In this document: positions 1 to 64,000 of the stretch, piece after piece | How the letters are laid out: each line of letters opens with the position of its first letter | Position numbering within the stretch: position 1 is the first letter of the stretch | Assembly (NCBI GenBank): GCA_964618895.1 | Contig: CAZUDO010000056.1 | Span: forward strand, 104,744-168,743 | Direction of reading: 5' to 3' | Length of the DNA: 64,000 bases | Source: an uncultured Candidatus Binatia bacterium | Lineage (GTDB): Bacteria > Desulfobacterota > Binatia > DP-6 | Notes under the pieces: model-generated | Told to the model about the DNA's origin: nothing | The model's input: only the letters and a program-made list of their open reading frames with translations | Databases searched by the model: none | Made by a program: the position numbers and the translations under genes

Positions 1-281
1 CCAGGATCTGCAGGCACTGCACGATCGGGAGGCCGGCGTCGATCATGGTGGCGAACTGGCGTGTGAAGATGACCACATCGCGCGGCTTGATCGGGTTGCC
101 GATGGTGGGGATCGCGATCTCGTAGTCGAGCCCCTTGCCCTTTTCCTTGATGCGGTCGGCCTGCGGCTGGACGCGCTGGCTGCGCAGGCGGATGATCACC
201 GCCTCGCGGCTGGTGGCCTCCATCTCGCCCTTGAGCGTTTCGCCCTTCGGCGAGACGCCTTGCCACTTGTAGACGGCCATG
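1..281 (-). CDS. pilC: Type IV pilus inner-membrane platform protein PilC, N-terminal part (gene continues past window start)
   Basis: Reverse-complement translation of bases 1-281 reads MAVYKWQGVSPKGETLKGEMEATSREAVIIRLRSQRVQPQ...FTRQFATMIDAGLPIVQCLQIL, a typical PilC/GspF N-terminus; it lies 9 bp downstream of pilT on the same strand. Confidence 0.85.
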
Positions 282-290
282 CGTCCCTCC

Positions 291-1373
291 TCAGCCGACT
301 TTGCCGAGCTTCGACAGCCCGAGCATCTGGCGGACTTCGTCGAGTTCCGTGGCGTGCCCGATGGCCTCCTCGGGCGTGATCAGGTTGCGTTGCACGAGGT
401 TGACGAGCGCCTGACTCATCGTTTGCATGCCGAACTTCGTTTGTCCGACCTGCATCTGCGAGTAGACTTGGTGGATCTTCTCCTCGCGGATGAGGTTGCG
501 GATGGCGGGATTCGGGATCATCACCTCGCACGCGAGGGCGCGGCCGCGGCCATCGCGGCGCGGGATGAGCTGCTGCGAGACCACCCCCTGCAGCACCAGC
601 GAGAGCTGGGCGCGAACCTGCGATTGCTGGTGAGGCGGAAACACGTCGATCACGCGGTTGATGGTCTGCACCGCCGAGTTGGTATGCAGGGTGGAGAAGG
701 CCAGGTGGCCGGTCTCGGCGACGACCAGCGCCGACTCGATGGTCTCGAGGTCGCGCATTTCGCCGATGAGCACGATGTCGGGATCTTGCCGCAGCACGTG
801 CTTGAGGGCTTGCGAGAAGCTGGTCGTATCGGCGAAGACTTCGCGCTGGTTGACCACGCAGCCCTTGTGCTCGTGGACGAACTCGATCGGGTCTTCGACG
901 GTCACGATGTGCTCGTGACGTTCGCGGTTGACCTTGTCGACCATCGCGGCAAGAGTGGTGCTCTTGCCGCTGCCGGTGGGGCCTGTCACCAGCACCAGCC
1001 CGCGCGGGAGATCGCACAGCTCTGCCACCGACGGCGGCACCCCCAGCTGGCTCAGCTGCGGCGTCTGGTGTGGGATCATGCGGAAGGCACCGCCGACGCT
1101 GCCTTTTTGCAGGTAGAGGTTGCCGCGGAAGCGACTGGCCCCCTTGATGCCGAAGGAGAAGTCGAGCTCGCTGGCCTCCTCGAACTTCTTCTTCTGGGCC
1201 TCGGTCAGGAGGCTGTAGGTGAGGTTCTTGGTGTCGGTGGCGCTGAGCGGCGGATGGGCCAAGGCCACGAGCTCGCCGTGGAGCCGGATCATGGGCGGGC
1301 TCGCGGTGGTCAGGTGCAGGTCCGACGCCCCGCGCTCGAGCATCTCGCGCAGGAAGGCTTCGATGGACGGCAT
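291..1373 (-). CDS. pilT: Twitching-motility ATPase PilT
   Basis: MPSIEAFLREMLERGASDLHL..., Walker A GPTGSGKSTT, and the PilT-specific AIRNLIRE motif; the start is taken at the internal ATG (MPSIEAF) rather than the ORF-track extension. Confidence 0.9.
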   Translation of the reverse strand: MPSIEAFLREMLERGASDLHLTTASPPMIRLHGELVALAHPPLSATDTKNLTYSLLTEAQKKKFEEASELDFSFGIKGASRFRGNLYLQKGSVGGAFRMIPHQTPQLSQLGVPPSVAELCDLPRGLVLVTGPTGSGKSTTLAAMVDKVNRERHEHIVTVEDPIEFVHEHKGCVVNQREVFADTTSFSQALKHVLRQDPDIVLIGEMRDLETIESALVVAETGHLAFSTLHTNSAVQTINRVIDVFPPHQQSQVRAQLSLVLQGVVSQQLIPRRDGRGRALACEVMIPNPAIRNLIREEKIHQVYSQMQVGQTKFGMQTMSQALVNLVQRNLITPEEAIGHATELDEVRQMLGLSKLGKVG

Positions 1374-1496
1374 GGCGCAGGGGAGAGCAGGGGGCGTGCC
1401 AGGGTGTCCGCGCCGGCCCGCCGGCACCTCCGGCCCTCTGCGCCGTCAGCTTTGCGTCACGCCACCCCTTCGAGCAACACGATTGGAACAGATCCG

Positions 1497-1797
1497 TACA
1501 ACCCGACCCAAGACTTCGTCTCGGGTCGGGGCTCAAGATTGCCTGCCGGTGGAGAAGGCGAAGGCCGTGCCGCGGCCGGCGAAGCCGGCGCGGCAAACTT
1601 GGGATAGGACGGACAGAACGTCGGCGCCGCCGCCGACGACGTGTCTCCCGGTCTTCCCGGCCGGAGCGGATCCGCGGCGGCTACTGGTCCGCTCCGCTTT
1701 GCCGCGCCGGCTTTTGCCGGCCGCGGCACGGCCTTCGCCTTCTCCGCCGGCAGGCAATCTTGGGCCCCGACCCGAGACGAAGTCTTGGGTCGATCTC
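1497..1797. repeat. About 300-bp near-perfect palindromic (MITE-like) element with roughly 92-bp inverted-repeat arms, filling the pilT-pilB intergenic region
   Basis: Arm 1 (about 1505-1596) gacccaagacttcgtctcgggtcggggctcaagattgcctgccggtggagaaggcgaaggccgtgccgcggccggcgaagccggcgcggcaa is the reverse complement of arm 2 (about 1698-1790) with about 3 mismatches. The central roughly 100 bp contains an internal palindrome cgtcggcgccgccgccgacg. The element ends ...gtcttgggtcgatctc immediately before the pilB stop codon. Confidence 0.65.
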
Positions 1798-3479
<1,682 letters not shown>

Positions 3480-3483
<4 letters not shown>

Positions 3484-4445
3484 GGCAACGGAGGGCGGGG
3501 GCCCTGAAAAGTAGCGGCTGGGGTGAGCCCAGTCAACGGGAGGCCGGCGGCGCGCAGCGCCTGCGCCATGGCCGTCCGGGGCGCACGCCGGCCGGTCCAG
3601 GCCTCGAAGGCGAACGCCCCTTGGTGCAGGAGCATCGCGCTGCCGTCGAGCGTTCCGTAGCCGGCCCGCGCGGCGGCGGCCAGGAAGGGAGTCTGCCGCG
3701 GACCGTATACCAGGTCGACGAAGAGACATCCGCGCGGGGCGGCTGTGTACCGGATCGCCAGTTGTGCGCCAGCGAGGCCGAGCGGCGTAGTGTTCACGAC
3801 CACGGCGGCGTCCCGCAGGGCGTCCCCGCGGACCAGGGTGGCAAGCCCCACCGGCGCGACCTGCCGGACCCCAAGGCGGACGAGCCGGTCGGCGAGGGCG
3901 ACGGCGCGGGCGGGGGTTCGGTTGGCGATGACCAGGCGGAGGATCCCGCCACGTTGAAGCGCTACGGCGACGGCGCGCGCCGAGCCGCCGGCGCCGACGA
4001 CGACCGCGGTGCCCCCGCGCAGGTGCGTGCGACCGCGGATGGCGGCCAGAAAGCCCCGTCCGTCCGTATTGTCTCCCAGCATGCTGCCGTCGCGCCGGAA
4101 GACCACCGTGTTGACGGCGCCGATCCGCGCTGCCTCCGGCGTCAGGGTGTCGACCAGGGGCAGGGCGGCCTCCTTCAGGGGCACGGTGAGGTTGAGGCCC
4201 CCCATGGCGAGCGTCCGGGCCTCGGCGAGGGCAGCCGGTAGGGCAGAAACCGGAACGCGATAGCGCAGGTAGAGGTGTGGCAGCCTGGCGGCCGCAAAGG
4301 CGGCGTTGTGCATGGCGGGCGAGCACGAGTGCTCCACCGGGTCACCGAGGACCCCGAACAGTCGTGCCTGCTCACTGCGGACCACGTGTCGTCCCTTCCT
4401 GCGCGTAGGGGTCTCCAGTCGGCGCACCCCGCCGTCGCTCATCAT
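3480..4445 (-). CDS. aroE: Shikimate dehydrogenase
   Basis: LFGVLGDPVEHSCSPAMHNAAF, NLTVPLKE, GDNTDG and GAGGSARAV motifs; the stop overlaps the pilB start (ATGA). The true start may lie about 25 codons downstream of the annotated ATG. Confidence 0.8.
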
Positions 4446-4492
4446 CGGCCGGCAGGCGTCGGATCTTTAGCCCCGCCCGGGGGGCGAATGCG

Positions 4493-7267
<2,775 letters not shown>

Positions 7268-7305
7268 AGCGTCCTCCTCCCTCAGGTTGCGAGAAAAGCT
7301 GGACC

Positions 7306-8082
7306 CTAGCGGACGCGGCCTGGGGAATCAACGCGCGCTCGCGTGAGGAACGCGCGTGTCCGCAGCGGCGCGGAGGCGACGGCGCCGACGAGGCACTCGG
7401 TGACACTGGCAGCCTCCACGAGAGTGGACGGGGCCACGGCCGTGGCCCCGGCTTCCGCAAGCGGCCCGGAGACCAGACGCGCGAGTTCGCGCACGGTCGC
7501 GGCGGCGATCGGGCGCACGGATTCCTGCGGTGGAACGCATCGTCGACAGACGAGCCCGCTGCGTGTGAGCACGAGGTAGGCGGGGACAGTCCCAAGGTTC
7601 GCCCCGCATCCCCGGCAACGGTCGATCGTTGGCGCATATCCGGTCGCCGTCAGCAGGTGCAGCTCGAACGCCCGCAGCACGGGATCGAGCGAGGTGTCTC
7701 GGTCGAGCAGGGCCAGTGCGTCGTCGAGGAGCCGGAAAATCTCGCCACCGGACTCCCGGCCGAGGACCAAGCGGTCCACGAGCTCGAGAACGTAGCTGCC
7801 AGCCGCGAACCGATCCAAATCGCGCGTGAACCCGCGCAACACCGCCAGCAGCTCGCAGCGCACGAGGAAGGCGAGATCCGAGGAGGCGTGTGGACGGAAC
7901 ACCGCCCGTACCCGCACGAAGGGTTCCAGCGTTCCGGCGAAGCGCCTCCTCGAGTTCTTGGCGCCCTTCGCGATCCCGGTCACCTTGCCCTGCTGCTCGG
8001 TCAGCAGGGTGACGATCAGGTCGGACTCTCCGTAGGCCCGGGTCCTCAGGACGAAGGCCGGGCTGGTGATCTCGGTGTGCAC
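7306..8082 (-). CDS. recO: DNA repair protein RecO
   Basis: N-terminal OB-fold motif [47 protein letters not shown] and a C-terminal zinc-binding CRGCGANLG...CRRC. Confidence 0.85.
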
Positions 8083-8140
8083 GCGGCCTCGCTCAGGGGG
8101 GTACCACCCGTTTCTTTGACGTACAACCTTGACAAACGTG

Positions 8141-8176
8141 GTTTGGGTTCCTAGCTACTCGCGGCCTGCCGGACGA
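8141..8176 (+). promoter_or_regulatory. Candidate promoter for the grpE-dnaK-dnaJ operon (-35 TTGACA, 17-bp spacer, -10 TAGCTA)
   Basis: ccttgacaaacgtggtttgggttcctagctact lies about 30 bp upstream of the grpE GTG/ATG. There is no convincing CIRCE inverted repeat and no clear sigma-32 -10 box. Confidence 0.3.
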
Positions 8177-8201
8177 TGTCTGTGGGCACGGGACGATTTC
8201 G

Positions 8202-8789
8202 ATGGTGGATAGCGGGGATAGCACCAAAGAGCCGGGGCAGGCCGGGGGGCAGTCCTCTCCTCCCGACGACCCGGGGGCTCGGGTGTGGGAACTCGAGAAG
8301 GAGCTGGAGGCCGTACGAGACGAGGCGCGTCAGAGCCAGGAGCGCTGGTTACGCGAGCGTGCCGATCTCGAGAACGTAAAGAAGCGTGCCGCCAAGGAGC
8401 GGGTCGACACGATCCGCTACGCCAACGAGACGGTACTCCGCGATCTCCTCTCCGTCGTCGACAACCTCGAACGGGCCGTCGACCATGCGCGCGGGGGGGG
8501 GAACGGGAAGCCGCTGATCGACGGGGTCGAGCTGGTGCTCAAGTCGCTCCTCGACGTGCTCGAGCGCCACGGGGTCACGCGCTTGCAGGCCAAGGGTGCC
8601 CGCTTCGACCCGGCCCACCACGAGGCCATGGCTCACGTCGAGACCGGCGAACACGAGCCCAACTCGGTCGTCGAGGAGCACCAGCCGGGGTACCGCCTGA
8701 ACGAGCGGCTCCTCCGGCCGGCCCTGGTCAGTGTCGCGAAGGCGCCGGGCGGCACCCCCAAAGTTGCCAAGGATGGCGACCGTGATTAA
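8202..8789 (+). CDS. grpE: Nucleotide exchange factor GrpE
   Basis: Coiled-coil N-terminus; RERADLENVKKRAAKERVD and RAVDHARG motifs; a C-terminal beta-domain; located immediately upstream of dnaK. Confidence 0.9.
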   Translation: MVDSGDSTKEPGQAGGQSSPPDDPGARVWELEKELEAVRDEARQSQERWLRERADLENVKKRAAKERVDTIRYANETVLRDLLSVVDNLERAVDHARGGGNGKPLIDGVELVLKSLLDVLERHGVTRLQAKGARFDPAHHEAMAHVETGEHEPNSVVEEHQPGYRLNERLLRPALVSVAKAPGGTPKVAKDGDRD

Positions 8790-8813
8790 CAGCCGCGAAG
8801 GAGAAACCCCGGA

Positions 8814-10730
8814 ATGGCTAAAGTAATTGGAATCGACTTGGGCACGACCAACTCGTGTGTCTCAGTCATGGAGGCGGGCGATCCGGTCGTGATCACGAAC
8901 GCGGAGGGGAGTCGTATCACGCCGTCGGCGGTCGCCTTCACCGACAGCGGCGAACGCCTGGTGGGGCAGATCGCTCGGCGGCAGGCGATCACCAACCCCG
9001 AGAACACGATCTTTGCCATCAAGCGCCTGATCGGCCGCCGGTTCGACGATGTAGAGGTCCAGCGTGCGATGAAGAACCTCCCCTACAAGATCGTCCGGGC
9101 GGACAACGGCGACGCGTGGGTGGAGATCAAGGGCAAGAAGTACAGCCCCGCCGAGATCTCGGCGTTCATCCTGCAGAAGATGCGTCAGACCGCCGAGGAC
9201 CACCTCGGGGAGAAGATCACCGAAGCGGTGGTCACGGTCCCGGCGTACTTCAACGACAGCCAGCGCAATGCCACCAAAGACGCCGGCAAGATCGCCGGTC
9301 TCAACGTCCTGCGCATCATCAACGAGCCGACCGCCGCGTCGCTGGCGTACGGTCTCGACAAGAAGAAGGACGAGAAGATCGCCGTCTTCGATCTGGGCGG
9401 CGGCACGTTCGACATCTCCATCCTCGAGATCGGCGACGGCGTGTTCGAGGTGAAGGCCACCAACGGCGACACGTTCCTCGGCGGCGAGGACTTCGACCAG
9501 CATGTGATCGATTACCTGGCCGACGAGTTCAAGAAAGACCAGGGCATCGACCTGCGCAAGGATCGCATGGCGCTCCAGCGCCTCAAGGAGGCCGCCGAGA
9601 AGGCCAAATGTGAGCTCTCCAGCGCAATGGAGACCGATATCAACCTGCCCTTCGTCACCGCGGATCAGGCCGGGCCCAAGCACCTCAACATGAAGCTGAC
9701 CCGCTCGAAGCTCGAGGCGCTGTGCGCCGACCTGCTCGATCGTCTCGAGACCCCGTGTGTGACGGCCCTCAAGGACGCCGGCCTGTCGACCAAGGACATC
9801 GACGAGGTCGTCCTTGTCGGGGGCATGACGCGCATGCCGGCCGTCCAGGCGCGCGTGAAGAAGCTCTTCAACAAGGAACCCCACCGCGGAGTCAATCCCG
9901 ACGAGGTCGTGGCCATCGGGGCCTCCATTCAGGGCGCGGTCCTGAAGGGGGAAGTGAAAGACGTCCTGTTGCTCGATGTGACCCCGCTGTCGCTCGGCAT
10001 CGAAACCCTCGGTGGCGTGTTCACCAAGCTGATCGAGAAGAACACCACCATTCCCACGCGCAAGGGCCAGGTGTTCTCGACCGCGGCCGACAACCAGTCG
10101 GCGGTCACCATCCGCGTGTTCCAGGGTGAACGTGAAATGGCGGCGGATAACAAGCTCCTCGGGCAGTTCGATCTCGTGGGGATTCCTCCGGCGCCGCGGG
10201 GGATGCCCCAGGTCGAAGTCACGTTCGATATCGACGCGAATGGCATCGTCCACGTTGGGGCCAAGGACCTGGGCACCGGCAAGGAGCAGTCGATCCAGAT
10301 CACCGCCTCCAGCGGCCTCTCCAAAGACGAAGTGGACCGGATGGTGGGAGAAGCCGCCTCGCACGCCGACGATGACAAGAAACGGCGTGAAGTGGCCGAC
10401 GCGCGGAACCATCTCGACGGGCTCGTCTACCAGACCGAGAAGACGCTGGCCGAGCACGGCGGATCGCTCGATGCCGCTGCCAAGGGAGCCGTCGAGAACG
10501 CGCTGGCGGATGCGAAGAAGGCGCTCGAGTCGTCGGACGCGGCGCAGATGCGGAGCGCCACCGATACGCTGTCGCGTGCGTCCCACAAGCTCGCCGAGGC
10601 GATGTACGCCAAAGCGTCCAAGGGGCAGGCGAGCGCCGAGCCGTCCTCCGGCGATCGGGCTGGCAGCGATGGCGAGGGCAAGGGCAAAGACGATGTCGTC
10701 GAGGCGGAGTTCGAGGAAGTGAAAGACTGA
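8814..10730 (+). CDS. dnaK: Molecular chaperone DnaK (Hsp70)
   Basis: [49 protein letters not shown] and the C-terminal EEVKD tail. Confidence 0.97.
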
Positions 10731-10783
10731 GCGGCAACGGAGCGTCGGTTCGTTGCGCGCGCATGACGCACGGAGTAGAGGAG

Positions 10784-10814
10784 CCCTCACCCGCATGGCA
10801 GGTGGGGGCTTTTT
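10784..10814 (+). terminator. Hairpin plus U-tract between dnaK and dnaJ; it also sequesters the dnaJ Shine-Dalgarno sequence (attenuator or RNA-thermometer candidate)
   Basis: CCCTCACC-cgcatggca-GGTGGGGG (8-bp stem with one G-U wobble) is followed by cTTTTT. The GGTGGGGG arm is the only plausible RBS for the dnaJ ATG at 10821. Confidence 0.45.
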
Positions 10815-10820
10815 CGTCCC

Positions 10821-11933
10821 ATGAAGCGCGACTACTATCAGGTGCTCGAAGTGGCGCGGGGCGCTACCGATGATGAGATCAAGAAAGCTTATCGTCAGCT
10901 CGCGATCAAGTGGCATCCCGACAAGAACCCCGACAATCGACACGAAGCCGAGGAGCGCTTCAAGGAGCTGAGCGAGGCGTATCAGGTTCTATCGGATTCC
11001 GAGCGGCGCGCGATGTACGATCGCTTTGGGCACGCCGCGTTCGAGCAGGGCGGCCCCGGTGCCGGGTTCGACTTCACGGCCGGGTTCGAAGATATCATCG
11101 GCGATCTCTTCGGCGACTTCTTCGGGACGGGGCGAACGCGGGGTGGGCGACCGCGCGCGCGGCGCGGGCAAGACCTGCGCTACGAGCTCGAGGTCACTTT
11201 CGAAGAGGCGGCCTTCGGATGCGAGAAAACGCTCACCATCCCGCAGCTTGCGCCCTGCCACACGTGTGAGGGGCGTGGGGCCAAGCCGGGCACGGCGCCG
11301 CGCACCTGTCCGCAGTGCCGTGGCTCCGGCCAGGTCCGATTCCAACAGGGGTTCTTCTCGATCGCCAAGACGTGCGGACACTGCAACGGTCAGGGGACGA
11401 TCATCGCCAACCCCTGTCCCACCTGTGGGGGTTCCGGGGCGGAACGTCGGGATCACCAACTGAACCTCAAGATCCCACCTGGCGTGGACACGGGCTCGCG
11501 GCTCAAGCTCCGAGGCGAGGGTGAGGCGGGAACGGGTGGAGGGCCCGGAGGCGACCTCTACGTCGTCCTTCAGGTGCGCGAGCATCCGTTGTTCACGCGC
11601 GATGGCACCGACATCGTGTGCGAGGTCCCGGTCAGGTTCGTGGCTGCCGCGCTGGGGACGGAGATCGATGTGCCCACGCTCGACGGTCCCGCCAAGGTCA
11701 AGGTTCCGGCGGGTACGCAGTCCGGGCAGATATTCAAGCTGAAGGGCCGCGGGGTTCCGGAGCTCAGCGGATATGGCCGGGGGGATGAGCTGGTGCGGAT
11801 CGTGGTCGAGACCCCGCGCAAGCTCTCGGCCCGCCAGCGCGAGCTGTTGGAAGAGTTCGCCCGTATCTCCGGTGAAGAGGTGCACCCCCTCTCGAAGAGC
11901 TTTCTCGAGAAGGTGAAGTCGATGTTGGGTTAG
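10821..11933 (+). CDS. dnaJ: Molecular chaperone DnaJ (Hsp40)
   Basis: J-domain with HPDKNP; a G/F-rich region; four CxxCxGxG zinc-finger repeats ([32 protein letters not shown]). Confidence 0.95.
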
Positions 11934-11934
11934 C

Positions 11935-12885
11935 GTGCGGCGCCTCCGCGACCTCGGGGAGCATGCCTGGCTACGGCGGCTCATCCGGCGCCTGGGGGCG
12001 CTTCCACGAGATCGCGTTCTGGTCGGTCCCGGGGACGATGCGGCGGTGCTGCGGTGTGGTCGAGGCCCCGTCCTGATCACCACGGATACGCTGGTCGAGG
12101 ACGTGCATTTCCGACGCAGGTGGCTGACGCCGGCGGCGCTCGGCGAGCGGCTGTTCGGCGCCAACGCGAGCGACGTGGCGGCCATGGGGGGCGTACCGAC
12201 GTTCGCGGTGCTGGCGGTCGAGGCTCCCCGGTCCACCAGCGTCGCGGATCTGGATGCTCTCGTGCTGGGGTTCGCTCGCGCCGCACGCCGCGCCGGCGCG
12301 CACCTGGTCGGGGGCAACGTGACATCGGGCCGCCGGCTCGCCGTCACCGCCACGCTGCTCGGGGAGGCCCGCGGCCAGATTGTCCGGCGGAGCGGGGCTC
12401 GGGCGGGTGACGTGGTCGTCGTCACCGGAACCTTGGGTGGCGCGGGATTCGCGGTGCGGCGGTTGCGGGCCGGCCGTCCCGCACGTCTGGCGCCGCCGCC
12501 TCTCCGCCTGCGCGCGGCGCAGGTGCTTGCCCGCGTCGCCCATGCGATGATCGACGTGAGTGACGGTGTGGTCCAGGACCTCGGCCATCTCTGCCGGGCG
12601 AGCGGTGTGGCCGCCGAACTGGACCTACCGCGTCTCCCGGTGGCACTGCGGTGTCGGCGTGCGCTCGGCAGCCGCGCGGCTCGCTTCGCGGCAACCGCCG
12701 GAGAGGACTACGAGCTCCTGGCGGCGGTTCCCCCGTCGGCGTTGCGATACCTGGCGCGTCAGCGGATGGGCTGTCGCGTAACTCCCATCGGCCGCGTCGT
12801 GGTGGGGCGGCCGGAGGTCCGCCTCCTCGATCGCGCCGGTCGGCGCGTGCGGGTCGGCCGAGCCGGGTACGACCACTTCCGATGA
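11935..12885 (+). CDS. thiL: Thiamine-monophosphate kinase
   Basis: GDDAAVL, DTLVEDVHF, GANASDVAAMGG and DVSDG motifs of the AIR-synthase-related ThiL family; GTG start 1 bp after the dnaJ stop. Confidence 0.8.
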   Translation: MRRLRDLGEHAWLRRLIRRLGALPRDRVLVGPGDDAAVLRCGRGPVLITTDTLVEDVHFRRRWLTPAALGERLFGANASDVAAMGGVPTFAVLAVEAPRSTSVADLDALVLGFARAARRAGAHLVGGNVTSGRRLAVTATLLGEARGQIVRRSGARAGDVVVVTGTLGGAGFAVRRLRAGRPARLAPPPLRLRAAQVLARVAHAMIDVSDGVVQDLGHLCRASGVAAELDLPRLPVALRCRRALGSRAARFAATAGEDYELLAAVPPSALRYLARQRMGCRVTPIGRVVVGRPEVRLLDRAGRRVRVGRAGYDHFR

Positions 12886-12898
12886 AAGCCGCGCGCCC

Positions 12899-13367
12899 AT
12901 GCGCGTGACGCTCGTCGCGGCCGTGGTCGCCGCGCTGGTTCCGCTCGGCATGCGCGCCGCCGAGGTGTTCCGCGAGCTGCGCCGGCGCAAGGTTCACCTC
13001 GCGATGGTGGTCGACGAGTACGGGGGGGGCGGTCGGTTTGGTGACCGTCGAGGACGTCGTCGAGGAGATTGTCGGCGAGATCGAGGACGAATATGATGCC
13101 CCACGCGACCTCTACCGACGTCTCGCCCCGGGCCTCTTCGCGGTGAGCGCCCGGGCCCCGGTGGCCGAGGTGAATGAACGATTCGGCTGGAATCTCCCGC
13201 ACGGCGAGTACGAGACCATCGGCGGACTCGTACTCGAACGCCTCGGCCACGTCCCCAAGCCCGGGGACGGCGTCCGGGCTGGCCGCGTGGAGATCGTGGT
13301 CAGCCGTGCCAGTGCCCGCGCGGTGCAGGAAGTCCGCGTCCAGGAACGTCGCATGAACAGGCGCTGA
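12899..13367 (+). pseudogene. C-terminal remnant of a CBS-pair/CorC_HlyC (TlyC/CorC family) gene, frameshifted at a poly-G tract
   Basis: Frame 2 gives ...RKVHLAMVVDEYGG, and frame 0 then continues ...VTVEDVVEEIVGEIEDEYD plus the CorC_HlyC domain (LVLERLGHVPKPGDGV...). The frames switch at an 8-G run (13022-13029). There is no DUF21 or first CBS region upstream, because thiL ends 14 bp before. Confidence 0.55.
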
Positions 13368-13369
13368 CG

Positions 13370-14134
13370 ATGGATCGCCGACAGCTCGCCGACCTTCTCG
13401 CCGCCGTGCGTAGCGGCGCCTGCTCGATCGACGATGCCCTGGCCCGCCTGCGCGACCTGCCGTTCGAGGACATCGACTTTGCCAAGATCGATCACCATCG
13501 CGCGCTGCGCAACGGTTTTCCCGAAGCCGTGCTCGGTGAAGGCAAGAGCCCCGAGCAGGTGATCGCGATCGCCCGCCGCATGGCGGCGGGCGACGTGGCG
13601 GTGCTCGTCACCCGGCTCGGCCCCGAGGTGGGAGCGCAGCTCGTCGCGGCCGTGCCGGGCTTCGCCTATCATGCGATTCCCCGACTCGCGGTGCGCCCGG
13701 GGCCGGCACGGGAGCCGGTCGGATCCGGGACGGTCCTGGTCGTCTCGGCGGGCACGGCCGACCTCCCCGTGGCCGAGGAAGCCGCCCTCGCCGCCGAGTT
13801 CATGGGCAACCGTGTCGGTCGGCTGTTCGACGTGGGCGTGGCGGGCATTCACCGCTTGCTCGAGCGGCGGGAACTCCTGTGGGAAGCGGCCGTGCTGATC
13901 GTCGTGGCGGGGATGGAGGGGGCGCTCCCGAGCGTCATCGGCGGACTCGTCGATCGCCCCGTCATCGCCGTGCCGACCAGCGTCGGGTACGGGACCAGCA
14001 TGGGCGGACTGGCCGCCCTTCTTGGCATGCTCAACACGTGTGCGGCGGGCGTGGTGGTCGTCAACATCGACAATGGCTTCGGCGCGGCCGCAGCGGCCAC
14101 GCGGATCACACAGGCGGGGAGGGCTGACCTATGA
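13370..14134 (+). CDS. larB: Nickel-pincer cofactor biosynthesis protein LarB (PurE-like pyridinium-3,5-biscarboxylic acid mononucleotide synthase)
   Basis: KIDHHRALRNGFPEAVLGEGK, GNRVGRLFDVGVAGIHRL and VVAGMEGALPSVIGGLVDRPVIAVPTSVGYGT match LarB signature regions closely. Confidence 0.85.
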   Translation: MDRRQLADLLAAVRSGACSIDDALARLRDLPFEDIDFAKIDHHRALRNGFPEAVLGEGKSPEQVIAIARRMAAGDVAVLVTRLGPEVGAQLVAAVPGFAYHAIPRLAVRPGPAREPVGSGTVLVVSAGTADLPVAEEAALAAEFMGNRVGRLFDVGVAGIHRLLERRELLWEAAVLIVVAGMEGALPSVIGGLVDRPVIAVPTSVGYGTSMGGLAALLGMLNTCAAGVVVVNIDNGFGAAAAATRITQAGRADL

Positions 14135-14673
14135 GACGTTTCTTCGCGCTGGCCGCCATCGGCCAGGATCGTCCGGGGATCGTGGCCGATCTGGCCGAGC
14201 TGATCTACGACGCCGACTGCAATCTCGAGGACTCGAGCATGACCCTGCTCGGCCCCGAGTTCGCAGTCCTGCTGCTCCTCTCCGGCGCGGGGGCCGATCT
14301 CGAGCGCCGCCTCGCGACCGGCTGCAAACGCCTCGAGTGGGAGAGTCGGCTGACGATCTTCTTCCGCCCGCTGGAGGGCGAGCCGCGCCTGGCGTCGTCG
14401 GCAAGCGACGTGCGCACCCTCGAGTGTACGGTGACGGGTCTCGACAAGGCCGGTATCGTCGCGCGCGTGGCGCGGACGCTCGCCGATCGCGGGGCGAACA
14501 TCACGGCCCTCACCACGCAGGCCCGTCCCGCGGCAGAGTCGGGCGCGCCGATGTTCACCATGCGAGTGCGGATGGCCGTGCCCGCGTCGGTTGCGGTCGA
14601 TGCGCTCGGGGCCGATCTCGACCGGCTGGCGCGGGATCTCGGGGTGGACTTGACCCTCGGCGACGGCGCCTAA
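14131..14673 (+). CDS. Tandem ACT-domain protein (GcvR/COG2716-like regulator)
   Basis: MRRFFALAAIGQDRPGIVADLAELIYDADCNLEDSSMTLLGPEFAVLLLLSG is typical of glycine-cleavage repressor-like ACT pairs; a second ACT domain follows (GLDKAGIVARVARTLADRGANI); overlaps the larB stop. Confidence 0.7.
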   Translation: MRRFFALAAIGQDRPGIVADLAELIYDADCNLEDSSMTLLGPEFAVLLLLSGAGADLERRLATGCKRLEWESRLTIFFRPLEGEPRLASSASDVRTLECTVTGLDKAGIVARVARTLADRGANITALTTQARPAAESGAPMFTMRVRMAVPASVAVDALGADLDRLARDLGVDLTLGDGA

Positions 14674-15458
14674 CGGCCGAGCTGCTCGTCGGCCCAGCGC
14701 AGACCCGACGGCGTCTCGAGGCCGGCGGGCTCGAAGAGCGTCGAGGGGGCGTCGGGCGCCGTGCGCCAGGTGAGCGCGATGCGCGTGCTCCTGCTGGGAT
14801 CGAATCGTTCCACGATCACCGTCGCGGGTCGCCAGCCACCGCCGAGGTTGGTGAGGTCACCATCGCGGCGGATCTTGGCGAGGTGCCCGATCGAGTCCGC
14901 GTAGTACTGTGTCTTCACGATCGCGTGCCGCTCGCGGTCGATGGTGTGGACCACCAGCACGTAGGGGCTCCGGCCCGTGGGTGCGCTTGTGATCACGACT
15001 CCCGTCGGACCGTCGTCACTGATCTGCGGTAAGGCCAGCGAGGCCGGCGTGAACACGGCGAGATCGCGCAGGAGGACGCCCGTGTCGCCGAGTGCTGCGT
15101 CGGGTGACGCCGCCACGGCATGACCATCCTTTGCGATGTGAATGCCGTCGGGCCGCACCAAGGCGCGCTGGCCGTCCCGCGCTTCCACGTACACGACGTC
15201 TCCGCGACCCAGCAGGACGCCCCGCTGTGTCGTGCAGGCCGGGGTGCATTCGATCCGGAGATCGGCCTGCAAGGGCACACCGTACCGTGCACCCGCCGCC
15301 ACGGTGTCCAGGATCTGGGCGAGGGATTCGGCGCCGAATGCCTGCAGTGCCCCGCCGAGCAACACGCCGAGCCCCACGGGCCACCAGAAGCGGTGCGGCT
15401 TGTGTAGGGCGGTGATCGCTGGCAGGGGAGTCGGGGGCCGCGGCAGCATGGGGTGCAT
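14670..15458 (-). CDS. Hypothetical secreted/periplasmic protein (possible LolA-like fold)
   Basis: A 262-aa ORF with an N-terminal hydrophobic signal-like segment (WWPVGLGVLLGGALQAFGA); no strong family motif recognised. Confidence 0.55.
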   Translation of the reverse strand: MHPMLPRPPTPLPAITALHKPHRFWWPVGLGVLLGGALQAFGAESLAQILDTVAAGARYGVPLQADLRIECTPACTTQRGVLLGRGDVVYVEARDGQRALVRPDGIHIAKDGHAVAASPDAALGDTGVLLRDLAVFTPASLALPQISDDGPTGVVITSAPTGRSPYVLVVHTIDRERHAIVKTQYYADSIGHLAKIRRDGDLTNLGGGWRPATVIVERFDPSRSTRIALTWRTAPDAPSTLFEPAGLETPSGLRWADEQLGR

Positions 15459-15526
15459 CTTCGCCGAGCCTCTCGAGCTGTCAAGTCTCGAGCTGTCAAG
15501 TAAGGACTGACGAGGACTGGGTCACC

Positions 15527-16324
15527 GTGCGACGAGTCACGACACAGGCGGTGCTGGTGGTTTTGGTGCTGGGGCTGGCGGCATGGATCGCCTATCCCGT
15601 CCTGCGTGCACGTGTCCTCGCCCTGGAGGAGACCTCGGCTGCGCGCGGCCTACGCCTCGCCCACGAGCTGGGATGTTTCAGCTGTCACGGGCCGGGCGGT
15701 ACCGGCGGAACGCCCAACCCCGGGAGCGAGGAGGGCAGCGTGCCGGCGTTCACCGAACGCACGCAGATGATGTACGTGAAGACGACCGATGACCTGCGCG
15801 GCTACATCCTGGATGGGGCCCCGCAACGCAAGCGCGACGACCCGGACTATCGGGCTCGGATGGGTGCCGCCGCCGTGCAGATGCCTGCCTACCGCGGATA
15901 CATCACGGACGCCCAGGTCGACGACCTGGTCGCGTACCTGCGTGCGGCGTCCGATCAAGTCCTTCCGGAACAGACGCTGGCGGCGAAGGGCGCCGAGCTG
16001 GCGATGGCGAACGGGTGCCTCGCGTGCCATGGACCGCTCGGGGCGGGGGGAGTGGCGAACCCCGGATCGTTCAAGGGCTACGTCCCCGCGTTCTGGGGCG
16101 CCGATTTCGACGACCTCGTGCGCGACGACGAGGAGTTGCGCCAGTGGATCGTGGCCGGCAAGATCCCGCGCATCGCCGAGCATCCCATCGGCCGCTACTT
16201 CTTCGAGCGTCAGGTCATCACGATGCCGGCCTACGAACGCTTTCTCGCCCCGACCGATGTCGATGCCTTGGTCGCGTACGTCCGCTGGATCCGCGCCGGT
16301 GCCTGGCGCCCGTTGCTTCACTAG
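15527..16324 (+). CDS. Dihaem c-type cytochrome
   Basis: N-terminal transmembrane/signal segment and two CxxCH haem-binding motifs (CFSCHG and CLACHG), each followed by a GxxNPGSxxG-type segment. Confidence 0.85.
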   Translation: MRRVTTQAVLVVLVLGLAAWIAYPVLRARVLALEETSAARGLRLAHELGCFSCHGPGGTGGTPNPGSEEGSVPAFTERTQMMYVKTTDDLRGYILDGAPQRKRDDPDYRARMGAAAVQMPAYRGYITDAQVDDLVAYLRAASDQVLPEQTLAAKGAELAMANGCLACHGPLGAGGVANPGSFKGYVPAFWGADFDDLVRDDEELRQWIVAGKIPRIAEHPIGRYFFERQVITMPAYERFLAPTDVDALVAYVRWIRAGAWRPLLH

Positions 16325-16369
16325 CTAGGAGGCGCCGGCACGCCGGCGATCACGTGCCCCACAGGGCCG

Positions 16370-17181
16370 TCAGCTCGGCGGCGCTCCGTTCACGATCCAC
16401 GTCAGGATCGTGAACAGCTCCGCGTCGGGCAGCGGCAGCTGGCCCGTCGGCATCCGCGTCGGGCTGCTGGCAGGCAGGCCTTGACCGAGAATCTTCCGTG
16501 CCAGGTAGCTCCGCTTGATGCTGCCTGCCTGTACGAGGGGGAACTTGCCGACCTCGGTCGAGGGTACGTTGACGAGGCTGGCATGTGCAGTGCCGGTCTG
16601 CAGCGAGAGGCCCTGACTGCGGGTGATCGCGTCGTGGCATCCCGCCGTAGCGCACTTGGCTGTGAAGATGGCCTGCACGGCCGCGAAAGGCGGCGGGGTG
16701 GAACCGGGCTGACACGTGAGCCGGAGCTTGTCCTTGTCGGGCTTTGCCCCTGCGCGCACCGTCACGGTGAGCTTCGCGACGCCCGGCTTGATGCCTGCCA
16801 GCGCGACGCGGAGTGGAACCGAGAGTCCGGCCGTGGTGCAGCCGGCTCCCCCGGCGATGGTCCCGAGCGTGGCGGCAAGCGCCTGGCCAACCGGGCTGCT
16901 CGCGGGCTTCACCGATACCGTGAGTTGGCCCGGCGCGCAGGGAGCGACATTCGCGACGGCTTGCAGTCCGAACGTGCACGTTCCGTTGGCCTGGCCGTCG
17001 AGATCGCAGGCGTCACCGTCGACGCAGGTCGTGATCAGGCCGGGGATGCCGGCCCATTCGACGATGCAGTCGGTCGCGGCAGGCCCGCCGCCAGGAAGCG
17101 TCGGTGCGGGGCAGAGGGTCGACCCGGCGCGTACGGGGTCGGTGGCGAGGACGAGCGCGAGGACAGCGAATGGTACGATCA
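16370..17181 (-). CDS. Secreted Cys-rich protein with a C-terminal planctomycete-type cytochrome-c-like (PSCyt1-like) domain
   Basis: Signal peptide MIVPFAVLALVLATDPVRAG; C-terminal FTAKCATAGCHD...GLSLQ...GG...SYLARKI...MP...LPLPDAELFTILTWIVNGA resembles PSCyt1; start taken at the internal ATG. Confidence 0.6.
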
Positions 17182-17383
17182 TGGGCGCAGGATTCCGGAG
17201 CATTCGTTCGGAGTCAACGTACGCGCATCGGCCCGTGCGCTCGCTGCGTGGCATGCGGGCACACCGCGCCGCCCGGATCGTGGCGATCATGCGCTCGGGT
17301 ACGACGTCGCGTCCGGAAGCGCGGCGACCGAGGAGCGTGTTTTTGGAGCGGGTGGGAGCCGCCTGACGGCCTCCCGCGGCGGG

Positions 17384-17602
17384 TCACGCCTTGCTGACGT
17401 TCGCGGCCTGGAGGCCCTTTGGGCCCTGTGTTACCTCGAAGGCGACGCGCTGGCCTTCATCGAGCGTACGAAAGCCACTGCCGCTAATCGCGGAGTAGTG
17501 TACGAAGACGTCCTCACCCTCGTCGGTGGTGATGAAACCGTATCCCTTCTGGCTGTTGAACCACTTCACTTTGCCCTGAGCCACGGTCTTTCCTCCATTC
17601 AA
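17384..17602 (-). CDS. cspA: Cold-shock protein (CspA family)
   Basis: [30 protein letters not shown], with the RNP1/RNP2 motifs, 72 aa. Confidence 0.95.
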
Positions 17603-17782
17603 AAACTGCTCACGGCGCCGGACACTTGAGGAAAAGACGATGCTGCCTTCGCCTCAACAACCAGCGAGCGGCCCGGTCGATAGCATAGCGGCAAGTCGCG
17701 ACGCAACAATGAAGTGAGGTGCGATACGCCGTGGCGACGGTGCCTTGCAAAGGTGCCGCCCGTTCCCTAAGAGGAACCCGCG

Positions 17783-18775
17783 ATGGCAGCGCTGGCCGAA
17801 CACGCGCCGGTGGCAGTCACGCCGCGCCGGCGGCGCCGGCGGCCCGTCCCGGCGCGTACGCCGTCTCCGGTGCGCGAGTGGCTGGAGTACGTCGCCCTGC
17901 GTGCGTTCATGGGGGCGCTCGGCGCGATGCCCCTTGCGATCGCCGTGCGGGTGGGAGCGCTGCTGGGTGCGCTCGGCTACCTGATCGACGTGCCCCATCG
18001 GCGTGTCGGGATGCGCAATCTCGCGCTCGCGTTCCCGGAGAAGCCGCTCGCCGAGCGCCGGCGGATTTTGCGGCGATCGTTCCAGAACCTCGGGCGCATG
18101 GCCGTCGAACTCGCCCACCTTCCTCGCCTGTCGGCTCCGGAACTCGAGCGTATGGTCCGGTTCGAGGACGAGCAGTGGTGGCGCGAGGCGATCGCCTGGG
18201 AACGGCCGACGGGGGTGCTCATACTGAGCGGACACTTCGGCAACTGGGAGCTTCTCGTGTTCGCGCACGGGATGCGGGGTCACCCCGTGCACCTCGTCCA
18301 CCGCGCGATCGCCAATCGTCGGATCGACCGGTGGCTGCAGGAGCTCCGCGCGCGTGCCGGTACACACATGATCCGCAAGAGTGCCGCCGCCGGCGCCGTC
18401 CTGCATGCCCTTCACGCGCGCGGGCTGCTCGTGCTCCCGATCGATCAGAACTCCACGCGTCGGCTCGGGGTCTTCGTCGATTTCTTCGGCGAGCCCGCCA
18501 GCACGAACTCCGGCATGGCGCGCATCGCGTTGCGTGCCGACGCGCCGATCGTGCCGGTCTTCATCGTGCGCGAGGGAGGCAGCGCACGCCATCGCGTGCA
18601 CGTGCTGCCGATCATGGAGGTGGAGCGGACCGGCGACTCCATGGCGGATATCCGTGGCAACACCCAGCGCTTTACCGCCGTCTTCGAAGACATGGTCCGG
18701 CGCTATCCCGACCACTGGCTGTGGATGCACAAGCGCTGGAAGACCCGCCCGGCGGGGGCGCCGCGCCTCTACTAA
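17783..18775 (+). CDS. Lipid A biosynthesis (Kdo2-lipid IVA) acyltransferase, LpxL/HtrB family
   Basis: HFGNWE catalytic motif, PIDQN, a membrane-anchoring N-terminal segment, about 330 aa. Confidence 0.8.
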   Translation: MAALAEHAPVAVTPRRRRRRPVPARTPSPVREWLEYVALRAFMGALGAMPLAIAVRVGALLGALGYLIDVPHRRVGMRNLALAFPEKPLAERRRILRRSFQNLGRMAVELAHLPRLSAPELERMVRFEDEQWWREAIAWERPTGVLILSGHFGNWELLVFAHGMRGHPVHLVHRAIANRRIDRWLQELRARAGTHMIRKSAAAGAVLHALHARGLLVLPIDQNSTRRLGVFVDFFGEPASTNSGMARIALRADAPIVPVFIVREGGSARHRVHVLPIMEVERTGDSMADIRGNTQRFTAVFEDMVRRYPDHWLWMHKRWKTRPAGAPRLY

Positions 18776-18782
18776 TAAACCC

Positions 18783-19112
18783 GTGCCCACCGTCCGGAAG
18801 ACCCCACGACGTGCCCGACCCGTCGGCAGCACGTCCCCCAGCCCGGCGACGCTTCGGCGCCGCCTGGCCCGGACACTGGCCGAGCAGGCGGCCGAGCGGA
18901 CGGCGCATGCCCGGCGCGTGGCTGCCCTCCGGCGCGCGCAGGACCGCAGAATCGCCGCGCTGGTGCAGGACATTGCCAGCCTGCGCCACCACGAAGCCCG
19001 GGTCGAGGCGCTGACCCGTCTGGTGGCCGAGCGTGATGCGGCCCTGGGCGTCCAGGCGACCCGTATCGCCGAGCTCGAGACCCTCTTGCAACACCCCACC
19101 CCTCTGCGCTGA
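18783..19112 (+). CDS. Small Arg/Ala-rich coiled-coil hypothetical protein
   Basis: GTG-start ORF in frame, 109 aa, heptad-like AALRRAQDRRIAALVQDIASLRHHEARVEALTRLVAERDAAL; it ends 25 bp before the response-regulator gene; coding status uncertain. Confidence 0.3.
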   Translation: MPTVRKTPRRARPVGSTSPSPATLRRRLARTLAEQAAERTAHARRVAALRRAQDRRIAALVQDIASLRHHEARVEALTRLVAERDAALGVQATRIAELETLLQHPTPLR

Positions 19113-19137
19113 GATCGGTCCTGAGGGGGGTTCCCCG

Positions 19138-19788
19138 ATGCCGAAGCTTCGTGTCCTGCTGGTGGACGACCACACCGTGGTCCGTCAGGGACTGCGGCGC
19201 ATCCTCGAAACCGATGACGACATCGAGATCGTCGGTGAGGCGGGGAACGGGCGGAGCGGTGTCGAGCTCGTGCTGCGCCTCCATCCGAACGTCGTGTTGA
19301 TGGACATCGCGTTGCCGGAGCTGAACGGAATCGAGGCGACGCGCCAGATCATGAAGCGAGGCGATGGGGCGCGCGTCGTGATCCTCACCATGCACGCGGA
19401 TGACGTGTTCGTGCGCCAGAGCCTCAAGGCGGGGGCGCGTGGCTACCTGCTCAAGGACTCCGAAGACCTCGACCTGCTGCGGGCCGTGAAGGCGGTTGGA
19501 CGGGGGGGCTCGTACTTCAGCCCGGTCATCTCGAAGGTTTTGCTCGAGGGATACCTGGGCGAGGCGGGCGCACGGGAGATCGAGGACAACCTCGCGCTGC
19601 TGACGGATCGGGAGCGGGAGGTGCTCCAGCTCATCGCCGAAGGCAAGACGAACAAGGAGATCGCGAGCCTTCTCGGGGTAAGCATCAACACCGAGGAAAC
19701 CCATCGCAAGCACATCATGGAGAAGCTCGACCTGCACAACACGGCCGAGATCGTGCGTTTCGCGGTCCGGAAGAAGGTCGTCCTGTAG
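19138..19788 (+). CDS. NarL/FixJ (LuxR-family) response regulator, orphan
   Basis: Receiver domain LRVLLVDDH...LMDIALPELNGIEA; C-terminal HTH LTDREREVLQLIAEGKTNKEIA; GGGG RBS upstream; no adjacent histidine kinase. Confidence 0.9.
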   Translation: MPKLRVLLVDDHTVVRQGLRRILETDDDIEIVGEAGNGRSGVELVLRLHPNVVLMDIALPELNGIEATRQIMKRGDGARVVILTMHADDVFVRQSLKAGARGYLLKDSEDLDLLRAVKAVGRGGSYFSPVISKVLLEGYLGEAGAREIEDNLALLTDREREVLQLIAEGKTNKEIASLLGVSINTEETHRKHIMEKLDLHNTAEIVRFAVRKKVVL

Positions 19789-19941
19789 GGCGCGAGTTGG
19801 CGCCGGCGCTTGACAGCTCGCAGCGCCGCGGGGGATAGCCGATCGCTTGAAGACGACGCGCGACGAGGCCCCGGAACGACCGGGATCGGCCCCCGCACGC
19901 ACCGCTGCGGCCGAGGCGGTGGCCCGGGAAACGGAGCACGC

Positions 19942-20943
19942 GTGCGCGCGTTGATCACCGCGTCGTTCGACGAGCAGGCCAAAGTGCGCCTCGGCCGGCA
20001 CATGGAGGTCGTGCACGAGGACTGGAAAATCCGTCACGCGATCTACTTCGACGGGACGGAGTTCGCTGCCCGCATCCGCGACGTGGGGGCGGATGTGCTC
20101 ATCGTCGAGGCCGACCTGGTGCATGCGGAGGTGCTCGAGGCCTGCCCGCTCCGCCTGATCGGGTGCTGTCGCGGCGAGCCGGTGAACATCGACCTCGAGC
20201 TCGCGACCCAGAAGGGCATCCCGGTCTTTCACGCCCCCGGACGCAACGCCGACGCCGTCGCCGACCTGACGCTCGCCTTCATGTTGATGCTTCTCCGGCA
20301 CCTCGGGGCCATCGCCGACACCTTCCGCGGCGGCGGCCCGCGCGTGGAGAGTGCGGGGGACTACCTCAAGATGTACACCCGCTTCACCGGCGCCGAGCTG
20401 GGGGGACGTACGGTCGGGCTCGTGGGCTTGGGTGCCGTGGGACGTGAGGTCGCCGCACGGCTGCGGCCGTTCAAGACGCGCGTCATCGCGTACGATCCCT
20501 ACGTCACGACACCGCCGCCGGACGTGACGCTGTGCAGCCTCGAGGAGCTGCTCCGCACCGCAGACCTCGTGTCCCTGCACGCACCGGTTACCCCCGAGAC
20601 GGAGGGGCTGCTGTCGGCAGAGCGTCTGGCGCTGATGAAGCCGGGCGCCTACTTCGTGAACACGGCACGTGCCGCTCTGACGGACGAGGACGCGTTGCAT
20701 GCCATGCTGGCTGCTGGCCGGCTCGCCGGGGCGGCGCTCGACGTGCTGACGGACGAGCCCCTGCGCCCCGGCAATCGGTTTCTCACCCTACCGAACGTGA
20801 TCGTCACCCCGCACGTCGGGGGCGCGACGGCGGACGTCGTGCGGCACCAGAGCAACATCGTCGTCGACGCGATCGAGCGCCACCTGCGCGGGGAGCGCCC
20901 CCCGCACGTAGCCAACCCGGCCGTGTTCGACCACCGCTCCTGA
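19942..20943 (+). CDS. D-isomer-specific 2-hydroxyacid dehydrogenase (NAD-binding)
   Basis: GLVGLGAVGREVA Rossmann motif; catalytic region including PHVGGAT; GTG start with GGAAACGGAG RBS preferred over the upstream ATG. Confidence 0.85.
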   Translation: MRALITASFDEQAKVRLGRHMEVVHEDWKIRHAIYFDGTEFAARIRDVGADVLIVEADLVHAEVLEACPLRLIGCCRGEPVNIDLELATQKGIPVFHAPGRNADAVADLTLAFMLMLLRHLGAIADTFRGGGPRVESAGDYLKMYTRFTGAELGGRTVGLVGLGAVGREVAARLRPFKTRVIAYDPYVTTPPPDVTLCSLEELLRTADLVSLHAPVTPETEGLLSAERLALMKPGAYFVNTARAALTDEDALHAMLAAGRLAGAALDVLTDEPLRPGNRFLTLPNVIVTPHVGGATADVVRHQSNIVVDAIERHLRGERPPHVANPAVFDHRS

Positions 20944-20950
20944 CGGACTC

Positions 20951-22459
20951 GTGGATACGTTTCTCACGCTCGATGCGGGTACGGGTTCGGGGCGCTGCAT
21001 CGCCTTTGATGCGCGTGGCCGCGTGCTCGCCTCGGCACAGGAGGCCTTCGCGTACCATTCGTTCGTCGATCCGGTGATGCCGTTTCTGCGCGGATTCGAC
21101 CTCGACGTGGCGCAGTTCCGCGGCGCCCTCGCCCGCTGTGCACGGGCGGTCGTCGGCGCGCTGCCGGCGGACGCGCAGCTCCGCGGCATCATCGCCACCA
21201 GCCAGCGGGAAGGATGTGTGTTCCTCGACCGAGCGGGCGACGTGCTCTACGCCGGACCAAACCTCGATGCGCGCAGCGTCGCCGAGGGCATGGAGGTCGA
21301 GCAGATCATCGCTCCCGCCCGCCTGCATGCGGTGACCGGCCACGCGCCCCCGTACATCTTCCCCGTCGCCCGCTATCTCTGGTTCCGCAAGCATCGGGAC
21401 GCCGGCCAGATCGCGCGCCTCCTCATGCTGAACGACTGGATCACGTATCTGCTCTCCGGGGTGCAGGTGGCGGAACATTCCAACGCCAGTGAGTCGATGC
21501 TGTACGATGTGTCGACACGCGCGTGGTCGACCGAGATCCTCGCCGCGCTCGACATCCCGGCCGACATCCTGGCACCTCTCCGCATGGCGGGTACGCTCGT
21601 GGGCACCGTCACGGACGAGGCGGCCGCGCTGACGGGTATCCCCGCGGGGACGGCCGTGTTCGCGGGCGGTGCCGACACGCAGAGTGCGCTGCTTGGATCG
21701 GGTGTCCACGAGCCCGCACAGGCGGGGGCGGTTCTGGGGACGACGAGCCCGGTGCAGATGGTGACCGAGCGACCCCTCCTGGATCCCGCCGCCAACCTGT
21801 GGACGAGCCCGCACGTGGTGCCGGATCGTTGGGTGCTCGAGAGCAACGCAGGCGACACCGGGGGCGCGTATCGCTGGCTCCTCGAGCTCGCGTTCGGTGC
21901 GAGTGATGCGGCGGGCCATGCCGCCGCGGAGCAGGCGATGGCGAGCGTCGCGGTGACCGAACGGCAGGTCATCTGCCACTTGGGGCCGGTGATCTTCAGC
22001 CTCCGCGACATGAGCCCGTTCAAGCCCGCGGGCATGTTGTTCCGGTTCCCGTTTCTGCACAGCGATCGTCCGGCCCGCGGAGACCTCCTGCGCGCCTACC
22101 TGGAGAGCGTGGCGTTCGCCATCCGCGGCAATTGCGAGCAGGTGACCGCGATCATGGGCCGCCCCCTCACCGCGCTGGCCGTGAGCGGAGGCATGACCCA
22201 GAGCCCGACGCTGGTCACCCTGCTCGCCAATACGCTCGGCGTGCCGCTGGCGGTGGCGACCGTGCCCGAAAGCGCGAGCCTGGGCTCGGCCATCCTCGCG
22301 GCCGTCGGTGCCGGCGTGCATGCGAGCATTCCCGAGGCGGTGGCCGCCATGACCGACGCGCGGCCCGTCGACCCCGATCCGGCGGCGCAGCGCGAGTGCG
22401 ATGCGCGCTACCGGAAGTGGCGGGAGGTGTACGACCTCCTGCAAACATGGACGCTCTGA
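20951..22459 (+). CDS. FGGY-family carbohydrate kinase (LsrK/xylulokinase-like)
   Basis: N-terminal LTLDAGTGSGRCIAFD (the FGGY_N motif also seen in autoinducer-2 kinases); C-terminal SGGMTQS segment; 502 aa. Confidence 0.85.
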   Translation: MDTFLTLDAGTGSGRCIAFDARGRVLASAQEAFAYHSFVDPVMPFLRGFDLDVAQFRGALARCARAVVGALPADAQLRGIIATSQREGCVFLDRAGDVLYAGPNLDARSVAEGMEVEQIIAPARLHAVTGHAPPYIFPVARYLWFRKHRDAGQIARLLMLNDWITYLLSGVQVAEHSNASESMLYDVSTRAWSTEILAALDIPADILAPLRMAGTLVGTVTDEAAALTGIPAGTAVFAGGADTQSALLGSGVHEPAQAGAVLGTTSPVQMVTERPLLDPAANLWTSPHVVPDRWVLESNAGDTGGAYRWLLELAFGASDAAGHAAAEQAMASVAVTERQVICHLGPVIFSLRDMSPFKPAGMLFRFPFLHSDRPARGDLLRAYLESVAFAIRGNCEQVTAIMGRPLTALAVSGGMTQSPTLVTLLANTLGVPLAVATVPESASLGSAILAAVGAGVHASIPEAVAAMTDARPVDPDPAAQRECDARYRKWREVYDLLQTWTL

Positions 22460-22481
22460 CCGTGGCAGTGCGGAGACGGCC

Positions 22482-23141
22482 GTGAGCGTCATCCGAGGGG
22501 TCCTCTTCGACCTCGATGGGGTACTCGCCGACACCGAGCGGCTGCATTGGCTCGCCTATGGACGGGTGCTCGCGGAGTTCGGAGTCGAGGTGGGGCTGGC
22601 GGAGTACGGCGCCCAGTGGACCTCGACCGGACGTGGACCGGAATACGCGTGCCGGACCTATGCGTTGCCCCTCACGCCCGACGAGTTGCGCGCCCGCAAG
22701 GCGCCCGTCTACCTGGCCCTGCTGCACGAGGGAGTGACGGCGTGCCGCGGTGCCCGGGCGGCGGTCGAGCGCCTGCGCCCGTCGCGTCGGGTGGCGGTGG
22801 CGACCAACGCGGCGCGCGGCGAGGTCGGGCTGGCGCTCGGCCAGCTCGGTCTCGCCGACGCGTTCCACGCGGTGATTGCGCGCGAGGACTACGGGCGGGC
22901 CAAGCCGGCGCCCGACGCCTACCTGACCGCCGCGGCGGCTGTCGGCCTGACGCCGGCCGAGTGCATCGTGGTCGAGGACTCCGGCCGCGGCGTGCAGGCC
23001 GCGGTGGCCGCGGGCATGCGGGTGATCGCCGTGCCGGGGGAGCTCACGCGCGACAACGATTTCAGTGCGTGCGTGTGCCGGCTGCCGGATCTCGACGCCC
23101 TCACCGCCGCGCTCCTGGAGTCGCTCGAGCAGGCGGGATGA
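22482..23141 (+). CDS. HAD-superfamily hydrolase (beta-phosphoglucomutase/phosphatase-like)
   Basis: VLFDLDGVLADTE (DxDxT motif I), the conserved K in RAKPAPD, and VVEDSGRGVQAAVAAGM (motif IV); GTG start; the stop overlaps the next gene's ATG. Confidence 0.8.
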   Translation: MSVIRGVLFDLDGVLADTERLHWLAYGRVLAEFGVEVGLAEYGAQWTSTGRGPEYACRTYALPLTPDELRARKAPVYLALLHEGVTACRGARAAVERLRPSRRVAVATNAARGEVGLALGQLGLADAFHAVIAREDYGRAKPAPDAYLTAAAAVGLTPAECIVVEDSGRGVQAAVAAGMRVIAVPGELTRDNDFSACVCRLPDLDALTAALLESLEQAG

Positions 23142-24067
23142 TCGAGGTCCAGAACCTCACCAAGGTGTTCGGGGCGGTCGCAGCCGTGCGCGGCATCTCG
23201 TTCCGCGTAGCGCCGGGCACGATCGTCGGCTTCCTGGGGCCGAACGGTGCCGGGAAGACGACCACCATGCGCATCCTCGCCGGGGTGTTTCCTCCCACCA
23301 GCGGCGCGGTGACGATCGCCGGCCACGATCCGCTGCGGGAGCCGCTCGCGTGCCGGCGGGCGGTGGGGTACTTCCCGGAGTACGCACCCTTCTATCCCGA
23401 TCTGCGCGTCGACGAATATCTCCACTTCGTCGCCCGCATGAAGCGCATCCCGGGCGTGGAACAGCGGGCCGCGGTTCAAAGGGCGCTCGTCCGGTGTGGT
23501 CTCGACGCCGTCCAGCGGCGGCGCGTCGGAACGCTGTCGAAGGGGTATCGGCAGCGTGTCGGGCTCGCTCAGGCCCTGTGCGGCGACCCGCCCGTCCTCG
23601 TGCTCGACGAGCCAACCATCGGCCTCGACCCCGGCCAGGTTGCCGACATCCGGGAGTTGGTGCGCGGACTCCGCGGCAACCGGACGGTCTTCTTCTCGAG
23701 TCACATCCTCTCCGAGGTGGAAGCGCTGTGCGAGCGTGTGATCGTCGTGGCCCGCGGTCGCGTGGTGGGAGAGGGCACCCCGAGCGAGCTGGGTGCCCGG
23801 CTCGCGCCACGGCGGCGGATCGTCCTGCGGGCCGCTGGCCCCCCGGCCGATGTGCAGGAGGCGCTGCGGCGCTTGCCCGGGGTGGAGCGAGTGGCGGAGG
23901 AGGGCGGCGGGTTCGTCGTCGAGGGGACCGGCGCGAGTGATCTCGCACGGCTCGTCGGGGAGGCGATGCACCGGTGCGGGTGGCCGGTGATCGAGCTCCG
24001 TCATGAGACGCTCGATCTGGAGGATATCTTCCTCCAGCTGGTGAGCGCGGAGGCCCGTGCGACATGA
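23138..24067 (+). CDS. ABC transporter ATP-binding protein (gliding-type GldA-like ABC-2 subfamily)
   Basis: MIEVQNLTKVFG..., Walker A GPNGAGKTTT, signature LSKGYRQRV, Walker B LVLDEPT; ATGA overlap with the upstream gene. Confidence 0.9.
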   Translation: MIEVQNLTKVFGAVAAVRGISFRVAPGTIVGFLGPNGAGKTTTMRILAGVFPPTSGAVTIAGHDPLREPLACRRAVGYFPEYAPFYPDLRVDEYLHFVARMKRIPGVEQRAAVQRALVRCGLDAVQRRRVGTLSKGYRQRVGLAQALCGDPPVLVLDEPTIGLDPGQVADIRELVRGLRGNRTVFFSSHILSEVEALCERVIVVARGRVVGEGTPSELGARLAPRRRIVLRAAGPPADVQEALRRLPGVERVAEEGGGFVVEGTGASDLARLVGEAMHRCGWPVIELRHETLDLEDIFLQLVSAEARAT

Positions 24068-24807
24068 GCGTCGTGATGGCGGTGGTCCGGAAGGAGCTGA
24101 TCCTCTACTTCACGTCCTTCGTGTTCTACGGCCTGGCGGGTGTATTCCTCGTGCTCTCGGGGTACTACTTCTACACCAACCTCGAGTTCTTCGTGCTGAT
24201 GGGCGGCATGGATCTGGCTCGCGGCCTGTGGCAGTACGAGTTCATCGACATGCAGCAGCGGCTGTTGGTGTTGGTGCCGCTACTCACCATGCGCCTGTTC
24301 GCCGAAGAGCGGAAGCTCGGGACCCTGGAATTGCTGTGGACGTACCCGGTGCGCGACGGGGAGATCATCGTCGGCAAGTTCCTCGCGTGTGTCATGGTGG
24401 TGACGCTGCTGATCGCGGCGACGGCCCTCTACCCGCTCACGCTGACCCTGGTCACCCCCGTCGATGCGGGCCCTCTCGTCGCAGGCTACCTCGGTCTCGT
24501 ACTGCTCGCGGCCGCCTTCGTCGCGTGTGGACTGTTCCTCTCCGCGGTCACCGACAGCCAGCTGATCGCGGGCGCGGCGACCTACGGGGTGCTGCTCGTG
24601 CTCTGGGCACTCACCTGGAACGAGGCCGCCCTGGGCGCGTCCACGCTGCGGGCGCTGGCGCCGTTGTCGCTCTTCGATCGGTTCCACCCCTTCGCCAGCG
24701 GGGCCGTCGACACCAAGAACGTGGTCTACTTCCTCCTGTTCATGGTGACGTTCCTGTCGTTGGCGTTCTTCGCGCTCGATGCCCGCCGCTGGCGCGGACT
24801 GCGCTGA
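24064..24807 (+). CDS. ABC-2 family permease (GldF-like)
   Basis: Six predicted transmembrane segments; LGTLELLWTYPVRDGEIIVGKFLA; overlaps both neighbouring genes. Confidence 0.8.
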   Translation: MSVVMAVVRKELILYFTSFVFYGLAGVFLVLSGYYFYTNLEFFVLMGGMDLARGLWQYEFIDMQQRLLVLVPLLTMRLFAEERKLGTLELLWTYPVRDGEIIVGKFLACVMVVTLLIAATALYPLTLTLVTPVDAGPLVAGYLGLVLLAAAFVACGLFLSAVTDSQLIAGAATYGVLLVLWALTWNEAALGASTLRALAPLSLFDRFHPFASGAVDTKNVVYFLLFMVTFLSLAFFALDARRWRGLR

Positions 24808-26189
24808 TGACGGTCGTGCGTACGGCCCGTACCTGGGGGCGTCTCGGCTGCCACGTGGTCCTGTTGCTCCTCGGAATCGGCCTGCTGCAGGTCGTCGCCG
24901 ACCGCACGAACCGGCGCCTCGATCTGACGCCCAGGCGGACGCTGTCGCTGTCGCCGGTCACGCACAACGTGCTGGAGGAAGTGGACCTGCCCTGCAGCCT
25001 CACGGTCTTCTTCCGGCGCGGGACGCGTGAGCGCTATGCCGAGCTGCTGGCGCGCCTGCAGGAGGCGAATCGGCACGTGACGGTCGAGCTGCTCGATCTC
25101 GACCGGTACCCGGAACGCGGCCGCAGCCTGGGGGTGACCCAGTACGGGCGGGTGGCCATCACGTGCGCGGGGCACCGCGTGGTGGTGGCGGCGCTTCCCG
25201 AGGCGGCGCTCGCGGGTGGGCTCCTGCGTGCCGTGCGGGGGGAATCGCGCCAGGTTCTGTTCACCACCGGCCATGGCGAGCGGACGCCGGGGAACCAGCC
25301 GGAGAACTACGGGCGGCTGGTGAGTGCCTTGGGGGCGGAGAACTATGCCGCGGAGGGCCTGGCACTTCTCGACGGCACGATCCCCGCGGGGACGGAGCTG
25401 GTGGTCGTCGCCGGGCCGACGCGGGACTTCCTGACGCCCGAGCTCGACGCGCTAGCGAGCTACCTCAAGGCAGGTGGTGGGGTCCTCCTGCTGCTCGATC
25501 CCGGACCGTTGTCCAATCTGGCGCGCTTTCTGGCGAGCCTGGGCATCCGTCTCGCCGACGACCTGCTGGTCGACCGCGAGAAGCGGGTCCTCGGGACCGA
25601 TGGTCTGGCGACCGTGGTCGAGCTGTTCAAGCGCGGCAACCCGGTGTCCGACCCGGACGCCAATCCGCACGCGACCGGCGCAGTGTTGCCGTCGGCGCGC
25701 ACCGTGGACGTGGCGGGCGAGGTCGCCAGTGTCCGCGCCGAGAGCATCGCGCGCACCGCGCCGACGGCGTGGGCGATGGCGGACGTCGCGCGCGCGCAGC
25801 GGGGCGAGGACCCGTCCGAGGCGGTGGGTGACCAACGGGGCTCCGCGTCGATCATGGTCCTGGCGGAGATCGGAGGTAGCGTGGACGCCAGCGGGCGACC
25901 ACCCGGGCGGTTGGTCGTGGTGGGCGACGCCGACTTCGCCAGCGACGCCTATCTCGATCTGCTCGGCAATCGCGATCTAGTGCTGAACGCGGTGGCGTGG
26001 CTCGCAGGCGAACCGGTGCTCGCCGCAACGCGGCCGGCCGAGGTCGTGGAGGTGATGCGGCCGCTGTCACCCGTCATTCTGACGACGCGTCAGGCCCGCG
26101 CGATCTTCGTGACCACCGTCGTGGCGCAACCCGCTCTCGTGCTACTCTTCGGCACGGTGGTGGTCGGGCTCCGGCGGCGGTGGGGATAG
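24807..26189 (+). CDS. GldG-like ABC-transporter auxiliary component
   Basis: N-terminal transmembrane segment, a large periplasmic domain (LFTTGHGER, VVVGDADFASDAYL), and a C-terminal transmembrane anchor; gene order matches gldA/F/G. Confidence 0.75.
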   Translation: MTVVRTARTWGRLGCHVVLLLLGIGLLQVVADRTNRRLDLTPRRTLSLSPVTHNVLEEVDLPCSLTVFFRRGTRERYAELLARLQEANRHVTVELLDLDRYPERGRSLGVTQYGRVAITCAGHRVVVAALPEAALAGGLLRAVRGESRQVLFTTGHGERTPGNQPENYGRLVSALGAENYAAEGLALLDGTIPAGTELVVVAGPTRDFLTPELDALASYLKAGGGVLLLLDPGPLSNLARFLASLGIRLADDLLVDREKRVLGTDGLATVVELFKRGNPVSDPDANPHATGAVLPSARTVDVAGEVASVRAESIARTAPTAWAMADVARAQRGEDPSEAVGDQRGSASIMVLAEIGGSVDASGRPPGRLVVVGDADFASDAYLDLLGNRDLVLNAVAWLAGEPVLAATRPAEVVEVMRPLSPVILTTRQARAIFVTTVVAQPALVLLFGTVVVGLRRRWG

Positions 26190-26203
26190 CCCTGCGGACG
26201 AAG

Positions 26204-26710
26204 GTGTTGGCCCTCCTGGTGCTGACCGGGGTGGCACTGCTCTCGGTGGTGCGTTCGCCGGCCCCCCGAACGGGGCGCGATGCGGTTCGCGGCCAGCGTG
26301 TCTTCCGCACGGCGTCCGCGCAGTTGGTACGCGAGATCGACGTGGTGCTGGGGGATCGCCACCTCGTGGCGCGTCCGCACGCCGACGCCTGGACGGTCGA
26401 CGGCCGGCCGGTGGACACTGGCACGGCCGGGGCGCTGGCGGAGCTGCTGGACCATCTGGTGGCCCTGCGCGCACTCGACGTATTTCGTCCGCGCGATGCG
26501 GCGAGCTACGGCTTCGACCGTCCGCGTGCGACGATCACGCTCCATACGACGCGCCGGATCCGCAGGCTTCTCCTCGGCGACCTCAACGCCGCCGGCAGCG
26601 CGCTCTACGCCCGGCGCGAGGGGGACCCGCGCGTGCTCCAGGTGGGCGTGTTGCTGCTGTCGCAGCTCGAGCACGTGTTCTATCGCCTGGAAACGGGCGC
26701 GCGTCCGTGA
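26204..26710 (+). CDS. Hypothetical membrane-anchored protein (DUF4340-like position after gldG)
   Basis: GTG/TTG start directly after the gldG stop; N-terminal transmembrane segment LALLVLTGVALLSV; about 168 aa; no catalytic motifs. Confidence 0.4.
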   Translation: MLALLVLTGVALLSVVRSPAPRTGRDAVRGQRVFRTASAQLVREIDVVLGDRHLVARPHADAWTVDGRPVDTGTAGALAELLDHLVALRALDVFRPRDAASYGFDRPRATITLHTTRRIRRLLLGDLNAAGSALYARREGDPRVLQVGVLLLSQLEHVFYRLETGARP

Positions 26711-26717
26711 CCGGCGA

Positions 26718-26987
26718 TCACGACCCCGAGATGGGGTAATCCGGCTCGCCGACGCACCGTGCACAGCGGCACAGGTCGCGCACCTCGTCGATCAGCAGCA
26801 CCGTCTCGTGGGCGTCGCCCCAGTGGAAGAAGAGGCTCCGCTCGCCCAGCACGTCGACGCGCACGAGGTGCTCGGCCTCGGCCGGGAGCGGGGCATCCGG
26901 GGGGCGCGCCGTGCAGGCGTCGCAGGGGCACGCCGCGCGCAGATTGCGATAGGGCAGGATGCTGTCGTGGCGGTCGCCCCACGCCAC
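26718..26987 (-). CDS. DUF971-family small protein
   Basis: Two half-repeats, WGDRHDSILPYRNLRAACPCDAC and HWGDAHETVLLIDEVRDLCRCARC, matching the W-DGH...LR..CPCA.C signature. The frame stays open for about 30 more codons upstream (...IERLSEVGRYALGVAWGD), so a non-ATG start further 5' is likely. Confidence 0.5.
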   Translation of the reverse strand: MAWGDRHDSILPYRNLRAACPCDACTARPPDAPLPAEAEHLVRVDVLGERSLFFHWGDAHETVLLIDEVRDLCRCARCVGEPDYPISGS

Positions 26988-27069
26988 GCCGAGGGCGTAG
27001 CGCCCGACCTCGCTCAGCCGCTCGATGTGCGTCGCCTCTGGCGATCGGGGACGGGCCAGTGGCGATCTC

Positions 27070-27855
27070 CTATCCGAGCATGATCATGCCGCCGTCGACG
27101 ACCAGCGTCTGACCCGTCATGAGGTCGGAGTCGGCGGATGCGAGGAACACGGCCGTGCCGGTGAGATCCTCGGGTTGCAGGGGCTTGCGAAGGGCGCTGA
27201 ACATCACGAGCGAACTGGCCAGCTCTTCGGGCACGATCTTCCGCGTGGCTTCCGTCATCGTCACACCGGGGGCGATCGCGTTCACGTTGATGCCCCAGGG
27301 CCCGAGGGCTCCGGCCATGTACTTGGTGAGCCCGGCGATGCCGATTTTGGCGACACTGTAGTGGAACGGCGGCATCGGCTTGTCCGCATCCTCGGTGTCG
27401 ACCAGGCCGACGTTGCCCAGGTACGCGGCCGTCGACGACTGGTGGATGATCTTGCCCGCGCGCTGGCGCTTCATGTGGCGCTCCACGGCGCGGCTCATGA
27501 GCCAGGCCCCGGTGAGGTTCACCGACAGCACACGGTTGAAGTAGGCGAGCGACGTCTGCTCGCGGTCGAGGTCGTAGTAGATGGCGGCGTTGTTCACCAG
27601 GATGTCGATGCGCCCGAAGCGGTCGATTGCCCGGGCGGCGAGCGCCTGTGTGCTCGCCTCGTCGGCCACGTCGACGGGCGCCGCCAGTGCGTCGGGGCCG
27701 AGCGCGCGACATTCCCCCGCCACGGCTTCGGCCTCGGGGTGGCGGATATCGGCCACGACCACGCGCGCCCCCTCGCGGGCGAAGCGCAGGGCGTAGGCTC
27801 GTCCGATCCCCTGAGCCGCGCCGGTAATGATCGCCACCCGGTCGTGCAGACGCAC
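27070..27855 (-). CDS. SDR-family oxidoreductase
   Basis: TGAAQGIGRA Rossmann motif, NNAAI, and the catalytic YSVAK tetrad region. Confidence 0.9.
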   Translation of the reverse strand: MRLHDRVAIITGAAQGIGRAYALRFAREGARVVVADIRHPEAEAVAGECRALGPDALAAPVDVADEASTQALAARAIDRFGRIDILVNNAAIYYDLDREQTSLAYFNRVLSVNLTGAWLMSRAVERHMKRQRAGKIIHQSSTAAYLGNVGLVDTEDADKPMPPFHYSVAKIGIAGLTKYMAGALGPWGINVNAIAPGVTMTEATRKIVPEELASSLVMFSALRKPLQPEDLTGTAVFLASADSDLMTGQTLVVDGGMIMLG

Positions 27856-27899
27856 GCGCCGCGGCTATCACCGGCGCGCGCGGCGTGTCAACGTCGGGG

Positions 27900-28127
27900 T
27901 TACTCTTCCTCGCGTGTGGCTTCTCGCTCGAGCGCGTCTTCGAGCGCCTCGATCGAGATCGTCTGCAGGCGGCGGAGCGGTGCCGGGATGCTCGCCACCG
28001 GCCAGTCGGTGGGGATCTCCCCGCCGTGCCAGTGCACGCGCGGCCGCGGCGGCAGGCCGTCGACGTACGCCGGATCGATGGACGGATCGAGTGGCTCGAG
28101 ACGGTGGTGCGAGCAGTTCGACACCAT
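27900..28127 (-). CDS. Small hypothetical protein with acidic C-terminus
   Basis: A 75-aa ORF MVSNCSHHRLEPLDPSIDPAYVDGLPPRPRVHWHGGEIPTDW...EALEDALEREATREEE; the internal ATG is preferred over the Arg-rich ORF-track extension. Confidence 0.35.
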   Translation of the reverse strand: MVSNCSHHRLEPLDPSIDPAYVDGLPPRPRVHWHGGEIPTDWPVASIPAPLRRLQTISIEALEDALEREATREEE

Positions 28128-28279
28128 CAGAAGACCCTCCTCGTCGGACGGCAAGATGGTAGCTCCGACCAGAGGGATGCACAAGGAAATTCTGCGCTCG
28201 CCGGTTTGCGGGGCGCGCGAGCGCACCTGGGATGGCGCCCGGCGGCGGGATGGACAATATATCGAACGCTCGTTAGTTA

Positions 28280-28993
28280 ATGGCCGCCATGGTGCAACGG
28301 GTACGGACGGGACGCAAGCGCGTGCTGGCACGGGCCGTGCCCCGCACGCCCCGGGCGGAGGACGCGCCGCGCTCGCCCGGGCGGCCGGTCGGTGCCGATG
28401 GCGACCGCACGCGCGAGCGCATTCTCGAGAAGGCGATCGAGACGTTCGCCGACTTCGGCTTCGCCGGCGCATCGGTGCGCGACATCGCGCGCAAGGCGCG
28501 CATCCGGGTGTCGTCCCTGTACCACTACTTCCCCTCCAAGGCCGCCCTCTACCTCGCCGTTGAGGAGCGCATCGCGCAGCAGATCCGCGAGATCGCACTG
28601 TCGTCGGTCACGAAAGAGGCCGACCTGCGCGCGATGGTGCGCGACTCGGTCGGGCGCCTGTTCGATTTCTACCTCGAACGTCCGGCGTACGTGCGCCTCG
28701 GCTACCGCTTCCATCTGGACGGCGAACGGCGACCGGGCGGGTCGGAGCGCATCTTCGAGCGCTGGGTCGGCTTCATGGAAGCGCTCATGAAGCCGGCCGA
28801 AACGCAGGGCATCCTGAAACCGATCGACCCACCGCTCCTGATGGCTTCGGTCGAGGGGCTGCTCGCCTCGCACCTGACCAACGACGCCCTCTACCGCACC
28901 TTCTACGGCACCAGCCTCGACGACCCCGCCACCGCGGCGCGCGTGCGCGAGCACGTGATCCAGATGGTGCTGCGGGCGGTCGGCCTCGACTGA
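28280..28993 (+). CDS. TetR-family transcriptional regulator
   Basis: HTH FGFAGASVRDIARKARIRVSSLYHYFPSKAALY, about 237 aa; paralogous to the TetR at 45030. Confidence 0.85.
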   Translation: MAAMVQRVRTGRKRVLARAVPRTPRAEDAPRSPGRPVGADGDRTRERILEKAIETFADFGFAGASVRDIARKARIRVSSLYHYFPSKAALYLAVEERIAQQIREIALSSVTKEADLRAMVRDSVGRLFDFYLERPAYVRLGYRFHLDGERRPGGSERIFERWVGFMEALMKPAETQGILKPIDPPLLMASVEGLLASHLTNDALYRTFYGTSLDDPATAARVREHVIQMVLRAVGLD

Positions 28994-29149
28994 GTCGTGC
29001 GTGCGCTCTGAATCTATCGAACGGTCGATCGAAGTTCATCCCCCGCCGCGCGCGTCCGTGCCGGCGCTCGATGCGGGTGTTCCGCTTGACTCCCCGGGGC
29101 CGCTCGGCCATGCAGATGCCCGGCTCGCTGCGCTCAGGACGAATCACTG

Positions 29150-29602
29150 ATGCCGTCGAAAGACATGATTGGCCGGGTGCTGTCGACCGGCAGTGCCACC
29201 GTCACCGCCGAGAGCATCGCCGCGTTCGCGCGGGCGCTCGGTGATCCCGACCCGCTCTATCTCGACCCGCAGGCCGCACGCCGGGGGTTGTTCGGGTCCA
29301 TCGTCGCGCCGCCGACGTACCCGATCGCCTTCATGGTGCAGGCGATGGCGGGCGGGATGGACACCTTCCTCGAGCTTGGCCTCGACTTCATGACGCTCGT
29401 GCACGGCGAGCAGGAGTTCGAATACCGGCGCCCGATCCGTGCTGGCGAGACGTTGACGCTCACCGGCCGCATCGCCGACGTCTACGACAAGACGGGCGGC
29501 AGCGGCACGCTGGACTTCGTCGTGCTCGAGACCGAGGCGCGCGATCCGGAGGGCGAGGTGGTGTTCTTCTCGCGCAATACGCTCATCTCCCGGAGGACAT
29601 GA
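29150..29602 (+). CDS. MaoC-like hydratase, N-terminal-type hotdog subunit (ChsH1/HadA-like)
   Basis: A 150-aa hotdog fold (FARALGDPDPLYLDPQAAR...VHGEQEFEY) lacking the catalytic D/H motif, as in non-catalytic partner subunits; the stop overlaps the next gene's start. Confidence 0.8.
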   Translation: MPSKDMIGRVLSTGSATVTAESIAAFARALGDPDPLYLDPQAARRGLFGSIVAPPTYPIAFMVQAMAGGMDTFLELGLDFMTLVHGEQEFEYRRPIRAGETLTLTGRIADVYDKTGGSGTLDFVVLETEARDPEGEVVFFSRNTLISRRT

Positions 29603-30027
29603 TGCCCGCGCTCGATGCCAAGACGGTTGCGGTCGGCCAGGAGCTTCCGCCGCTGCAGAAGGGGCCGATCACCCGCGACGACCTGAAGGCCTACGCCGCG
29701 GCGTCGGGGGATCCCAATCCGATCCACATCGACGAGGAGTTCGCCAAGAACGCCGGCTACGCCGGCGTGTTCGCCCACGGCATGCTGTCGATGGGCTACC
29801 TGGGACAGTTCCTCGTCCAGGCCGCCAGCCTCGCGGGCGTGCGCCGCTTCCGCACCCGCTTCGCCAAGCTCACCTGGCCGGGCGACGTGATCACCTGTCG
29901 CGGGGCGGTCACGGCGATCCGGGACGAGGGCAGCGTGCGTCTCGTCGAGTGCGACATCTGGACCGAGAACCAGGACGGCGAGAAGAAGCTCACCGGGAGC
30001 GCGGTGCTCGCCCTGCCGCGCGGGTAG
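29599..30027 (+). CDS. MaoC-family (R)-specific enoyl-CoA hydratase, catalytic subunit
   Basis: SGDPNPIHIDEEFAKNAGYAGVFAHGML, the canonical MaoC dehydratase active-site motif; 142 aa. Confidence 0.85.
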   Translation: MMPALDAKTVAVGQELPPLQKGPITRDDLKAYAAASGDPNPIHIDEEFAKNAGYAGVFAHGMLSMGYLGQFLVQAASLAGVRRFRTRFAKLTWPGDVITCRGAVTAIRDEGSVRLVECDIWTENQDGEKKLTGSAVLALPRG

Positions 30028-30035
30028 TCGACCGC

Positions 30036-31196
30036 ATGGGTGACGCCACGCGGCTACGCGACCGCTACGCGATCGCGGGGATCGGCCTGTCGCGCTTCGG
30101 GAAGCTCCCCGGGACGAGCGCCATGGGCTTCACGCTCGAGGCCGCCAAGAACGCGATCGACGACTGCGGCATCTCGCGCGATGCGATCGACGGCGTGCTC
30201 GCGCTCATGCCGGCCGTCATGGGTGAGCAGCACGGGTGGGCGTCCCGGGTGGCGGCGTTCCTCGGCATCACGCCGTCCTACTGCGCCACCATGGACATGG
30301 GCGGCGCGACCGCCATCGGCATGATCCAGACCGCCGCGATGGCGATCGAGGCCGGCTTCTGCTCCGCGGTCCTGTGCGCGTTCGCGTGCCAGAACAACCC
30401 GCAAGGCGTGATCCCCATGCTCTTCGGGTCGCCGTACGCCATCCCGTACGGCGACGTGGGTGCGATCACCTTCATGGGGCACGTTGCCCGACGGCAGATG
30501 CACGAGTACGGGCTGACCAGCCGGCACTACGGCCATGTCGCGGTCACCTGGCGGGCGCACGCGGCCACCAATCCGCTCGCCCAGAAGCGCGAGCCGATCA
30601 CGCTGGACGACCACCAGAACTCCAAGATCATCAACGATCCCCTGCGGCTCCTCGACTGCTGCCTGGTCACCGACGGCGGCGGCGCGGTGATCGTGACCAG
30701 CGCCGGGCGGGCCCGCGACCTGCGCCAGCGGCCGGCCCTGATCGCGGGGCTCGGCCAGATTCATTCGTCGGAGATCATTCGTCCGTACGATACCGGGCGC
30801 GGCGGGGGACGCGAGGCTGCCGAGGCGGCGTACCGGATGGCGGGCTGCGCCGCCGGCGACATCGATGTGGTACAGCTCTACGACGGCTTCACGCCGCTGG
30901 TGGTGCACGAGCTGGTGGCGTACGGGTTCGCCACCTGGGACGACGTCGGGAGCCTGCTGGAGAGCGGGGCGTTACGGCACGGGGGGCGGCTGCCGAGCAA
31001 CACCGCCGGCGGCCTGCTCTCGGAAGGCCACCTCTCCGGGTTCGGTCACGTCGCGGAGGCCGTGCGCCAGGTGCGCGGCACGTCGCGTTGCCAGGTCCCG
31101 GGCGTGGCGCTGTCCATGGTCACCGGCTACGGAGGCGCTCCACACGAGTCGCCGCCGACGGTGGCGTACACGGTGGCGATCCTGCGGGGAGGGTGA
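30036..31196 (+). CDS. SCP-x/Ltp2-type thiolase-like protein (non-canonical thiolase/aldolase)
   Basis: A 386-aa thiolase fold (YAIAGIGLSRFGKLPG..., C-terminal TAGGLLSEGHLSGFGHVAEAVRQVRG) without the classic Cys-His-Cys thiolase triad context, as in Ltp2-type lipid-transfer proteins. Confidence 0.8.
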   Translation: MGDATRLRDRYAIAGIGLSRFGKLPGTSAMGFTLEAAKNAIDDCGISRDAIDGVLALMPAVMGEQHGWASRVAAFLGITPSYCATMDMGGATAIGMIQTAAMAIEAGFCSAVLCAFACQNNPQGVIPMLFGSPYAIPYGDVGAITFMGHVARRQMHEYGLTSRHYGHVAVTWRAHAATNPLAQKREPITLDDHQNSKIINDPLRLLDCCLVTDGGGAVIVTSAGRARDLRQRPALIAGLGQIHSSEIIRPYDTGRGGGREAAEAAYRMAGCAAGDIDVVQLYDGFTPLVVHELVAYGFATWDDVGSLLESGALRHGGRLPSNTAGGLLSEGHLSGFGHVAEAVRQVRGTSRCQVPGVALSMVTGYGGAPHESPPTVAYTVAILRGG

Positions 31197-31198
31197 GG

Positions 31199-32047
31199 AT
31201 GATGGTGACGACACGCGACCTCGACGTCGACGGCATCCGGCTGCACGTGGCGGAGGCAGGGGAAGGCCCGGCACTGGTGCTCCTCCACGGCCTGTCGGCC
31301 ACGCACGCCAACTGGGAGCACACCATTCCGGCGTTCGCCGACCGCTGGCGCGTGATCGCGCCGGACCTGCCCGGGCACGGCCGGTCGGCCAAGCCGGATG
31401 CGCCGTACAGCATCGACTTCTATGCCGGCGTGATCCGGAGCCTCGGGCGCGCCCTCGGCGTGCACGAGGCGGTGGTGGTCGGGAACTCGCTCGGGGGGCA
31501 GATCGCGATCGAGCTGGCGCTGTCCTACCCGACGTGGACGCGCGCCCTGGTGCTCGCCGCGCCGGCGGGAAGCTTCGGGCCGCTGCGTGTCCTCGGCCCG
31601 GTGCTGGGGGTGGTCACGCCGCCGGCGGTGCTCCGCTTCAGTCTGCCGCGGACGCTCGAACGCTGCTTCTACGACCACGCGCATCCGGCGCTCGACATGC
31701 GCCGGCGTATTCTGGCCGAACGGCTCGCCGCGGCGGACTTCCCCGACTTCGCCCGCGCGGTGTCGCGGTCGATCACAGGCGCGCTGCGCGGGAGCGGTCA
31801 GCCCCTGGAGCGTCTGACGCAGCCGACGCTCCTGGTCTGGGGTCGCGACGATCGCACGCTGCCGCTCTGGAACAGCCGATGGTTCCTCCGCGCCGTTCCG
31901 CACGCCCGCTTCGTGGCGCTGGAGCGCTGCGGGCACCTGCCGATGCTCGAACACGCGAGTCACTTCAATCGCCTGATGGCGGAGTTCCTGTGCGCCGTGG
32001 CGGCGGCCCCCCTGCCGGGGGCACGGCGCGCCAGCGGGGACACCTGA
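31199..32047 (+). CDS. Alpha/beta-fold hydrolase
   Basis: Nucleophile elbow GNSLGG, the HGxP-type motif LLHGLSATHANW, and C-terminal catalytic His in ERCGHLPMLE. Confidence 0.85.
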   Translation: MMVTTRDLDVDGIRLHVAEAGEGPALVLLHGLSATHANWEHTIPAFADRWRVIAPDLPGHGRSAKPDAPYSIDFYAGVIRSLGRALGVHEAVVVGNSLGGQIAIELALSYPTWTRALVLAAPAGSFGPLRVLGPVLGVVTPPAVLRFSLPRTLERCFYDHAHPALDMRRRILAERLAAADFPDFARAVSRSITGALRGSGQPLERLTQPTLLVWGRDDRTLPLWNSRWFLRAVPHARFVALERCGHLPMLEHASHFNRLMAEFLCAVAAAPLPGARRASGDT

Positions 32048-32457
32048 TGTTCGTCATCGAGAAGCCGATGCCCGCCGTCACCGAGGACGGCGCGCCGTAC
32101 TGGGAGGGCTGCCGCCAGGGCGTGCTGCGCGCGCAGCGCTGCACGGCGTGCCGGCACGTACGCTGGCCGCCGAGCGTGCTGTGCCCGAAGTGTCTGGCCG
32201 ACGGCACCGAGTGGATCGCGCTGTCGGGCCGCGGGGCCATCTATTCGTTCATCGTCGTACACCGGCCGCAACATCCGGCGTTCTTCGCCGACGCGCCCTA
32301 CAACGTCGCCATCGTCGAGCTGGCCGAGGGCATCCGGCTGCACGCCAGCATCGTCGACTGTCCGAACGAGGCCCTCCAGGTCGGGATGCCGGTCGAGGTC
32401 GTCTTCGACAAGGTGAACGACGAGGTGACGCTGCCTCGCTTCCGGCCCCGGCGGTAG
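32047..32457 (+). CDS. DUF35 protein (Zn-ribbon plus OB-fold; thiolase/aldolase partner subunit)
   Basis: CTACRHVRWPPSVLCPKCL rubredoxin-like C4 ribbon followed by an OB-fold (GRGAIYSFIVVH...); 136 aa; its ATG overlaps the hydrolase stop. Confidence 0.8.
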   Translation: MFVIEKPMPAVTEDGAPYWEGCRQGVLRAQRCTACRHVRWPPSVLCPKCLADGTEWIALSGRGAIYSFIVVHRPQHPAFFADAPYNVAIVELAEGIRLHASIVDCPNEALQVGMPVEVVFDKVNDEVTLPRFRPRR

Positions 32458-32474
32458 AAAGCGCACGTCGGCCC

Positions 32475-34775
32475 GTGTCGCGCCGCCCGGTCCTCGCCAT
32501 CTTCACCCTCTCGGGGGCGGCGGGGCTCGTCTATCAGGTGATCTGGGCGCGCCAGCTCGGCCTCGTCTTCGGCAACACCACCGCGTCGGTCACCATCGTC
32601 CTGGCGGCCTTCATGGCAGGGCTCGCGCTCGGGGCCGAGTGGGCGGGACGGGTGCTCGTCCGGCGGGCGAACCCGCTCCGGGTGTACGCCGTCCTCGAGG
32701 CGGCCATCGGCCTGTACGCCCTGGCCTTCGGCCCGCTGGTGAGCGGCCTCGAGACGCTCTACCCGCATCTCCTGAGCGACACCGCCTCGCCCGTCGTGCT
32801 GACGCTGGTGCGCTCCGTGGTCGCCTTCGGACTCGTGCTCCTGCCGACCACCTGCATGGGCGCCACCCTGCCGCTGACGACCGAGTATCTGCACCGGCTC
32901 GCGCTTGCCCATACCGACTGGAACGCCGGACGACTCTACGCCGCCAACACCCTCGGGTCGGCGCTCGGGTCGGTGGCCAGCGGGTTCGTGCTGATCGAGC
33001 TGGTGGGGATCGCCAACACGACGCGGATTGCTGCCGGCTTCAACGTGGTCGTGGGACTGCTCGGCTGGTGGCTCGCGCGCGGCCTCGCGCCGGCGAGCAC
33101 CCCGGCGACGCCCGCCGCCCCGGCGGCCGGCCAGCGGACTCTGCTCCTCCTGTTCGCGATCACAGGGGCGCTCGCGCTCGCCGGGGAGGTGCTGTGGACG
33201 CGCGCACTCACGCTGCTGCTCGGGAGCTCGACGTACGCCTTCAGCGGCATCCTGGTCGTGTACCTGGTCGGCATCGCATTCGGGAGCTGGGTTGCGGCCG
33301 GGATGGTTCGCCGGCTCGCCGCGCCCGAGCGATTCATCCCGCTCGCGATCCTGGGGGCCGGTGCGTGGCATGCCTTCGCCGTGACGCTGTTCGCCCCCCT
33401 GCACGCCCTGGTGCTCGGCCTGCTGGCGGCGACGCTGCAACCGATGTCGCCGGCCCAGTTCTACGCCCGTGCCGTTGCCACCCTGGTCGCCGTGCTCGGG
33501 GTGATGGTGCCGCCGGCGGCGCTGAGCGGGGCGCTGTTCCCGCTCGTCACCCGACTGCTCGAGGGCGACGCGGGCGATCGCGGCGCGCCCATCGCGCGCG
33601 CCTACACCTGGAACACGGTGGGCGCGATCGTCGGCTCGCTGGTCGGGGGCTTCGCCATCGCGCCGTTCTTCGTGCACTTCCATGCCATCGACGTGCTCGC
33701 GCTCTGCTTCCTCGGGGCCGCGCTCTGCGCCCTCGGGGTGATCGGCTGGCGAGCCTTCCCGATCGTGACCGGCGTGACGGTCGTGGGGGCGCTGGCGGTG
33801 ACGGCCCTCTCGGTGCAGCGGCTGCAGCGCCCGGACGCGTTCGTCACCCTCTACCGCCAGCGGCGACCCGCCTACGAGGTGCGCAGCCACGAGCCGGGCC
33901 TGCAGGGCATCACGACGGTGGCGTGGGACCGGGGCAAGCCCGAGCAGTCCGCCCAGCTGCTGGTGAACGGCGTCGGCATGACGGTGAAGGCGTTCGCCAC
34001 CAAGGCAATGGCGCACCTCCCCATCATCGCCCACGGCGCGGCCGAGGACGTGCTCGTGATCTGCTTCGGGATGGGGACGACGTTCCGCTCGGCGCTCACC
34101 CACGGCGGGCGTGTCGACGTGGTGGAGCTCACCCCCGGGGTATTCGGCGCCTTCGATGCGTTCTACGCCGATGCGGCCGAGGTCCGCCAGAACCCGCGCG
34201 GCCGCATGATCGTGAACGACGGGCGCAATTTCCTGCTCCTCACCGACAAACGCTACGACGTGATCACGCTCGATCCTCCGCCGCCCATCGATGCCGCCGG
34301 CGTGAGTACCCTGTATACGCGCGAGTTCCTGGAGCTCATGCGCGCCCACCTCGAGCCGGGGGGCATCGTCGCGCACTGGCTGCCGCCGCTCGGGCGGGGC
34401 GGGGGGCTGTCGGACATCGGCGTGCTCGACATGCTGGCGGCAACGTTCCTGGACGTGTTCCCGCATGTCCGGGTGCTGGTGAGTCAGCCGTTCATGAACC
34501 GATCGGGGTTCCATCTCCTCGGGTCGGACGCGCCGATCGCGCTCGATCCCGAGCGCTTGACGCGTGCCCTCGAGAATCCCGCCGTCAAGCGCGACATGAT
34601 GGAGTTCGGATGGGACCCGCTGGTGCCCGAGCGCTTCTTCTTCGAGGTCAACCTCCACCGTGACCTGGCGGCCAAGAAGACCCTGCTCACGGACGATCGC
34701 CCGCTCCTCGAGTTCAACCTGATCCGCAACCTGCGTCTGGGGCTCGCGCCCGCCATGATCCGCGTCGCGCCGTGA
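32475..34775 (+). CDS. Fused polytopic membrane (MFS-like) / spermidine-synthase-like aminopropyltransferase protein
   Basis: N-terminal half with about 12 transmembrane segments; C-terminal PABS-like domain (VLVICFGMGTTF...VVELTPGV...VNDGRNFL...YDVITLDPPPP); GTG start chosen; about 766 aa. Confidence 0.75.
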   Translation: MSRRPVLAIFTLSGAAGLVYQVIWARQLGLVFGNTTASVTIVLAAFMAGLALGAEWAGRVLVRRANPLRVYAVLEAAIGLYALAFGPLVSGLETLYPHLLSDTASPVVLTLVRSVVAFGLVLLPTTCMGATLPLTTEYLHRLALAHTDWNAGRLYAANTLGSALGSVASGFVLIELVGIANTTRIAAGFNVVVGLLGWWLARGLAPASTPATPAAPAAGQRTLLLLFAITGALALAGEVLWTRALTLLLGSSTYAFSGILVVYLVGIAFGSWVAAGMVRRLAAPERFIPLAILGAGAWHAFAVTLFAPLHALVLGLLAATLQPMSPAQFYARAVATLVAVLGVMVPPAALSGALFPLVTRLLEGDAGDRGAPIARAYTWNTVGAIVGSLVGGFAIAPFFVHFHAIDVLALCFLGAALCALGVIGWRAFPIVTGVTVVGALAVTALSVQRLQRPDAFVTLYRQRRPAYEVRSHEPGLQGITTVAWDRGKPEQSAQLLVNGVGMTVKAFATKAMAHLPIIAHGAAEDVLVICFGMGTTFRSALTHGGRVDVVELTPGVFGAFDAFYADAAEVRQNPRGRMIVNDGRNFLLLTDKRYDVITLDPPPPIDAAGVSTLYTREFLELMRAHLEPGGIVAHWLPPLGRGGGLSDIGVLDMLAATFLDVFPHVRVLVSQPFMNRSGFHLLGSDAPIALDPERLTRALENPAVKRDMMEFGWDPLVPERFFFEVNLHRDLAAKKTLLTDDRPLLEFNLIRNLRLGLAPAMIRVAP

Positions 34776-34822
34776 CCGCCGGACCCTTGTCACTGCCCGA
34801 CCTTTCGGTGTAGCCACCCGCC

Positions 34823-36622
34823 GTGCAGAGCGCCTCGCGATCGAAGCGCGTCCGGCGGGCCACGCGCCTGGACCCCATCGTCACCGAGATCATTCTCGGC
34901 GCGTTCGAGACCATCTGCTACGAGATGGCGACGCACGTGAGCCTCACGGCCACGACGCCCATCCTGAACCAGTCGAACGAGCGCAACGCCACCATCCTGG
35001 ACGGCACCGGGCGGCTGGCTGCGCTGTCGGTCGGCATTCCGCAGTTCATGCTGTCGTCGACCCTGCCGGTGCGGTTCGCGGTCGACTTCTTCGGGCCGGA
35101 CGGCCTCTTCGACGGCGACGTGTTGCTCGCCAACGACCCGTACCACGGCGGCGGGCACCTGCCGGACTACAACGTGTTCGCGCCCGTCTTCCACGACGGC
35201 GCGTGCGTCCTCATCGCGTCCATCCAGTGCCACCACGCCGACACGGGGGGCGGCGCACCGGGGGGCTACAATGTGAACGCCCTCGACATCTGGGCCGAGG
35301 GCGTGCGCTTCCCCGCGGTCAAGATCTACGAGCGGGGCGTGCTGCGACGCGACGTCGAGTACATGATCGCGGCCAACAACCGTACCCCCACGTTCCTGGG
35401 CGATCTGCGCGCGCAGGTGGGGGCGGCCCAGCTGGGCGTGCAGCGCCTGACAGACATCCTGGCGCGCTTCGGGACCGACACCGTCGCTGGGGCCGTGCAG
35501 AGCATCATCGCCTACGCCAAGCGCCGCTTCCGCGACGAGGTGGCGCGCTGGCCGGATGGCGTCTACGAATCCGACACCTACGTCGACCACGACCCGCACG
35601 GCACGCCGGACATCCACGTCCACTGCAAAGTGACGGTGCGGGGGAGCGCGCTCACGCTCGACTTCACCGGCTCCGACGACCGCCCCGACATCCAGGCGTA
35701 CTCCACCTTCGGCAACACGCGCGGCTACGTGGTGGCGCAGCTGGCCTGCATGATGGACCCGAGCATCCCGAAAAACGAGGGCTTCTTCGACTCGATCGAC
35801 TTGATCGTGCCGAAGGGCTGCTGCCTCAACCCGCCCGACGGCCGCTCGGTGGCGGCGGGCACGCATCATCCCGGCACCGAGGTCGGCGAGGCGGTCGCCA
35901 AGGCGCTCGAACGGGTGGTGCCCGAGCGCAGCTGCCCGCAGGTCTACAAGATGGGCATGCCGACGGTCATCTTCGGTACCAACCCGCGCACCGGGAAGCT
36001 GTTCATCGACCACTCGGTCGACACCTTCGCGGCCTACTGCGGGGCGGTGAAGGGCCAGGACGGGTGGGGTGGCATGAACGTCTCGTTCGGCAACCTGATC
36101 CGCGCCACCGCCGAGATCAACGAGTCGATCTTTCCGGTCCGGCACCTGGCACGCGACTACGAGACCGACAGCGGCGGCGCCGGCGCCAACCGCGGCAACT
36201 GCGGCAGCCTCTACCGCAAGCAGATGCTGGTGCGGTCGACCATCTACACCTACGTGGTCGGCAAGCGGTACCCCATGCCAGGGATCGCCGGCGGTCACCC
36301 CGGCTCCGCCAACCGCCTCCTCGTCCGCGCCGGCGGCGCGCACGCCTTCGAGGTCGGCGATAAGGCCCAATACATCGAGCACGCCGCCGGCGAGTCCTAC
36401 GAGTACCACTACGGCGGCGGCGGCGGCTGGGGCGACCCCCTTGCCCGTCCCCCCGCGCGCGTCCTCGACGACGTCCTCGACGAGTACATCTCCATCGAAT
36501 CCGCCCGCCGCGACTACGGCGTCGTCCTGACCGGTACCCTCGAAGACCTCACCCTCGCCCTCGACGAACCAGCCACCACCCGCCTCCGCGCCGAGATGCA
36601 GGCCCACCGGGAGCGCGCGTGA
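34823..36622 (+). CDS. hyuB: Hydantoinase B / 5-oxoprolinase B / acetone-carboxylase alpha-like subunit
   Basis: DPIVTEIILGAFETICYEMATHV N-terminus and conserved HyuB blocks (NDPYHGGGHLPD, GDKAQYIEHAAGESYEYHYGGGGGWGDP); 599 aa. Confidence 0.85.
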   Translation: MQSASRSKRVRRATRLDPIVTEIILGAFETICYEMATHVSLTATTPILNQSNERNATILDGTGRLAALSVGIPQFMLSSTLPVRFAVDFFGPDGLFDGDVLLANDPYHGGGHLPDYNVFAPVFHDGACVLIASIQCHHADTGGGAPGGYNVNALDIWAEGVRFPAVKIYERGVLRRDVEYMIAANNRTPTFLGDLRAQVGAAQLGVQRLTDILARFGTDTVAGAVQSIIAYAKRRFRDEVARWPDGVYESDTYVDHDPHGTPDIHVHCKVTVRGSALTLDFTGSDDRPDIQAYSTFGNTRGYVVAQLACMMDPSIPKNEGFFDSIDLIVPKGCCLNPPDGRSVAAGTHHPGTEVGEAVAKALERVVPERSCPQVYKMGMPTVIFGTNPRTGKLFIDHSVDTFAAYCGAVKGQDGWGGMNVSFGNLIRATAEINESIFPVRHLARDYETDSGGAGANRGNCGSLYRKQMLVRSTIYTYVVGKRYPMPGIAGGHPGSANRLLVRAGGAHAFEVGDKAQYIEHAAGESYEYHYGGGGGWGDPLARPPARVLDDVLDEYISIESARRDYGVVLTGTLEDLTLALDEPATTRLRAEMQAHRERA

Positions 36623-36638
36623 TCCGTGCCGCTGCATG

Positions 36639-36765
36639 GCGGTCGGAGGGCGAGGGGCCGGGGTCGGAGCGCCTTGACGAGGCGAGCACGCGTGCTCACC
36701 CTGAGCGGCCCGTTCGGCTCGCCGAGGAGCGAAGCGGAGACCCCGGCCCCTCGCCCTCCGACCGC
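36639..36765. repeat. 28-bp perfect inverted repeat forming a long hairpin (about 71-nt loop with a nested palindrome)
   Basis: ggcggtcggagggcgaggggccggggtc (36639-36666) is the exact reverse complement of gaccccggcccctcgccctccgaccgcc (36738-36765). The loop contains gagcacgcgtgctc (7+7 palindrome) and a ttgacg motif. It lies between the hyuB stop and the yjbQ start. Confidence 0.65.
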
Positions 36766-36796
36766 CGACACGACGCGGGGCACGTGTAGGCGACCC

Positions 36797-37207
36797 ATGC
36801 GCGCCCACACCGAGTATCTGTGGTTCACGACCGGTGCCCGCCGCGAGCTGGTGAACATCACGGAGCGCCTCACCGCCATCGTCGAGAAGGCCCGCGTCGC
36901 CGAGGGCCTGTGCCTGGTGTCCGCCATGCACATCACGGCCGCGATCTGGGTGAACGACGAGGAGCCCGGCCTGAAGCAAGATCTCCTGGCGTGGCTCGAG
37001 CGCCTCGCTCCCGCCGGCGACTACCAGCACCACCAGACGGGCGAGGACAACGCCGACGCGCATCTGAAGCGCACGCTCATCCACCATCAGGTGATCCTGC
37101 CGGTGACGAAGGGCGCGCTCGACCTCGGGCCCTGGGAGCAGGTCTTCTATGCCGAGTTCGACGGGCAGCGGAAGAAACGCGTGGTCGTCAAAATCCTGGG
37201 GGAGTGA
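36797..37207 (+). CDS. yjbQ: YjbQ/UPF0047-family protein (secondary thiamine-phosphate synthase-like)
   Basis: 136 aa; [34 protein letters not shown]...[20 protein letters not shown] matches UPF0047; ATG 36797 preferred over an in-frame low-complexity extension that runs through the hairpin. Confidence 0.8.
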
Positions 37208-37211
37208 ACGC

Positions 37212-39278
37212 GTGCGCACGGGCTATCGCATCGGTATCGACGTCGGGGGTACGTTCACGGACCTGGTACTGGTCGCCCCGGACGGCCGCCTGGTCATCGA
37301 CAAGCACCTGACCACGCCTGCCGACCAGTCTGCCGGCGTGCTCGGCGGCATCGGGCAGCTCGCCGCGCGCGAGGGGAAGACGCCGGACGCCCTCCTCGCC
37401 GCCACCACGCTCATCGTGCACGGCACCACCACCGCCGACAACACGATGATCGAGATGTCGGGGGCCACCACCGGGCTGATCACGTCCGACGGCCATCGCG
37501 ACGAGATCGAGATCCGCCGCGGCTTCAAGGAGAACATCTGGGACCCGGCGCAGCCGCCCCCGCCGGCGATCTGTCCGCGCCGCCGCCGCTACGGGGTGCC
37601 GGAGCGGCTCGACTTCGAGGGCAACGTCATTACCCCGCTCGACGAGGAGGCCGTCCGTCGCGCGTGCCGGCGGATGAAGCTGCAGGGCGTCGATTCGCTC
37701 GCGATCGTGTTCCTGTTCTCGTTCGTGGACTCGGCCCACGAGCGGCGCGCGCGAGAGATCGCTCGCGAAGAGCTGCCGGGGGTGATGCTGTCGCTGTCCC
37801 ACGAGGTGATGCCGTCGGCACCGGAGTTCGAGCGTACGTCGACCACGTTGGTGAACGCGTACGTGGGACCCAGGATCGAGCGCTATCTCGCGTGCCTCGA
37901 CGAGCGGCTGCGCGGCGCGGGGTTCCGGGGCGAGCTGCTCATCATGCAATCGAACGGCGGCGTCATGCCGGGCGGCTACGTGGCGCAGAAGGCGGTGGCG
38001 GTGATGGGTTCGGGCCCAGCCGGTGGGGTGATGGGGGCGACGGCGGTCGCCGGCGCGGTCAAGATCACCGACTTCATCTCCGTCGACATGGGCGGGACCA
38101 GCTACGACGTGTGCCTGGTGCGCGGCGGGACCCCGGAGGTGAAGACGGGCTGGAACTGGCACCATCGCTACCTGATCGGGCTGCCGATGGTCGAGGTGCA
38201 GTCGGTGGGTGCCGGCGGCGGCTCGATCGCGCGCGTGGAGTCGGGAGCGCTCAAGGTGGGGCCGCAGAGCGCGGGCGCGCAACCCGGGCCGGTGTGTTAC
38301 GGGCGCGGCGGTGTGGAGCCGACGGTCACCGATGCCAACGTGACCCTCGGCTATCTCAATCCCGCCAGCTTCTGCGGCGGCACGATGCAGCTCGACATCG
38401 AGGGCGCGCACGCGGCCATCGCGACCCGGGTGGCGAAGCCGCTCGGACTGTCCGTGATCGAGGCGGCCGAGGGCATCTTCCGGTTGGTGAACGCCAACAT
38501 GGCGAACGCCGTCCGGCGCATCTCCGCCGGGCGCGGCATCGACCCGCGCCCGCTCACGCTGGTCGTCTTCGGCGGCAACGGGCCGGTGCACGCCGGCATG
38601 CAGGCCGCCGAGCTCGGCATCCGCCGCATCCTCGTCCCCAAGCTGTCGCCGGCGTTCTCGGCGCTCGGCCTCCTGCTCACCGACCACGTTGTCGACGAGA
38701 TGCGCTCGTACATCAGCCCGGTCTCCCAGATCGACCTGAGGCGCGTGAATGCCCTCCTGGCCGACATGGAGACGGCGGCCACGGCGGCGCTCGGGAGCGG
38801 GAACGGCAAGCGCCGGGTGCGCCTCGAGCGCATGGCCGCCCTCTGCTACCCGGGCCAGACCTTCGACATGCCGGTGCCGCTCCCGGCGCGCGGCGGGCCG
38901 GTGACCGCGCGCGGGCTGGCCGACACCGTCGAGCGTTTCCACCGCCTGCATGAAGAACTGCACACGTATGCCAGCCGCGACCAGGAGCCGATCCTGCGCG
39001 GCCTGCGTCTGAAGGCCGTGGCGGTGGAAGTGAAACCCGCGTTGCCACGCATCGCCCGCAAGGGTCGGGGGAATGCCCGCGTCGGAGCCCGCAAGGCCTA
39101 TTTCAACGGCCGGGTCGTTGCCACGCCCGTGTACGATGGGCCGCAGCTCACACCGGGCCGGACCATCCTCGGCCCCGCCATCGTCGAGGAGCCGTTCACG
39201 AGCATCGTGGTGTACCCGGGGCAGCGTGCCAGCGTCGACCCGTTCGGCAACTACGCGATCACCGTCGGGCGCGGGTAG
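37212..39278 (+). CDS. hyuA: Hydantoinase A / oxoprolinase A / acetone-carboxylase beta-like subunit
   Basis: IGIDVGGTFTDLVL N-terminal ASKHA motif; HGTTTADN; SVDMGGTSYDV second ATPase motif; GTG start 4 bp after the yjbQ stop; 688 aa. Confidence 0.85.
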   Translation: MRTGYRIGIDVGGTFTDLVLVAPDGRLVIDKHLTTPADQSAGVLGGIGQLAAREGKTPDALLAATTLIVHGTTTADNTMIEMSGATTGLITSDGHRDEIEIRRGFKENIWDPAQPPPPAICPRRRRYGVPERLDFEGNVITPLDEEAVRRACRRMKLQGVDSLAIVFLFSFVDSAHERRAREIAREELPGVMLSLSHEVMPSAPEFERTSTTLVNAYVGPRIERYLACLDERLRGAGFRGELLIMQSNGGVMPGGYVAQKAVAVMGSGPAGGVMGATAVAGAVKITDFISVDMGGTSYDVCLVRGGTPEVKTGWNWHHRYLIGLPMVEVQSVGAGGGSIARVESGALKVGPQSAGAQPGPVCYGRGGVEPTVTDANVTLGYLNPASFCGGTMQLDIEGAHAAIATRVAKPLGLSVIEAAEGIFRLVNANMANAVRRISAGRGIDPRPLTLVVFGGNGPVHAGMQAAELGIRRILVPKLSPAFSALGLLLTDHVVDEMRSYISPVSQIDLRRVNALLADMETAATAALGSGNGKRRVRLERMAALCYPGQTFDMPVPLPARGGPVTARGLADTVERFHRLHEELHTYASRDQEPILRGLRLKAVAVEVKPALPRIARKGRGNARVGARKAYFNGRVVATPVYDGPQLTPGRTILGPAIVEEPFTSIVVYPGQRASVDPFGNYAITVGRG

Positions 39279-39291
39279 CCCGCCCGCGTTC

Positions 39292-40101
39292 TCACTTCCC
39301 CGTCCACACCGGCCGCCGTTTCTCGACGAACGCCCGTTGCGCCTCGCGCGCGTCGTCGGTGCGGCGGAGGGGGCGGCCGAGCTCTTCCTGGCGGCGGTAG
39401 GCGTCGGGGAGCGGCAGCGGGAGCAGCTCGCGGACGCCGCGGCGGGTCTCGCGCACGGCGAGCGGGGCGTTGGCGGCGATGGCGTCGGCGGCGGCCAGCG
39501 CGGTGGCGAGGAGACGGTCCGGCGGGACGACGGCGTTCACCAGCCCGATCTCGAGCGCCCGCTGGGCGTCGATCGGGCGCGCTGTGAGGAGCAGGTCGTG
39601 GGCGTGCACCCAGCCGATCTGGCGCGGCAGGAGGACGGTCGCATTGCCGGTCGGGTAGAGGCCGAGGGCAACCTCTTCGAATGCGAAGGTGGCATGCGGG
39701 ACGGCGTAGCGGATCTCGGCGGCCAGCAGGAGGTCGAAGCCGGCTGCGCGTGCGTGGCCGTTGACGGCGCACACCAGCGGCGTGTTCAGGTCGAAGCCAG
39801 CGAGGAGTGCGGTGGCGACGCTGCGCAGCCCGGCGAACGTCTCCTCGTCGACACGCTCGCCGCGGGCGAAGCGCTGCGAGGCGGGAATAGTACTCTTCAT
39901 GTCCATCCCGCCGCAGAACACCCGCGCCCCCGCGCCGGTGAGGACGGCGCAGCGGATGTCATCGTCGGCGGCGATGCGCCGCCAGGCGTCGGCGAGCGCG
40001 CACAGGGTGGGGGGATCCAGCGCGTTCGCCTGCGCGGGCCGGTCGATCGTGACCACCGCGACGTGGGGGTGGTCGCCCGGAAGCTCGAGCCGTGCCGCCA
40101 T
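39292..40101 (-). CDS. Enoyl-CoA hydratase/isomerase (crotonase) family protein
   Basis: ALDPPTLCALADAWRRIAADDDIRCAVLTGAGARVFCGGMDM and ...FEEVALGLYPTGNATVLLPRQIG, the oxyanion-hole helices. Confidence 0.85.
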   Translation of the reverse strand: MAARLELPGDHPHVAVVTIDRPAQANALDPPTLCALADAWRRIAADDDIRCAVLTGAGARVFCGGMDMKSTIPASQRFARGERVDEETFAGLRSVATALLAGFDLNTPLVCAVNGHARAAGFDLLLAAEIRYAVPHATFAFEEVALGLYPTGNATVLLPRQIGWVHAHDLLLTARPIDAQRALEIGLVNAVVPPDRLLATALAAADAIAANAPLAVRETRRGVRELLPLPLPDAYRRQEELGRPLRRTDDAREAQRAFVEKRRPVWTGK

Positions 40102-40196
40102 GGCCGCGACGAGGAAAGCATGCGCGCGCGGCCGCGGTCAACGTGTTGGTCCGGGCCTTGACAGCCCGGACACCGGGGGCGCAGTGTCGCCCCACC

Positions 40197-40694
40197 ATGA
40201 GCAAGCCGAGCGACGACAGCGTCACGACGTTCGAGAGCCTCGGCGACACGCTCCGCGCGGCGCGCAAGCTCGCCACCGACCTCGCCGACGAGCCGCTGTT
40301 CGCGCGCTTAGTGAAGGTGTTCCAGGCCATGCCGGCGGAGGATCGCGCCACCGTGATCGACGCCATGGAGCGGGACGTGTACGCGCGCCTGCTCAGCCGC
40401 GCGACCGAGAAGGTCACCGGGCAGGCGGCGCGTCCCAATCCCCATGCCCGGCTCTACGTGCGCTCCCACGGCCCGGAGATGCGGCGCGAGGACCTGGAGC
40501 AGACGGAAATGACGCAGGCCACGCTGCGTGCCATCCGCGTGATGCCGTTCCTGATGATCCCGGAGATCTACGCCGAGTGGCAGCGCGCGACGCATGACGC
40601 CGTGGCACGTACCACGCCCGAGGAGCGCGCCCTGGTGCAGAAACTCGTCGAGGACGTGCTGGGGATGCTGGCGGAGGCGTCGACCCCGGCGTAG
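40197..40694 (+). CDS. Hypothetical protein
   Basis: A 165-aa ORF (MSKPSDDSVTTFESLGDTLRAARKLATDL...) with no recognisable domain; the ATG follows the upstream divergent region. Confidence 0.5.
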   Translation: MSKPSDDSVTTFESLGDTLRAARKLATDLADEPLFARLVKVFQAMPAEDRATVIDAMERDVYARLLSRATEKVTGQAARPNPHARLYVRSHGPEMRREDLEQTEMTQATLRAIRVMPFLMIPEIYAEWQRATHDAVARTTPEERALVQKLVEDVLGMLAEASTPA

Positions 40695-40699
40695 CTAGG

Positions 40700-40826
40700 A
40701 GAGCGACCCGAGACTCCGTCTCGGGTCGTGTACGGACGGCGAGCATGCGGCCCGGTCGACAGGCCAAACGGCGTGCCGCGGCCGGCATTCGCCTGATCCC
40801 CCGGCAAGGAGTCTTGGGTCGATCTC
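40700..40826. repeat. Second, truncated copy of the pilT-pilB palindromic repeat family
   Basis: Shares gacccgagac-tccg-tctcgggtcg (perfect 10-bp hairpin), cgtgccgcggccggc, and the terminal gagtcttgggtcgatctc with the element at 1497-1797; again ends immediately before a minus-strand stop codon (cta at 40827-40829). Confidence 0.55.
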
Positions 40827-41555
40827 CTAACCCCAGGCCGGCGTCAGCGCGCCGTCGGGCGTCCGCCAGTAGGGCGCCCACACGAGTGCCAGGAGCGATA
40901 CGGTGACGCCGCTCTTCTTCGGTCGCAGGGTGATCGTCGCGAGGGCTTCCGCCAGCGGGTCGTGCCGGGCGGCGAGCGCGTCGCTGGCGAATCGCGCTCG
41001 GTCTGCAGGCGACCGATGAACCACGTGCCCGCGTTGGCGAGCCCCTTGTAGTCGAGGTCGACGGGATTCTGCGTGGCGAGCACGACGCCGAGCCCGAATG
41101 CGCGCGCCTGCTTCAATAACAGGAGCAGTGGGCCCTTGGCCGGCGGGTTCGCGACCGGTGGCATGAAGCCGACCACCTCGTCCATCACCAGGAGCGCGCG
41201 CAGGCTGGTGGTGCCGGCCTGCGTGCGCATCCAGGCGAGCACCTGCCCGAGCAGCAACGACACGAAGAACATCCGCTCACCGTCGCCCAGGTGCGCGATC
41301 GACAGGATGGCGACGCGGGGCTTTCCCTGCGGCGTGTAGAGCAGCGCCTGCGGGTCGAGGGGTGTACCCTCGAGCCACACTCCGAACCCGGGCGCGGCGA
41401 GCAGATTGTTGAGCGCCATCGCCAGGGCGAAGCGGTCCTTGGCGGGGAAGAACGACTCCAGCTCGAGCACCCCGATCCGCGTGACGGGCGGCGACTGGAT
41501 ATCCTGGATCAGCGCGCCCGAGGTAGAAGACACCCAGCTTCTCGAAATCGTCCAT
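40827..41555 (-). pseudogene. Degraded HerA/DUF87-like (FEKLG-type) ATPase gene: N-terminal 14 aa joined to the C-terminal region, with internal deletion and two frameshifts
   Basis: Frame a: [14 protein letters not shown] (typical N-terminus of about 500-900-aa DUF87 ATPases). Frame b: ...[71 protein letters not shown] (Walker-B/C-terminal block). Frame c: ...[21 protein letters not shown] stop. No Walker A is present, and the total is only about 730 bp. Confidence 0.5.
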
Positions 41556-41638
41556 GGGAGGCTCCCGTCGCGGAGGCGTAGTCTGCCCCGCGCCGCCCGG
41601 CAGCGTCCAGGGGCGACGGTTGCGCTCGGCGCTCGGAG

Positions 41639-42895
41639 GTGAGCATTGCCCCGCCTCGCCTCACATCGATGACCGCCTCGCCTCCGCACGCCACCGCCAG
41701 TCGCGCAGCCGTCGTCTTCATCTTCTTCACCGCGGTGCTCGACATGCTCGCGCTCGGGATGATCGTGCCCGTACTGCCGAAGCTCGTGGTCACCCTCGAG
41801 GGCGGGGATACGGCGCATGCGGCGCGTATCTTCGGGCTGTTCGGCACGGCCTGGGCCCTCATGCAGTTCTTCTTCTCGCCCGTGCTGGGCGCTCTCTCGG
41901 ACCGGTTCGGGCGGCGCCCGGTGATCCTGCTCTCGAACCTGGGCCTCGGCGTCGACTACGTCTTCATGGCCCTGGCGCCCACGCTGCGCTGGCTGTTCGT
42001 GGGGCGCGTAATCTCGGGCATCACCGCCGCCAGCACCGCGACCGCCGGGGCGTACATCGCCGACGTGACCCCGCCCGAACGCCGCGCGGCCGGCTTCGGC
42101 ATGCTGGGCGCCGCCTTCGGGATCGGCTTCGTGATCGGGCCGGCTGTGGGTGGCTTCCTCGGCACCATCGATCCGCGCCTGCCGTTCTGGGTCGCGGGCG
42201 GGCTGAGCCTGCTGAACGCGCTCTACGGCCTGATCGTGCTGCCCGAGTCGCTCCCGCCGGCGCGACGGGCGCCGTTCTCGTGGCGACGTGCGAACCCGAT
42301 CGGGGCGCTTGGCCTGCTGCGCTCGAACCGTAAGCTGCTCGGCCTCGCGATGGTCAACTTCCTGCGCAATCTGGCGCACGTCGTCCTGCCGAGCACGTCG
42401 GTGTTGTACGTGAGCCACCGGTACGGCTGGGACGGACGCATGGTGGGGCTCAACCTGGCGGCCATCGGCGTGTGCTCGCTGGTCGTCCAGGGCGGTTTCG
42501 TGCAGCCGGTGGTGACGCGCTTCGGCGAGCGCGGCACGTTGGTCGTCGGCATGCTCTGCGGCGTAGCAGGCTTCGCGGTCTCCGGCCTGGCCACCACCGG
42601 CGCGCTCTTCTGGGGCAGCGTGCCGCTGCTGGCGTTGTGGGGGCTATCGGGTCCGCCGCTCCAGGGCCTGATGACCCGTCGCGTCGGTCCCTCCGAGCAG
42701 GGCCAGCTCCAGGGCGCCAACAGCAGCCTGCAGGGCATCGCCCAGCTGATCGGCCCCGGCATCTTCACGGTGGCCTTCGCCAACGGTATCGACCCCCACC
42801 ACAGCTGGGACGTCCCCGGCGCAGCCTTCCTGCTCGGCGCCCTCCTGCTGGTGGTGGCGACAACGGCCGCGTGGCGCGTGACGCAAGCGCGCTAG
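41639..42895 (+). CDS. MFS transporter (DHA1 / TetA-like efflux family)
   Basis: 12 transmembrane segments; motif A-like [14 protein letters not shown]; the start may be the internal ATG at 41669 (MTASPP...). Confidence 0.85.
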
Positions 42896-42979
42896 CGCCG
42901 CCACTACACCTACGCGGGCTCCACGGTCGTCCTCGAGAGGCGGTGGAGGTGCCTGCCCCCGCGTGCTACCGGCTGGTGC

Positions 42980-43774
42980 ATGGACCTGGCGGCCTTGTGC
43001 GAGCTCTCGGACCTCAACATGGCGGAGGCGTTCCGCGAGCTGACGCGACGCGCCGGCGGGACCGTCCTCGACGAGGACGGCCTGCTCATGTTTGCCGGCC
43101 CGCACCCGCTGCCGGTGCTCGTCAACGGCGTCTTCCGGACGAGCGCCCGGGTGGAGGCGGCCGAGGTGCTGGCACGCGCCGACCGGTTCTTCGGCGCGCG
43201 CGGGCGGGGCTATACGGTCATCGTGCGCGCGCATGCTGATACCGACCTGCAGGCGGCCGCGGAGGCGGCCGACCTGGCGTCGTTCGGGGCGACCCCGGCG
43301 ATGGTGCTCGACCATCGCCTGCCCCCGGCCGATCCGCCGGCCGGCGTCGAGCTCCGGCGCGTCACCACGCCCGCCGACGTGGACGGCTTTGCGCGCGTCA
43401 ACGCCGAGGCGTACGCGACCTACGGCATGCCGCCCGACTGCGCCCTGGCACAGCTCACCCACGCGCCGGTCCTGGCGGCGCCGCACATCGCCGCCTTTGT
43501 CGCCTGCGTCGACGGCGCCGCCGTGGCGGCGGCGATGACCATCGTCACGCACGGCGTCGCCGGCATCTACTGGGTGGGAACGGTGCCTGCGGCGCGGGGC
43601 CGGGGACTGGCCGAGGTGTGCACGCGCGCGGCCGGCAACGCCGGCTTCGATCTCGGGGCGCGCATGGCCGCTCTGCAGGCGTCGCCCATGGGCGAGCCCG
43701 TGTATCGCCGCATGGGGTATGTCGAGGTGACGCGCTATCCCCAGCTGGTGCGGTTCGCGCCGGCTGCTGCCTGA
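42980..43774 (+). CDS. GNAT-family N-acetyltransferase
   Basis: C-terminal acetyl-CoA-binding segment VGTVPAARGRGLAEVCTRAAGNAGFDLG...VYRRMGY typical of GNAT motifs A/B. Confidence 0.75.
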   Translation: MDLAALCELSDLNMAEAFRELTRRAGGTVLDEDGLLMFAGPHPLPVLVNGVFRTSARVEAAEVLARADRFFGARGRGYTVIVRAHADTDLQAAAEAADLASFGATPAMVLDHRLPPADPPAGVELRRVTTPADVDGFARVNAEAYATYGMPPDCALAQLTHAPVLAAPHIAAFVACVDGAAVAAAMTIVTHGVAGIYWVGTVPAARGRGLAEVCTRAAGNAGFDLGARMAALQASPMGEPVYRRMGYVEVTRYPQLVRFAPAAA

Positions 43775-43787
43775 CGCCAGCCTGGCG

Positions 43788-44078
43788 TCAGTTCCAGCTG
43801 CCGGCCGACGCGTAGGTGAGGACGGCACTACACTGCGGGCACTTGATACGCTCCGCCAGGCCGTCGAGGAGCTTGAGCAGCCCGTTGCAGTGGGTGCAGC
43901 GGCGGTCGCGCCGATCGACCCGCTTGTCGGACAGGTCGATGACCGAGATCTCCTTGCATGCCTCGCACAGGGCGAGGCCGCCCCAGTAGCTCGCGCGGCC
44001 GGCCTTGCCCCAGCCGACCTGCAGCTTACCGCTCACAAAGGCGCAAGTCGGACAGCGGTATTCGACGACGGATCCCAT
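43788..44078 (-). CDS. Small double zinc-ribbon protein (4x CxxC)
   Basis: 96 aa with CPTC, CEAC, CTHC and CPQC arranged as two ribbon pairs; no other domain. Confidence 0.55.
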   Translation of the reverse strand: MGSVVEYRCPTCAFVSGKLQVGWGKAGRASYWGGLALCEACKEISVIDLSDKRVDRRDRRCTHCNGLLKLLDGLAERIKCPQCSAVLTYASAGSWN

Positions 44079-44185
44079 GGTGTATGCGTGAACGCCAACT
44101 GAATCGCTCAGTGGCGCACCGCTGTCAACCCTTCACGGCGGCCTCTGGCGCGCCGCGGGGCGGGTCTGGTACATCGGGCAGGGCC

Positions 44186-44965
44186 ATGGATTCGGCGGCG
44201 ACGGTCGATCTCGGGTCGCAGCATCTGCACGGCACGCGGGCCGATGGTGTCCTGCGCGTCGTCATCGACCGGCCCGCGCGCAAGAACGCGCTCACGATCG
44301 AGATGTACCACGGCCTCAAGAAGGCCGCGGTGCTCGCCGGACGCGACGCGACGGTCGACGTGCTGGTGGTCACGGCGGTCGGCGATACGTTCTGTGTCGG
44401 CGGCGAGATGGGGGGCAAGCACGAAGGCGGTGCTCCGATCGACCGCGAGACCGACGGCATCGACCTGCTGCCGTTCGTCCAGTTCGAACGCTGCCCCAAG
44501 ATCGTCGTGCTCGGCATCAACGGCATGTGCCAGGGCGGGGGCCTCAACCTGACGCTCATGTCCGACATCGCGATCGCCTCCGAGCGTGCCGTGTTCCGCG
44601 CCCCCGAGCTGCTGCGCGGCGTGGCCGACTGCTTCCTCGGCGCGCGGCTGGCCAGCCGCGTGGGGATCGCGCGCGCCAAATATCTGCTGTTCACTGCCCA
44701 GCAGCTGACGGCGGCCGAGGCGCTCGCCATGGGTCTCGTGGCCCGCGTCGTTCCGCACGACGGCCTCGAGGCCGCCGTCACCGAGACCATCGGCTGGATC
44801 CGGCAGACCGGCCCCGCGGCCCGGACCGCGCTCAAGCGCGACCTCAATCGGCACCTGCCGCCCATCGACGTGCCCATGTTCGTCGACTCGCTGGCGTCGG
44901 ACGAGGTGCGCGAGGGGTTCGCGGCCTTCGTCGAGAAGCGCCCGCCGGGCTGGGTGCGCAAATGA
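44186..44965 (+). CDS. Enoyl-CoA hydratase/isomerase (crotonase) family protein
   Basis: VIDRPARKNALTIEMYHGL...VGDTFCVGGEMGG...LGINGMCQGGGLNLTLMSDIAIASERAVF, the canonical crotonase fold motifs; start at the internal ATG with a better context. Confidence 0.85.
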   Translation: MDSAATVDLGSQHLHGTRADGVLRVVIDRPARKNALTIEMYHGLKKAAVLAGRDATVDVLVVTAVGDTFCVGGEMGGKHEGGAPIDRETDGIDLLPFVQFERCPKIVVLGINGMCQGGGLNLTLMSDIAIASERAVFRAPELLRGVADCFLGARLASRVGIARAKYLLFTAQQLTAAEALAMGLVARVVPHDGLEAAVTETIGWIRQTGPAARTALKRDLNRHLPPIDVPMFVDSLASDEVREGFAAFVEKRPPGWVRK

Positions 44966-44992
44966 CGCATGGCCGCCGCCCGCGCCCCGCCT

Positions 44993-45020
44993 CTTGACGA
45001 AACGAACGTTCGTTCGTTAG
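44993..45020 (+). promoter_or_regulatory. Candidate -35 box plus 14-bp perfect palindromic operator upstream of the TetR gene at 45030
   Basis: cttgacga followed by AACGAACGTTCGTT (45001-45014, perfect palindrome) 10 bp before the GTG/ATG of the TetR gene; a typical TetR autoregulatory arrangement. Confidence 0.5.
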
Positions 45021-45029
45021 AGACGGAGT

Positions 45030-45752
45030 GTGCCGGTCGTCGCCGCCAGCCGACGGCCGCGCGAGGCGAGCGCCACGGCGCCACCCACGCGCGAGCTGAT
45101 CCTCGACACCGCCGAGCGGTTGTTCTCCGCCCGTGGCGTGGACGGGGTGGCGGTGCGCGACCTCGCCCGCGAGATGGGCATCACGGCGTCGAGCCTCTAC
45201 AACCATTTCCCCGGCAAGCAGGCGCTGTACGATGCCGTGCTCGAGCGCGGCCTCGGGCCGATCGTGAGCGTGGTGGCGGAAGCCTGGCACCCCGGGGTGG
45301 TGCGCCCGGAGCAGGTGCAGGCGACGCTCGACCGGCTGACCGAGCACCTGGCGCGTCATCCGCACCTGGCGCGCCTGCTGCAGCGGGCCCTGCTCGAAGA
45401 CGCGGGTGCCGTGCAGACGCTCCTCGACCGGTGGCTCAGCTCGCTCTATCGCGAGGGCATCGCCGTCGTGCGCCGGATGGCGCGCGACGCCGGCTGGGAG
45501 GAGGAGCAGGTGCCGCATCTGGGCATCGCCCTCTTCGGGATGATCTTCGCCTACTTCACCAACCCCGCCGCGCTCCGGCGGCTCACCGGCTGGCGCGACG
45601 AGCCCCTGTCGGCGCACGGCCTGCAGGTGCAGCAACGTTTCCTGGCCGAAGCAGTGCTGCGCCTGCTCGGTCCACGACCGCAGGGCGCGGCGGCCCGCGC
45701 CAAACCCCCCACGCCAACCGGCGCACGACGACGGAGGTCCCCCCATGGCTGA
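45030..45752 (+). CDS. TetR-family transcriptional regulator
   Basis: HTH RGVDGVAVRDLAREMGITASSLYNHFPGKQALY; paralogous to the TetR at 28280; 3' end overlaps the next gene. Confidence 0.85.
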   Translation: MPVVAASRRPREASATAPPTRELILDTAERLFSARGVDGVAVRDLAREMGITASSLYNHFPGKQALYDAVLERGLGPIVSVVAEAWHPGVVRPEQVQATLDRLTEHLARHPHLARLLQRALLEDAGAVQTLLDRWLSSLYREGIAVVRRMARDAGWEEEQVPHLGIALFGMIFAYFTNPAALRRLTGWRDEPLSAHGLQVQQRFLAEAVLRLLGPRPQGAAARAKPPTPTGARRRRSPHG

Positions 45753-46863
45753 ACACGGCACAATCACCGACGAGGGTATCGAGAAGCTGAAGACCCGCAT
45801 CGGGAAGGGCTTCGAGGGGCGCCGCCCGTGGCGCACGGAGGTGACGCGCGACGCCATCTATCACCTGGCGTTCGCGATCGGCGACCTGAACCCGCTCTTC
45901 CTCGACGAGGACTACGCCAAGCGGACGCGCTGGGGCACGCTCATCGCCCCGCACATCATGATCCAGAGCATGGACACCCTGCGCGCCGTTGGCCACAGCG
46001 GGTTGCCCGAAGGGCTGCCCGGCGTGCACTCCATCTGGACGGGCTCGCGCTACGAGTGGAAGCGCCCGCTCAAACTGGGCGACCGCATCTCGGCCAAGTC
46101 GTGCCTGAAGGCGATCGCCGAGAAGCAGAGCACCTTCGGCGGGGGCCGGTCGCTCTACCAGACCTACGAGGCGGTGTACCACGATCAGCACGGCGAGTAC
46201 GTCGGCGTGCGCAACGACACCTGGATCCGCATCGAACGGGCGGCCACGCGCGAGAAGAAGAAGTACGGCGACATCCAGCTGGCACAGTGGAAGCCCGAGG
46301 ACATCGCCCGCTTCCAGGAGGACTACCGCCGCCAGACGCGCGTCGCCGAGCGCTGGTGGGACGACGTGCAGGTGGGCGACACGATGGGCTCCCCCATCAT
46401 CAAGGGACCGCTCACGCCCACGGCCGAGATCGCCTTCGAGTCGTTCTTCGGCGTCTATCTGGTCGGCAACATCGTCGCCATGCGCTTGTACGAGAAGCAC
46501 CCCGCGCTCATGATCCCGAACGAGCAGGGCGTACCGGAGCCGCCGCAGCGGGTGCACTGGGACAACGCCTTCACGCAGCGCCTGCTCGGGCTCCCCGGCG
46601 CCTACGACCTCGGGCCGGAACGCTGTGCCTGGCTCATCCAGGGCGCGACCGACTGGATGGGCGACAACGGCCACCTGGCGACCATCGAGGCGCGCTACCA
46701 CAAGTTCAACTACATGGGCGACGTGACCTGGATCCGTGGCAAGGTCGCCGACAAGTTCGAGCGCGACGGCACGGCCATGGTGCGCTGCGCGATCGAGACC
46801 GTGAACCACCGCGACGAGGTATCGGCGTCGGCGACGGTCGAGATCGAGCTGCCGCGGCGCTAG
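45745..46863 (+). CDS. Double-hotdog MaoC-like acyl dehydratase (fused N- and C-terminal hotdog domains)
   Basis: A 372-aa protein with two hotdog halves (IYHLAFAIGDLNPLFLDEDYAK... and ...GNIVAMRLYEKHPALMIPNEQGVPE...); resembles fused HadAB/ChsH-type hydratases. Confidence 0.8.
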   Translation: MAEHGTITDEGIEKLKTRIGKGFEGRRPWRTEVTRDAIYHLAFAIGDLNPLFLDEDYAKRTRWGTLIAPHIMIQSMDTLRAVGHSGLPEGLPGVHSIWTGSRYEWKRPLKLGDRISAKSCLKAIAEKQSTFGGGRSLYQTYEAVYHDQHGEYVGVRNDTWIRIERAATREKKKYGDIQLAQWKPEDIARFQEDYRRQTRVAERWWDDVQVGDTMGSPIIKGPLTPTAEIAFESFFGVYLVGNIVAMRLYEKHPALMIPNEQGVPEPPQRVHWDNAFTQRLLGLPGAYDLGPERCAWLIQGATDWMGDNGHLATIEARYHKFNYMGDVTWIRGKVADKFERDGTAMVRCAIETVNHRDEVSASATVEIELPRR

Positions 46864-46922
46864 TCCCGCCGCGCGGGGCGGCCCTCAAGTCCGTCCCGGG
46901 CGGCGCCGATAGATCGTGACGG

Positions 46923-47687
46923 ATGGCCGTCACCCGCACGATCCTCACCATCACGGTGGTGTTGCTGGCCCTGGTGATCGCCGCCGGGGCGGTCGGGCTC
47001 GGCTTCCCGCCGGGGGCCGGCATCCTGCTGGTGACGATCGTCGCCGTGCCGGTGCTGGGGCAGTTCGCGCTTGCCGGTCTCACGCGGCCGGCCGAGCCGG
47101 CGCCCGCACTCGATGCGACGGTCGCGCGCCTGCGCCTCCTGCGCGTCAAGGCGGAGACGTACCTGGACGAGGGGATCGCGGAGGCGGAGCGCCTGGTGAA
47201 GCTCGAGGCCCGGGATGCGCAGGTGGCCGACGAACTGGCCCGCCTGTACGCGCGGGCGGGCCGGACGGAGGATGCCCGGCGCGCCGCCGGGGTGGCCATC
47301 GAGCGCGCGCTCACCGCTGGCCAGGCGGCGGTGGCGGCCGACATCGTGCGGCGCTTCGGCGACCGGCCGGACGCGCTGGCGCTGCGGCCGGCGCTCCTGG
47401 AGAAGCTCGGCTGGGCGCTGGTGCAGGGCGGCGACTTCGATGCCGCCACGTGGGCGTTCGATGCGCTGGCGCGGGTGGGGGAAGCGACGCCCGCCGATCC
47501 GGAGCGGGTCCACAAGGGCCTGGTCGGGGTGGCCGACGCGGCCGCGGCGGCGGGACACACGGGGCGGGCGCTGGCGATCTACCGCGCCTTCCTCGAGCGC
47601 CATCCGTCGGCGAGCCTCGCGAGCTACGTGCGCAACGCGGTCGCCCGGCTCGAGCGGGCGCCGCGGTCGGGCCGGAGAGCCGAGTGA
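46923..47687 (+). CDS. Membrane-anchored helical-repeat (TPR-like) hypothetical protein
   Basis: Two N-terminal transmembrane segments followed by an Ala/Arg-rich helical-repeat region; no catalytic motif. Confidence 0.45.
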   Translation: MAVTRTILTITVVLLALVIAAGAVGLGFPPGAGILLVTIVAVPVLGQFALAGLTRPAEPAPALDATVARLRLLRVKAETYLDEGIAEAERLVKLEARDAQVADELARLYARAGRTEDARRAAGVAIERALTAGQAAVAADIVRRFGDRPDALALRPALLEKLGWALVQGGDFDAATWAFDALARVGEATPADPERVHKGLVGVADAAAAAGHTGRALAIYRAFLERHPSASLASYVRNAVARLERAPRSGRRAE

Positions 47688-48154
47688 GCCGCCGTCCGTT
47701 CGTGTGGATGCTGATCGTCACCGGCGGCGCGCTGGTGGCGGCGGGGGCGATGCGGTCACGCTTCACGCCACGCCCGACGTCCGGCGATCCGGTGGCCACC
47801 ATCCGGCTGCTCAAGGTACGCCACGGGCACCTACCCTGGCACTACGTGCAGGTGGACGAGCTCGGACCGCGCTGCCAGGGCGGCGTGCCGCGCGCCTGTG
47901 TCGAGCTCGCGCGCGCCTTCGCCACCATGCAGCGCGACTACGAGGGCTTCGACCTGCCGTCGTGCGTCGACCACGCGCTCTACGAGCGGGCCTGCGACGG
48001 GGGAGACGACCAGGGCTGCGTCGAACTCGCCAATGACTTGTGGCATGGGCGCTGCGCCCCATCGGACCGGGCCGCGGCCCGCACGCTCCTGCGCGACCAG
48101 TGCCTGCGCCGCTCGCACGACGCGTGCGCGGCGATGGACAGCCTGCAGGGCTGA
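47684..48154 (+). CDS. Cys-rich membrane-anchored hypothetical protein (possible Sel1-like repeats)
   Basis: GTG start overlapping the previous stop; N-terminal transmembrane segment; repeated CVELA...C...C blocks (CQGGVPRACVELARAF..., CDGGDDQGCVELANDLW...). Confidence 0.4.
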   Translation: MSRRPFVWMLIVTGGALVAAGAMRSRFTPRPTSGDPVATIRLLKVRHGHLPWHYVQVDELGPRCQGGVPRACVELARAFATMQRDYEGFDLPSCVDHALYERACDGGDDQGCVELANDLWHGRCAPSDRAAARTLLRDQCLRRSHDACAAMDSLQG

Positions 48155-48203
48155 CCCACGCCCTCTTGGCGAGCGGCGGCCAACAGTGCCAAAGTCCGCC
48201 GCC

Positions 48204-49124
48204 ATGGATACGCTCCGTGAGATCGCCCGCACGGTCTCCAACTGGGGTCGCTGGGGGGCGGAGGACGAGCGCGGTACGGTGAACTTCATTACACCGGAGG
48301 TGGTACGCCGAGCGGCCGCGTGCGTGAAACGCGGGGCGGTGTTCAGCCTGGGCCTGTCCTTCGGCGCCGAGGGCCCACAGATCGGTCAGGGTGGGCGCAT
48401 CAATCCCGTCCACCTGATGACCGCGACCGAGGGACGCCTGGGCGCGGATCCCGACGGCCCGCGTTATTCCGACGACGTGATCGTCATGCCCCTCCAGTGC
48501 GCCACGCAGTGGGACAGTCTGGCGCACGTCCACTACGGCGGGCAGCTCTACAACGGCTTTCCGGCGGCGACGCTCACCCCCGCCGGGGCCGGCCGGAACG
48601 GCATCGACAAGCTCGGCCCGGGTGTCGTGTCGCGCGGCGTCCTGCTCGACGTGGCCCGTGCGCTCGGTGTCGAGCGGGTCGGCCCGGGGCAGGCGATCAC
48701 GCCCGCCGACCTCGAGGCCGCCGAACGCGCGCAGGGGGTGCGCGTCGGGACCGGTGACGTACTGCTCGTTCGCACCGGGCACCTGCGCGTCTTCTCGGTG
48801 GACGGCGACCGCGTCGGCTACATGCGCCAGATGCCCGGGCTCGGGATCGCGTGCGTCCCGTGGCTCCACGCGCGCGAGGTGGCGGCGGTCGCCAGCGACA
48901 CCAGCGCCGTCGAGGTGATCCCGTTCGAGGACCCGGCCGTGCTGCTGCCCGTGCATCAGCTTTGCATCCGCGACATGGGGCTCACCCTGGGCGAGATGTT
49001 CGACCTGGAGGCGCTGGCGGCGGATTGCGTCCGCGACGGGGTGTGGGAGTTCCTCTTCAGCGCGCCGCCGCTCAAGGTGACCGGCGCGGTGGGGTCGCCG
49101 CTGAACCCGCTGGCCGTGAAGTAG
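48204..49124 (+). CDS. Putative cyclase-family protein (kynurenine formamidase-like metal hydrolase)
   Basis: Conserved cyclase-family blocks (TVNFITPE...FSLGLSFGAEGPQ...HVHYGGQLYNG...GVLLDVARA...VRTGH); 306 aa. Confidence 0.8.
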   Translation: MDTLREIARTVSNWGRWGAEDERGTVNFITPEVVRRAAACVKRGAVFSLGLSFGAEGPQIGQGGRINPVHLMTATEGRLGADPDGPRYSDDVIVMPLQCATQWDSLAHVHYGGQLYNGFPAATLTPAGAGRNGIDKLGPGVVSRGVLLDVARALGVERVGPGQAITPADLEAAERAQGVRVGTGDVLLVRTGHLRVFSVDGDRVGYMRQMPGLGIACVPWLHAREVAAVASDTSAVEVIPFEDPAVLLPVHQLCIRDMGLTLGEMFDLEALAADCVRDGVWEFLFSAPPLKVTGAVGSPLNPLAVK

Positions 49125-49281
49125 GTTTGCCCGTCACCGCCCGGCTCGAGGGCCGGAAATCTGCGGGATGACGAAAGATTTCCATTGACTACGTGTGCGG
49201 CAGTCATGGTAACCATCCCGGGTGGCCCGGCGGGTTGTACCTGGCAGGTGCGACCTGCGGGCGATGGACAGGGAGATACCC

Positions 49282-52200
49282 ATGGGCGATCGGCGTCTTA
49301 CTGCCACGGGGCATCCTCGACGGGGGTGGGGAAGGTCCCTCGTGCATCTCGCGGTGCTCGTGGCCGTGGGGGTGTCTGTTCGGCCCGCGACCGGAACGCC
49401 CGCGCCGCAGATACTGAGCGACATCCACCCCACCGGCACCTCGACATCCACCCGGCTGGTCGGGGTCGGCAGCACGTACTTCTTCCAGGCCGACGACGGC
49501 GTCAACGCCCGCGAGCTCTGGAAAACGGATGGCACCGGCGCCGGCACGACCCTGGTCGCCGACATCTGGCCCGGGGGAGGGGCGCCGGGTTCGCAACCGG
49601 CGAACGTCGTCAACCTCGGCGGCACGGCGGTGTTCGCGGCCGACGATGGCACCAACGGCCGCGAGCTGTGGACCAGCAACGGGACCGCCGGCGGCACCGC
49701 CTTGCTGGTCGACATCCGCCCCGGCGCGAGCGGGTCGTCGCCCAACTTCCTGGTCACCATCGGCAGCCTGGTGTTCTTCTCGGCCGACGACGGTAGCAAC
49801 GGCCGCGAGCTGTGGACGAGCGACGGGACCGCCGGTGGCACTGCGTTGCTGGCCGACATCCGCCCGGGCGCGGCCGCGTCGTCGCCGTCGAACCTGGTTG
49901 CCGTCGGCACCCGACTCTTCTTCACCGCCGACGACGGCACCAACGGCGTCGAGCTGTGGACGAGCGACGGCACGGGGCTCGGCACGGTCCTGGTGAAGGA
50001 CATCGTCGCGGGCGCGAGCGGGTCGTCGCCGTCCAATCTGGTGGCGGTCGGCGGGCAGCTCTACTTCGCGGCCTCCGACTCTACCAACGGCAACGAGCTC
50101 TGGACCAGCGACGGCACGACGGTCGGCACCGTGCTGGTGAAGAACATTCGCGCCGGGTCCTCCAGCTCGGCGCCGTCGAGCCTGGTCGACTTCGGTGGCA
50201 CGCTCGTCTTCTCTGCCGACGACGGCGTGGTCGGGCGCGAATTGTGGAAGAGCAACGGGACGGCGGCTGGGACCGTGCTCGTGAAGGACATCTTCACCGG
50301 CGCGTCCGCGTCCTCGCCGGCGAACCCGACGGCGATCGGCACGACGCTGTTCTTCTCCGCCAGCACGGGCAGCGGCACCGAGCTGTGGACGAGCGACGGC
50401 ACGGCGGGCGGGACGGTGCTGGTGAAGGACATCGCCCCGGGCAGTCCCAGCTCGTCCCCGGCGCAGCTCGCCGCGGTCGGCTCCATCCTCTACTTCCGCG
50501 CCACCGACGGTACCAACGGCGCCGAGCTGTGGCAGAGCGACGGCACGGCCGCCGGAACGGTCATGGTCGCGAACATCGCCCCCGGGGCGGCCTCGTCGAC
50601 GCCCACCAACCTCTCCGTCGGGGCCGGCACGCTGTTCTTCGCTGCCGACGACGGCGTACGGGCCAACGAGCCGTGGGTGCTGCTCGCGTCGTGCGGTAAT
50701 GGTGCGCTCAACCCCGGCGAGGCCTGCGACGACGGCAACGCCGTCGACACGGACGCCTGCAGCAACGACTGTACGCTCACCGGCTGCGGCAACGGCGTGG
50801 TCGCGGGTGCGGAGGAGTGCGACGACGGCAACCAGGCGGCGGGCGATTGCTGCGCCCCGACGTGCACGTTCGAGAGCAGCGGCAGTGCCTGCGCCTCCGA
50901 CCTCGACGCCTGCACGGACGACGAGTGCGACGGCGCCGGCGCGTGCACGCATCCGCCGGCCGCGGCCGGTACGCCGTGCGGGGATCCGGGCGTCTCGCCG
51001 TGTGACGCGGCCGACAGCTGCGACGGCGCCGGGACGTGCGACCAGAACCTGGTGGCGGCGGGCACCCCGTGCCCCGACGACGGTCTGGCCTGCCGCCTGG
51101 ATCAGTGCGACGGCGCCGGCGCCTGCGACCATCCGCTGGCCGGTGCGGGGACCGGGTGCCGCCCGGTCGCGGGGGCGTGCGACGTTGCCGAGAGTTGCGA
51201 CGGTCTGGACGAGAACTGTCCGGCGGACGGTTTCGCGGCCGACACGGTGGTCTGCCGTCCCGCGGCCGGGCCGTGCGACGTGGACGAGCTGTGCACGGGG
51301 GCGAGCGCTGCGTGCCCCGCCGACGTGAAGAGCACCGCCCTCTGTCGCCCGAGTGCGGGCGACTGCGACGTCGACGAGTCCTGCGACGGCGTGAGCGACG
51401 CGTGTCCCGCGGACGGGTTCCAGTCGGGCACCGTCGTGTGCCGGCCGGCGGTCGGCCCGTGCGATGCCGCCGATACGTGTACCGGGACGAGCGCGTCGTG
51501 CCCCGCCGATGGCAAGAGCACGGCGGTCTGCCGTCCCGCCGCCGGCCCCTGCGATCTGATCGAGAGCTGCGACGGCGTGAGCGACGCCTGCCCGACCGAC
51601 GCGAAGAGCACCGGCATGTGCCGTCCCGTGGCGGGCGCGTGCGATGTGGCGGAGACCTGTGACGGCGGCAGCGACGACTGTCCGGTGGACACGTTCGAGG
51701 CCGCGGGTACGGAGTGTCGTCCAGCCCTCGGCATCTGCGATCTGCCCGAGTTCTGCTCCGGCACCGAGGCCCCGTGTCCCACCGACGTGACCGTGGCCGA
51801 TGGTACCCCGTGCGACGATGCCAGTGTCTGCACCCAGAGCGACGCCTGCCTGGCCGGCGCGTGCGTGGGCACGTCCCTCGATTGCGACGACGGGAACCCG
51901 TGCACGCAGGATACGTGCGACCAGGGGAACGGCTGCGAGAACGAGACCGCCCCCGCCACCGGCTGCCGGGGTGCGCTCACGTCGAAGCTGATTTTCAAAC
52001 GCAACCCGATCGACCACACCAAGGACCTGCTCAAATGGGTATGGGCCAAGGGCCAGGCCACGACCCTCGCGGAGCTGGGGACGCCGATCACCACCACCGA
52101 CTACGACCTGTGCGTCTACGACGGCACCAATCAGGTGCTCGCCCGCGTACACGTGCCGGGGGGGTCGAGCGCGTGGGCGGCGTTGGGGAACGCCGGCTTC

Positions 52201-52455
52201 CGCTACAAGGACGTGACGACCGCCAGCGACGGCGCCCGCAACCTGGTGGTGAAGAGCGGGCTCACCAACAAGGCCAAAGTGGCGTTCACGGGCAAGGGCA
52301 CGAATCTGCCCGATCCGCCCGCGGGCGCGCTCACCCTGCCGATCACGACACAGGTCACGAACGGGACCGTGTGCTTCGAGGGCACGTACGCCCCGGCGCA
52401 CGTGATCCTGAACGACGCCACCCGGTTCTCGGCCAAGGTCGTCCCGGCGCCGTAG
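49282..52455 (+). CDS. Large secreted ELWxxDG-repeat (beta-propeller) protein with a C-terminal array of Myxococcales cysteine-rich repeats and a distal beta-rich domain
   Basis: Signal peptide; eight 48-aa repeats of the form ELWTSDGTAGGTxLVxDIxPGxxxSSPxxLxxVGxxLFFxAxDGxNG; then CGNGxxxPGExCDDGN and DxCDGxGxCxH repeats (the pattern described for Myxococcales Cys-rich repeats); start at ATG 49282 with a GGGAGA RBS (alternative 49264). Confidence 0.8.
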   Translation: MGDRRLTATGHPRRGWGRSLVHLAVLVAVGVSVRPATGTPAPQILSDIHPTGTSTSTRLVGVGSTYFFQADDGVNARELWKTDGTGAGTTLVADIWPGGGAPGSQPANVVNLGGTAVFAADDGTNGRELWTSNGTAGGTALLVDIRPGASGSSPNFLVTIGSLVFFSADDGSNGRELWTSDGTAGGTALLADIRPGAAASSPSNLVAVGTRLFFTADDGTNGVELWTSDGTGLGTVLVKDIVAGASGSSPSNLVAVGGQLYFAASDSTNGNELWTSDGTTVGTVLVKNIRAGSSSSAPSSLVDFGGTLVFSADDGVVGRELWKSNGTAAGTVLVKDIFTGASASSPANPTAIGTTLFFSASTGSGTELWTSDGTAGGTVLVKDIAPGSPSSSPAQLAAVGSILYFRATDGTNGAELWQSDGTAAGTVMVANIAPGAASSTPTNLSVGAGTLFFAADDGVRANEPWVLLASCGNGALNPGEACDDGNAVDTDACSNDCTLTGCGNGVVAGAEECDDGNQAAGDCCAPTCTFESSGSACASDLDACTDDECDGAGACTHPPAAAGTPCGDPGVSPCDAADSCDGAGTCDQNLVAAGTPCPDDGLACRLDQCDGAGACDHPLAGAGTGCRPVAGACDVAESCDGLDENCPADGFAADTVVCRPAAGPCDVDELCTGASAACPADVKSTALCRPSAGDCDVDESCDGVSDACPADGFQSGTVVCRPAVGPCDAADTCTGTSASCPADGKSTAVCRPAAGPCDLIESCDGVSDACPTDAKSTGMCRPVAGACDVAETCDGGSDDCPVDTFEAAGTECRPALGICDLPEFCSGTEAPCPTDVTVADGTPCDDASVCTQSDACLAGACVGTSLDCDDGNPCTQDTCDQGNGCENETAPATGCRGALTSKLIFKRNPIDHTKDLLKWVWAKGQATTLAELGTPITTTDYDLCVYDGTNQVLARVHVPGGSSAWAALGNAGFRYKDVTTASDGARNLVVKSGLTNKAKVAFTGKGTNLPDPPAGALTLPITTQVTNGTVCFEGTYAPAHVILNDATRFSAKVVPAP
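49513..50680. repeat. Intragenic array of about eight diverged 144-bp (48-aa) ELWxxDG repeats
   Basis: The periodicity is visible in the translation (ELWKTDGT..., ELWTSNGT..., ELWTSDGT... x6); the DNA copies are diverged (protein-level repeats). Confidence 0.7.
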
Positions 52456-52515
52456 CGTGTTGTTCGTATGACGGGGCACGGTCGGGCGCGCGCCCAGGGC
52501 GGGCTCCAGGGGGGG

Positions 52516-55161
52516 ATGGCCATGGGTGCAGTACGCGTCCTCGGTGTCGCGGTGGTGCTGGCCGCCGGGTTCGTGGCGCGGCCTGTCCGCGCGGCCGTGC
52601 TCGCCGAGTCGATCAGCGTCTCGGGCGACAGCATCGCCCGCGGCTACGACGCCAACACCAGCGCGTGCAACTACGGCGACAACGTCTCCCGCAACTGGGC
52701 CACCGGCGACACCCACGGCGGCAGCTTCTGCGCGGCGGGCGGCGAGGGCACCTTCAGCCACGCCGAGCGCCTCGAATGCGCCAAGGGCGGCAACGTCACC
52801 ATCTTCAACGACGCGGCCAGCGGCGCCGACATGCTGAGCGACTTCTACAACCAGGCGGTCAACATCAAGCTGAACCTCTCGTCGTCACTGGCGCCGCGCT
52901 ACGTGCCGGTGTTCATGGGCCACAACGACATCTGCACCAACACCGAGACCAGAACCGGCAACGCCTGCGGCGGCGACGACGACCCGAACAACTACTGCCG
53001 CACCGCCCCGGCGGCCTTCGAGCGCGAGTTCCGCCGTGGCATGGACCAGCTGATCCAGATCCCAAGCGTCCGCATCGGCGTATCGGCGGTGGTGCGCGTC
53101 TCCGAGCTGTGCAACTTTACCGGCAAGAGCGGCTGTGGGATCACGCTCGGCCTGCCGTGCAGCTCGGTGTGGGGTCTGGTCGACATCTGCGCCTCGCTCA
53201 CCAAGGACTGCTCGAACCAGCGGCGCATCGACGCGTATCTGACGGCGCTGGCGTACAACCAGATCCTGGAGGTGGTGACGGCCGAGTATGCTGCCATCTC
53301 CACGGGCGGGATGTCGCTCACCGGCGCGGTCAAGGCGCCCGACGTGGCCATCCGCTACAGCGAAGGCGCGTTCTTCTTCAAGTTCGCGAGCGCCGACGTG
53401 TCGTGTTGCGACTGCTTCCATCCCTCCGACCTGGGGCAATCGAAGATGGCGCAGTTCGGCTGGGACGGTCTGCAGTGCAGCGGCACCACGCCCTGCTGCG
53501 GGACCAGCGGCGATCCGCTCACGGACGCGATGTGCTCGCTGGTCGACACGGCGACGTTCTACCCGTCGGGCTTCTGGCCCGGCGGCATGCCGTGCGGCAA
53601 CGGCATTCTGGATCCCATGGAGCAGTGCGACGACGGCAACGCCCTCGACGGCGACTGCTGCTCGTCGTCGTGTACCTTCGATCCGGGCGGCACCCCGTGC
53701 GCGAGCGACGGCAACGTGTGCACGGACGACGTGTGCAACCCGACCGGCGGCTGCACCCATCCCGCCAATGCCGCGCCGTGTGGCGACGGGTTCTTCTGCA
53801 CCGTCAACGACACGTGCAGCGGCGGATCGTGCGCCGGCACGGCGCGCGACTGCTCCAGCGCCGGCAATCAGTGCAACGTCGGCGTCTGCGACGAAGCGCA
53901 GGACCAGTGCGTCGCGCAGCCAGTGTCGAACGGGACCGGCTGCATCGACGGCGACGCGTGTACGCAGACCGACACCTGCCAGAACGGGACGTGTACGGGC
54001 GCGAACCCCGTGGTGTGTACGGCCCAGGACCAGTGCCACGACGCCGGCACGTGCAATCCGCTGACAGGCGTGTGCTCGAACCCGGCCAAGGCGAACGGGA
54101 CCGCGTGTGCCGACGGCGACGCGTGTACGCAGACCGACACCTGCCAGGGCGGGACGTGTACGGGCGCGAACCCCGTGGTGTGTACGGCCCAGGACCAGTG
54201 TCACGACGCCGGCACGTGCAATCCCCTGACCGGTGGGTGCTCCAACCCGGCCAAGGCGAACGGGACGGCGTGCACGGACGGTGACGCGTGCACGCAGACC
54301 GACACCTGCCAGGCCGGGACCTGTACGGGCACGAACCCCGTCGTGTGCACCGCCCAGAACCAGTGTCACGACGCCGGCACGTGCAATCCGGGGACGGGCG
54401 TGTGCTCCAATCCGGCCAAGCCGGACGGCAGTGCCTGTAGCGACGGCAACGCGTGCACGGCCGCCGACCAGTGTGTCGCCGGCGTGTGCCAGGGCGGGGC
54501 GCCGCCGTGCGGCGACGGGATCGTGCAGGCCAGCTGCGGCGAGCAGTGCGACGACGGCGCTGCCAACGGCACGAACCAGTGCTGTTCGGCCACCTGCCAA
54601 CGGGTCGACGGCGACGGCGACGGCCTCTGCAACCGCGACGACCCGTGCACCGGCCTGGCCGGGCTGATCAAGCAGCGCATCACCATCACGCGTCTCGATA
54701 CGCCGCCCGGCGACGACCGCTTGAGCATCAAGGGCGACGGCATCCTGCCGTTCCCCTTCGCGCCGGCGCTCAACCCGATCGCGAACGGCGCCCGCCTGCT
54801 GGTCGAGCGTACAGGGGGCACCCTCGTCGATGTGACCCTGCCGGGCCTGGCGTGGACCGGCACCGTCGGCTGGCGCGTCAACGCCGCTGGCAACACGTTC
54901 ACGTGGACCGACAAGACGACCACGCCGCCGGGCGGTATCACGCGCTTCAAGGTCAAGCAGGTGGCGGCCACGCCGGGGCTGGTGCAGGTACGGGCCAAGG
55001 GGCTCGGGTCGTACAGCGTCACCGTCGGCGACCTGCCGCTCCGATTCACGGCCGTGCTCGACCCGCCGACCGCCGAGACGGGGCAGTGCGGCGAGGCGAC
55101 GTTCCCGGGGCCCCTGCCCCCGAGCTGTGTGCTGGTGGCGGCGAAGCTGACCTGTAAGTAG
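52516..55161 (+). CDS. Secreted SGNH/GDSL-type hydrolase fused to Myxococcales cysteine-rich repeats and a C-terminal beta domain
   Basis: Signal peptide; block I GDSIARGYD (catalytic Ser); block III GHNDIC; block V DCFHPSDLG (Asp/His); then CGNGILDPMEQCDDGN plus three tandem CTQTDTCQxGTCTGANPVVCTAQDQCHDAGTCNP repeats. Confidence 0.8.
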   Translation: MAMGAVRVLGVAVVLAAGFVARPVRAAVLAESISVSGDSIARGYDANTSACNYGDNVSRNWATGDTHGGSFCAAGGEGTFSHAERLECAKGGNVTIFNDAASGADMLSDFYNQAVNIKLNLSSSLAPRYVPVFMGHNDICTNTETRTGNACGGDDDPNNYCRTAPAAFEREFRRGMDQLIQIPSVRIGVSAVVRVSELCNFTGKSGCGITLGLPCSSVWGLVDICASLTKDCSNQRRIDAYLTALAYNQILEVVTAEYAAISTGGMSLTGAVKAPDVAIRYSEGAFFFKFASADVSCCDCFHPSDLGQSKMAQFGWDGLQCSGTTPCCGTSGDPLTDAMCSLVDTATFYPSGFWPGGMPCGNGILDPMEQCDDGNALDGDCCSSSCTFDPGGTPCASDGNVCTDDVCNPTGGCTHPANAAPCGDGFFCTVNDTCSGGSCAGTARDCSSAGNQCNVGVCDEAQDQCVAQPVSNGTGCIDGDACTQTDTCQNGTCTGANPVVCTAQDQCHDAGTCNPLTGVCSNPAKANGTACADGDACTQTDTCQGGTCTGANPVVCTAQDQCHDAGTCNPLTGGCSNPAKANGTACTDGDACTQTDTCQAGTCTGTNPVVCTAQNQCHDAGTCNPGTGVCSNPAKPDGSACSDGNACTAADQCVAGVCQGGAPPCGDGIVQASCGEQCDDGAANGTNQCCSATCQRVDGDGDGLCNRDDPCTGLAGLIKQRITITRLDTPPGDDRLSIKGDGILPFPFAPALNPIANGARLLVERTGGTLVDVTLPGLAWTGTVGWRVNAAGNTFTWTDKTTTPPGGITRFKVKQVAATPGLVQVRAKGLGSYSVTVGDLPLRFTAVLDPPTAETGQCGEATFPGPLPPSCVLVAAKLTCK
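53947..54441. repeat. Three near-identical tandem 165-bp (55-aa) coding repeats
   Basis: gacggcgacgcgtgtacgcagaccgacacctgccag...ggcgaacgggac(c/g)gcgtg(t/c)(gcc/acg) recurs at 53947, 54112 and 54277 with more than 90% identity (DGDACTQTDTCQxGTCTGANPVVCTAQDQCHDAGTCNPLTGxCSNPAKANGTAC). Confidence 0.85.
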
Positions 55162-55163
55162 GG

Positions 55164-55811
55164 CTACGAAACGGCCTGGCGCGCGCCGGTGGCGACGAAG
55201 CTGCGTGCCACCTGCGCCCGCAGGCGGCGCACCAGCTCATCGCGTTCCGCTCGCATACCGCCTGCGACCCAGTCCGCCAGCAGCACCTGGTCCATCACGC
55301 TGAACATGCGCGCCAGGTACTCGGGGTCCTCGTCGACGAACTCGCCGGCAGCGATGCCGCGCCGGAAGATGCCCGCCTGCAGCGCATGGATCTCCTGCCA
55401 GAGGCGGATCTGCGCGTCCGTGCCCGCCGTCGGTCCGAGCGCCCACGACGACCCCGAGCGCAGGTGCAGGCGGAGGAAGCCCTGGTGGGCCAGGAAGTAG
55501 TCGATGTAGGTCTCGAGCAGGGCGTCGAGCACCTCGCGCGCCGTGCCGGGGCGCGCCGTCACCGCGTGCACCAGACCGAGCAGCTCCTGCCCGCGCTCCT
55601 CCAGGATGGCTCCGAAGAGCTCCGTCTTGCCCGCGAAGATGCCGTAGATGGTTCCCATCGACAGGCCGGCAAGTGCGGAGATATCCTGGACTTTTGCCGT
55701 CTCGAAGCCGTGCTCCGCGAACACCCGCTCGGCGGCGTCCAGGATGTGGCTGCGGTACACGCTCTCGCGGGCGCGCCGGGCCTCGTCGCGCGGCGTCTTC
55801 CGTCGCTGCAC
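55164..55811 (-). CDS. TetR-family transcriptional regulator (divergent from the catabolic operon)
   Basis: HTH FETAKVQDISALAGLSMGTIYGIFAGKTELF; 215 aa. Confidence 0.85.
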   Translation of the reverse strand: MQRRKTPRDEARRARESVYRSHILDAAERVFAEHGFETAKVQDISALAGLSMGTIYGIFAGKTELFGAILEERGQELLGLVHAVTARPGTAREVLDALLETYIDYFLAHQGFLRLHLRSGSSWALGPTAGTDAQIRLWQEIHALQAGIFRRGIAAGEFVDEDPEYLARMFSVMDQVLLADWVAGGMRAERDELVRRLRAQVARSFVATGARQAVS

Positions 55812-55904
55812 GCGTGAAAACTACCATTCGAAAAACGGCTTGACAAGTCGAATTTACGAATGGTAATTCGCTGACCCGAATCCGAGTCGAGAAGGGAGCC
55901 CTCC
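55812..55904. promoter_or_regulatory. Divergent promoter/operator region between the TetR gene and the LLM monooxygenase operon
   Basis: cttgacaagtcgaatttacgaatggtaattcg contains a -35 TTGACA, a plausible -10 TGGTAAT, and the inverted repeats cgaatt-N10-aattcg and accattcg...cgaatggt; GAGAAGGGAG RBS before the ATG at 55905. Confidence 0.35.
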
Positions 55905-57029
55905 ATGGAGTTCGGCATTTTCTCGCAGATGCACTGCCCGCCCTGGGACGACGAACATTCCCGGTACCTGCGCGAGCTCGAGGTGTCGCTGGCGGTCGAG
56001 GCGGCGGGCTTCAAGTACGACTGGTCGCCGGAACACCACTTCCTGCAGCACTACTCGCATCAGCCGGCGCCGGAGGTGTTCCTCTCCTGGGTGGCGGCAC
56101 GCACCAAGCGCATCCACGTCGGTACCGCGATCACCAACATCACGGCGGCCGTCAACCACCCCGCCCGCGTCGCCGAGCGCATCGCCACCATGGACCACCT
56201 GTCCGAGGGGCGGGTCGAGTTCGGCACCGGCCGCGGCTCGTCGTCGGCCGAATGGGGCGGCTTCGCCATCCCGAACGCTGCCGAGACCAAGCCCATGTGG
56301 CGGGAGTCGCTGGAGCAGATCCCGCGCATGTGGCGGGACGAGCCGTACGCGTTCGAAGGCAAGTACTTCCGCATGCCGGAGCGGAACGTGTTGCCGAAGC
56401 CGTACTCCAAACCCCATCCGCCGATGTGGGTCGCGTGCTCGAGCCCGAACACCTTCGCCGAGGCCGGCGAGCTGGGGCTCGGCTCACTGTGCTTCACGTT
56501 CGGCACGCCGTCCGAGATCGCCGAGCACGTCCGCAACTACAAAGAGGGCATCAAGCGCTGCAAGACGCCGGTGGGTGGGTTCATCAACGACAACATCGCC
56601 GTCACCACCAACATGTTCTGCCTGCCCGATGGCGACAAGGCGCGCCACCTCTATGCCGGGGCCAAGGTGGAGAAGTTCACCGAGTACTTCTTCAGTTGGC
56701 TCGATTCGATCCCGCGTCCGAAGGGCATGCCGAAGGACGGCCCCATCACGGGCCTGCCGCAGACCACAGCCGAGGAGCTGAAGGCCGGGCTGGCCGGCGG
56801 TGGTCGCCAGATCGGGGCGCCCGAGGAGATCATCGAGGTCATCAAGATGTACGAGGCGATCGGCGTCGACCAGCTCATCTACGCACCCTTGACGCTGACG
56901 CTCGACCAGAAGTACGTCCTGGACTCGATCGAGACCTTCGGGAAGCACGTGTTGCCGCACTTCGACAAGGACCCCGTCCACTCGACGACGCGGCAGCGGC
57001 TGGCGGCGCTGAAGGCGCGGGCGGCCTGA
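55905..57029 (+). CDS. LLM-class (luciferase-like) flavin-dependent monooxygenase/oxidoreductase
   Basis: MEFGIFSQMHCPP...EHHFLQHYS...AITNITAAVNHPARVAERIATMDHLSEGRVEFGTGRG, the TIM-barrel LLM signature; 374 aa. Confidence 0.9.
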   Translation: MEFGIFSQMHCPPWDDEHSRYLRELEVSLAVEAAGFKYDWSPEHHFLQHYSHQPAPEVFLSWVAARTKRIHVGTAITNITAAVNHPARVAERIATMDHLSEGRVEFGTGRGSSSAEWGGFAIPNAAETKPMWRESLEQIPRMWRDEPYAFEGKYFRMPERNVLPKPYSKPHPPMWVACSSPNTFAEAGELGLGSLCFTFGTPSEIAEHVRNYKEGIKRCKTPVGGFINDNIAVTTNMFCLPDGDKARHLYAGAKVEKFTEYFFSWLDSIPRPKGMPKDGPITGLPQTTAEELKAGLAGGGRQIGAPEEIIEVIKMYEAIGVDQLIYAPLTLTLDQKYVLDSIETFGKHVLPHFDKDPVHSTTRQRLAALKARAA

Positions 57030-57047
57030 GCGGCGGACACGAAGCAG

Positions 57048-58505
57048 ATGGGCGTGCCGGTCATCGACAGGATCCTCGTCGGCGGAGAATGGGTTCCCGC
57101 CGGCGCCGGGACCTATCCGGTGATCGACCCGGCCACCGAGGAGCCGGCCGGACACGCGCCGCACGCCTCGGTCGCCCAGGTCAGCGCTGCTGCCCGCGCG
57201 GCGCGCGACGCCTTCGAGCGCGGGCCGTGGCGCACGATGCCCGCGGCCGAGCGCGCCGGCTGTCTGCGCGACGCGACCGAGCGCTTCAAACGCCACATGC
57301 ACGAGCTGGTCGACCTCACCATCGCGGAGACCGGGGCGGTGCGGGCGGTGGCGGAGAGCCAGCAGGTGGGGGCGGTGGCGCTCCGACTCGCCAAGGCGGC
57401 CGACCTGGCGGGCGAGGCGACCGACGAGGCGTTGTCGCCCCGCGAGCTGCCCGGCGGGCGCGGGCTCGCTACCGGCATCGTCGTCCGCGAGCCCATCGGC
57501 GTAGTGGCCTGCGTCACGCCCGCCAACTTCCCCATGACCAACTGCGCCGGCAAGCTCGGTCCGGCGCTGGCGTGCGGCAATACGGTGGTGGTGAAGCCGG
57601 CGCCCGTCGACCCACTCGGCGTGGCCGAGCTCTGCCGCCTGGTCGCGCCCGCGTTCCCGCCCGGCGTGGTCAACTTCGTGTGCGGGCCCGGCCCCGACAT
57701 CGGCGAGGCGCTCACGCTGTCGCCCGACGTGGACATGATCTCCTTCACCGGCAGCTCGGGCGTGGGCGCGCGCATCCAGGAACAGGCCGGGCCGCGCATG
57801 AAGCGCACCCTGATGGAGCTGGGCGGCAAGTCGGCCAGCATCGTGTTCGCCGACGCGGATCCCGCCCGGGCGCTGCAGGGCGCGATGCAGGTGTGGACCT
57901 TTCACTCGGGGCAGATCTGCATCGCCGGCACGCGGCTCCTGATCGAAGCGTCGATCTACGATGCCTTCACGGCCCGCATGGTCGAGGCGGCCGCGAAGCT
58001 CACGATCGGCGACCCGCGCGCGCCGGGGGTGATCGTCGGCCCGCTGGTCTCGGCGGCGCAGCGCGAGCGTGTCGAGCGCTTCATCGCGCGCGGCAGGGCC
58101 GAGGGCGCCACGGTCGCCTGCGGCGGGCGCCGCCCGCCGCACCTGCCGCGCGGCTACTACATGGAGCCGACGCTCTTCACCCACGCGCAGAACGACATGG
58201 AGGTCGCGCGCGAGGAGATCTTCGGTCCCGTCATCACCGCCATACCCTTCCGCGATGAGGCCGAGGCGATCGCGCTCGCCAACGACTCCGACTATGGCCT
58301 CTACGGCTACGTATGGACCGGCGACACGGCGCGCGGCGTGCGGGTAGCGCGCGCGCTCCGCACGGGGACGGTGCAGATCAACGGCAGCCCGCTCAACCCC
58401 GATGCCCCCTTCGGTGGCTACAAGCGCTCCGGCGTCGGCCGCGACGGCGGCCGCTGGGCGCTCGGGACGTACAGCGAGCTCAAATACATCGGGTGGACGG
58501 CATGA
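57048..58505 (+). CDS. NAD(P)-dependent aldehyde dehydrogenase
   Basis: Catalytic Cys region FHSGQICIAGTRLL, the glutamate motif MELGGKSA, and PFGGYKRSGVGRD; 485 aa. Confidence 0.9.
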   Translation: MGVPVIDRILVGGEWVPAGAGTYPVIDPATEEPAGHAPHASVAQVSAAARAARDAFERGPWRTMPAAERAGCLRDATERFKRHMHELVDLTIAETGAVRAVAESQQVGAVALRLAKAADLAGEATDEALSPRELPGGRGLATGIVVREPIGVVACVTPANFPMTNCAGKLGPALACGNTVVVKPAPVDPLGVAELCRLVAPAFPPGVVNFVCGPGPDIGEALTLSPDVDMISFTGSSGVGARIQEQAGPRMKRTLMELGGKSASIVFADADPARALQGAMQVWTFHSGQICIAGTRLLIEASIYDAFTARMVEAAAKLTIGDPRAPGVIVGPLVSAAQRERVERFIARGRAEGATVACGGRRPPHLPRGYYMEPTLFTHAQNDMEVAREEIFGPVITAIPFRDEAEAIALANDSDYGLYGYVWTGDTARGVRVARALRTGTVQINGSPLNPDAPFGGYKRSGVGRDGGRWALGTYSELKYIGWTA

Positions 58506-58548
58506 GCGGCCGCGGCACGCCCATCGGATGGATCGGACGGACGGCGTA

Positions 58549-60255
58549 ATGGCATTCGACACCATCATCAAGGGCGGCACGGTCGTGGACGGCTCGGGGC
58601 TTCCGCGGCGGCTCGCCGACGTGGGCATCCGCGGCGGCATGATCACGGACGTGGGCCGGCTCTCGGGCGGCACGCGTACGATCGACGCCGACGGGCTGGT
58701 GGTGATGCCCGGCATCGTCGACGCGCACACCCACTACGACCCGCAGCTTACCTTCGACCCGTTCGGCAGCTCGTCGTGCTTCCACGGCGTCACCTCGGTG
58801 GTGGGCGGCAACTGCGGCTATTCGATCGCGCCCTGCGCTCCGAAAGACCGCGACTGGATCACGGCCTTCTTCGCCAAGGTCGAGGGCATGACGCCGAGCG
58901 TGCTGAAGGCGGGCCTGCCGTGGGACTGGGAGACCTTCCCCCAGCTCCTCGACGTGCTCGACACCCGCCTCGGCATCAACGCCGCCGCCTACGTCGGCCA
59001 CTCCGCCATCCGGCGCTGGGTGATGGGGGACGCGGCCTCGGAGCGCGCGGCCACGCCCGCCGAGATCACGCAGATGGCCGCCCTGGTGCGCGAGGCGATG
59101 CGCCACGGCGCCGCCGGCTTCTCGTCGTCGCAGTCGCCGACGCACGTCGACCAGTTCAACCGGCCGGTGCCGTCGCGCAAGGCCACCTTCGAGGAGATCA
59201 AGGCGCTCGCCACGGCGGCGGGCGAGGGCGGGGCGGGCTCGATTGCGTTCCTGGCGTCGACGGCGGTGCAGGGTTACGACGCCGGCGACCGCGAGCGGCT
59301 CGTCGAGCTGGCGCACGTCTCCGGGCTGCCGGTGGTCGTGCAGGGCATGGGCTACCGTCCCGGCGCCAAGGACAAGTGGGACGACCAGGTGCGCTTCCTC
59401 TCCGATGCGCGCAGCCAGGGGGCGGCTATCTACTCGATGCTGCGGACGCAGCCGTTCATGCGGCCGTTCAACTGGCGGCGCGGCACGTCGCTGTTCGACG
59501 GCGTGTTCCACTGGCGCGACCTGGCGGCTCTGCCCCCGGCGGAGCGCCTGGCGCGCTTCAAGAACTCCAACGGCCGGGAAGAGCTGCGCCGGGGGCTCGA
59601 CCATCCCAACACCGACAGCGCCAAGGGCTCGACCCTGCCGCCGCCGGCCATGACGGCGCTGTTCGTCGACAAGTCGAAAACGGATCCGGGCGCGGTCGGA
59701 AAGCACCTCGCTCAGCTCGCCAAGGAGCGCGGCGTCCATCCCGCCGACGTGTTCTGCGAGATCACCGCCGGCGACGACCTCGATACGCAGTGGGTCTACA
59801 ACAGCGAGAGCCCGGCCTGGATCGAGGCCAATCTCGAGGCCCAGAAGAACCTGCACATGATCGTCGGCACCGGCGACGGCGGCGCACACGCCGATCGCGA
59901 CGACGGCGCCGAGTGGTCGACGTACTTCCTCCGCACCTGGTGCCTCGACCGCCAGGCCTACACGCTGGAGGACGCCGTCCGCCGCATCACCCAGCTGCCG
60001 GCCGTCATCTGTGGCATCGAGCGCCGCGGCATGATCGCGCGCGGCTACCACGCGGACCTGATGCTCTTCGATCCCAAGCGTCTGGCGCTCGGCAAGAAAC
60101 AGCTGGTGCACGACATGCCGGGCGGCGAGGAGCGCTGGCAGGTGCTGCCGGAGGGGGTCGAGCGCGTGCTCGTGAACGGCGAGGTAATCGTCGAGCGGGG
60201 CAAGCTCACCGGCGCGCGACCCGGGCGCGTCCTCCGCATCGGAAACGCCACCTGA
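58549..60255 (+). CDS. N-acyl-D-amino-acid deacylase (D-aminoacylase) family amidohydrolase
   Basis: MAFDTIIKGGTVVDGSG...GIVDAHTHYD metal-binding HxH; FHGVTSVVGGNCG; C-terminal GYHADLMLFDP; 568 aa. Confidence 0.8.
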   Translation: MAFDTIIKGGTVVDGSGLPRRLADVGIRGGMITDVGRLSGGTRTIDADGLVVMPGIVDAHTHYDPQLTFDPFGSSSCFHGVTSVVGGNCGYSIAPCAPKDRDWITAFFAKVEGMTPSVLKAGLPWDWETFPQLLDVLDTRLGINAAAYVGHSAIRRWVMGDAASERAATPAEITQMAALVREAMRHGAAGFSSSQSPTHVDQFNRPVPSRKATFEEIKALATAAGEGGAGSIAFLASTAVQGYDAGDRERLVELAHVSGLPVVVQGMGYRPGAKDKWDDQVRFLSDARSQGAAIYSMLRTQPFMRPFNWRRGTSLFDGVFHWRDLAALPPAERLARFKNSNGREELRRGLDHPNTDSAKGSTLPPPAMTALFVDKSKTDPGAVGKHLAQLAKERGVHPADVFCEITAGDDLDTQWVYNSESPAWIEANLEAQKNLHMIVGTGDGGAHADRDDGAEWSTYFLRTWCLDRQAYTLEDAVRRITQLPAVICGIERRGMIARGYHADLMLFDPKRLALGKKQLVHDMPGGEERWQVLPEGVERVLVNGEVIVERGKLTGARPGRVLRIGNAT

Positions 60256-61334
60256 TGCGGGCCGCCGTCTACCACGGGGGTGGGAAGCCGGTCTCCATCG
60301 AGGAGATCGGCGTGCGCGACCCCGGCCCGGGCGAGGTGCGGGTCGCCATCAAGGCGGCGGGTCTCTGCCACTCCGACCTGAGCGTCATCGACGGCACCAT
60401 CCCGTATCCGGTGCCGGTGGTGCTCGGGCACGAGGGGGCCGGCATGGTGGACGCGATCGGGAGCGGCGTCACCGGCGTGAAGGAAGGCGACGCCGTCGTC
60501 CTCTCGACGCTGGCCCACTGCGGCCGCTGTCGCGCCTGCGAGGTGGGGCGGCCGACCGAATGCCGGAACGCCCCCAATCCCAAGGAGACGCTGCCCTTCA
60601 CCGTGGGCGGGAAGCCGGCGTACCAGTTCGCCAACACATCGGCCTTCACCGAGCGCACGGTGGTGCGCGAGCAGAGCGCCATCCCGATCGACCCGCGCGT
60701 TCCCTTCGACTGCGCTGCGCTCATCGGCTGCGGCATCATGACCGGCTTCGGCGCGGTCGTGAACCGGGCGAAGGTGGAGACGGGGGCCACCATGGCCGTC
60801 TTCGGCCTCGGCGGCATCGGCCTCAGCTGCGTGCAGGGCGGGGTGCTGGTGGGCGCGGCGCAGATCATCGCCGTCGATGTGGTGAGTGAGAAGCTCGACC
60901 TGGCCCGCCGCCTGGGCGCCACGCACACGCTCGACGCCACGCGCGACGACCCGGTGGCGGCCATCCGGGACCTCACCCGCGGCGGCGCCGACTACACCTT
61001 CGAGGCGGTCGGCAGCCTGCCCGTCATCAAGCAGGCGCTCGACGCCCTCGGCCCGGGCGGCACGCTCACCATCGTCGGCGTGCCCAAGTTGGGCTCGAGC
61101 CTCGACGTGGTGGTCCACACGCTCTACCAGAACAAGGCGATCCTCGGCTGCCGCTACGGCGCCGCCCGGCCGCGGCGCGACTTTCCGCTGCTCGCCGACC
61201 TGTATCTCGGCGGCCGGCTCAAGATCGACGAGCTCATCACCCGGCACTACGCGCTCGACGACTTCGAACGGGCGCTGACCGACCTGCGCAGCGGGCACCT
61301 CGCCCGCGGCGTGTTCCGCTTCGACGCGGCCTAG
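60255..61334 (+). CDS. Zinc-dependent alcohol dehydrogenase (MDR family)
   Basis: GLCHSDL...GHEGAG catalytic-Zn motif; structural-Zn cysteines CGRCRACEVGRPTEC; Rossmann GLGGIGLS; ATGA overlap with the upstream gene. Confidence 0.9.
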   Translation: MRAAVYHGGGKPVSIEEIGVRDPGPGEVRVAIKAAGLCHSDLSVIDGTIPYPVPVVLGHEGAGMVDAIGSGVTGVKEGDAVVLSTLAHCGRCRACEVGRPTECRNAPNPKETLPFTVGGKPAYQFANTSAFTERTVVREQSAIPIDPRVPFDCAALIGCGIMTGFGAVVNRAKVETGATMAVFGLGGIGLSCVQGGVLVGAAQIIAVDVVSEKLDLARRLGATHTLDATRDDPVAAIRDLTRGGADYTFEAVGSLPVIKQALDALGPGGTLTIVGVPKLGSSLDVVVHTLYQNKAILGCRYGAARPRRDFPLLADLYLGGRLKIDELITRHYALDDFERALTDLRSGHLARGVFRFDAA

Positions 61335-61348
61335 ACGGAGGGAGTCCC

Positions 61349-62416
61349 ATGGGACGATTCGGCTATCACGTGATTGACGCCGACGGGCACGGCGGCGACC
61401 AGCCCAGCTGGCAGGACCGCTTGCCGGCGGAGTTCCAGCCGCACATGGCCACGCGTCGCGAGCGCATCAAGCAGCAGTTCGCGAACCTGCCCGGCGTCGG
61501 CATCAAGCAGACCAAGGGCACCGCCAAGCTGGACAGCCTCGAGCGCCCCGGCATGACGGACCCCAAGCCCCGGCTGGAAGACATGGACCTGGAAGGTATC
61601 GACCAGACCATCATGTTCCCCGGTGGCGCCGGCGAGGAGTGGGCCGGGCTCGATCGCGGCTTCGCGATCGCGCTCTGCCGAACGCTGAACGACGCGCGCG
61701 CCGAGTACACGCGCTACGCGCCGAAGCGTCTCATGTCGGTCGCCAAGCTTCCCATGATCGACCCCGCCGCCGCCGCCGCCGAGCTGCGCCGCGCCGTCAA
61801 GGAGCTCGGCATGGTCGGCATGGTGACCACCCAGCACGTGCGCGACAAGAACCTCGACGACCCGAGCTTCGACGTGGTCTGGCGCACGGCCGAGGACCTG
61901 GGCGTGGCGGTCTGTGTGCACGGCGGCGGCCAGGCGATCGACCAGGTGCCGATCGGCGTCGACCGCTGGACGACGCGCCTCGAGGTGCACGCCTTCACCC
62001 ATCCGGTCGGGCAGATGATGGCGGTGATGGCGTTCTCGGCGGGCGGCATCCTGCATCGCTTCCCGAAGCTCCGGGTCGCCTTCCTCGAGGCCACCACCGG
62101 CTGGCTGCCGTTCTGGCTGGAGCGCCTGGACGAGCACTGGGAGCTCACGCCCGAGCAGGCGCCGATCATCGACCGGAAGCCGAGCGAGTACATTTTGTCC
62201 GGCCGCTGCTTCATCGGCTGCGATCCCGACGAGAAGTACATGCCGCACGTCGTCGACGCGCTCGGCGAAGGGGTGGTGGTGTACGCCTCGGACTACTGCC
62301 ACTGGGACTGCCGCTTCCCGGACACGGTGAAGATCATCGCGGAGCGGACGGATCTGTCGCAGAGCGCCAAGCAGAAGCTCTTCGACGACAACCCGCGCCG
62401 GCTGTACGCGCTCTGA
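61349..62416 (+). CDS. Amidohydrolase-2 family (TIM-barrel metal-dependent hydrolase / decarboxylase-like)
   Basis: HVIDADGHGGD N-terminal metal motif; later VHGGG and DYCHWDC; 355 aa. Confidence 0.8.
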   Translation: MGRFGYHVIDADGHGGDQPSWQDRLPAEFQPHMATRRERIKQQFANLPGVGIKQTKGTAKLDSLERPGMTDPKPRLEDMDLEGIDQTIMFPGGAGEEWAGLDRGFAIALCRTLNDARAEYTRYAPKRLMSVAKLPMIDPAAAAAELRRAVKELGMVGMVTTQHVRDKNLDDPSFDVVWRTAEDLGVAVCVHGGGQAIDQVPIGVDRWTTRLEVHAFTHPVGQMMAVMAFSAGGILHRFPKLRVAFLEATTGWLPFWLERLDEHWELTPEQAPIIDRKPSEYILSGRCFIGCDPDEKYMPHVVDALGEGVVVYASDYCHWDCRFPDTVKIIAERTDLSQSAKQKLFDDNPRRLYAL

Positions 62417-62422
62417 GCCGTC

Positions 62423-63049
62423 GTGCCGGTTGACCTGCAGGGTTTTCTCGAGCCATCCCGCGCGGCGCTCCTCCTGATGGAATGTCAGGAGGGGATCATC
62501 GGTGCCGGCGGGCGCCTGGGGGCGCTCGCCGAGGCGGTCGCGCGGCACGGGACGGTCGCGCACATCGCGCGCGTGCTGGCGGCCGCGCGGCGCGCGCACG
62601 TCCCCGTCTTCTACTGTACGGTCGCGCGCCGGCCCGACGGCGGCGGCGCGGCGGTCAACTGTCTCCTGCTGGCGGCCACCAAACGCGGCACGCCGCTGCT
62701 GCCCGGCTCGCCGCAGCAGGCGGTGGTGGCGGCGCTGGCGCCCGCCGACGGCGACTACGTCGTCACGCGCTTCCACGGGTTGAGCCCGTTCCACGGCACC
62801 GAGCTGGACCAGTTGCTGCGCAACCTGGGCGTGCGCACGGTGGTGGCCGCCGGGGTGTCGGTCAACATCGGCATGCTCGGCCTCACGCTCGAGGCGGTGA
62901 ACGCTGGCTACCAGGTGGTGCTCCCGCGCGAGGCCACCACCGGTGTGCCGGACGCGTACGTCGACGCCGTCTTCGAGCACACGTTGAAACTGCTGGCGAC
63001 CGTCACTTCGGTGGACGAGGTGGTCGCGGCGTGGAGCGGGCATGGCTGA
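62423..63049 (+). CDS. Isochorismatase-family cysteine hydrolase
   Basis: ALLLMECQEGII, VVTRFHGLSPFHGTELDQLLRNLGVRTVVAAGVSVNIGMLGL with the catalytic-Cys-type region; 208 aa. Confidence 0.75.
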   Translation: MPVDLQGFLEPSRAALLLMECQEGIIGAGGRLGALAEAVARHGTVAHIARVLAAARRAHVPVFYCTVARRPDGGGAAVNCLLLAATKRGTPLLPGSPQQAVVAALAPADGDYVVTRFHGLSPFHGTELDQLLRNLGVRTVVAAGVSVNIGMLGLTLEAVNAGYQVVLPREATTGVPDAYVDAVFEHTLKLLATVTSVDEVVAAWSGHG

Positions 63050-63806
63050 GCGGTTCCCTGGCAAGGTGGTGTTCGTGACCGGCGCCGGCTCCGGCATCGG
63101 GCGCGCCACCGCGGCGCTGTTCGCGGCCGAAGGCGCGAAGGTGTTCGCCGTCGACGTGAACGGCGACGGTCTCATGCAGACCATCGACCAGCTCCGCCCG
63201 CTCGGGCGGACTATCGAGGGCGGCGTGTGCGACGTGGCCGACACGGCCTCGGTCGAAGCGGCGATCGGCAACACCGTGACCACGTTCGGCGGGCTCGACG
63301 TGCTGGTGAACGCCGCCGGCATCGGCGGCTTCGCCCGCTTCGAGGAGCTGGACGAGGCCACGTTCGAGCGCACGCTGCAGGTGAACCTGGGCGGCGTCTT
63401 CCGCACCACCAAGGCGGCGCTGCCGCACCTCCTGGCGCGCTGTCCGGGCGCCAACGTCGTGAACGTCGCCTCGACGGCGGGCATGCGCGGCACGGCGTAC
63501 GCGGCGCACTACAGCGCCTCCAAGGGCGGCGTGGCCCTGCTGTCGCGCTCGCTGGCGCTCGAGTTCGCGAGCCGCGACCTGCGCATCAACTGCGTCTGCC
63601 CGGGCGGCGTCAAGACGCCGTTCGGGCGTTTCTTCCTGCGCCGCGAGGACTTCGAGGCCCACCTGATCGACTACTCGGCGCCGCCGAAGATCGGGCACTT
63701 CGCGGATCCCGAAGACATTGCGGGCGTGATCGCGTTCCTCGCCTCGGACGCGGCCCGCATGGTGAACGGCGTCACGCTCCTGGCCGATGGCGGCACGCTC
63801 GCGTAG
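63042..63806 (+). CDS. SDR-family oxidoreductase
   Basis: TGAGSGIGRA, NAAGI, and the catalytic YSASK tetrad. Confidence 0.9.
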   Translation: MAERFPGKVVFVTGAGSGIGRATAALFAAEGAKVFAVDVNGDGLMQTIDQLRPLGRTIEGGVCDVADTASVEAAIGNTVTTFGGLDVLVNAAGIGGFARFEELDEATFERTLQVNLGGVFRTTKAALPHLLARCPGANVVNVASTAGMRGTAYAAHYSASKGGVALLSRSLALEFASRDLRINCVCPGGVKTPFGRFFLRREDFEAHLIDYSAPPKIGHFADPEDIAGVIAFLASDAARMVNGVTLLADGGTLA

Positions 63807-63814
63807 AAGGCCGC

Positions 63815-64000
63815 GGATGCTACTCGACGTGCTTGCCCGCCACGCCGCCGAATGCGGCGACCGGCCGTTCCTGGCGCATGTCGGGCGGCGCGTGACCTAC
63901 GCCGAGTTCGACCGGCTTTCGAACCGCGCCGCGCACGCGCTCCGTGCCCTGGGCGTTACGAAGGGCGACCGGGTGACGCTCGGTCTCGGCAACTCGGTCG
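63815..64000 (+). CDS. AMP-dependent synthetase/ligase (acyl-CoA synthetase), N-terminal fragment running out of the window
   Basis: MLLDVLARHAAECGDRPFLAHVGRRVTYAEFDRLSNRAAHALRALGVTKGDRV, the typical ANL-superfamily N-terminus. Confidence 0.6.

Follow-up and report, generated by a model that had tools for sequence, protein, structure and literature searches.

A palindromic MITE/REPIN-like repeat between the pilus motor genes pilB and pilT of a Candidatus Binatia bacterium

Is the long palindrome that separates two type IV pilus motor genes, pilB and pilT, a regulatory structure of that locus, or is it one copy of a repeat that also lies beside quite different genes? We examined the question in the window, the whole 64,000-nt stretch of DNA that was analysed, and in related loci from other metagenome-assembled genomes (MAGs).

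The palindrome and its locus

Both motor genes lie on the same strand, as the earlier note on this DNA had stated, and this is the minus strand. The type IV-A pilus assembly ATPase is encoded by pilB at 1798-3483 (TIGR02538, 755 bits against a cutoff of 676), and a PilT/PilU retraction ATPase by pilT at 291-1373 (TIGR01420, 479 bits against 319). The order given in that note has to be turned round, however, since in the direction of transcription pilB comes first, the element follows and pilT lies downstream of it, with pilC after pilT. The element does not fill the intergenic region either. The spacer runs from 1374 to 1797, and its part from 1374 to 1496 is conserved pilT upstream sequence outside the element. 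This part holds, about 12 nt before the pilT ATG and on the minus strand, a sigma-54-type promoter-like motif at 1386-1401 (TGGCACGCCCCCTGCT, of the form TGGCACG-N4-CTGCT), which is the sole match to that pattern in the window (0.02 expected) and is conserved in four of the five relatives compared below (L102-L105). The host had been taken for a member of the Myxococcota. That attribution is probably wrong, as the closest named homologues of the window's PilB come from Candidatus Binatia (79-81% identity); because of these homologues, and because the repeat family described below is found in MAGs labelled Binatia, the host is probably a member of the Binatota.

The element itself, copy 1, occupies 1499-1797 (it and its parts are given without strand), flanked on one side by a TA at 1497-1498 and on the other by the stop codon of pilB at 1798-1800. 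An inverted-repeat search of the window bore out the near-perfect palindrome of about 300 bp that had been placed at 1497-1797, now measured at 299 bp. The search returned arms of 80 nt at 1504-1583 and 1713-1792 that are 96% complementary, together with a further 16 nt on the inner side (1582-1597 and 1698-1713) that are 100% complementary at an offset of a 1-nt indel, so that each arm totals about 95 nt and the pairing is interrupted by three mismatches and one indel. The centre, about 100 nt at 1598-1697, is variable and has small local palindromes of its own, found by the repeat search and the fold, in agreement with the earlier description of the loop. At both ends of the element stands HP1, a perfect 11-bp hairpin of the form CGACCCRAGAC-NNN-GTCTYGGGTCG. 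The left HP1 lies at 1504-1528 (CGACCCAAGAC-TTC-GTCTCGGGTCG) and the right one at 1768-1792, followed by the outer terminus ATCTC at 1793-1797. An inner conserved hairpin, HP3, was placed by the family alignment at 1568-1595 in the left arm (TGCCGCGGCCGGC-GAA-GCCGGCGCGGCA) and at 1700-1728 in the right arm. The right end of the element, 1782-1797, reads ...GTCTTGGGTCG ATCTC and is followed by TCA at 1798-1800, the reverse complement of the pilB TGA stop; the element thus touches the stop codon, as had been noticed before. Among 23 full-length elements compared, copy 1 is the most perfect palindrome, with 92% arm-to-arm identity.

A hairpin of about 300 nt in the mRNA had been proposed, and the predicted fold of the pilB-sense RNA over 1480-1810 agrees with it, at -268.6 kcal/mol against -152.7 +/- 6.1 for shuffled sequences (z = -19; none of 100 shuffles reached it). 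There were no terminator-like sites, and hence no canonical intrinsic terminator, in 1200-2000, and no U-tract follows the hairpin, after which the sense strand reads GGGTTGTACGGATC. At gathering score, Rfam 15 had no match anywhere in the 64-kb window, nor for a typical member of the family (L058). The plant miRNA precursor models MIR1437 and MIR1858, whose gathering scores are 168 and 137, matched at 64 and 24 bits; these matches were rejected, since they stem from the length and G+C content of the hairpin.

Five pilB-pilT regions from relatives (L101-L105), whose PilB proteins are 81-90% identical to that of the window, share with it the gene order aroE-pilB-pilT-pilC, the C-terminus of pilB and the position of its stop codon (TGA in four of the five, TAA in L103). 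A profile of the repeat unit found no match in any of the five spacers, and spacer length, which the earlier note had singled out for comparison, is 131-339 nt in these relatives against 424 nt here. The flanks of the insertion point are shared: the pilB 3' end on one side and, on the other, the palindromic motif GTACGGAnCTGTTCC (1485-1495 in the window), which lies 3' of the insertion point, and TGGCACG-N4-CTGCT. Because the spacers of the relatives are without the element, copy 1 is most simply read, from these alignments, as an insertion specific to this lineage, which abuts the pilB stop codon on one side and left the pilT control region intact on the other. Absence from relatives is what the earlier note had said would mark a recent insertion, and it had named as telling against a mobile repeat the combination of only two copies and the same sequence in orthologous spacers; neither part of that combination was found. 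Strictly, loss from the relatives rather than gain here could still give the same pattern in a comparison of spacers.

Copy 1 has no clean target-site duplication. On one side it reads TGA|GAGAT-HP1, with no TA, and on the other HP1-GGTTG-TA-CGG. The TA of the latter may be host sequence, as L101 has GGCGTG-TA-CGG at that point. The same asymmetric ends, TGA-GAGAT-HP1, occur at L050 in another genome.

What copy 1 would add to the locus is a very stable hairpin at the 3' end of the pilB message or of any read-through transcript. As the sigma-54-type promoter of pilT is left in place, the net effect is likely to be neutral; at most the pilB message would be modestly insulated or stabilised, given that there is no canonical terminator and that the relatives manage without the element. 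We can give little credence to the idea of an ancient, gene-specific regulatory structure of the pilB-pilT operon, a very improbable reading that could appeal to the place of the element between the two motor genes and to how extremely stable its fold is, since all five orthologous spacers are without the element, the same family lies beside unrelated genes in many genomes, and the conserved pilT upstream motifs are outside the element.

A dispersed family of units

The earlier note had taken the palindrome for a member of a dispersed repeat family rather than for a gene-specific regulator, and the wider searches support this. A scan with the HP1 pattern, restricted to one genome per species, gave at least 100 loci, and among the matches listed almost all are in MAGs labelled Candidatus Binatia, "Deltaproteobacteria", "delta proteobacterium" or "Thermodesulfobacteriota", with bona fide units in at least about 12 MAGs labelled Binatia or "delta proteobacterium". 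An nhmmer profile built from the arms had at least 165 unit matches in the listed loci and the window, comprising 43 convergent pairs and solo units; its matches in copy 1 are at 1500-1597 (plus strand, E = 4e-21) and 1798-1698 (minus strand, E = 1e-19). Individual genomes hold many copies, with at least 21 blocks from MAG CAWFFN01 and at least about 22 from CAYOIZ01, both counts being lower bounds. A 21-mer specific to the arm of copy 1 had only a chance match, in unrelated low-GC DNA, in a metagenome collection, and the HP1 scan of viral contigs found nothing.

The unit is about 100 nt long and consists, from the outside inwards, of a terminus (usually C-TA-GGAGnG), HP1, a linker with the motif GCGAG(C/A)rTG, a variable segment and HP3, which across the family has the form TGCCGCGGCCGGC-RAA-GCCGGCGCGGCA. 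Full-length elements measure 260-290 nt from HP1 to HP1 and are made of two inverted units around a variable centre that is poorly conserved and lacks any conserved ORF. Most of these elements have two different arms, 'A' and 'B', with an arm-to-arm identity of 70-85%. Shorter forms of 90-180 nt have the same termini, with arms that overlap at the palindromic HP3, and the minimal forms, at 37 nt, are HP1 alone with both termini kept. The terminal inverted repeats GGAGnG and CGACCCRAGAC are present at both ends of the 43 pairs and of the minimal forms. Elements thus range from 37 to 300 bp, and none has a transposase gene inside.

Conservation of the hairpins was tested for covariation in 89 aligned units. 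For HP1 and HP3 together, 97.2% of cells are paired, a share that falls to 32-42% on sliding the partners, and both sides have changed in 9 of their 23 pairs; none of 500 shuffles reached the observed values. Family-wide, the HP1 helix is paired in 98.7% of cells with three compensatory pairs, and the HP3 helix in 95.9% with six. G-U intermediates are almost absent from either. This pairing pattern fits selection on a DNA palindrome, on single-stranded DNA or for equal use of both strands. A universal middle hairpin, HP2, was rejected, as its pairing is specific to subfamilies and out of register across the family.

Two further traces of the family are found in the window. The truncated second copy that had been reported some 39 kb away is indeed an internally deleted member, copy 2, at 40696-40829 (E = 4e-17; given without strand), and it keeps both termini in the arrangement TA-GGAGAG-HP1-...-half HP1-ATCTCC-TA. 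The genes on either side of it are convergent, and copy 2 takes up the spacer that separates them: the stop codon TAG of a plus-strand gene is at 40692-40694, and the terminal CTA of the element at 40827-40829 is the TAG stop of a minus-strand ATPase reading frame. An independent assembly, the Logan assembly of run SRR9952630, reproduced copy 2 base for base. No clean empty site for copy 2 was found, the relatives of the flanking 165-aa protein being at most 63% identical; in the best contig for this protein the gene calls of the two convergent genes overlap, and there is therefore no room for the element. The other trace, at 27063-27072 on the minus strand (TAGGAGATCG), is a probable remnant of an element terminus. 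It lies at the stop codon of a gene, and the L046 orthologue of that gene carries a full unit. With 0.26 matches expected, the motif TAGGAGATCG occurs three times in the window; the remaining two are the ends of copy 2.

A DNA-uptake sequence, an idea suggested by the type IV pili that this locus encodes, was rejected. All seven exact copies of the 11-mer half-site lie inside elements, and with one mismatch allowed there are 11 occurrences against 6.8 expected, which is no enrichment.

Termini, stop codons and the scarcity of CTAG

Elements of this family stand at the ends of genes. Of 122 element ends, 77 have the end of a long, high-GC3 ORF no more than 14 nt from HP1, whereas for random positions the figure is 2.8%. 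Under strict coding criteria that exclude antisense 'shadow' ORFs (GC3 >= 0.8 and GC1 minus GC2 >= 0.08), 40 of 64 ends (about 62%) lie within 14 nt, and mostly within 0-6 nt, of a genuine stop codon, against 0.65% of random positions. In the commonest layout TAG is found 5 nt before HP1, so that the terminal TAG of the element serves as the stop, and altered versions of this TAG that still abut an ORF read TAA or TGA. Both sides are flush with genuine genes in 14 of 32 two-ended copies (44%). No bias of one arm type towards the stop-codon side was seen.

The tetranucleotide of the termini is itself scarce, being 10-16 times under-represented in these genomes, with 11 CTAGs in the window against 176 expected and 183 in 734 kb against 1939 expected. 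Element termini make up about one third of all CTAGs, and 36% of the remaining ones are stop codons of genuine genes. Insertions that prefer CTAG would on these figures tend to land at gene ends, CTAG being scarce and much of what is left of it lying at stop codons. If the target is the TA of a stop codon, that TA and the first G of the element would rebuild a TAG stop. Target availability alone is not sufficient to explain placement between two stop codons, because double stops make up only 2 of the 122 free CTAG sites. Candidate explanations for the placement between two convergent genes are saturation of sites, loss of flanking DNA at insertion (as L089 against L099 would suggest) and selection for a function at 3' ends.

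Most two-ended copies read C-TA-GGAGnG|HP1...HP1|CnCTCC-TA-G. CTAG is itself palindromic, and in the 10 informative flank pairs the bases outside TA vary independently; one pair fits a 4-bp direct repeat and one an extended inverted repeat. A 2-bp duplication of TA fits these flanks better than either a 4-bp duplication or an extended inverted repeat would. An IS5-type duplication of the four bases YTAR, to which only the pair at L090 conforms (CTAA/CTAA), is disfavoured rather than excluded.

Turnover and the nature of the element

Orthologous sites show gain, loss and remodelling of copies. L038 and L089 carry copies at sites that are empty in the window and in L099, respectively, and L046 is filled where the window keeps only a remnant. 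Size variants occur at one and the same site as well, with a 166-nt form at L074 against a 303-nt form at L040, and a solo unit at L071 against a 121-nt form at L100. We consider it probable that copy 1 is a non-autonomous, mobile or recently mobile repeat of the MITE/REPIN kind, belonging to a Binatia-type family, and that it was inserted in this lineage 3' of the pilB stop and upstream of the pilT control region.

Such a repeat would depend for its movement on an enzyme supplied in trans that recognises both the termini and HP1, most probably a TA-duplicating DDE transposase of the IS630/Tc1-mariner type with a preference for CTAG; IS630 prefers CTAG and duplicates TA. This type of enzyme is favoured because TA flanks both ends of most copies, because the bases outside the TA vary independently, and because both termini persist even in the 37-nt forms. 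The 8-kb blocks around the loci listed contained no transposase with matching ends, and an all-against-all comparison of 1287 ORFs from these loci found no multi-copy protein. Two candidate autonomous elements were rejected. At L068 two copies of HP1, 5.1 kb apart, enclose ordinary genes, and at L002 a pair of HP1 copies 805 bp apart brackets a gene that, by its motifs alone, resembles an L,D-transpeptidase.

It is possible, if on balance doubtful, that the host has selected the element as a bidirectional 3'-end signal, so that copies persist or even spread, acting in termination, in protection against 3' exonucleases or, through a hairpin 5 nt beyond the stop codon, in the modulation of translation termination, and a mobile origin would be compatible with this. 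The proportion of ends that abut real stop codons points in this direction, as do the copies that make up a whole convergent spacer, far above the prediction from free CTAGs, the replacement of terminal TAG by other stop codons where an ORF abuts, and the conservation of the hairpins across about 12 MAGs. Liang and Deutscher (in Mol Cell, 2015) are said to have found that E. coli REPs up to about 15 nt from a stop codon can stall ribosomes and lower expression. However, copy 1 is not followed by a U-tract or a canonical terminator, its absence from the spacers of all five relatives means that it is not needed for the expression of pilB and pilT, the centre and the HP2 region are not conserved, and purifying selection against harmful insertions would enrich gene ends in the same way.

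An unlikely alternative to the DDE enzyme is that the element is a REP/REPIN moved by an HUH tyrosine transposase (RAYT or an IS200/IS605-like TnpA), which would leave it mobile all the same. HP1 would then be recognised as a single-stranded hairpin, TAG/CTAG would be the cleavage tag and full-length copies would be head-to-head dimers. Such recognition would agree with the maintenance of HP1 and HP3 by Watson-Crick compensatory changes with almost no G-U intermediates, and the family does have singletons, solo units and head-to-head dimers with differing arms. The tag also gives TAG stop codons, as in GTAG REPs (PMC3733652), and copy 1 and L050 have asymmetric ends and no evident duplication. 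A 75-nt relative in a Myxococcota MAG, discussed below, has two different subterminal hairpins. But the tag is CTAG rather than GTAG or CGTC, is separated from the stem by 5-6 nt and flanks even the 37-nt forms on both sides. At about 100 nt the repeat unit exceeds the 20-40 nt of REPs, no RAYT-like gene flanked by HP1 was found in the blocks around the listed loci, and the sole gene bracketed by HP1, that at L002, is the one with the L,D-transpeptidase-like motifs.

The 75-nt relative is a CTAG-bounded element with HP1 that lies flush with the stop codons of convergent genes, and it hints at a wider superfamily. We regard as rather improbable, and put forward as speculation, a broader reading in which a superfamily of CTAG-bounded hairpins (in the Binatota and at least one Myxococcota MAG) is specialised on stop codons, its members inserting or persisting at the TA of a stop codon and rebuilding the stop on each side. 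They would saturate convergent junctions, could have been co-opted as bidirectional signals for 3' ends or as modulators of translation termination, and would be moved by a transposase acting on HP1 whose type has so far not been connected with elements like these. An artefact of assembly, a chimeric or fold-back join in the MAG contig, is hardly credible: amplification and assembly errors can yield long palindromes and independent assemblies have no record of the exact PilB and PilT proteins found here, but the gene order aroE-pilB-pilT-pilC is normal across the element, copy 1 has the full anatomy of the family with a distinct centre included, the family occurs in many independent MAG assemblies on contigs of up to 1.9-2.0 Mb, and copy 2 is identical in the Logan assembly.

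The repeat family has apparently not been described so far, although it is an already known kind of element, a MITE or REPIN-like repeat. It has the marks of MITEs, being smaller than about 500 bp, with shared terminal inverted repeats, many dispersed copies and presence or absence at orthologous sites. As in REPINs, there are head-to-head dimers that form a larger hairpin and lie downstream of ORFs. REPs in the usual sense are imperfect palindromes of 20-40 nt that bear an unpaired tag, GTAG or CGTC, at one end; HP1 departs from this, since it is a 25-nt hairpin with (C)TAG 5-6 nt away and on both sides of the minimal forms. GTAG/CGTC REPs are extragenic palindromic units that occur singly or paired head to head, in dimers able to form one large hairpin, and their tag often supplies the TAG stop of the flanking ORF (Di Nocera et al. 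2013, PMC3733652). Dimer partners can differ, giving heterodimers, and REPs lie mostly downstream of genes, between unidirectional or convergent ORFs (PMC3733652). The Binatia family resembles REPs, REPINs and BIMEs in all these respects, namely singletons, head-to-head dimers, differing partners, placement at gene ends and a tag that acts as a TAG stop. It differs from REPs in the position of its (C)TAG tag, 5-6 nt from the stem and on both sides of minimal forms, and in a unit of about 100 nt with two conserved hairpins, full copies measuring about 280-300 nt rather than about 70-110 nt. Its host belongs to the candidate phylum Binatota, and no RAYT gene was found in the blocks around the listed loci.

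RUP of Streptococcus pneumoniae is thought to be moved in trans by IS630-Spn1 (PMC2229807). The Binatia family shares with such IS630-related MITEs a small non-coding form, terminal inverted repeats, TA flanks, dispersal and internally deleted derivatives. Unlike RUP, it has no cognate insertion sequence that could be found in the blocks around the listed loci, and unlike typical terminal inverted repeats of IS630, its termini hold a perfect hairpin kept by compensatory changes. Its link to stop codons is far stronger than descriptions of RUP, or of Correia elements (another TA-inserting example), generally suggest. It is like PATEs, which derive from IS200/IS605, in having conserved subterminal hairpins and, in copy 1, L050 and the 75-nt relative, asymmetric ends with no obvious duplication; however, most Binatia copies are symmetric, with inverted termini and TA on both sides, and no TnpA or TnpB is nearby.

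For work on these genomes it matters that the repeat interrupts assemblies, provides genes with stop codons and gives rise to very stable hairpins in 3' UTRs. It should be masked in the annotation of Binatia MAGs and not be read as regulatory RNA. At the pilus locus, copy 1 is best regarded as a lineage-specific addition that lies outside pilus regulation, with pilT keeping its sigma-54-type promoter. Finally, the association with stop codons and the avoidance of CTAG offer a natural system in which target choice, purifying selection and co-option can be set against one another.

CTAG scarcity and hairpins related to the element

The tetranucleotide CTAG is 10-16 times under-represented both in the window (11 observed vs. 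176 expected) and in 734 kb of loci (183 observed vs. 1939 expected). The element termini account for about one third of all CTAGs. At window positions 16321-16350, a different hairpin, CGCCGGCACGCCGGCG, comes after CAC TAG C TAG GAGG, an arrangement that repeats the layout of stop codon, GGAG and hairpin without HP1, the conserved 25-nt terminal hairpin of the repeat family.

A distinct element with a CTAG-to-CTAG length of exactly 75 nt was observed in MAG CAMYLJ01, labelled Myxococcota (loci L024, L037, L044, L047, L062, L077, L080 and L088). It consists of the hairpin GGAGCCC-GAA-GGGCTCC plus HP1 and sits flush against the stop codons of convergent genes. MAG CAWGJT01 (L049, L066) contains relatives 76 and 108 nt long. 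One exact HP1 hairpin was also found in AT-rich surroundings in a Saccharibacteria-labelled MAG (L035, 2671-2695); since about 0.3 chance matches to the HP1 pattern are expected in the collection, this match is probably a coincidence.

Many full-length family members carry TGGCACGCCCGAGGCT in the inner part of arm A, one of their two differing arms (L058, L056, L052, L014, L091, L010 and others). This sequence has a sigma-54-like GG-N10-GC spacing and is oriented towards the element centre; the copy of the element in the window lacks it.

A probable element footprint and the gene beside copy 2

On the minus strand at 27063-27072, TAGGAGATCG, the same sequence as an element terminus, is found at a gene's stop codon. 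At the orthologue of this gene in L046, one of the loci matching the HP1 pattern, a full repeat unit is present. TAGGAGATCG at this position is probably a footprint that a lost copy left behind.

Beside copy 2, an internally deleted family member, lies a minus-strand ATPase-like gene (40827-42418) that by eye is possibly HerA-like and for which NCBIfam returned zero matches. The gene appears to be frameshifted at approximately 40990-41000, and its plausible C-terminus runs on in another frame as far as the TAG that copy 2 forms with its right end. The sequence of this apparently frameshifted gene is identical in the Logan assembly.

The pilB-pilT spacer

A sigma-54-type promoter motif, TGGCACGCCCCCTGCT (1386-1401, minus strand), has its single match across the 64-kb window upstream of pilT and is kept there in four relatives. 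It lies about 12 nt before the pilT ATG, so the pilT mRNA is predicted to be nearly leaderless. Directly adjoining the element is a palindromic motif, GGAACAGATCC (1485-1495), that the pilB-pilT spacers of several relatives retain (the version in the relative L101 is GGAACTGTTCC) and that could be an activator-binding site serving the sigma-54 promoter.

In another relative (L103, 3183-3352), the spacer contains two tandem copies of an 86-nt G+C-rich repeat of unrelated sequence, which begins at the TAA stop codon. Repeats seem to land recurrently in the pilB-pilT spacer.

Follow-up and report, generated by a model that had tools for sequence, protein, structure and literature searches.

DnaK works with sub-stoichiometric amounts of DnaJ, and bacteria therefore need unequal expression of two genes that are adjacent and co-transcribed. 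Intercistronic stem-loops that stabilise mRNA are known from the puf operon of Rhodobacter and, in the form of a REP sequence, from malE-malF of E. coli. For the E. coli dnaK-dnaJ spacer, the part of PMC5406781 that cites Bardwell 1986 describes an imperfect terminator with differential expression of dnaK and dnaJ. The major E. coli transcript is a dnaK-only RNA of 2.1 kb that ends in the spacer, and dnaJ levels are RNase III-dependent (PMC3082872). In Salmonella, dnaK and dnaJ mRNAs are uncoupled in a condition-dependent manner, and the authors see no canonical terminator there (PMC12077118). The hairpin of E. coli and Salmonella is associated with more dnaK message than dnaJ message (PMC5406781, PMC3082872, PMC12077118).

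Here, we analysed the dnaK-dnaJ spacer in a 64-kb stretch of DNA from an uncultured Candidatus Binatia bacterium (64,000 nucleotides; the whole stretch is called the window in the following). The spacer contains a hairpin that is real, conserved and structurally supported, and that is a lineage-specific example of a well-known type of element.

The dnaK-dnaJ locus

The window has a GC content of 70%, and the best genome hit is a Binatia MAG. On the plus strand, grpE (8202-8789; Pfam GrpE, E=2e-50) is the first gene of a co-directional cluster that continues with dnaK, dnaJ and an AIRS-domain gene; recO lies upstream on the minus strand (7306-8082; identified from ORF calls, translations and Pfam). 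The order recO(-)|grpE-dnaK-dnaJ recurs in related contigs. DnaJ shares 72-91% identity with its closest relatives, and NCBI labels one of these as Candidatus Binatia. The coding sequence of dnaK (8814-10730, plus strand) encodes 638 aa and ends with a TGA at 10728-10730. Its Shine-Dalgarno (SD) sequence AAGGAG is conserved in 8 loci at a distance of 6-10 nt 5' of the ATG (10 nt in the window). A spacer of 90 nt (10731-10820; homologous spacers have 48-107 nt) separates dnaK from dnaJ (10821-11933, plus strand), which encodes 370 aa and begins with MKRDYYQVL. The dnaJ start at the ATG at 10821 is secure, because there is no in-frame start codon after the preceding in-frame TAG at 10776 and because MKRDYY is the canonical N-terminus of DnaJ proteins. 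AIRS- and AIRC-domain genes follow directly 3' of dnaJ (Pfam), and in the window as well as in related contigs the AIRS, AIRC and ABC1-type genes downstream of dnaJ are tightly packed and co-directional.

A stable hairpin precedes the dnaJ start codon

The preliminary description of this DNA had reported a hairpin with a 9-nt loop, a UUUUU run after the stem and the dnaJ ATG 12 nt downstream of the 3' arm, and all of this is directly visible in the sequence. The core stem consists of a 5' arm, GCCCUCACC (10783-10791, plus strand; supported by sequence, fold and covariation), and a 3' arm, GGUGGGGGC (10801-10809, plus strand; supported by sequence and fold), the latter being the originally proposed SD sequence of dnaJ. 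C10784-C10791 (CCCTCACC) pairs with G10801-G10808 (GGTGGGGG) with a single wobble (U10787.G10805), and the pair G10783-C10809 closes the stem, resulting in a core of 9 bp with eight G-C or A-U pairs and one G.U pair. The 9-nt loop, CGCAUGGCA (10792-10800, plus strand), has an internal mini-stem of two base pairs (GC/GC). In ViennaRNA predictions, G10778-A10782 (GAGGA, the 5' strand of a lower stem) pairs with U10810-U10814 by A-U and G.U pairs, which extends the helix to 14 bp. The predicted dG37 is -18.7 kcal/mol for the core and -24.7 kcal/mol for the extended stem, and a fold of 110 nt around the spacer has a z of -2.3 in comparison to dinucleotide shuffles. The stem begins 48 nt past the dnaK TGA and is on the transcribed strand. 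Its lower 5' strand is the 3' half of a conserved purine block, GAGTAGAGGAG (10773-10783, plus strand), which includes both TAGAGG (10776-81) and the SD-like AGGAG (10779-83). On the 3' side, 12 nt separate G10808 from the dnaJ ATG; here, the U-run (10810-10814) is followed by a pyrimidine-rich tail, UUUUUCGUCCC, that reaches up to the ATG (10810-10820 in total, plus strand) and contains no SD sequence.

The pattern of the two arms is unique in the 64-kb window (0.02 occurrences expected). The window has six runs of at least five T on both strands together, and only the run at 10810-14 abuts a strong hairpin behind a gene of the same strand. A terminator scan of the window also flags the dnaK-dnaJ hairpin, and no other gene in the 64 kb is followed by a canonical terminator-like site on its own strand. 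The T-run test is stricter than a scan for hairpins with T-tails under lax tail rules, which returned 168 mostly intragenic sites in this 70% GC window and is uninformative. There was no Rfam match at gathering level in the entire window, and no match to Rfam 15 at E<=10, thermometer families included, between 10650 and 10900. An origin from a REP/BIME-like repeat or from a mobile element was rejected, as the hairpin is present in a single copy in 64 kb and elsewhere only at the orthologous position of related loci. We also rejected translational coupling via a 9-codon upstream ORF, which starts with an ATG at 10795 in the loop, has AGGAG 11 nt upstream and a TGA that overlaps the dnaJ ATG: neither ATG nor frame is conserved in any relative and the ORF has likely arisen by chance.

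Conservation and covariation of the hairpin in Binatia

We gathered 30 dnaK-dnaJ spacers of the Binatia type from two genomes (L001, L002), 13 metagenome contigs (L081-L091, L093, L094) and 15 exact-protein matches (L161-L176). Of these, 23 distinct spacers carry the hairpin, and it is the only consensus structure of the spacer predicted by RNAalifold. A second hairpin directly after the dnaK stop codon (10734-10756) is specific to the window and not part of the consensus structure, and manual checks for an alternative CCCGC/GCGGG pairing within the spacer found no consistent pairing; both were discarded.

The alignment (A2) was evaluated with a structure of 15 pairs: 92.4% of all cells are standard pairs, versus 41-59% in controls with the 3' partners displaced by one to three columns. 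In six of the 15 pairs both partners have changed (19 cells), and 500 column shuffles produced no alignment as good. Examples are CACC/GGUG, which is CGCC/GGCG in L168 and CAUC/GAUG in L091, and the compensatory change of CCCUC/GAGGG to CCAUC/GAUGG in L174; at the base of the stem, A-U alternates with G-C (11 versus 9 sequences). The loops of the relatives vary in sequence and length but keep their self-complementarity, and the distance between the conserved arms therefore ranges from 8 to 11 or more nt. Among the non-Watson-Crick cells, G.U outnumbers A.C by 29 to 7, which indicates that pairing is selected on the plus-strand RNA rather than on a DNA duplex or on an antisense RNA.

These data also bear on the question whether the inverted repeat could act as DNA, as a CIRCE/HrcA- or HAIR/HspR-like binding site of a dimeric heat-shock repressor. 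The well conserved arms (CCCTCACC / GGTGAGGG), the setting in a heat-shock operon and the perfect 36-bp palindrome of L082 would all suit an operator. However, variable arm spacing around a centre that is itself self-complementary, compensatory changes within the arms and the strand asymmetry of the wobble pairs make a DNA operator very improbable. Moreover, outside this spacer the arm motif is absent from the window and from the other related stretches compared, no hrcA was found next to the operon by Pfam or gene order in the window and related contigs, and we know of no resemblance of the arms to the CIRCE or HAIR consensus.

Not all Binatia-type spacers have the hairpin: it is absent, apparently by deletion, from L088, from L163-165 (a protein found on 22 contigs) and from L176, which has a spacer of just 21 nt. 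The hairpin is thus dispensable in several lineages.

The sequence downstream of the stem

In the window, the stem is followed by UUUUU, with six T within the first 8 nt. In the 23 spacers with hairpin, the 8 nt after the core stem contain a median of four T (about one expected) and on average 6.6 pyrimidines, compared to 12% T in the upstream spacer. At least four T are present in 15 spacers and only two or three in the remaining 8; thus, while the tail is rich in T or pyrimidines in all spacers with hairpin, about two thirds have a canonical U-tract. There are two types of tails. The first is a U-run weakly paired with the upstream purines by A-U and G.U, as in the window. The second, CUCCUC (L081, L082, L161, L162 and L167), pairs perfectly with GAGGAG and results in helices of 17-18 bp with a predicted dG down to -44 kcal/mol.

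Judged by its sequence, the site in the window looks like a canonical intrinsic terminator. Its proposed role as a partial terminator that sets the ratio of dnaK to dnaJ remains plausible and fits a conserved sense-strand hairpin that follows the dnaK stop codon at about 50 nt and has a T-rich tail, the likeness to E. coli and the presence of hairpins in other bacteria; the second half of the same proposal, a heat-labile helix that occludes the SD sequence, does not withstand the data presented below. The tail alignment indicates that the hairpin is better conserved than the U-tract. As the U-tract is not conserved and the CUCCUC tails merely lengthen the helix, termination cannot explain everything. 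Protection of the 3' end or processing by an RNase would fit the CUCCUC lineages better, and the tails of these lineages suggest that protection or processing may be at least as important as termination. Given the densely packed co-directional genes after dnaJ, termination would have to be leaky, or a promoter would have to be present downstream of or inside the element.

The hairpin is too stable for an RNA thermometer

If the hairpin were an RNA thermometer, its 3' arm would be the SD sequence of dnaJ and would be set free for translation by melting on heat shock. In favour of this reading, dnaJ belongs to the heat-shock genes, no purine-rich stretch other than the 3' arm lies within 20 nt of its ATG, and relatives have GAGG in this arm. 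Folds of 10731-10850 were predicted over a range of 20 to 95 C. The predicted pairing probability of the 3' arm is at least 0.999 between 20 and 50 C and still 0.92 at 90 C; the core has a dG of -17.0 kcal/mol at 42 C and is predicted to melt only above 90 C. The comparison of 30 and 42 C that the preliminary description had recommended therefore shows a fully paired arm and no opening of the core. Only the lower stem of 5 bp frays at physiological temperatures, with predicted pair probabilities of 0.68-0.98 at 30 C and 0.35-0.96 at 42 C, and other lineages have a stable GC duplex in its place.

The sequence of the arm does not suit a thermometer either. The 3' arm of the window (GGUGGGGG) lacks any GGAG, GAGG or AGGA tetramer, and no SD tetramer was found within 30 nt of the dnaJ ATG of the window; hence, the earlier statement that the arm is the only purine-rich ribosome-binding site of dnaJ is correct in that no other purine-rich sequence lies within 20 nt, but the arm contains no canonical SD tetramer. 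GAGG is also missing from the arm in L081, L161 and L167, and in L174 it was lost to GAUGG by the compensatory change, indicating selection on pairing and not on an SD sequence. Where relatives do have GAGG in the arm, its distance to the ATG is 10-24 nt (median about 14). An arm that is paired at all physiological temperatures would leave dnaJ untranslatable were it a required SD sequence, and we conclude that it is not a functional one; the AUG itself and the positions -11 to -1 are outside the core helix. Together with the existence of lineages without hairpin (L088, L163-165, L176) and with the lack of any Rfam match to ROSE, fourU or another thermometer at E<=10, this renders the proposed ROSE- or fourU-like occlusion of the SD sequence highly unlikely, and we advise against annotating the hairpin as an RNA thermometer.

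A conserved purine block and a promoter-like motif abut the stem

Another SD-like sequence, AGGAG at 10779-83, lies on the other side of the hairpin. Phage T4 gene 38 has a split ribosome-binding site, with the SD sequence brought near the AUG across a looped-out hairpin. In the same way, AGGAG could be the SD sequence of dnaJ: looping out the core (27 nt) would place it at an effective distance of 11 nt from the AUG. In 18 of the 23 spacers, an SD core of 4-5 nt immediately precedes the stem (L001 and L166 have a tetramer only further upstream); L088 and L163, which have no hairpin, have such a core too. Long spacings appear to be tolerated in this genome: the dnaK SD sequence is 10 nt from its ATG, and SD tetramers of the genes in the window peak at -16 to -8. 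Furthermore, the lower-stem pairs of the window weaken between 30 and 42 C and the predicted probability of GAGGAG being unpaired rises from 0.08 to 0.16; here, the weak GAGGA:UUUUU stem might act as an additional fourU-like gate with a mild dependence on temperature. Against a split site, the effective spacing ranges from 8 to 22 nt among relatives, L001, L090/L094, L093 and L174 have no SD core, and the five lineages with the perfect GAGGAG:CUCCUC duplex would have their SD sequence permanently locked. The linear spacing in the variants without hairpin is 12-16 nt, and L176 has no SD sequence at all. On balance, we regard a split ribosome-binding site as distinctly unlikely.

The purine block is also part of a larger conserved motif, TTGC-N19/20-TAGAGG, that abuts the hairpin and has a promoter-like geometry. 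It includes a conserved TTGC block (10753-10756, plus strand, defined by alignment), which resembles a -35 element as TTGCGC (10753-10758). Within the window, TTGC-N19/20-TAGAG has no second occurrence, and 15 Binatia loci have it at the corresponding position; in L088 and L163 the purine block is kept as TAGGAG. Two readings of the parts of this motif were discarded: TTGC is no -12 element of a sigma-54 promoter, as there is no GG -24 element upstream, and the conserved TAG (10776-78) is neither a second stop codon nor the end of a frameshift product, as its frame to dnaK and dnaJ differs between relatives.

TTGCGN (10753-58) and TAGAGG (10776-81), separated by 17-18 nt, could form an internal promoter that overlaps the hairpin and drives dnaJ and the downstream housekeeping genes, while transcripts from the grpE promoter would be attenuated at the hairpin. 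Transcription would start about 7 nt downstream of TAGAGG, within the 5' arm, and the resulting transcripts could not form the terminator and would thus escape. Two conserved blocks at this spacing, separated by a variable sequence without conserved pairing, speak for a promoter; the motif is unique to the dnaK-dnaJ spacer and persists in variants without hairpin (TTGCGA-17-TAGGAG in L088, TTGCGC-18-TAGGAG in L163), the non-heat-shock genes directly after dnaJ need basal transcription, and the putative grpE promoter reads TTGACA-17-TAGCTA. However, each hexamer matches the sigma-70 consensus, which may not be the consensus of this phylum, at three of six positions only. The last base of the -10 element is G or A instead of the near-invariant T (-7), and a promoter consensus scan did not call TTGC...TAGAGG. 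Three spacers with the hairpin, L002, L166 (TAGAGG part) and L168, lack the motif, and TAGAGGAG could instead be conserved as a strand of the lower stem or as an SD sequence. An internal promoter at this position therefore appears rather unlikely.

In a broader form, the hairpin would be one half of a composite control point, with the abutting TTGC-N17/18-TAGAGG(AG) being either an internal promoter or the real SD sequence of dnaJ; this we consider improbable. If the promoter were true, heat-shock transcription would stop after dnaK and basal transcription would feed dnaJ and the downstream housekeeping genes. If the SD sequence were true, it would act across the looped-out hairpin, and lineages with a U-run would gain a fourU-like temperature gate via GAGGA:UUUUU. 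Should transcriptomes of Binatia become available, this motif would be a concrete target for mapping a promoter or a ribosome-binding site.

A model for unequal expression of dnaK and dnaJ

We favour, as the probable explanation, an intercistronic attenuator that combines a partial intrinsic terminator, a 3'-end-protecting hairpin and weak, SD-less initiation at dnaJ, and that sets DnaK above DnaJ constitutively. From the features of the RNA described above we infer termination and 3'-end protection. Once RNA polymerase has passed the dnaK stop codon, the GC-rich stem (core 10783-10809, extended 10778-10814) would form, and stem and U-run together would cause a fraction of the polymerases to terminate. 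In transcripts that end at the stem or are trimmed back to it, the 3' hairpin would block 3'-exonucleases, and by this protection in addition to termination the dnaK message is proposed to outlast and outnumber the dnaJ message. Read-through transcripts would have a pyrimidine-rich dnaJ leader of 11 nt with no accessible SD sequence at a proper distance; the lack of a usable SD sequence would result in weak translation of dnaJ in comparison to dnaK with its conserved AAGGAG. The net effect would be a constitutive excess of DnaK over DnaJ that involves no temperature sensing.

Comparison with known systems

To place the element, we examined about 90 distinct dnaK-dnaJ spacers, including Geobacter-like bacteria, Bdellovibrionota, Clostridia and Dehalococcoidia, and scored the 66 spacers from outside the Binatia-type clade. 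All but one of these (65/66) have a hairpin, in 59 of the 65 cases with -15 kcal/mol or stronger, and several visibly have a U-tract; none is related in sequence to the hairpin of the window. Since unrelated strong hairpins are present in the spacer of most other sampled lineages, the element is an ordinary one.

The similarities to fourU and ROSE thermometers are limited to the location at a heat-shock gene and to the U-run of the window, which pairs with GAGGA in a lower helix predicted to fray over 30-45 C. In contrast to these thermometers, the window has a core helix that does not melt, being too stable by about 10 kcal/mol; its paired purine motif lies 38 nt 5' of the AUG, and relatives have CUCCUC in place of the U-run. 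As noted, Rfam returned no match. The stem-loops of puf and malE-malF, too, are very stable hairpins just after a gene whose product is needed in excess, and they do not require a U-tract, matching the relatives with CUCCUC tails. Unlike the malE-malF REP sequence, the element of the window is not repeated but unique in the window and the related loci.

A parallel exists in the tpke11 region of E. coli and Salmonella, where the hairpin is annotated as an sRNA. It has the same position, in a dnaK-dnaJ spacer of 85-90 nt, and the same features: a strong GC-rich hairpin, an imperfect U/pyrimidine tail and a dnaJ gene whose sole SD-like sequence is a distant G-run. In E. coli, the spacer forms a hairpin of 17 bp with CAUUCAUCU as its U-poor tail; the SD-like sequence is a GGGG at a distance of 13 nt from the AUG. 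The distance from hairpin to ATG is about 30 nt in E. coli versus 11 nt in the window, and the U-run of the window is the better one. There is no similarity at the level of sequence or covariance model: the Rfam model of tpke11 (RF02031) scores 69.6 bits for E. coli, which served as positive control, but finds no match in the window even at E<=10. The relation between the two elements is thus one of analogy and not of homology, probably with independent origins. Binatia, an uncultivated soil phylum, would accordingly achieve unequal expression by a conserved, lineage-specific hairpin, located where unrelated hairpins are found in E. coli and in most of the other lineages sampled; this would be a modest instance of convergence in the design of operons.

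Variation and conserved sequences in the dnaK-dnaJ spacer

Hairpin-less or shortened variants of the dnaK-dnaJ spacer are found in three related Binatia-type loci (L088:2946-3000, L163:2937-3000 and L176:1788-1808): either the hairpin is deleted, leaving GAGTAGGAG-CCCTC-tail-ATG, or the entire spacer is only 21 nt long (L176:1788-1808). These loci would be natural controls, of use in any functional test. Other relatives (L081, L082, L161, L162 and L167; in each the site is about 50 nt upstream of the dnaJ ATG) have CUCCUC in place of the U-run, and this sequence forms a perfect duplex with GAGGAG, resulting in an uninterrupted helix of 17-18 bp that may be a substrate of the RNase III type.

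Directly 5' of the hairpin is the motif TTGC-(19-20 nt)-TAGAGG (window 10753-10781), which is conserved in at least 15 Binatia spacers as well as in hairpin-less variants and is confined to the dnaK-dnaJ spacer. Judged from the sequence, its geometry is promoter-like, though the hexamers are weak.

A uORF of nine codons (MAGGGFFVP followed by a stop codon; window 10795-10824) starts within the hairpin loop; its start is preceded by AGGAG at a distance of 11 nt and its TGA overlaps the dnaJ ATG (ATGA). Since the relatives share neither its ATG nor its frame, this uORF is probably a chance occurrence. On the - strand, an antisense ORF of 693 amino acids (window 8862-10943) spans dnaK and the spacer; as a gene it is spurious and typical of high-GC DNA.

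Genes downstream of dnaJ

An AIRS-domain gene (11935-12885) lies one base after the end of dnaJ (11933) and is co-directional with it. A gap of 152 nt follows, and then an ORF of 109 aa, an AIRC-domain gene and an ORF of 180 aa, which abut or overlap each other and are all co-directional with dnaJ and the AIRS-domain gene. From this tight co-directional run of genes it follows that any terminator upstream of dnaJ must be leaky, or bypassed via a downstream promoter.

Sequences within and upstream of grpE

The 3' end of grpE carries the conserved sequence CTTGCCAAGG...CCGTG(A/G)TTAA (window 8760-8790 and orthologous sites), immediately before the dnaK SD; since it is inside the grpE coding sequence, the conservation may be at the protein level.

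Upstream of grpE, CAACCTTGACAAAC-N-GGTTTGGGTTCCTAGCTAC (window 8125-8160) is conserved in seven loci. The region contains a perfect TTGACA (8129-34), a spacer of 17 nt and TAGCTA (8152-57), and neither a CIRCE element nor hrcA was seen near it. It is likely the main heat-shock promoter, and is also similar to CTTG-N17/18-CYTATNT, the sigma-32 pattern of alpha-proteobacteria.

Follow-up and report, generated by a model that had tools for sequence, protein, structure and literature searches.

Two hydratase–aldolase systems are known from the removal of steroid side chains. ChsH1-ChsH2-Ltp2, the C3 side-chain system of Actinomycetota, is encoded in the igr operon of Mycobacterium tuberculosis, and the structure of Ltp2-ChsH2(DUF35) comes from Thermomonospora curvata (PDB 6OK1). 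Shy-Sal is the C5 system of Comamonas testosteroni, with a structure of Sal-Shy(DUF35) (PDB 9MYR). The base tyrosine has a catalytic role in both Ltp2 and Sal (PMC12329534). The inert domain of ChsH2 carries a His-to-Tyr substitution, and Shy carries a fused DUF35 domain, not the free DUF35 protein that an earlier note on this DNA had ascribed to the Shy/Sal system (PMC11321319).

Three further groups of proteins enter the comparison. 4U4E is a putative thiolase from Sphaerobacter thermophilus, and HadAB and HadBC are the (3R)-hydroxyacyl-ACP dehydratases of mycobacterial FAS-II. Free DUF35 proteins occur in the archaeal thiolase/HMG-CoA synthase complex (6ESQ), the benzoylsuccinyl-CoA thiolase BbsAB (7PXP), and PhlABC (5M3K), which perform Claisen-type or acyl-transfer chemistry. 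Catalysis in all three relies on an active-site cysteine; 9SKM is a C88S acyltransferase variant.

Here we describe an operon within a 64-kb stretch of DNA (the window). Its host is an uncultured soil bacterium, Candidatus Binatia. Judged by sequence, the machinery it encodes is related to the steroid side-chain removal apparatus and yet distinct from that apparatus. We read the locus, with a probability of roughly 0.6, as a conserved Binatia catabolic operon in which an acyl-CoA would be shortened by hydration and retro-aldol cleavage instead of oxidation and thiolysis. The reading starts from what was observed, namely the gene content, the patterns of catalytic residues, the fold, the family assignment, and the conserved gene order; complex formation, reaction, regulation, and substrate are predicted from these.

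Layout and proteins of the operon

The six genes for a TetR regulator, a MaoC-N protein, a MaoC hydratase, a thiolase-like protein, a hydrolase, and a DUF35 protein were all found on the plus strand where the earlier note had placed them, on the evidence of open reading frames, junctions, and Pfam matches (Table 1). As the note had also proposed, this composition fits a system that pairs a hydratase with a retro-aldolase, as ChsH1/ChsH2/Ltp2 and Shy/Sal do. Its view that the last five genes are all coupled by overlaps held for two of the four junctions: ATGA joins the two hotdog genes and TGATG joins the hydrolase and DUF35 genes, whereas gaps of 8 nt and 2 nt precede the aldolase and hydrolase genes, respectively. 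The TetR gene lies 156 nt from the operon.

Table 1. Features of the operon and its surroundings in the window
Feature	Position	Strand	Evidence
Short-chain dehydrogenase/reductase (SDR), divergent from TetR	27070..27855	-	adh_short_C2 3.5e-56 (Pfam)
TetR-family regulator	28280..28993	+	TetR_N 1.1e-14, TetR_C_29 4.4e-9 (Pfam)
Imperfect palindrome ATCGAACGGTCGATCGA, candidate operator only	29016..29032	.	Direct reading of TetR-operon spacer
Promoter-like element TTGACT-N17-CATGCA	29086..29115	+	35-64 nt upstream of first hydratase gene
Non-catalytic MaoC-type hotdog subunit, 150 aa	29150..29602	+	FAS1_DH_region 9.8e-36, MaoC 2e-7 (Pfam)
Catalytic MaoC (R)-specific enoyl-CoA hydratase subunit, 142 aa	29599..30027	+	MaoC_dehydratas 4.8e-21 (Pfam)
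Cysteine-less thiolase-fold predicted retro-aldolase, Ltp2/Sal superfamily, 386 aa	30036..31196	+	Thiolase_C_1 6e-29, Thiolase_N (Pfam)
Alpha/beta-fold serine hydrolase, 282 aa	31199..32047	+	Abhydrolase_1 2.6e-32 (Pfam)
Free-standing DUF35 protein, 136 aa, Cys4 zinc ribbon + OB fold	32047..32457	+	zf-ChsH2 3.3e-12, OB_ChsH2_C 3.7e-23 (Pfam)
hyuB-UPF0047-hyuA	34823..39278	+	Pfam; start codons inspected
hyuB	34823-36622	+	Pfam
UPF0047	about 36797-37207	+	Pfam
hyuA	about 37212-39278	+	Pfam
Crotonase-family enoyl-CoA hydratase	39292..40101	-	ECH_1 4.6e-47 (Pfam)

The first hotdog subunit has the motif GDPDPLY, which puts Tyr37 in place of the catalytic histidine. This is the change described for the inert ChsH2 domain and bears out the non-catalytic role proposed earlier; the subunit is presumed from its sequence to be a substrate-binding partner. 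The MaoC hydratase has a complete hydratase-2 motif (YAAASGDPNPIHIDEEFA), including Asp38 and His43. The closest family models of the first subunit are HadA and HadC, and the closest structures of the second are HadB and the MaoC-like dehydratase 5I7N, but the Had NCBIfam scores of the pair fall far under the cut-offs (57 vs 180 and 64 vs 203). ChsH1 and ChsH2 match the pair at about 2e-4 only. That the pair is nearest to the ACP-dependent HadA/HadB counts against the main reading.

The thiolase-like protein is found in the public record as the same 386-aa protein (P0001), and its key residues are Gly90, Tyr282-Asp-Gly284-Phe, and His332. Its best PDB sequence matches are Ltp2 (6OK1_A, 2.3e-58), 4U4E (8.8e-54), and Sal (9MYR_A, 1.3e-37). 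In a Foldseek search with an AlphaFold model (pLDDT 82.7), Ltp2 came first (TM 0.82), with Sal and 4U4E next, and true thiolases scored behind all three in both sequence and fold. Glycine occupies the nucleophilic-cysteine position in this protein and in every close orthologue. Among the 133 nearest full-length representatives, almost all likewise have glycine there, a few have serine or alanine, and none has cysteine. The YDxF motif and the C-terminal motif are also free of cysteine. Both thiolase cysteines are therefore missing, and in family comparison the protein groups with cysteine-less proteins of the Ltp2, Sal, and 4U4E type and not with beta-ketothiolases, in keeping with the assignment made in the earlier note.

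Across 36 orthologues, Tyr282, Asp283, Phe285, His332, Gly89, and Gly90 are unchanged, and the base tyrosine of YDxF is thus invariant. The active site combines Y-D-(G/A)-F with an invariant histidine, compared with YDHF plus Tyr344 in Ltp2 and YDCY plus glutamine in Sal. The protein forms its own clade, with 39% identity to Ltp2 and 31% to Sal. These differences rule out an orthologue of either enzyme. Two of the three Ltp2 residues with catalytic or oxyanion roles (His296 and Tyr344) are lacking here, as is Cys304, which is essential in Sal, so the chemistry could depart from a simple retro-aldol reaction.

The zinc-ribbon cysteines of the DUF35 protein are Cys32, Cys35, Cys46, and Cys49. 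Its top PDB matches are aldolase-bound DUF35 domains (6OK1_B, 3.1e-28; 9MYR_B, 7.2e-28), and partners bound to thiolases or acyltransferases match less well (6ESQ_E, 6.5e-16; BbsA, 3.5e-5; PhlB, 4.3e-4). Wherever the locus sequence extends on that side, a DUF35 gene neighbours the aldolase gene, either immediately or with the hydrolase gene in between. The DUF35 protein is presumed to be the partner of the aldolase-like protein.

The hydrolase, whose gene is inserted between the aldolase and DUF35 genes, corresponds to the 282-aa public protein P0332. Ser97, Asp218, and His246 are unchanged in 36 orthologues. The best matches scatter over unrelated activities, with HsaD, CumD, and BphD found by sequence and the phospholipase PlaF, HsaD, CumD, epoxide hydrolases, and ABHD6 by fold. 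The gene is missing from seven loci (L006, L011, L012, and L019-L022).

Regulation, conservation, and surroundings

In L003 and L005-L009, a TetR orthologue (47-54% identity) is encoded 0.1-3.7 kb ahead of the hydratase genes, and the regulator is presumed, from this conserved proximity only, to repress the operon; a search for an informative characterised relative of the TetR protein found none. The repeat finder did not return the spacer palindrome, and a perfect palindrome unlike it (TCGGTCGTCCGACCGA) occupies the equivalent leader of L008 and L009. The promoter-like element falls under the threshold of the consensus scan, and the pattern TTGAC(A/T)-N16-18-CAT(A/G)C is found again ahead of the orthologous first hydratase gene in L003 and L005-L009.

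Seven further Binatia assemblies keep the gene order MaoC-N, MaoC, thiolase-like, hydrolase, DUF35, and a thiolase-like gene paired with a DUF35 gene was present in 13 of 13 loci of a genome scan; the arrangement is thus not due to chance. More than 100 protein clusters from many metagenomes are at least 71% identical to the aldolase-like protein. In sister lineages, defined as loci with an aldolase 59-66% identical to that of the window, the gene sets are larger. L021 has a block of aldehyde dehydrogenase, crotonase, acyl-CoA dehydrogenase, AMP-ligase, aldolase, and DUF35 genes, followed by acyl-CoA dehydrogenase, SDR, MaoC-N, MaoC, and true thiolase genes; L019 has the same core. In these two loci the orthologous MaoC pair sits with the SDR and true thiolase, and the block ending with the aldolase contains a crotonase, so the aldolase may be fed by a hydratase other than the MaoC pair. 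L012 has acyl-CoA dehydrogenase, TetR, crotonase, aldolase, DUF35, and SCP2 genes, and SCP2 is also found in L019. P450 genes lie near the aldolase loci of L007, L009, L020, and the P0273 contig, and patatin-like lipases neighbour those of L005 and L006. The ligase, acyl-CoA dehydrogenase, crotonase, aldehyde dehydrogenase, SCP2, and P450 genes of sister loci point to a catabolic use.

The window operon itself contains no acyl-CoA dehydrogenase or CoA ligase gene. The window crotonase, 40-42% identical to the crotonases of the aldolase clusters in L012, L019, and L021, is possibly the counterpart of the crotonase near the aldolase gene in sister lineages, to judge from this similarity. In L005 and L009 the operon has an SDR orthologue (79-85% identity) nearby, and in L020 and the P0273 contig an SDR gene only about 32% identical is also divergent from TetR-aldolase-DUF35; the SDR is possibly an associated enzyme, for example a 3-hydroxyacyl-CoA or alcohol dehydrogenase. 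The idea of a degradation island with a paralogous TetR and double-hotdog hydratase at 45030-46863 was not upheld. Those proteins share no more than 26-29% identity with their counterparts in the operon. Genes of unrelated function flank it, among them grpE-dnaK-dnaJ, recO, PPDK, and genes for a lipid A acyltransferase and a response regulator, and the 64-kb region is ordinary chromosome rather than an island.

Predicted pathway and alternative readings

In the proposed pathway, the two hotdog proteins would pair as a heterodimer of the ChsH1-ChsH2 or HadAB type, with the Asp38/His43 dyad supplied by one subunit and an enlarged pocket by the inert Tyr37 subunit, and would convert a bulky or branched 2-enoyl-CoA and water to a 3-hydroxyacyl-CoA. 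Free DUF35 would bind the cysteine-less thiolase-fold protein, as in Ltp2-ChsH2(DUF35) and Sal-Shy(DUF35). Tyr282 would act as the base on the 3-hydroxyl group, and cleavage of the C-alpha to C-beta bond would release acetyl- or propionyl-CoA and an aldehyde or ketone. His332, retained from the ancestral thiolase 'GHP' motif, is likely to stabilise or protonate the enolate of the acyl-CoA and would combine the roles divided between His296 and Tyr344 of Ltp2. The serine hydrolase may be a lineage-specific accessory for an ester, thioester, or lactone of the same pathway, and TetR probably holds the operon repressed, to be released on binding an intermediate of the pathway. As substrate, a hydrophobic and lipid-like acid or acyl-CoA is probable.

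Rather unlikely is the removal of C2 units from beta-methyl-branched (isoprenoid-type) acyl-CoAs. Hydration would give a tertiary 3-hydroxy-3-methylacyl-CoA, which is not oxidisable, and the aldolase would yield acetyl-CoA and a methyl ketone to be processed by HyuAB or by a monooxygenase and the hydrolase. A retro-aldol step is most required when the beta-carbon is fully substituted, which supports this scheme. Within Binatia, the hyuAB genes directly follow DUF35 in L003 and L005 and lie near aldolase-DUF35 in the window, L010, and L011. They are also found by the pair in L020 and the P0273 contig, which represent another lineage; HyuB and HyuA of the window and L020 are 68% and 56% identical, similar to the aldolase (66%). 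CoA-transferases and an SDR stand alongside in L020, and a luciferase-like monooxygenase gene comes after DUF35 in L011. However, similarity does not support the earlier description of hyuAB as carboxylase-like: the nearest relatives of HyuAB are caprolactamase and N-methylhydantoinase, not acetone or acetophenone carboxylase (CapA 640 vs ApcC 358; for HyuB, 7HK5 9e-71 vs acetone carboxylase 7.5e-20), no carboxylase-type gamma subunit gene lies beside hyuAB, and the sequences indicate an ATP-dependent hydantoinase/lactamase-type enzyme. The HyuAB linkage inside Binatia may merely be inherited gene order, and the aldehyde dehydrogenase beside the aldolase in L021 points to an aldehyde, not a ketone, as product.

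We also hold it rather unlikely that the operon is a true side-chain module for sterols, bile acids, or other polycyclic terpenoids, equal to ChsH1-ChsH2-Ltp2 or Shy-Sal, with an HsaD-like ring-cleavage hydrolase. Among solved structures, the two steroid aldolase complexes rank as the best relatives for both the aldolase and the DUF35 protein. The inert hotdog subunit shows the change known from ChsH2, HsaD is the top sequence match of the hydrolase, DUF35 is followed in L012 by a sterol-carrier domain (SCP2), and P450 genes adjoin the operon in L007 and L009. Steroid specificity is nevertheless opposed by the active site and separate clade of the aldolase-like protein, which does not keep the Ltp2 or Sal constellation, and by a hydratase pair nearer to HadA/HadB than to ChsH1/ChsH2. 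No operon protein attains any NCBIfam cut-off (lipid-transfer protein, 270 vs 469; HsaD, 127 vs 400). The hydrolase has no C–C hydrolase GGG(P)G loop and no equivalents of Asn51 and Trp266, and its fold is equally near phospholipase and esterases. The ORFs scanned across the 64 kb included neither steroid-nucleus genes nor genes for a Rieske oxygenase, an extradiol dioxygenase, a KstD-like protein, or a ChsE-type pair.

CoA-dependent, non-beta-oxidative side-chain cleavage of aromatic or alicyclic acids, for example of 3-hydroxy-3-arylpropionyl-CoA to an aryl aldehyde and acetyl-CoA, appears improbable. A parallel would be the pairing of an SCPx-like protein with DUF35 that has been proposed to act in ibuprofen degradation. 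The L021 aldehyde dehydrogenase preceding the ligase, acyl-CoA dehydrogenase, crotonase, aldolase, and DUF35 genes would suit it, as would a distant relative in L013 beside a Rieske oxygenase and amidohydrolases, and the hydrolase falls in a broad group with aromatic-pathway hydrolases and enol-lactonases. Yet ring-hydroxylating or ring-cleaving genes are absent near the Binatia operon, and the neighbours are lipid-flavoured (MMPL, patatin, SCP2, and fatty-acid/macrolide-type P450s).

Quite improbable is a role in biosynthesis or lipid remodelling, in which a HadAB-like dehydratase and a thiolase-fold/DUF35 condensing unit would make an unusual lipid for export by an MMPL transporter. HadA, HadC, and HadB are the top family matches of the hotdog pair, an MMPL transporter gene lies between TetR and the operon in L005, a DAGAT-like acyltransferase gene follows DUF35 in the P0273 contig, and free DUF35 proteins belong to biosynthetic thiolase/HMG-CoA synthase and PhlABC complexes. 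But the Had scores are far under the cut-offs, a set of ACP, ketosynthase, and reductase genes is absent, the aldolase-like protein has no cysteine for Claisen condensation, and sister clusters hold a ligase, acyl-CoA dehydrogenases, an aldehyde dehydrogenase, and a true thiolase. Finally, an ordinary beta-ketothiolase finishing normal beta-oxidation, as suggested by the automated annotation (acetyl-CoA acetyltransferase or thiolase family protein) and the Thiolase_N and Thiolase_C_1 matches, is contradicted by the loss of both catalytic cysteines, with Gly90 at the nucleophile site, and by the higher ranking of aldolases over true thiolases in sequence and fold, and is hardly credible.

Comparison with known systems

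Compared to other systems, ChsH1-ChsH2-Ltp2 is the best match of the operon in both sequence and fold. First, both have two MaoC-type subunits, one with an Asp/His dyad and one with an inert His-to-Tyr change. Second, the aldolase has the thiolase fold, glycine for the nucleophilic cysteine, and a YDxF tyrosine that is predicted to be catalytic here as well. Third, the DUF35 partner has a Cys4 zinc ribbon and an OB fold. However, DUF35 has a gene of its own here, two genes beyond the hydratase pair in the downstream direction, and is not the C-terminal domain of the inert subunit; a serine hydrolase gene is inserted; YD(G/A)F and His332 replace YDHF and Tyr344; the hydratase subunits are closer to HadA/HadB; and ChsE1-ChsE2, cyp125, and steroid-nucleus genes are absent nearby.

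Shy-Sal likewise has a hydratase and a thiolase-fold aldolase with no cysteine nucleophile, joined by DUF35; by analogy the operon proteins may form such a complex, and the base tyrosine of Sal is kept. Unlike the operon proteins, Shy is a homodimer with a Cys3His zinc site in its fused DUF35 domain, and Cys304 of YDCY, which Sal needs, and Gln352 correspond to Gly/Ala and His here. In the bile-acid pathway, the aldehyde dehydrogenase Sad accompanies the aldolase, comparable to the aldehyde dehydrogenase in sister loci. 4U4E also has no nucleophilic cysteine, and its YDSF and histidine at the Tyr344 position make it the same 'Tyr plus ancestral His' type, with 37% identity and a different clade in a neighbour-joining tree; it is uncharacterised and therefore gives no substrate clue.

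In HadAB and HadBC, an inert and a catalytic single-hotdog MaoC subunit encoded by adjacent genes form a heterodimer, as the operon pair may do by analogy. Unlike these enzymes, the operon pair has no FAS-II or ACP context; its genes accompany an aldolase gene here and genes of beta-oxidation in sister loci. The DUF35 proteins of 6ESQ, BbsAB, and PhlABC match that of the window far worse (6.5e-16 to 4.3e-4) than the aldolase-bound domains do; as in the operon, DUF35 is a separate small protein in these systems, encoded beside a thiolase-fold gene.

Organisation and predicted control of the operon

The earlier note had placed six genes at 28280-32457, and open reading frames and Pfam matches agreed with it on their coordinates. 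The start codons chosen match public gene calls, as seen with the public proteins P0001 (386 amino acids) and P0332 (282 amino acids), both 100% identical over the full length. G+C content of the window is about 70%. The junctions between the five genes that follow TetR are, in order, an ATGA overlap, an 8-nt gap, a 2-nt gap, and a TGATG overlap. The five genes, described in the earlier note as translationally coupled with overlapping stops and starts, are tightly packed, but a true overlap occurs at only two junctions and the others are gaps.

Positions of the operon and of other features in the window
Feature	Position	Strand	Domains or remarks
GBBH-like N-terminal domain protein	26718-26987	-	89 aa
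TetR	28280-28993	+	Pfam TetR_N, TetR_C_29
Imperfect palindrome	29016-29032		read by hand
Hotdog subunit 1	29150-29602	+	Pfam FAS1_DH_region 1e-35, MaoC 2e-7
MaoC hydratase	29599-30027	+	Pfam MaoC_dehydratas 5e-21
Thiolase-like (aldolase)	30036-31196	+	Pfam Thiolase_C_1 6e-29
Aldolase residues 122-141	30399-30458		low model confidence
Alpha/beta hydrolase	31199-32047	+	Pfam Abhydrolase_1 3e-32
DUF35	32047-32457	+	Pfam zf-ChsH2, OB_ChsH2_C
Membrane protein	~32475-34775	+	767 aa, spermidine-synthase domain
hyuB, UPF0047, hyuA	34823-39278	+
Gene related to L019/L021 crotonases	39292-40101
Second TetR, double-hotdog protein	45030-46863	+	double-hotdog protein 372 aa
Two Cys-rich repeat proteins	49222-55161	+	1077 and 897 aa
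TetR/monooxygenase/amidohydrolase cluster	55164-63806		TetR on -

The TetR gene is separated from the gene for hotdog subunit 1 by 156 nt, and TetR orthologues were found 0.1-3.7 kb upstream of the operon in seven loci. Strict consensus promoter and repeat scans returned nothing in this spacer. The first hydratase gene is preceded, at 35-64 nt, by an element of the form TTGAC(A/T)-N16-18-CAT(A/G)C, which recurs in the related loci L003 and L005-L009. The imperfect palindrome is the one candidate operator that the window offers. A perfect palindrome, TCGGTCGTCCGACCGA, was seen at about 3590-3610 of L008 and about 7095-7115 of L009, in the stretch that separates the conserved promoter-like element from the first hydratase gene; the window lacks this palindrome, which is a likely operator in those two genomes. 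PDB and NCBIfam matches of the TetR protein were uninformative on ligand or operator.

No terminator was predicted downstream of the operon in the stretch scanned, to 32700. The genes that follow DUF35 on the same strand encode the spermidine-synthase-like membrane protein, hyuB, UPF0047, and hyuA, and it is possible that the operon is co-transcribed with these four. The membrane protein, which is multi-pass and lies between DUF35 and hyuB, was not found in any related locus. The hyuB, UPF0047, and hyuA genes recur adjoining or near the aldolase–DUF35 pair in L003, L005, L010, L011, and L020 (HyuB 68% and HyuA 56% identical between the window and L020), and the repeated link in two lineages is worth noting. 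These hyuAB genes had been called carboxylase-like and were considered as a ketone carboxylase. Similarity does not support either label: it favors caprolactamase (CapA 640 bits vs 358 for ApcC), N-methylhydantoinase, and 6YRA, with acetone carboxylase reached at just 7.5e-20. Acetone and acetophenone carboxylases have extended alpha and gamma subunits; HyuB has 599 amino acids, and no gamma subunit gene was found among the nearby genes.

The aldolase-type protein and its presumed DUF35 partner

The thiolase-like protein, called the aldolase here, belongs within the thiolase superfamily to the branch that is cysteine-less and aldolase-type. Its best solved matches by sequence were 6OK1_A (2.3e-58), which is Ltp2 of Thermomonospora curvata complexed with ChsH2-DUF35, 4U4E (8.8e-54), and 9MYR_A (1.3e-37), which is Sal of Comamonas testosteroni, while true thiolases ranked below at 1e-29 or weaker. 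Foldseek ranked the AlphaFold model (pLDDT 82.7) in the same way, with a TM-score of 0.82 to 6OK1_A. The model has one long low-confidence stretch (pLDDT <50), at residues 122-141.

In the catalytic map of Rolfe et al. 2025 (PMC12329534), SCP2-thiolases carry an H-D-C-F motif, and in the aldolases Gly stands in place of the nucleophilic Cys. Ltp2 uses Tyr294 of its Y-D-H296-F motif as the base, Tyr344 as the acid, and His296 in the oxyanion hole. Sal relies on Tyr302 and Cys304 of Y-D-C-Y, and its Gln352 stands where Ltp2 has Tyr344. In the window aldolase, Gly90 aligns with the Gly of both Ltp2 of T. curvata and Sal of C. testosteroni at the nucleophilic Cys position, and Tyr282, which is invariant in orthologues, aligns with the base Tyr294. 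The oxyanion-hole and acid residues of Ltp2 are not kept: Gly284 stands in the His296 column, where 120 orthologues have Gly or Ala, and His332 in that of Tyr344. This mapping is supported because the Gln of C. testosteroni Sal falls in the His332 column, as in the published alignment. The YD(G/A)F motif is present throughout 120 close orthologues, and the motif containing His332 (...GH) in 108 of them, the remaining 12 lying outside the search pattern. In 36 orthologues, those of the sister lineages included, there is no variation at Gly89, Gly90, Tyr282, Asp283, Phe285, Asn322, and His332. When 1.8 billion representatives were searched without a profile, 8247 relatives came back; among the nearest 133 full-length ones, in which the residues were read, none has the nucleophilic Cys, almost all keep the Tyr, and the other two active-site positions vary widely.

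Two other placements of this protein were weighed. The first, that it is an Ltp2 or Sal orthologue, was ruled out by its motif positions, by tree placement, and by NCBIfam cut-offs. In a neighbor-joining tree, the Binatia proteins, L012, and the public protein P0121 formed their own clade, sister to a YDCF/His protein and apart from the clades of Ltp2 (39% identity), 4U4E (37%), and Sal (31%); the tree is rough and star-like, and the separateness of the aldolase clade is the only inference that would be safe to draw from it. No NCBIfam model reached its cut-off with the aldolase, the best being that of lipid-transfer protein PRK07855 (269.7 bits vs 469). The second placement, an ordinary beta-ketothiolase or SCP2-thiolase, was rejected, as the catalytic Cys pair is absent (Gly90, YDGF, and a Cys-less C-terminal motif) and both sequence and fold rankings speak against it; of the canonical thiolase residues, only the 'GHP'-type His (His332) is kept. 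The earlier note would have been refuted by a thiolase-like protein that retains canonical thiolase residues and clusters with beta-ketothiolases; the protein is instead cysteine-less and ranks nearer the aldolases. A thiolase-like gene at 51-2180 of the related locus L017 is 42% identical, with YDGF, a Tyr at the Tyr344 position, and DUF35 genes on both sides.

The DUF35 protein has a rubredoxin-like zinc ribbon and, after it, an OB fold, with both Pfam models above cut-off and a Cys4 ribbon of the CxxC...CxxC type (ligands Cys32, Cys35, Cys46, and Cys49). Its best matches were two aldolase-bound DUF35 domains at about 1e-28, with 6OK1_B at the top, and matches to archaeal, BbsA, and PhlB partners were much weaker. 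In all loci whose sequence extends that far, a DUF35 gene neighbors that of the aldolase, either immediately or with the hydrolase gene in between. The conserved gene adjacency and the best match to 6OK1_B would fit a putative aldolase–DUF35 complex.

The hydratase pair and the hydrolase

The catalytic MaoC subunit of the hotdog pair has a perfect hydratase-2 motif (GDPNPIH, with Asp38 and His43), and hotdog subunit 1 has GDPDPLY, in which Tyr37 replaces the His, giving the inert type. ChsH2 is likewise an inert, steroid-binding subunit with the same His-to-Tyr change and a fused DUF35, its partner ChsH1 being catalytic (Shy paper, PMC11321319). The hotdog pair matched ChsH1 (4W78) and ChsH2 (4WNB) at about 2e-4, HadB at 7e-14, and 5I7N at 4e-16. 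By sequence the pair is nearer to HadA, HadC, and HadB than to ChsH1/ChsH2, yet it scored far under the NCBIfam Had cut-offs (HadA 57.5 vs 180, HadB 63.9 vs 203). No FAS-II context was found: the scanned open reading frames near the pair include no acyl carrier protein or ketosynthase genes. Further along the window, a second TetR is followed by a double-hotdog protein that has Phe for His in domain 1 and a domain 2 without the classical hydratase motif. These had been taken as paralogous to the operon genes; at just 26-29% identity to the operon proteins, they are no recent paralogues.

The hydrolase has an invariant Ser97-Asp218-His246 triad, with Asn96 and Cys244 nearly invariant in the orthologue alignment, and Arg175 aligns with HsaD Arg192. 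Evidence leans against a true C-C hydrolase of the HsaD type. The Asn-Ser and the equivalents of Arg190 and Cys263 of C-C hydrolases (HsaD/BphD) are kept, and the best sequence match was HsaD (4e-31), with CumD, esterases, and PlaF close behind. The GGG(P)G loop is absent (HGLSATH where C-C hydrolases have HGGGPGA), and so are an Asn51 equivalent and, with GHL for GHW, a Trp266 equivalent; Asn51 and Trp266 are residues of the dienoate-binding subsite of BphD. NCBIfam scores were 127 vs 400 for HsaD and 97 vs 462 for BphD, with PcaD and AcoC similar to the HsaD score. The structural model (pLDDT 90.9) lies equally close to PlaF, a phospholipase, and to HsaD, CumD, and BphD, and its top Foldseek match was a phospholipase. 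The gene is absent from several related loci, and the protein is treated here as an accessory ester, thioester, or lactone hydrolase.

Gene contexts, interpretation, and comparison with known systems

Scanning a single genome for each species gave 13 loci. The assemblies of eleven bear the label Candidatus Binatia, Thermodesulfobacteriota, or 'delta proteobacterium' (69-86% identity), and the remaining two are from Polyangiaceae (59%) and Actinomycetota (33%). Public metagenomes hold more than 100 aldolase protein clusters at an identity of at least 71%. The order MaoC-N, MaoC, thiolase-like, hydrolase, DUF35 is kept in L001, L003-L005, and L007-L009; L006 has the operon without the hydrolase gene, and L010 and L011 have, from the operon, the thiolase-like and DUF35 genes only. 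A P450, an MMPL transporter, or patatin-like lipases stand between or beside TetR and the operon in Binatia relatives. The 89-aa protein, encoded upstream of an SDR, is 64% identical in L006.

The sister-lineage loci have other neighbors. L021 reads aldehyde dehydrogenase, crotonase, acyl-CoA dehydrogenase, AMP-ligase, aldolase, and DUF35, followed by acyl-CoA dehydrogenase, SDR, MaoC-N, MaoC, and a true thiolase. L019 shares this core and adds SCP2. L012 has a crotonase where the MaoC pair would be (acyl-CoA dehydrogenase, divergent TetR, crotonase, aldolase, DUF35, SCP2). In L020 and the contig of the public protein P0273, hyuA-hyuB, CoA-transferases, and an SDR are divergent from TetR-aldolase-DUF35, and DUF35 is followed by genes for a DAGAT-like protein, a P450, and a PEP-utilising enzyme. 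The MaoC pair of L019 and L021 is 48-52% identical to that of the window, and their crotonases are 40-42% identical to a window gene (listed in the table). Since this MaoC pair is grouped with the SDR and true thiolase, with the crotonase nearer the aldolase, we infer from adjacency alone which hydratase feeds the Binatia aldolase. These contexts support a catabolic role, with activation, dehydrogenation, and hydration, then aldol cleavage; they also support an aldehyde product in at least one lineage and, probably, a hydrophobic substrate.

Contigs of more distant relatives, 40-45% identical, were too short to yield helpful context. At 2650-14686 of the Actinomycetota locus L013, a DUF35 gene and an Ltp-like one (YDGF, and Arg in the Tyr344 column) are surrounded by an AMP-ligase, a GntR, a pair of SDRs, a Rieske oxygenase, and three amidohydrolases. 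The setting of this distant relative is a different one and may be aromatic or steroid-ring. In L020, a 468-aa protein encoded directly after hyuA (1-1160, reverse strand) has weak KAS-III C-terminal and faint DUF35 OB-fold matches.

The idea of a degradation island was rejected, as Pfam scans of the flanks gave ordinary chromosome with housekeeping and unrelated genes: a type II/IV secretion ATPase, PPDK, recO, grpE-dnaK-dnaJ, a lipid A acyltransferase, a response regulator, sugar-kinase genes, an ABC-2 transporter, and Cys-rich repeat proteins. Two of the last are very large, with Disintegrin/DUF4215 repeats, and the second (897 aa) also has a GDSL lipase domain. The cluster at the end of the window (TetR, luciferase-like monooxygenase, aldehyde dehydrogenase, Amidohydro_3, Amidohydro_2, isochorismatase, and SDR) showed no orthologous recurrence beside related aldolase loci.

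We put at roughly 60% the probability that the TetR-linked operon of Candidatus Binatia encodes, as predicted, a heteromeric enoyl-CoA hydratase of the Had-like type together with a retro-aldolase that has a thiolase fold, lacks the cysteines, carries a Tyr/His active site, and is assisted by DUF35. The substrate is probably a lipid-like acyl-CoA. The resemblance to steroid side-chain hydratase-aldolases that had been proposed stands at the level of mechanism, but membership of the Ltp2, Sal, or ChsH families falls on defining residues, on architecture, and on score thresholds. A steroid substrate finds no support in the window. ChsE1/E2, cyp125, and steroid-nucleus genes were absent among the open reading frames scanned within the 64 kb. 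No mention of the operon or of steroid catabolism was found in the literature on Binatota. The operon does not establish steroid degradation beyond the known phyla.

A broader proposal, which we consider unlikely, is that Binatia and a few related uncultured lineages share an unrecognised retro-aldolase clade with a Tyr and the ancestral thiolase His (YD(G/A)F...GH), a free DUF35, and a Had-like hydratase, which with HyuAB or the hydrolase would amount to a new pathway by which beta-substituted lipids (isoprenoid, hopanoid, or sterol-like) are shortened to acetyl-CoA and a carbonyl compound that is processed further. The Tyr/His of that clade may be a third catalytic solution beside Tyr/Tyr of Ltp2 and Tyr/Cys of Sal. 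To our knowledge, thiolase-fold retro-aldolases have so far been characterised for steroid side chains only, in Actinomycetota and Proteobacteria, with two catalytic solutions. Three features would be new here. First, the machinery occurs widely in an uncultured phylum that has a global distribution. Second, the active site has a third pattern, a Tyr with the retained thiolase His. Third, the build is different: DUF35 is free, the hydratase pair is Had-like, and a hydrolase is inserted. The system would be of interest to enzymology as a test of how the thiolase scaffold is repurposed, to annotation, as the genes are currently named acetyl-CoA acetyltransferase, and to ecology, for understanding what recalcitrant lipids are open to degradation by Binatia in soils and sediments.

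Compared to ChsH1-ChsH2, the hotdog pair shares the division into one subunit with an Asp/His dyad and one inert subunit with Tyr for His, but ChsH2 carries its DUF35 fused at the C-terminus, whereas the inert subunit of the window has 150 amino acids and DUF35 is encoded by a separate gene. Shy is a homomeric MaoC protein with a fused Cys3His DUF35 (PMC11321319, PMC12329534), in contrast to the two hotdog genes and free Cys4 DUF35 of the window. The aldolase resembles Ltp2 in the Gly at the nucleophilic Cys position and in the base Tyr, but lacks the His296 and Tyr344 of Ltp2. It differs from Sal, which has YDCY with an essential Cys304 and Gln352, in its YDGF motif and His332, at 31% identity and in a separate clade.

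Follow-up and report, generated by a model that had tools for sequence, protein, structure and literature searches.

The caprolactamase CapAB and N-methylhydantoinase form a lactam-hydrolysing branch of a superfamily that also includes the acetone and acetophenone carboxylases, as seen from published work (PMC8453981) and from structure matches. The construct for caprolactamase was obtained by amplifying capB-capA together with the native intergenic region (PMC8453981). Aldolases of the Ltp2 type yield a ketone or an aldehyde together with an acyl-CoA (PMC12329534). Here, we describe a locus encoding relatives of both enzyme types within a window of 64,000 nucleotides (the whole stretch of DNA analysed) from an uncultured Candidatus Binatia bacterium. 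Our verdict is that its HyuBA pair belongs to a known kind of enzyme but is itself uncharacterised, and that it is encoded within a conserved operon that was invaded by passenger genes.

Gene order of the operon and its relatives

GC3 frame analysis and translations supported genes on the + strand across the locus. The set given in the preliminary description, consisting of hyuB, a long hairpin, yjbQ and hyuA next to an upstream gene for a fused MFS/spermidine synthase (SpdS)-like protein, was recovered in full. That description began at 32475 and so missed a MaoC pair, an Ltp2-like enzyme, an alpha/beta hydrolase and a DUF35 protein encoded further upstream. In our best overall explanation, which we consider probable, positions 29150-39278 constitute a ten-gene catabolic operon on a single strand, with a TetR gene upstream and the stretch described before (32475-39278) as its distal half.

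The conserved block starts with the gene for the TetR-family regulator (28280..28993, +; PF00440, PF17938), which has homologues in the equivalent position in loci L010, L011, L012, L014, L015 and L096. Two overlapping genes follow (29150-29602 and 29599-30027, +; PF13452, PF01575), encoding MaoC-like hot-dog hydratases resembling ChsH1/ChsH2. The pair is colinear in L006, L010-L012, L014 and L015, with 70-80% identity, and gene calls show it in L090 and L096 as well. The next gene (30035..31196, +), for which ATG 30035 is the probable start giving 386 aa as in homologues, encodes a Cys-less enzyme of the SCP2-thiolase fold with 6ok1_A (Ltp2) as best solved relative (201 bits). The position of the thiolase nucleophilic Cys is taken by Gly (motif MGGAT), and a YDGF motif keeps the catalytic-base Tyr found in YDHF of Ltp2 and YDCY of Sal (PMC12329534). 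Judged from its sequence, this enzyme is a probable retro-aldolase rather than a thiolase.

The alpha/beta-fold hydrolase gene (31199..32047, +; PF00561, 113 bits) is HsaD/PcaD/BphD-like, but its top NCBIfam matches, HsaD (127 bits vs a cut-off of 400) and PcaD, lie below all cut-offs. It is kept in position across clade A with 57-68% identity, and its TGA stop overlaps the ATG of a stand-alone DUF35 gene (32047..32457, +; Zn-ribbon plus OB fold; PF12172, PF01796). The DUF35 protein carries a C-x2-C-x10-C-x2-C zinc finger at aa 32-49, has 6ok1_B, ChsH2(DUF35), as best solved relative (102 bits) and is the predicted partner of the Ltp2-like enzyme, next to whose gene it is encoded in about 30 related loci. 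Downstream, the spacers measure 17 bp (DUF35 to the MFS/SpdS-like gene), 47 bp (to hyuB), ~174-178 bp (hyuB to yjbQ) and 4 bp (yjbQ to hyuA). A convergent gene for a crotonase-type, EchA19-like enoyl-CoA hydratase (39292..40101, -; PF00378, 161 bits; NF051848 EchA19, 239 bits, below the cut-off of 400) closes the + strand array.

Ten consecutive genes were colinear with loci in Candidatus Binatia/Binatus MAGs at 57-86% amino-acid identity. In L010, L011, L012, L014 and L096, the shared order reads SDR (-), TetR, MaoC, MaoC, thiolase-like, alpha/beta hydrolase, DUF35, hyuB, yjbQ, hyuA. Myxococcota loci had a different arrangement, with HyuB just 67-71% identical, which makes a Binatia-type bacterium a likelier source than a member of the Myxococcota, as had been supposed. 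Outside of the closest clade, hyuA followed hyuB directly in 39 of 56 loci (20/33 in clade B and 19/23 in clade C, the clade boundaries being drawn by HyuB identity and not by a tree), and none of about 95 related loci had A before B; these loci are MAG contigs, and the counts are not phylogenetically independent. The hyuB-then-hyuA order, previously called unusual, is therefore the norm, as in capB-capA, and B-before-A is the rule for the window's HyuB family.

Conserved among the relatives is a core of the ChsH1/ChsH2-like MaoC pair, the Ltp2-like enzyme, DUF35, the alpha/beta hydrolase and hyuB followed by hyuA. Of the 74 loci with enough flank, 30 have the thiolase-like and DUF35 pair together with hyuBA, from three clades and in two different arrangements. 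The hydratase type varies, being MaoC in clade A, and many loci of clades B and C have a crotonase or double hot-dog gene, the crotonase genes lying beside hyuBA. In Binatia-like soil bacteria, hyuB-yjbQ-hyuA is the usual arrangement of a catabolic operon that is widespread but uncharacterised.

Candidate chemistry of HyuBA

HyuB (34823..36622, +; 599 aa; PF02538, 423 bits) is the predicted metal-binding subunit and HyuA (37212..39278, +; GTG start) the predicted ATP-binding (ASKHA) subunit of an ATP-dependent enzyme of the hydantoinase/lactamase/carboxylase family. HyuA contains all three Hydantoinase_A domains (PF05378, PF01968, PF19278). The ATP and metal motifs are all intact. The HyuB tetrad E53/H112/D115/H138 aligns with D41/H99/D102/H124 of CapB and is invariant in 22 homologues; HyuA carries DVGGTFTD (aa 10), DMGGTS (aa 292) and GAQPGP (aa 355), following published motif definitions (PMC8453981). 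The best solved relatives of HyuB are 7hk5 and 6yra_B, with 243 and 231 bits for lactamase-type enzymes against 119 and 75 for carboxylases. HyuA matched 6yra_A (CapA) best, with 483 bits, followed by N-methylhydantoinase (410), Apc gamma (336) and Acx beta (277). Both subunits remain below every equivalog cut-off (CapA 640 vs 1000, CapB 284 vs 1000), so "lactamase" names only the nearest branch. The earlier remark that the gene set does not match a characterised pathway is supported as far as the HyuBA pair is concerned.

Because HyuBA sits in the lactam-hydrolysing branch, we tentatively favour the ATP-dependent ring opening of a cyclic amide, in a pathway with a CoA-thioester hydratase/aldolase module. 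By homology, the substrate would be phosphorylated or activated by HyuA with ATP, probably with the help of bicarbonate, as happens in caprolactamase. The resulting intermediate would pass to the metal site of HyuB, where the bond would be broken or made, and the carbon skeleton would otherwise be handled as CoA thioesters by the upstream module. Against this reading, the window operon has no gene for an aminotransferase or for amine handling of another kind.

The main alternative, possible but doubtful, is that HyuBA acts as an ATP-dependent ketone carboxylase. The MaoC pair and the Ltp2-like/DUF35 enzyme would split a hydroxyacyl-CoA, branched or ring-attached, to give an acyl-CoA and a ketone, which HyuBA would convert into a beta-keto acid for further CoA-dependent breakdown. 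Consistent with this, the Ltp2-ChsH2(DUF35) aldolase is the best solved match to the thiolase-like and DUF35 proteins, the thiolase nucleophile is missing, and the ketone that such an aldolase would release suits a carboxylase. The recurrence of this pair beside hyuBA and the presence of two ketone carboxylases in the superfamily point the same way, and carboxylation of isoprenoid methyl ketones has reportedly been proposed from metabolite work on Marinobacter. However, HyuBA is much nearer to the lactamases in sequence, and the length of HyuB resembles CapB (581 aa), not Acx alpha (776 aa) or Apc delta (684 aa). Pfam scans of the neighbouring genes detected no small gamma- or epsilon-type carboxylase subunit. 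Moreover, some paralogous hyuBA loci lie beside an amidase gene (L099, L100), and RidA and GNAT genes after hyuB in several relatives hint at nitrogen chemistry.

Hairpin, yjbQ and MFS/SpdS-like gene at the junctions

The pattern across loci suggests that a yjbQ gene came between hyuB and hyuA in the ancestor shared by the members of the window's clade, giving a compact, translationally coupled triad. The junctions DUF35|hyuB, hyuB|yjbQ and yjbQ|hyuA would then have repeatedly gained unrelated genes, with order and orientation maintained. The DUF35|hyuB slot in relatives spans 50-200 bp or holds otsA/otsB, cytochrome c, radical-SAM or cas genes; over all slots, the contents comprise otsA/otsB, RidA, GNAT, cupin, GH92, GH38, PAS kinase, beta-lactamase, AbiEii toxin, NrfA/H-like cytochromes and cas genes. 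In the window, the first slot would have received the fused MFS/SpdS-like gene and the second a 129-nt palindrome, both as lineage-specific passengers and not pathway components.

This near-perfect palindrome (36638..36766) has perfect 28-nt arms (36638-36665 and 36739-36766), starts 15 nt past the hyuB stop and ends 30 nt before the yjbQ start. The 178-nt spacer has a predicted folding energy of -124 kcal/mol (z = -8.8); none of 200 shuffles was as stable. The long hairpin reported earlier is thus present, but it is not part of a conserved arrangement: it is missing from 23 related loci (spacer z -1.5 to +2.1), of which four lack a spacer altogether. Unique to the window, it is a one-off insertion and, on our reading, a lineage-specific passenger. 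Its extreme stability and its location exactly in the intergenic spacer would also fit a regulatory RNA or DNA element (terminator, attenuator or mRNA-stabilising/processing site) that uncouples hyuB from yjbQ-hyuA expression. We consider this unlikely, given the lack of conservation, of a T-tract, of any call in a terminator scan and of an Rfam family match, and since no other copy turned up either in the window or in metagenomes. In favour of such a role, a different intergenic region of the window (1504-1792) holds a second long palindrome, unrelated to this one, which suggests that elements of this kind are tolerated or used by the genome.

The yjbQ gene (UPF0047; 36797..37207, +; ATG start) matched PF01894 (128 bits), TIGR00149 (116 bits vs a cut-off of 67.75) and, over its full length, 2p6c (188 bits). 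Its TGA ends at 37207 and the hyuA GTG begins at 37212, leaving 4 nt as described before, with a Shine-Dalgarno-like GGGGAG within the yjbQ end, 7 nt upstream of the GTG. Neighbourhood comparison bore out the earlier picture in the nearest relatives, where yjbQ is conserved between hyuB and hyuA, with 16 of 19 distinct clade-A loci having it downstream of hyuB, but neither the MFS/SpdS-like gene nor the hairpin is shared, and yjbQ occurs in 0 of 64 loci of the wider HyuB family. Compact triads with junctions of -1 to 4 bp exist in L086, L093, L096 and L097, which could mean that yjbQ is functional in this operon and not a passenger; elsewhere, the hyuB-yjbQ gap reaches 6.6 kb.

That YjbQ is a true third component or an accessory factor of HyuBA in the closest clade, serving for instance as a small subunit, in the handling of a metal or an intermediate, or in proofreading, appears improbable to us. 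Its same-strand position downstream of hyuB has withstood heavy surrounding rearrangement, even where hyuA is >10 kb away (L001, L087), junctions are overlapping or 4 bp long at both ends of yjbQ in L096 and L097 and towards hyuB in L086 and L093, hyuA in the window is closely coupled to yjbQ, and characterised carboxylase relatives use extra small subunits (PMC8453981). On the other hand, hyuB and hyuA are adjacent and presumably active in the wider family, which lacks yjbQ, and in most clade-A loci yjbQ is split from hyuB or hyuA by unrelated genes on either strand. A passenger would persist too, since synteny in this clade is generally high (SDR, TetR and otsAB are retained). An 81%-identical YjbQ occurs in a Pirin/beta-lactamase context in L098, with no hyuB in 3 kb upstream and 10 kb downstream, and the carboxylase gamma subunits of solved structure are not similar to YjbQ in sequence.

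The fused gene (32475..34775, +; GTG start, 766 aa) encodes ~12 hydrophobic segments (aa 6-445) and a PF01564 match (aa 509-632), and scores 83.8 bits against NF037959 "fused MFS/spermidine synthase" (cut-off 40). The fusion of a 12-TM domain with a PABS fold was therefore described correctly, but the protein lacks the aminopropyltransferase signature residues GGGDG and the second Asp of D-x-x-D-P and lies far under the SpeE cut-offs. No homologue was found by tblastn in 85 related loci (E <= 1e-3) or 88 loci (E <= 1e-6), nor among the gene calls of later loci (~100 loci overall). The best homologues are 74% and the next <= 60% identical, against 88-90% for HyuB and YjbQ. The gene is a window-specific, one-off insertion between DUF35 and hyuB and not part of the pathway. 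Its tight packing (17 and 47 bp) makes co-transcription with its neighbours probable in this organism, and some physiological link of a local kind is therefore conceivable. A single novel pathway of HyuAB, YjbQ and a membrane-bound aminopropyltransferase, to which four probably co-transcribed genes on one strand (spacers of 17, 47, 174 and 4 bp) had pointed, is highly implausible and already largely refuted by the neighbourhood comparison, as the MFS/SpdS-like gene is absent from the related loci, its slot there holds unrelated genes, and it is less conserved than its neighbours and devoid of the signature residues.

Comparison with characterised systems

At the first metal or gating position, HyuB has Glu (E53) like acetone carboxylase alpha, whereas CapB has D41. 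This likeness would favour a carboxylase, but N-methylhydantoinase also has Glu there, so the residue does not discriminate. In gene order, the window's hyuB and hyuA agree with capB-capA of caprolactamase, the closest characterised homologue, in which B likewise precedes A.

Gene arrangement of the locus and its relatives

The locus encodes HyuBA, an uncharacterised representative of a known family of two-subunit, ATP-dependent enzymes, and is organized as a conserved operon with passengers, i.e. unrelated inserted genes, at fixed junctions. The preliminary description had read hyuB, a long hairpin, yjbQ, hyuA and a gene for a fused MFS/spermidine-synthase-like protein as one unusual set. When the neighbourhoods were compared, the conservation of yjbQ stood for the closest clade, but the supposedly unusual gene order and the membership of the fused protein did not. 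The arrangement itself is no discovery, because the position of hyuB before hyuA, the fused membrane protein and the hairpin all have ordinary explanations.

As the window has a G+C content of about 70%, third-position GC was used together with translation to select reading frames. By this analysis we counted ten genes on the plus strand between 29150 and 39278, with spacers of at most 174 bp. A TetR gene (28280–28993) lies upstream of this array, beside a divergent SDR gene. The array begins with an overlapping pair of genes encoding MaoC-like hot-dog proteins according to Pfam (29150–29602 and 29599–30027), followed by the gene for a thiolase-fold protein, whose reading frame extends from 29949 to 31196 with a likely start at ATG 30035. 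Next comes an alpha/beta hydrolase gene (31199–32047), the TGA of which is overlapped by the ATG of a DUF35 zinc-ribbon/OB gene (32047–32457). The 766-aa fused protein, in which approximately 12 hydrophobic segments precede a PF01564 domain at the C-terminus, is encoded at 32475–34775 with a GTG start. Then follow hyuB (34823–36622, 599 aa, PF02538), a palindrome (36638–36766) filling nearly the whole hyuB–yjbQ spacer, yjbQ (36797–37207, PF01894 and TIGR00149) and hyuA (37212–39278), which starts with GTG 4 nt past the yjbQ stop codon. The array is ended by a convergent crotonase gene (39292–40101). For hyuA, the alternative start ATG 37149 was ruled out as it would cause a 59-nt overlap with yjbQ; from GTG 37212, the Pfam and PDB matches start at residues 4–6.

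The genes and the hairpin of the preliminary description were correct in every particular. What it had overlooked were the partners encoded upstream of hyuB: the thiolase-fold protein, DUF35 and the MaoC pair. A scan of the region from 27.8 to 40.8 kb found no promoter-like site and terminator-like sites at chance level, a result that is uninformative at 70% GC. An open reading frame of 200 aa at 40092–40694 has a coding-type GC3 of 0.91, with no match in Pfam or NCBIfam and none by tblastn in the related loci. Farther downstream lies a second CoA-ester module consisting of a crotonase gene (43958–44965), a TetR gene (45030–45752) and a double hot-dog gene (45745–46863) encoding 372 aa with an FAS1_DH_region. 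Weak homologues of the latter with 22–28% identity were detected just 3′ of hyuBA-thiolase-DUF35 in 16 of 28 Myxococcota-type loci (clade C below; L059–L085).

HyuB has more than 2,000 homologues, of which the best 120 are each at least 73% identical, and an alignment of 22 homologues had a mean column identity of 74%. Scanning one genome per species yielded 548 HyuB relatives, mostly from Binatia, Myxococcota and ‘Deltaproteobacteria’ MAGs. We compared 80 of these loci with their 10-kb flanks, took in about 15 metagenome loci and placed homologues of the window genes by tblastn. The loci were grouped by HyuB identity to the window into clade A (≥83%), clade B (72–80%) and clade C (<72%). Clade A, composed of Candidatus Binatia/Binatus and ‘delta proteobacterium’ MAGs, is gene-for-gene colinear with the window, in the order SDR (minus strand), TetR, MaoC, MaoC, thiolase-like, alpha/beta hydrolase, DUF35, hyuB, yjbQ, hyuA. 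In clade B, mostly Binatia, the order is (crotonase), thiolase-like, DUF35, hyuB, hyuA, without yjbQ. In clade C, comprising Myxococcota and others, hyuB and hyuA come first and are followed by one or more crotonases, the thiolase-like gene, DUF35 and a double hot-dog gene.

Outside of clade A, hyuA lies at most 300 bp 3′ of hyuB in 39 of the 56 loci with sufficient sequence, and in no locus of any clade was hyuA found upstream of hyuB. The caprolactamase genes were likewise cloned in the order capB-capA with their native intergenic region (PMC8453981). Taken together, these observations make hyuB followed by hyuA the norm of this branch, and the view that the B-before-A order is unusual has to be abandoned.

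Many loci have hyuB without hyuA inside 10 kb (4/11 in clade A, 11/33 in clade B and 4/23 in clade C; among them L002–L005, L013, L017, L019, L035, L037, L078 and L087), and several MAGs possess two HyuB loci, for example L020/L037, L035/L038 and L062/L076. Across phyla, HyuB identity ranges from 67 to 88%, an unusually high conservation for a catabolic enzyme. Two clade-B loci contain an amidase-signature gene (PF01425) upstream of hyuB–hyuA (L099, 5933–7339; L100, 8408–9814), which in L100 directly adjoins the pair on the same strand. The presence of an amidase beside hyuBA hints that some paralogues act in amide or nitrogen metabolism.

Insertions at the operon junctions

Three junctions, DUF35|hyuB, hyuB|yjbQ and yjbQ|hyuA, show recurrent insertion, with the order and orientation of the anchor genes retained (L001, L011, L012, L014, L015, L086, L093 and L094). 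The inserted genes comprise otsA/otsB, NrfA/NrfH-like cytochromes, radical-SAM, type I cas, RidA-GNAT, glycoside hydrolases, a PAS kinase and an AbiEii toxin gene. The locus thereby exemplifies an operon that keeps its gene order despite unrelated insertions at fixed junctions.

The fused MFS/spermidine-synthase-like protein occupies the first of these junctions. It scores 83.8 bits with NF037959 (‘fused MFS/spermidine synthase’), for which the cut-off is 40; the hydrophobic segments, about 12 in number, lie at aa 6–445 and the PF01564 domain at aa 509–632. Many phyla contain homologues of this length, of which more than 1,500 were detected and several are so named by NCBI. The window protein shares the plan of this family, about 750–800 aa with approximately 12 TM segments plus the PF01564 domain, and nothing sets it apart from other members. 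We know of no demonstrated function for this family.

A match to the fused protein at E ≤ 1e-3 was found in none of 85 related loci, nor was there any in the loci added later. The DUF35|hyuB junction measures 50–200 bp in many relatives; in others it is occupied by otsA/otsB in L001, L012, L014 and L015, by two cytochrome c genes in L093, by a radical-SAM gene in L094 and by cas genes in L086. The closest homologue of the fused protein shares 74% identity and the next ones at most 60%, compared with 88–90% for the nearest homologues of its neighbours. By these comparisons, the fused protein is not associated with HyuBA, contrary to the gene set that had been proposed. The most plausible reading is that of a lineage-specific passenger in an operon junction, although the gene is probably co-transcribed with the operon in this organism.

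The proposal of a membrane-bound aminopropyltransferase failed as well, on the SpeE cut-offs and on the motifs. The scores reached about one quarter of those required for SpeE equivalogs (58 bits against 249.55 for TIGR00417 and 66 against 260 for PRK00811). In SpeE structures, GGGDG is the dcSAM motif and the acidic D-x-x-D-P the putrescine-binding and catalytic motif. The fused protein has CFGMG in place of GGGDG and ELT in place of EID, and the E. coli sequence SDCTDP aligns to LDPPPP, the second Asp being gone.

The hairpin in the hyuB–yjbQ spacer consists of perfect 28-nt arms (36638–36665 and 36739–36766) and folds with −124 kcal/mol (z = −8.8). As an intrinsic terminator it lacks a T-run, the stem being followed by GACACGACGCGG, and the terminator scan made no call. 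No further copy of the arms exists in the 64-kb window, no match was found in about 88 related loci, and the two-arm pattern had 0 copies in metagenome contigs, which speaks against a dispersed repeat family of the REP or MITE type. A single match to a 22-mer from one arm in the metagenome contigs was taken as chance, as it lies in a coding region without a palindrome. A known RNA was also ruled out, Rfam returning only sub-threshold look-alikes of miRNA precursors on both strands. In 23 relatives, the 180 nt past the hyuB stop codon gave shuffle-like z-values of −1.5 to +2.1, whereas the window scored −7.2 when treated in the same way. Because this junction is only 0–4 bp long in compact relatives, the hairpin is an insertion.

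A second, longer intergenic palindrome of unrelated sequence was noticed at 1504–1792; its stem of about 105 bp is almost perfect, and the RNAfold energy over 1491–1810 is −274 kcal/mol. The genome thus carries palindromes in intergenic DNA, and two long ones within 64 kb suggest a genome-wide feature.

HyuBA, its upstream partners and YjbQ

HyuA matches PF05378 (154 bits), PF01968 (298 bits) and PF19278 (59 bits), and HyuB matches PF02538 over its full length (423 bits). The sequences DVGGTFTD (aa 10), DMGGTS (aa 292) and GAQPGP (aa 355) in HyuA represent the ASKHA ATP motifs defined as DxGGTxTD, DxGGT and GxxPGP (PMC8453981). In HyuB, the metal tetrad E53/H112/D115/H138 corresponds by alignment to D41/H99/D102/H124 of the caprolactamase subunit CapB and is invariant in the 22 homologues. 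With the ATP motifs and the metal tetrad intact, the predicted HyuBA pair is very likely active. Among enzymes of solved structure, HyuA scored best with CapA (483 bits, full length), followed by N-methylhydantoinase (410), acetophenone carboxylase Apc (336) and acetone carboxylase Acx (277); the values for HyuB were 243 bits with N-methylhydantoinase, 231 with CapB, 119 with Apc and 75 with the Acx alpha subunit. Judged by these sequence scores, HyuBA is closest to caprolactamase and N-methylhydantoinase and further from the acetophenone and acetone carboxylases. Every NCBIfam equivalog cut-off was missed by a wide margin, both for caprolactamase (NF050156/NF050157; CapA 640 and CapB 284 bits against 1000 each) and for Apc (NF042960/42975/42976; ApcD 118, ApcC 358 and ApcA 220 bits against 1250–1500).

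Upstream of hyuB, the best solved relatives are the two chains of the Ltp2-ChsH2(DUF35) complex, an aldolase acting on steroid side chains (PDB 6OK1), 6ok1_A for the thiolase-fold protein and 6ok1_B for DUF35. In the thiolase-fold protein, the nucleophilic Cys is replaced by Gly (the archaeal AACAS is aligned with MGGAT), the Tyr serving as catalytic base is kept in YDGF at aa 311, with Gly in the third position, and the position of Ltp2 Tyr344 is taken by His. The corresponding residues in characterised pairs are Tyr294 (YDHF) and Tyr344 in Ltp2 and Tyr302 and Cys304 (YDCY) in Sal (PMC12329534). All NCBIfam models of the Ltp type scored this protein below cut-off. The DUF35 protein has a C4 zinc finger, CTACRHVRWPPSVLCPKC, at aa 32–49. 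From these features, the MaoC pair together with Ltp2-like/DUF35 looks like a hydratase plus retro-aldolase module, the products of which would be a short acyl-CoA together with a ketone or an aldehyde. The Ltp2-like/DUF35 pair is linked to hyuBA across all three clades and in two gene orders, and this breadth is the strongest sign of a pathway shared by HyuBA and the module. In the literature we found no paper on a hydantoinase combined with thiolase, lipid-transfer, MaoC or DUF35 proteins, nor on a Binatia hydantoinase; for acetone carboxylase with DUF35 there was only an unrelated paper, and for trimethylpentadecan-2-one carboxylation none.

The combination of YDGF with His differs from both YDHF/Tyr in Ltp2 and YDCY/Gln in Sal, and the window variant was also noted in Ltp2-like homologues of L006, L010–L015, L090 and L096. 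It may represent a third type of active site among these aldolases.

By homology with the caprolactamase CapAB (PMC8453981), HyuA would activate its substrate in an ATP-dependent and probably bicarbonate-dependent manner, and the activated intermediate would pass to the metal site of HyuB. For the reaction itself, sequence and subunit composition point to the ring opening of a cyclic amide, as do the genes for an amidase, RidA and GNAT that adjoin the locus in certain relatives, and we give this reading a little less than an even chance. Pathway logic would instead favour that HyuBA carboxylates the ketone set free by the aldolase, which is the less probable of the two readings.

YjbQ is clearly assigned, with 128 bits for PF01894 (cut-off 27), 116 bits for TIGR00149 (cut-off 67.75) and 188 bits to PDB 2p6c over residues 1–136. 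Its frame remains open across the palindrome back to GTG 36626, GC3 staying high, so automatic annotation may produce a spurious Arg/Gly/Pro-rich extension of 57 aa. Such a longer N-terminus (ORF 36626–37207) was ruled out, as the extension is the palindrome and both the homologues and PDB 2p6c start at ATG 36797. The literature on YjbQ reports only promiscuous or ‘secondary thiamine-phosphate synthase’ roles. To our knowledge, this widespread protein (UPF0047) has no established physiological role.

Of the distinct clade-A loci, 19 have sequence for 1 kb or more beyond hyuB, and in 16 of these yjbQ was present downstream of hyuB on the same strand. Clade-A yjbQ identity is 76–85%, reaching up to 90% in metagenomes. 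Two loci (L096 and L097) form a compact triad, in which yjbQ starts 4 bp past hyuB and overlaps hyuA, and in another two (L086 and L093) hyuB and yjbQ abut. In the other clade-A loci, hyuB and yjbQ are 42 bp to 6.6 kb apart, and yjbQ and hyuA are separated by at least 75 bp and at most more than 10 kb. Unrelated genes on either strand fill these gaps (among them RidA, GNAT, cupin, GH92, GH38, PAS histidine kinase, beta-lactamase, AbiEii toxin, polyketide-cyclase/BON and fatty-acid-hydroxylase). None of the 64 clade-B and clade-C loci has a close yjbQ 3′ of hyuB; in one of them, L055, a copy with 46% identity lies at a distance of 6.5 kb. An 81%-identical YjbQ is encoded in a Pirin/beta-lactamase context (L098), with no hyuB within 3 kb upstream or 10 kb downstream. 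The position of yjbQ is thus conserved in the closest clade but not in the wider family. This pattern is most simply explained if yjbQ was inserted once between hyuB and hyuA, in the ancestor of clade A, and has been inherited vertically since then.

The compact, coupled triads are consistent with a functional link between YjbQ and HyuBA in clade A, a link that we consider doubtful. Quite improbable is a further reading, drawn from the overlapping or 4-bp junctions of the compact hyuB-yjbQ-hyuA triad, in which YjbQ would be a dedicated HyuBA accessory within an undescribed route: a ChsH-like hydratase and the Ltp2-like aldolase would remove a side chain from an acyl-CoA that is branched or cyclic, and HyuBA would then activate the resulting ketone with ATP by carboxylation. 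The carboxylation of isoprenoid ketones has reportedly been proposed from metabolite data, and we know of no enzyme assigned to it.

The remaining interest lies in a strongly conserved HyuBA subfamily that is repeatedly tied to the Ltp2-like/DUF35 pair and to hydratases. Only the clade-restricted link to yjbQ and the family-wide link between HyuBA and the Ltp2-like protein merit follow-up. Once the HyuBA substrate is identified, a function could be assigned to a gene cluster that is common among uncultured but abundant bacteria of the soil, and HyuBA could be a testable partner for UPF0047/YjbQ.

Comparison with known systems

The upstream module resembles ChsH1-ChsH2-Ltp2 (6OK1) and Shy-Sal (9MYR; PMC12329534), which likewise combine a MaoC pair with a thiolase-fold enzyme and DUF35. 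DUF35 forms the C-terminus of ChsH2, whereas it is a separate gene in the window, and the window protein has YDGF where Ltp2 has YDHF and Sal YDCY. An association with HyuBA is not known from the steroid systems, and no other steroid-degradation genes were identified in the window.

The anaerobic indoleacetate pathway otherwise operates on CoA thioesters and would be a precedent for HyuAB beside CoA-ester enzymes. Its IaaC/IaaE from Aromatoleum aromaticum is a hydantoinase-like hydrolase (PMC8453981). The system is likened here by description only, and its cluster has a CoA ligase/transferase and a B12 mutase, neither of which was seen in the window.

The acetone and acetophenone carboxylases AcxABC (PDB 5M45/5SVB) and Apc (PDB 5L9W) belong to the same superfamily and also couple ATP-dependent activation in a HyuA-like subunit to metal-dependent chemistry in a HyuB-like subunit. 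However, AcxABC is composed of three subunits, one of them a small gamma subunit that binds Zn, and its alpha subunit measures about 776 aa compared with 599 aa for HyuB, which is about 100–180 aa shorter than the HyuB-like subunits of Acx and Apc. No small subunit of the gamma or epsilon type was found among the Pfam matches of 20 neighbouring genes.

N-methylhydantoinase (PDB 7HK5) is the best solved match of HyuB and the second best of HyuA. It likewise has Glu at the first metal position, and Glu53 of HyuB was therefore ruled out as a carboxylase marker. N-methylhydantoinase is a single fused chain of 1288 aa in which an N-terminal A part is joined to a C-terminal B part, whereas the window has separate genes in the order B...A; the identity of HyuBA to N-methylhydantoinase and to 5-oxoprolinase/hydantoinase HyuAB is low.

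CapAB of Pseudomonas jessenii (PDB 6YRA) is, like HyuBA, a two-subunit, ATP-dependent enzyme with similar subunit sizes and the gene order B then A. The vicinal disulfide Cys410-Cys411, which lines the substrate pocket of CapB (PMC8453981), is absent from HyuB, where Val420-Ser421 is aligned, and the first metal ligand is Asp in CapB but Glu in HyuB. The genomic contexts differ as well: CapAB belongs to an aminotransferase pathway, whereas HyuBA of the window is surrounded by genes for CoA-ester hydratases and an aldolase and, unlike CapAB, has yjbQ between its subunit genes.
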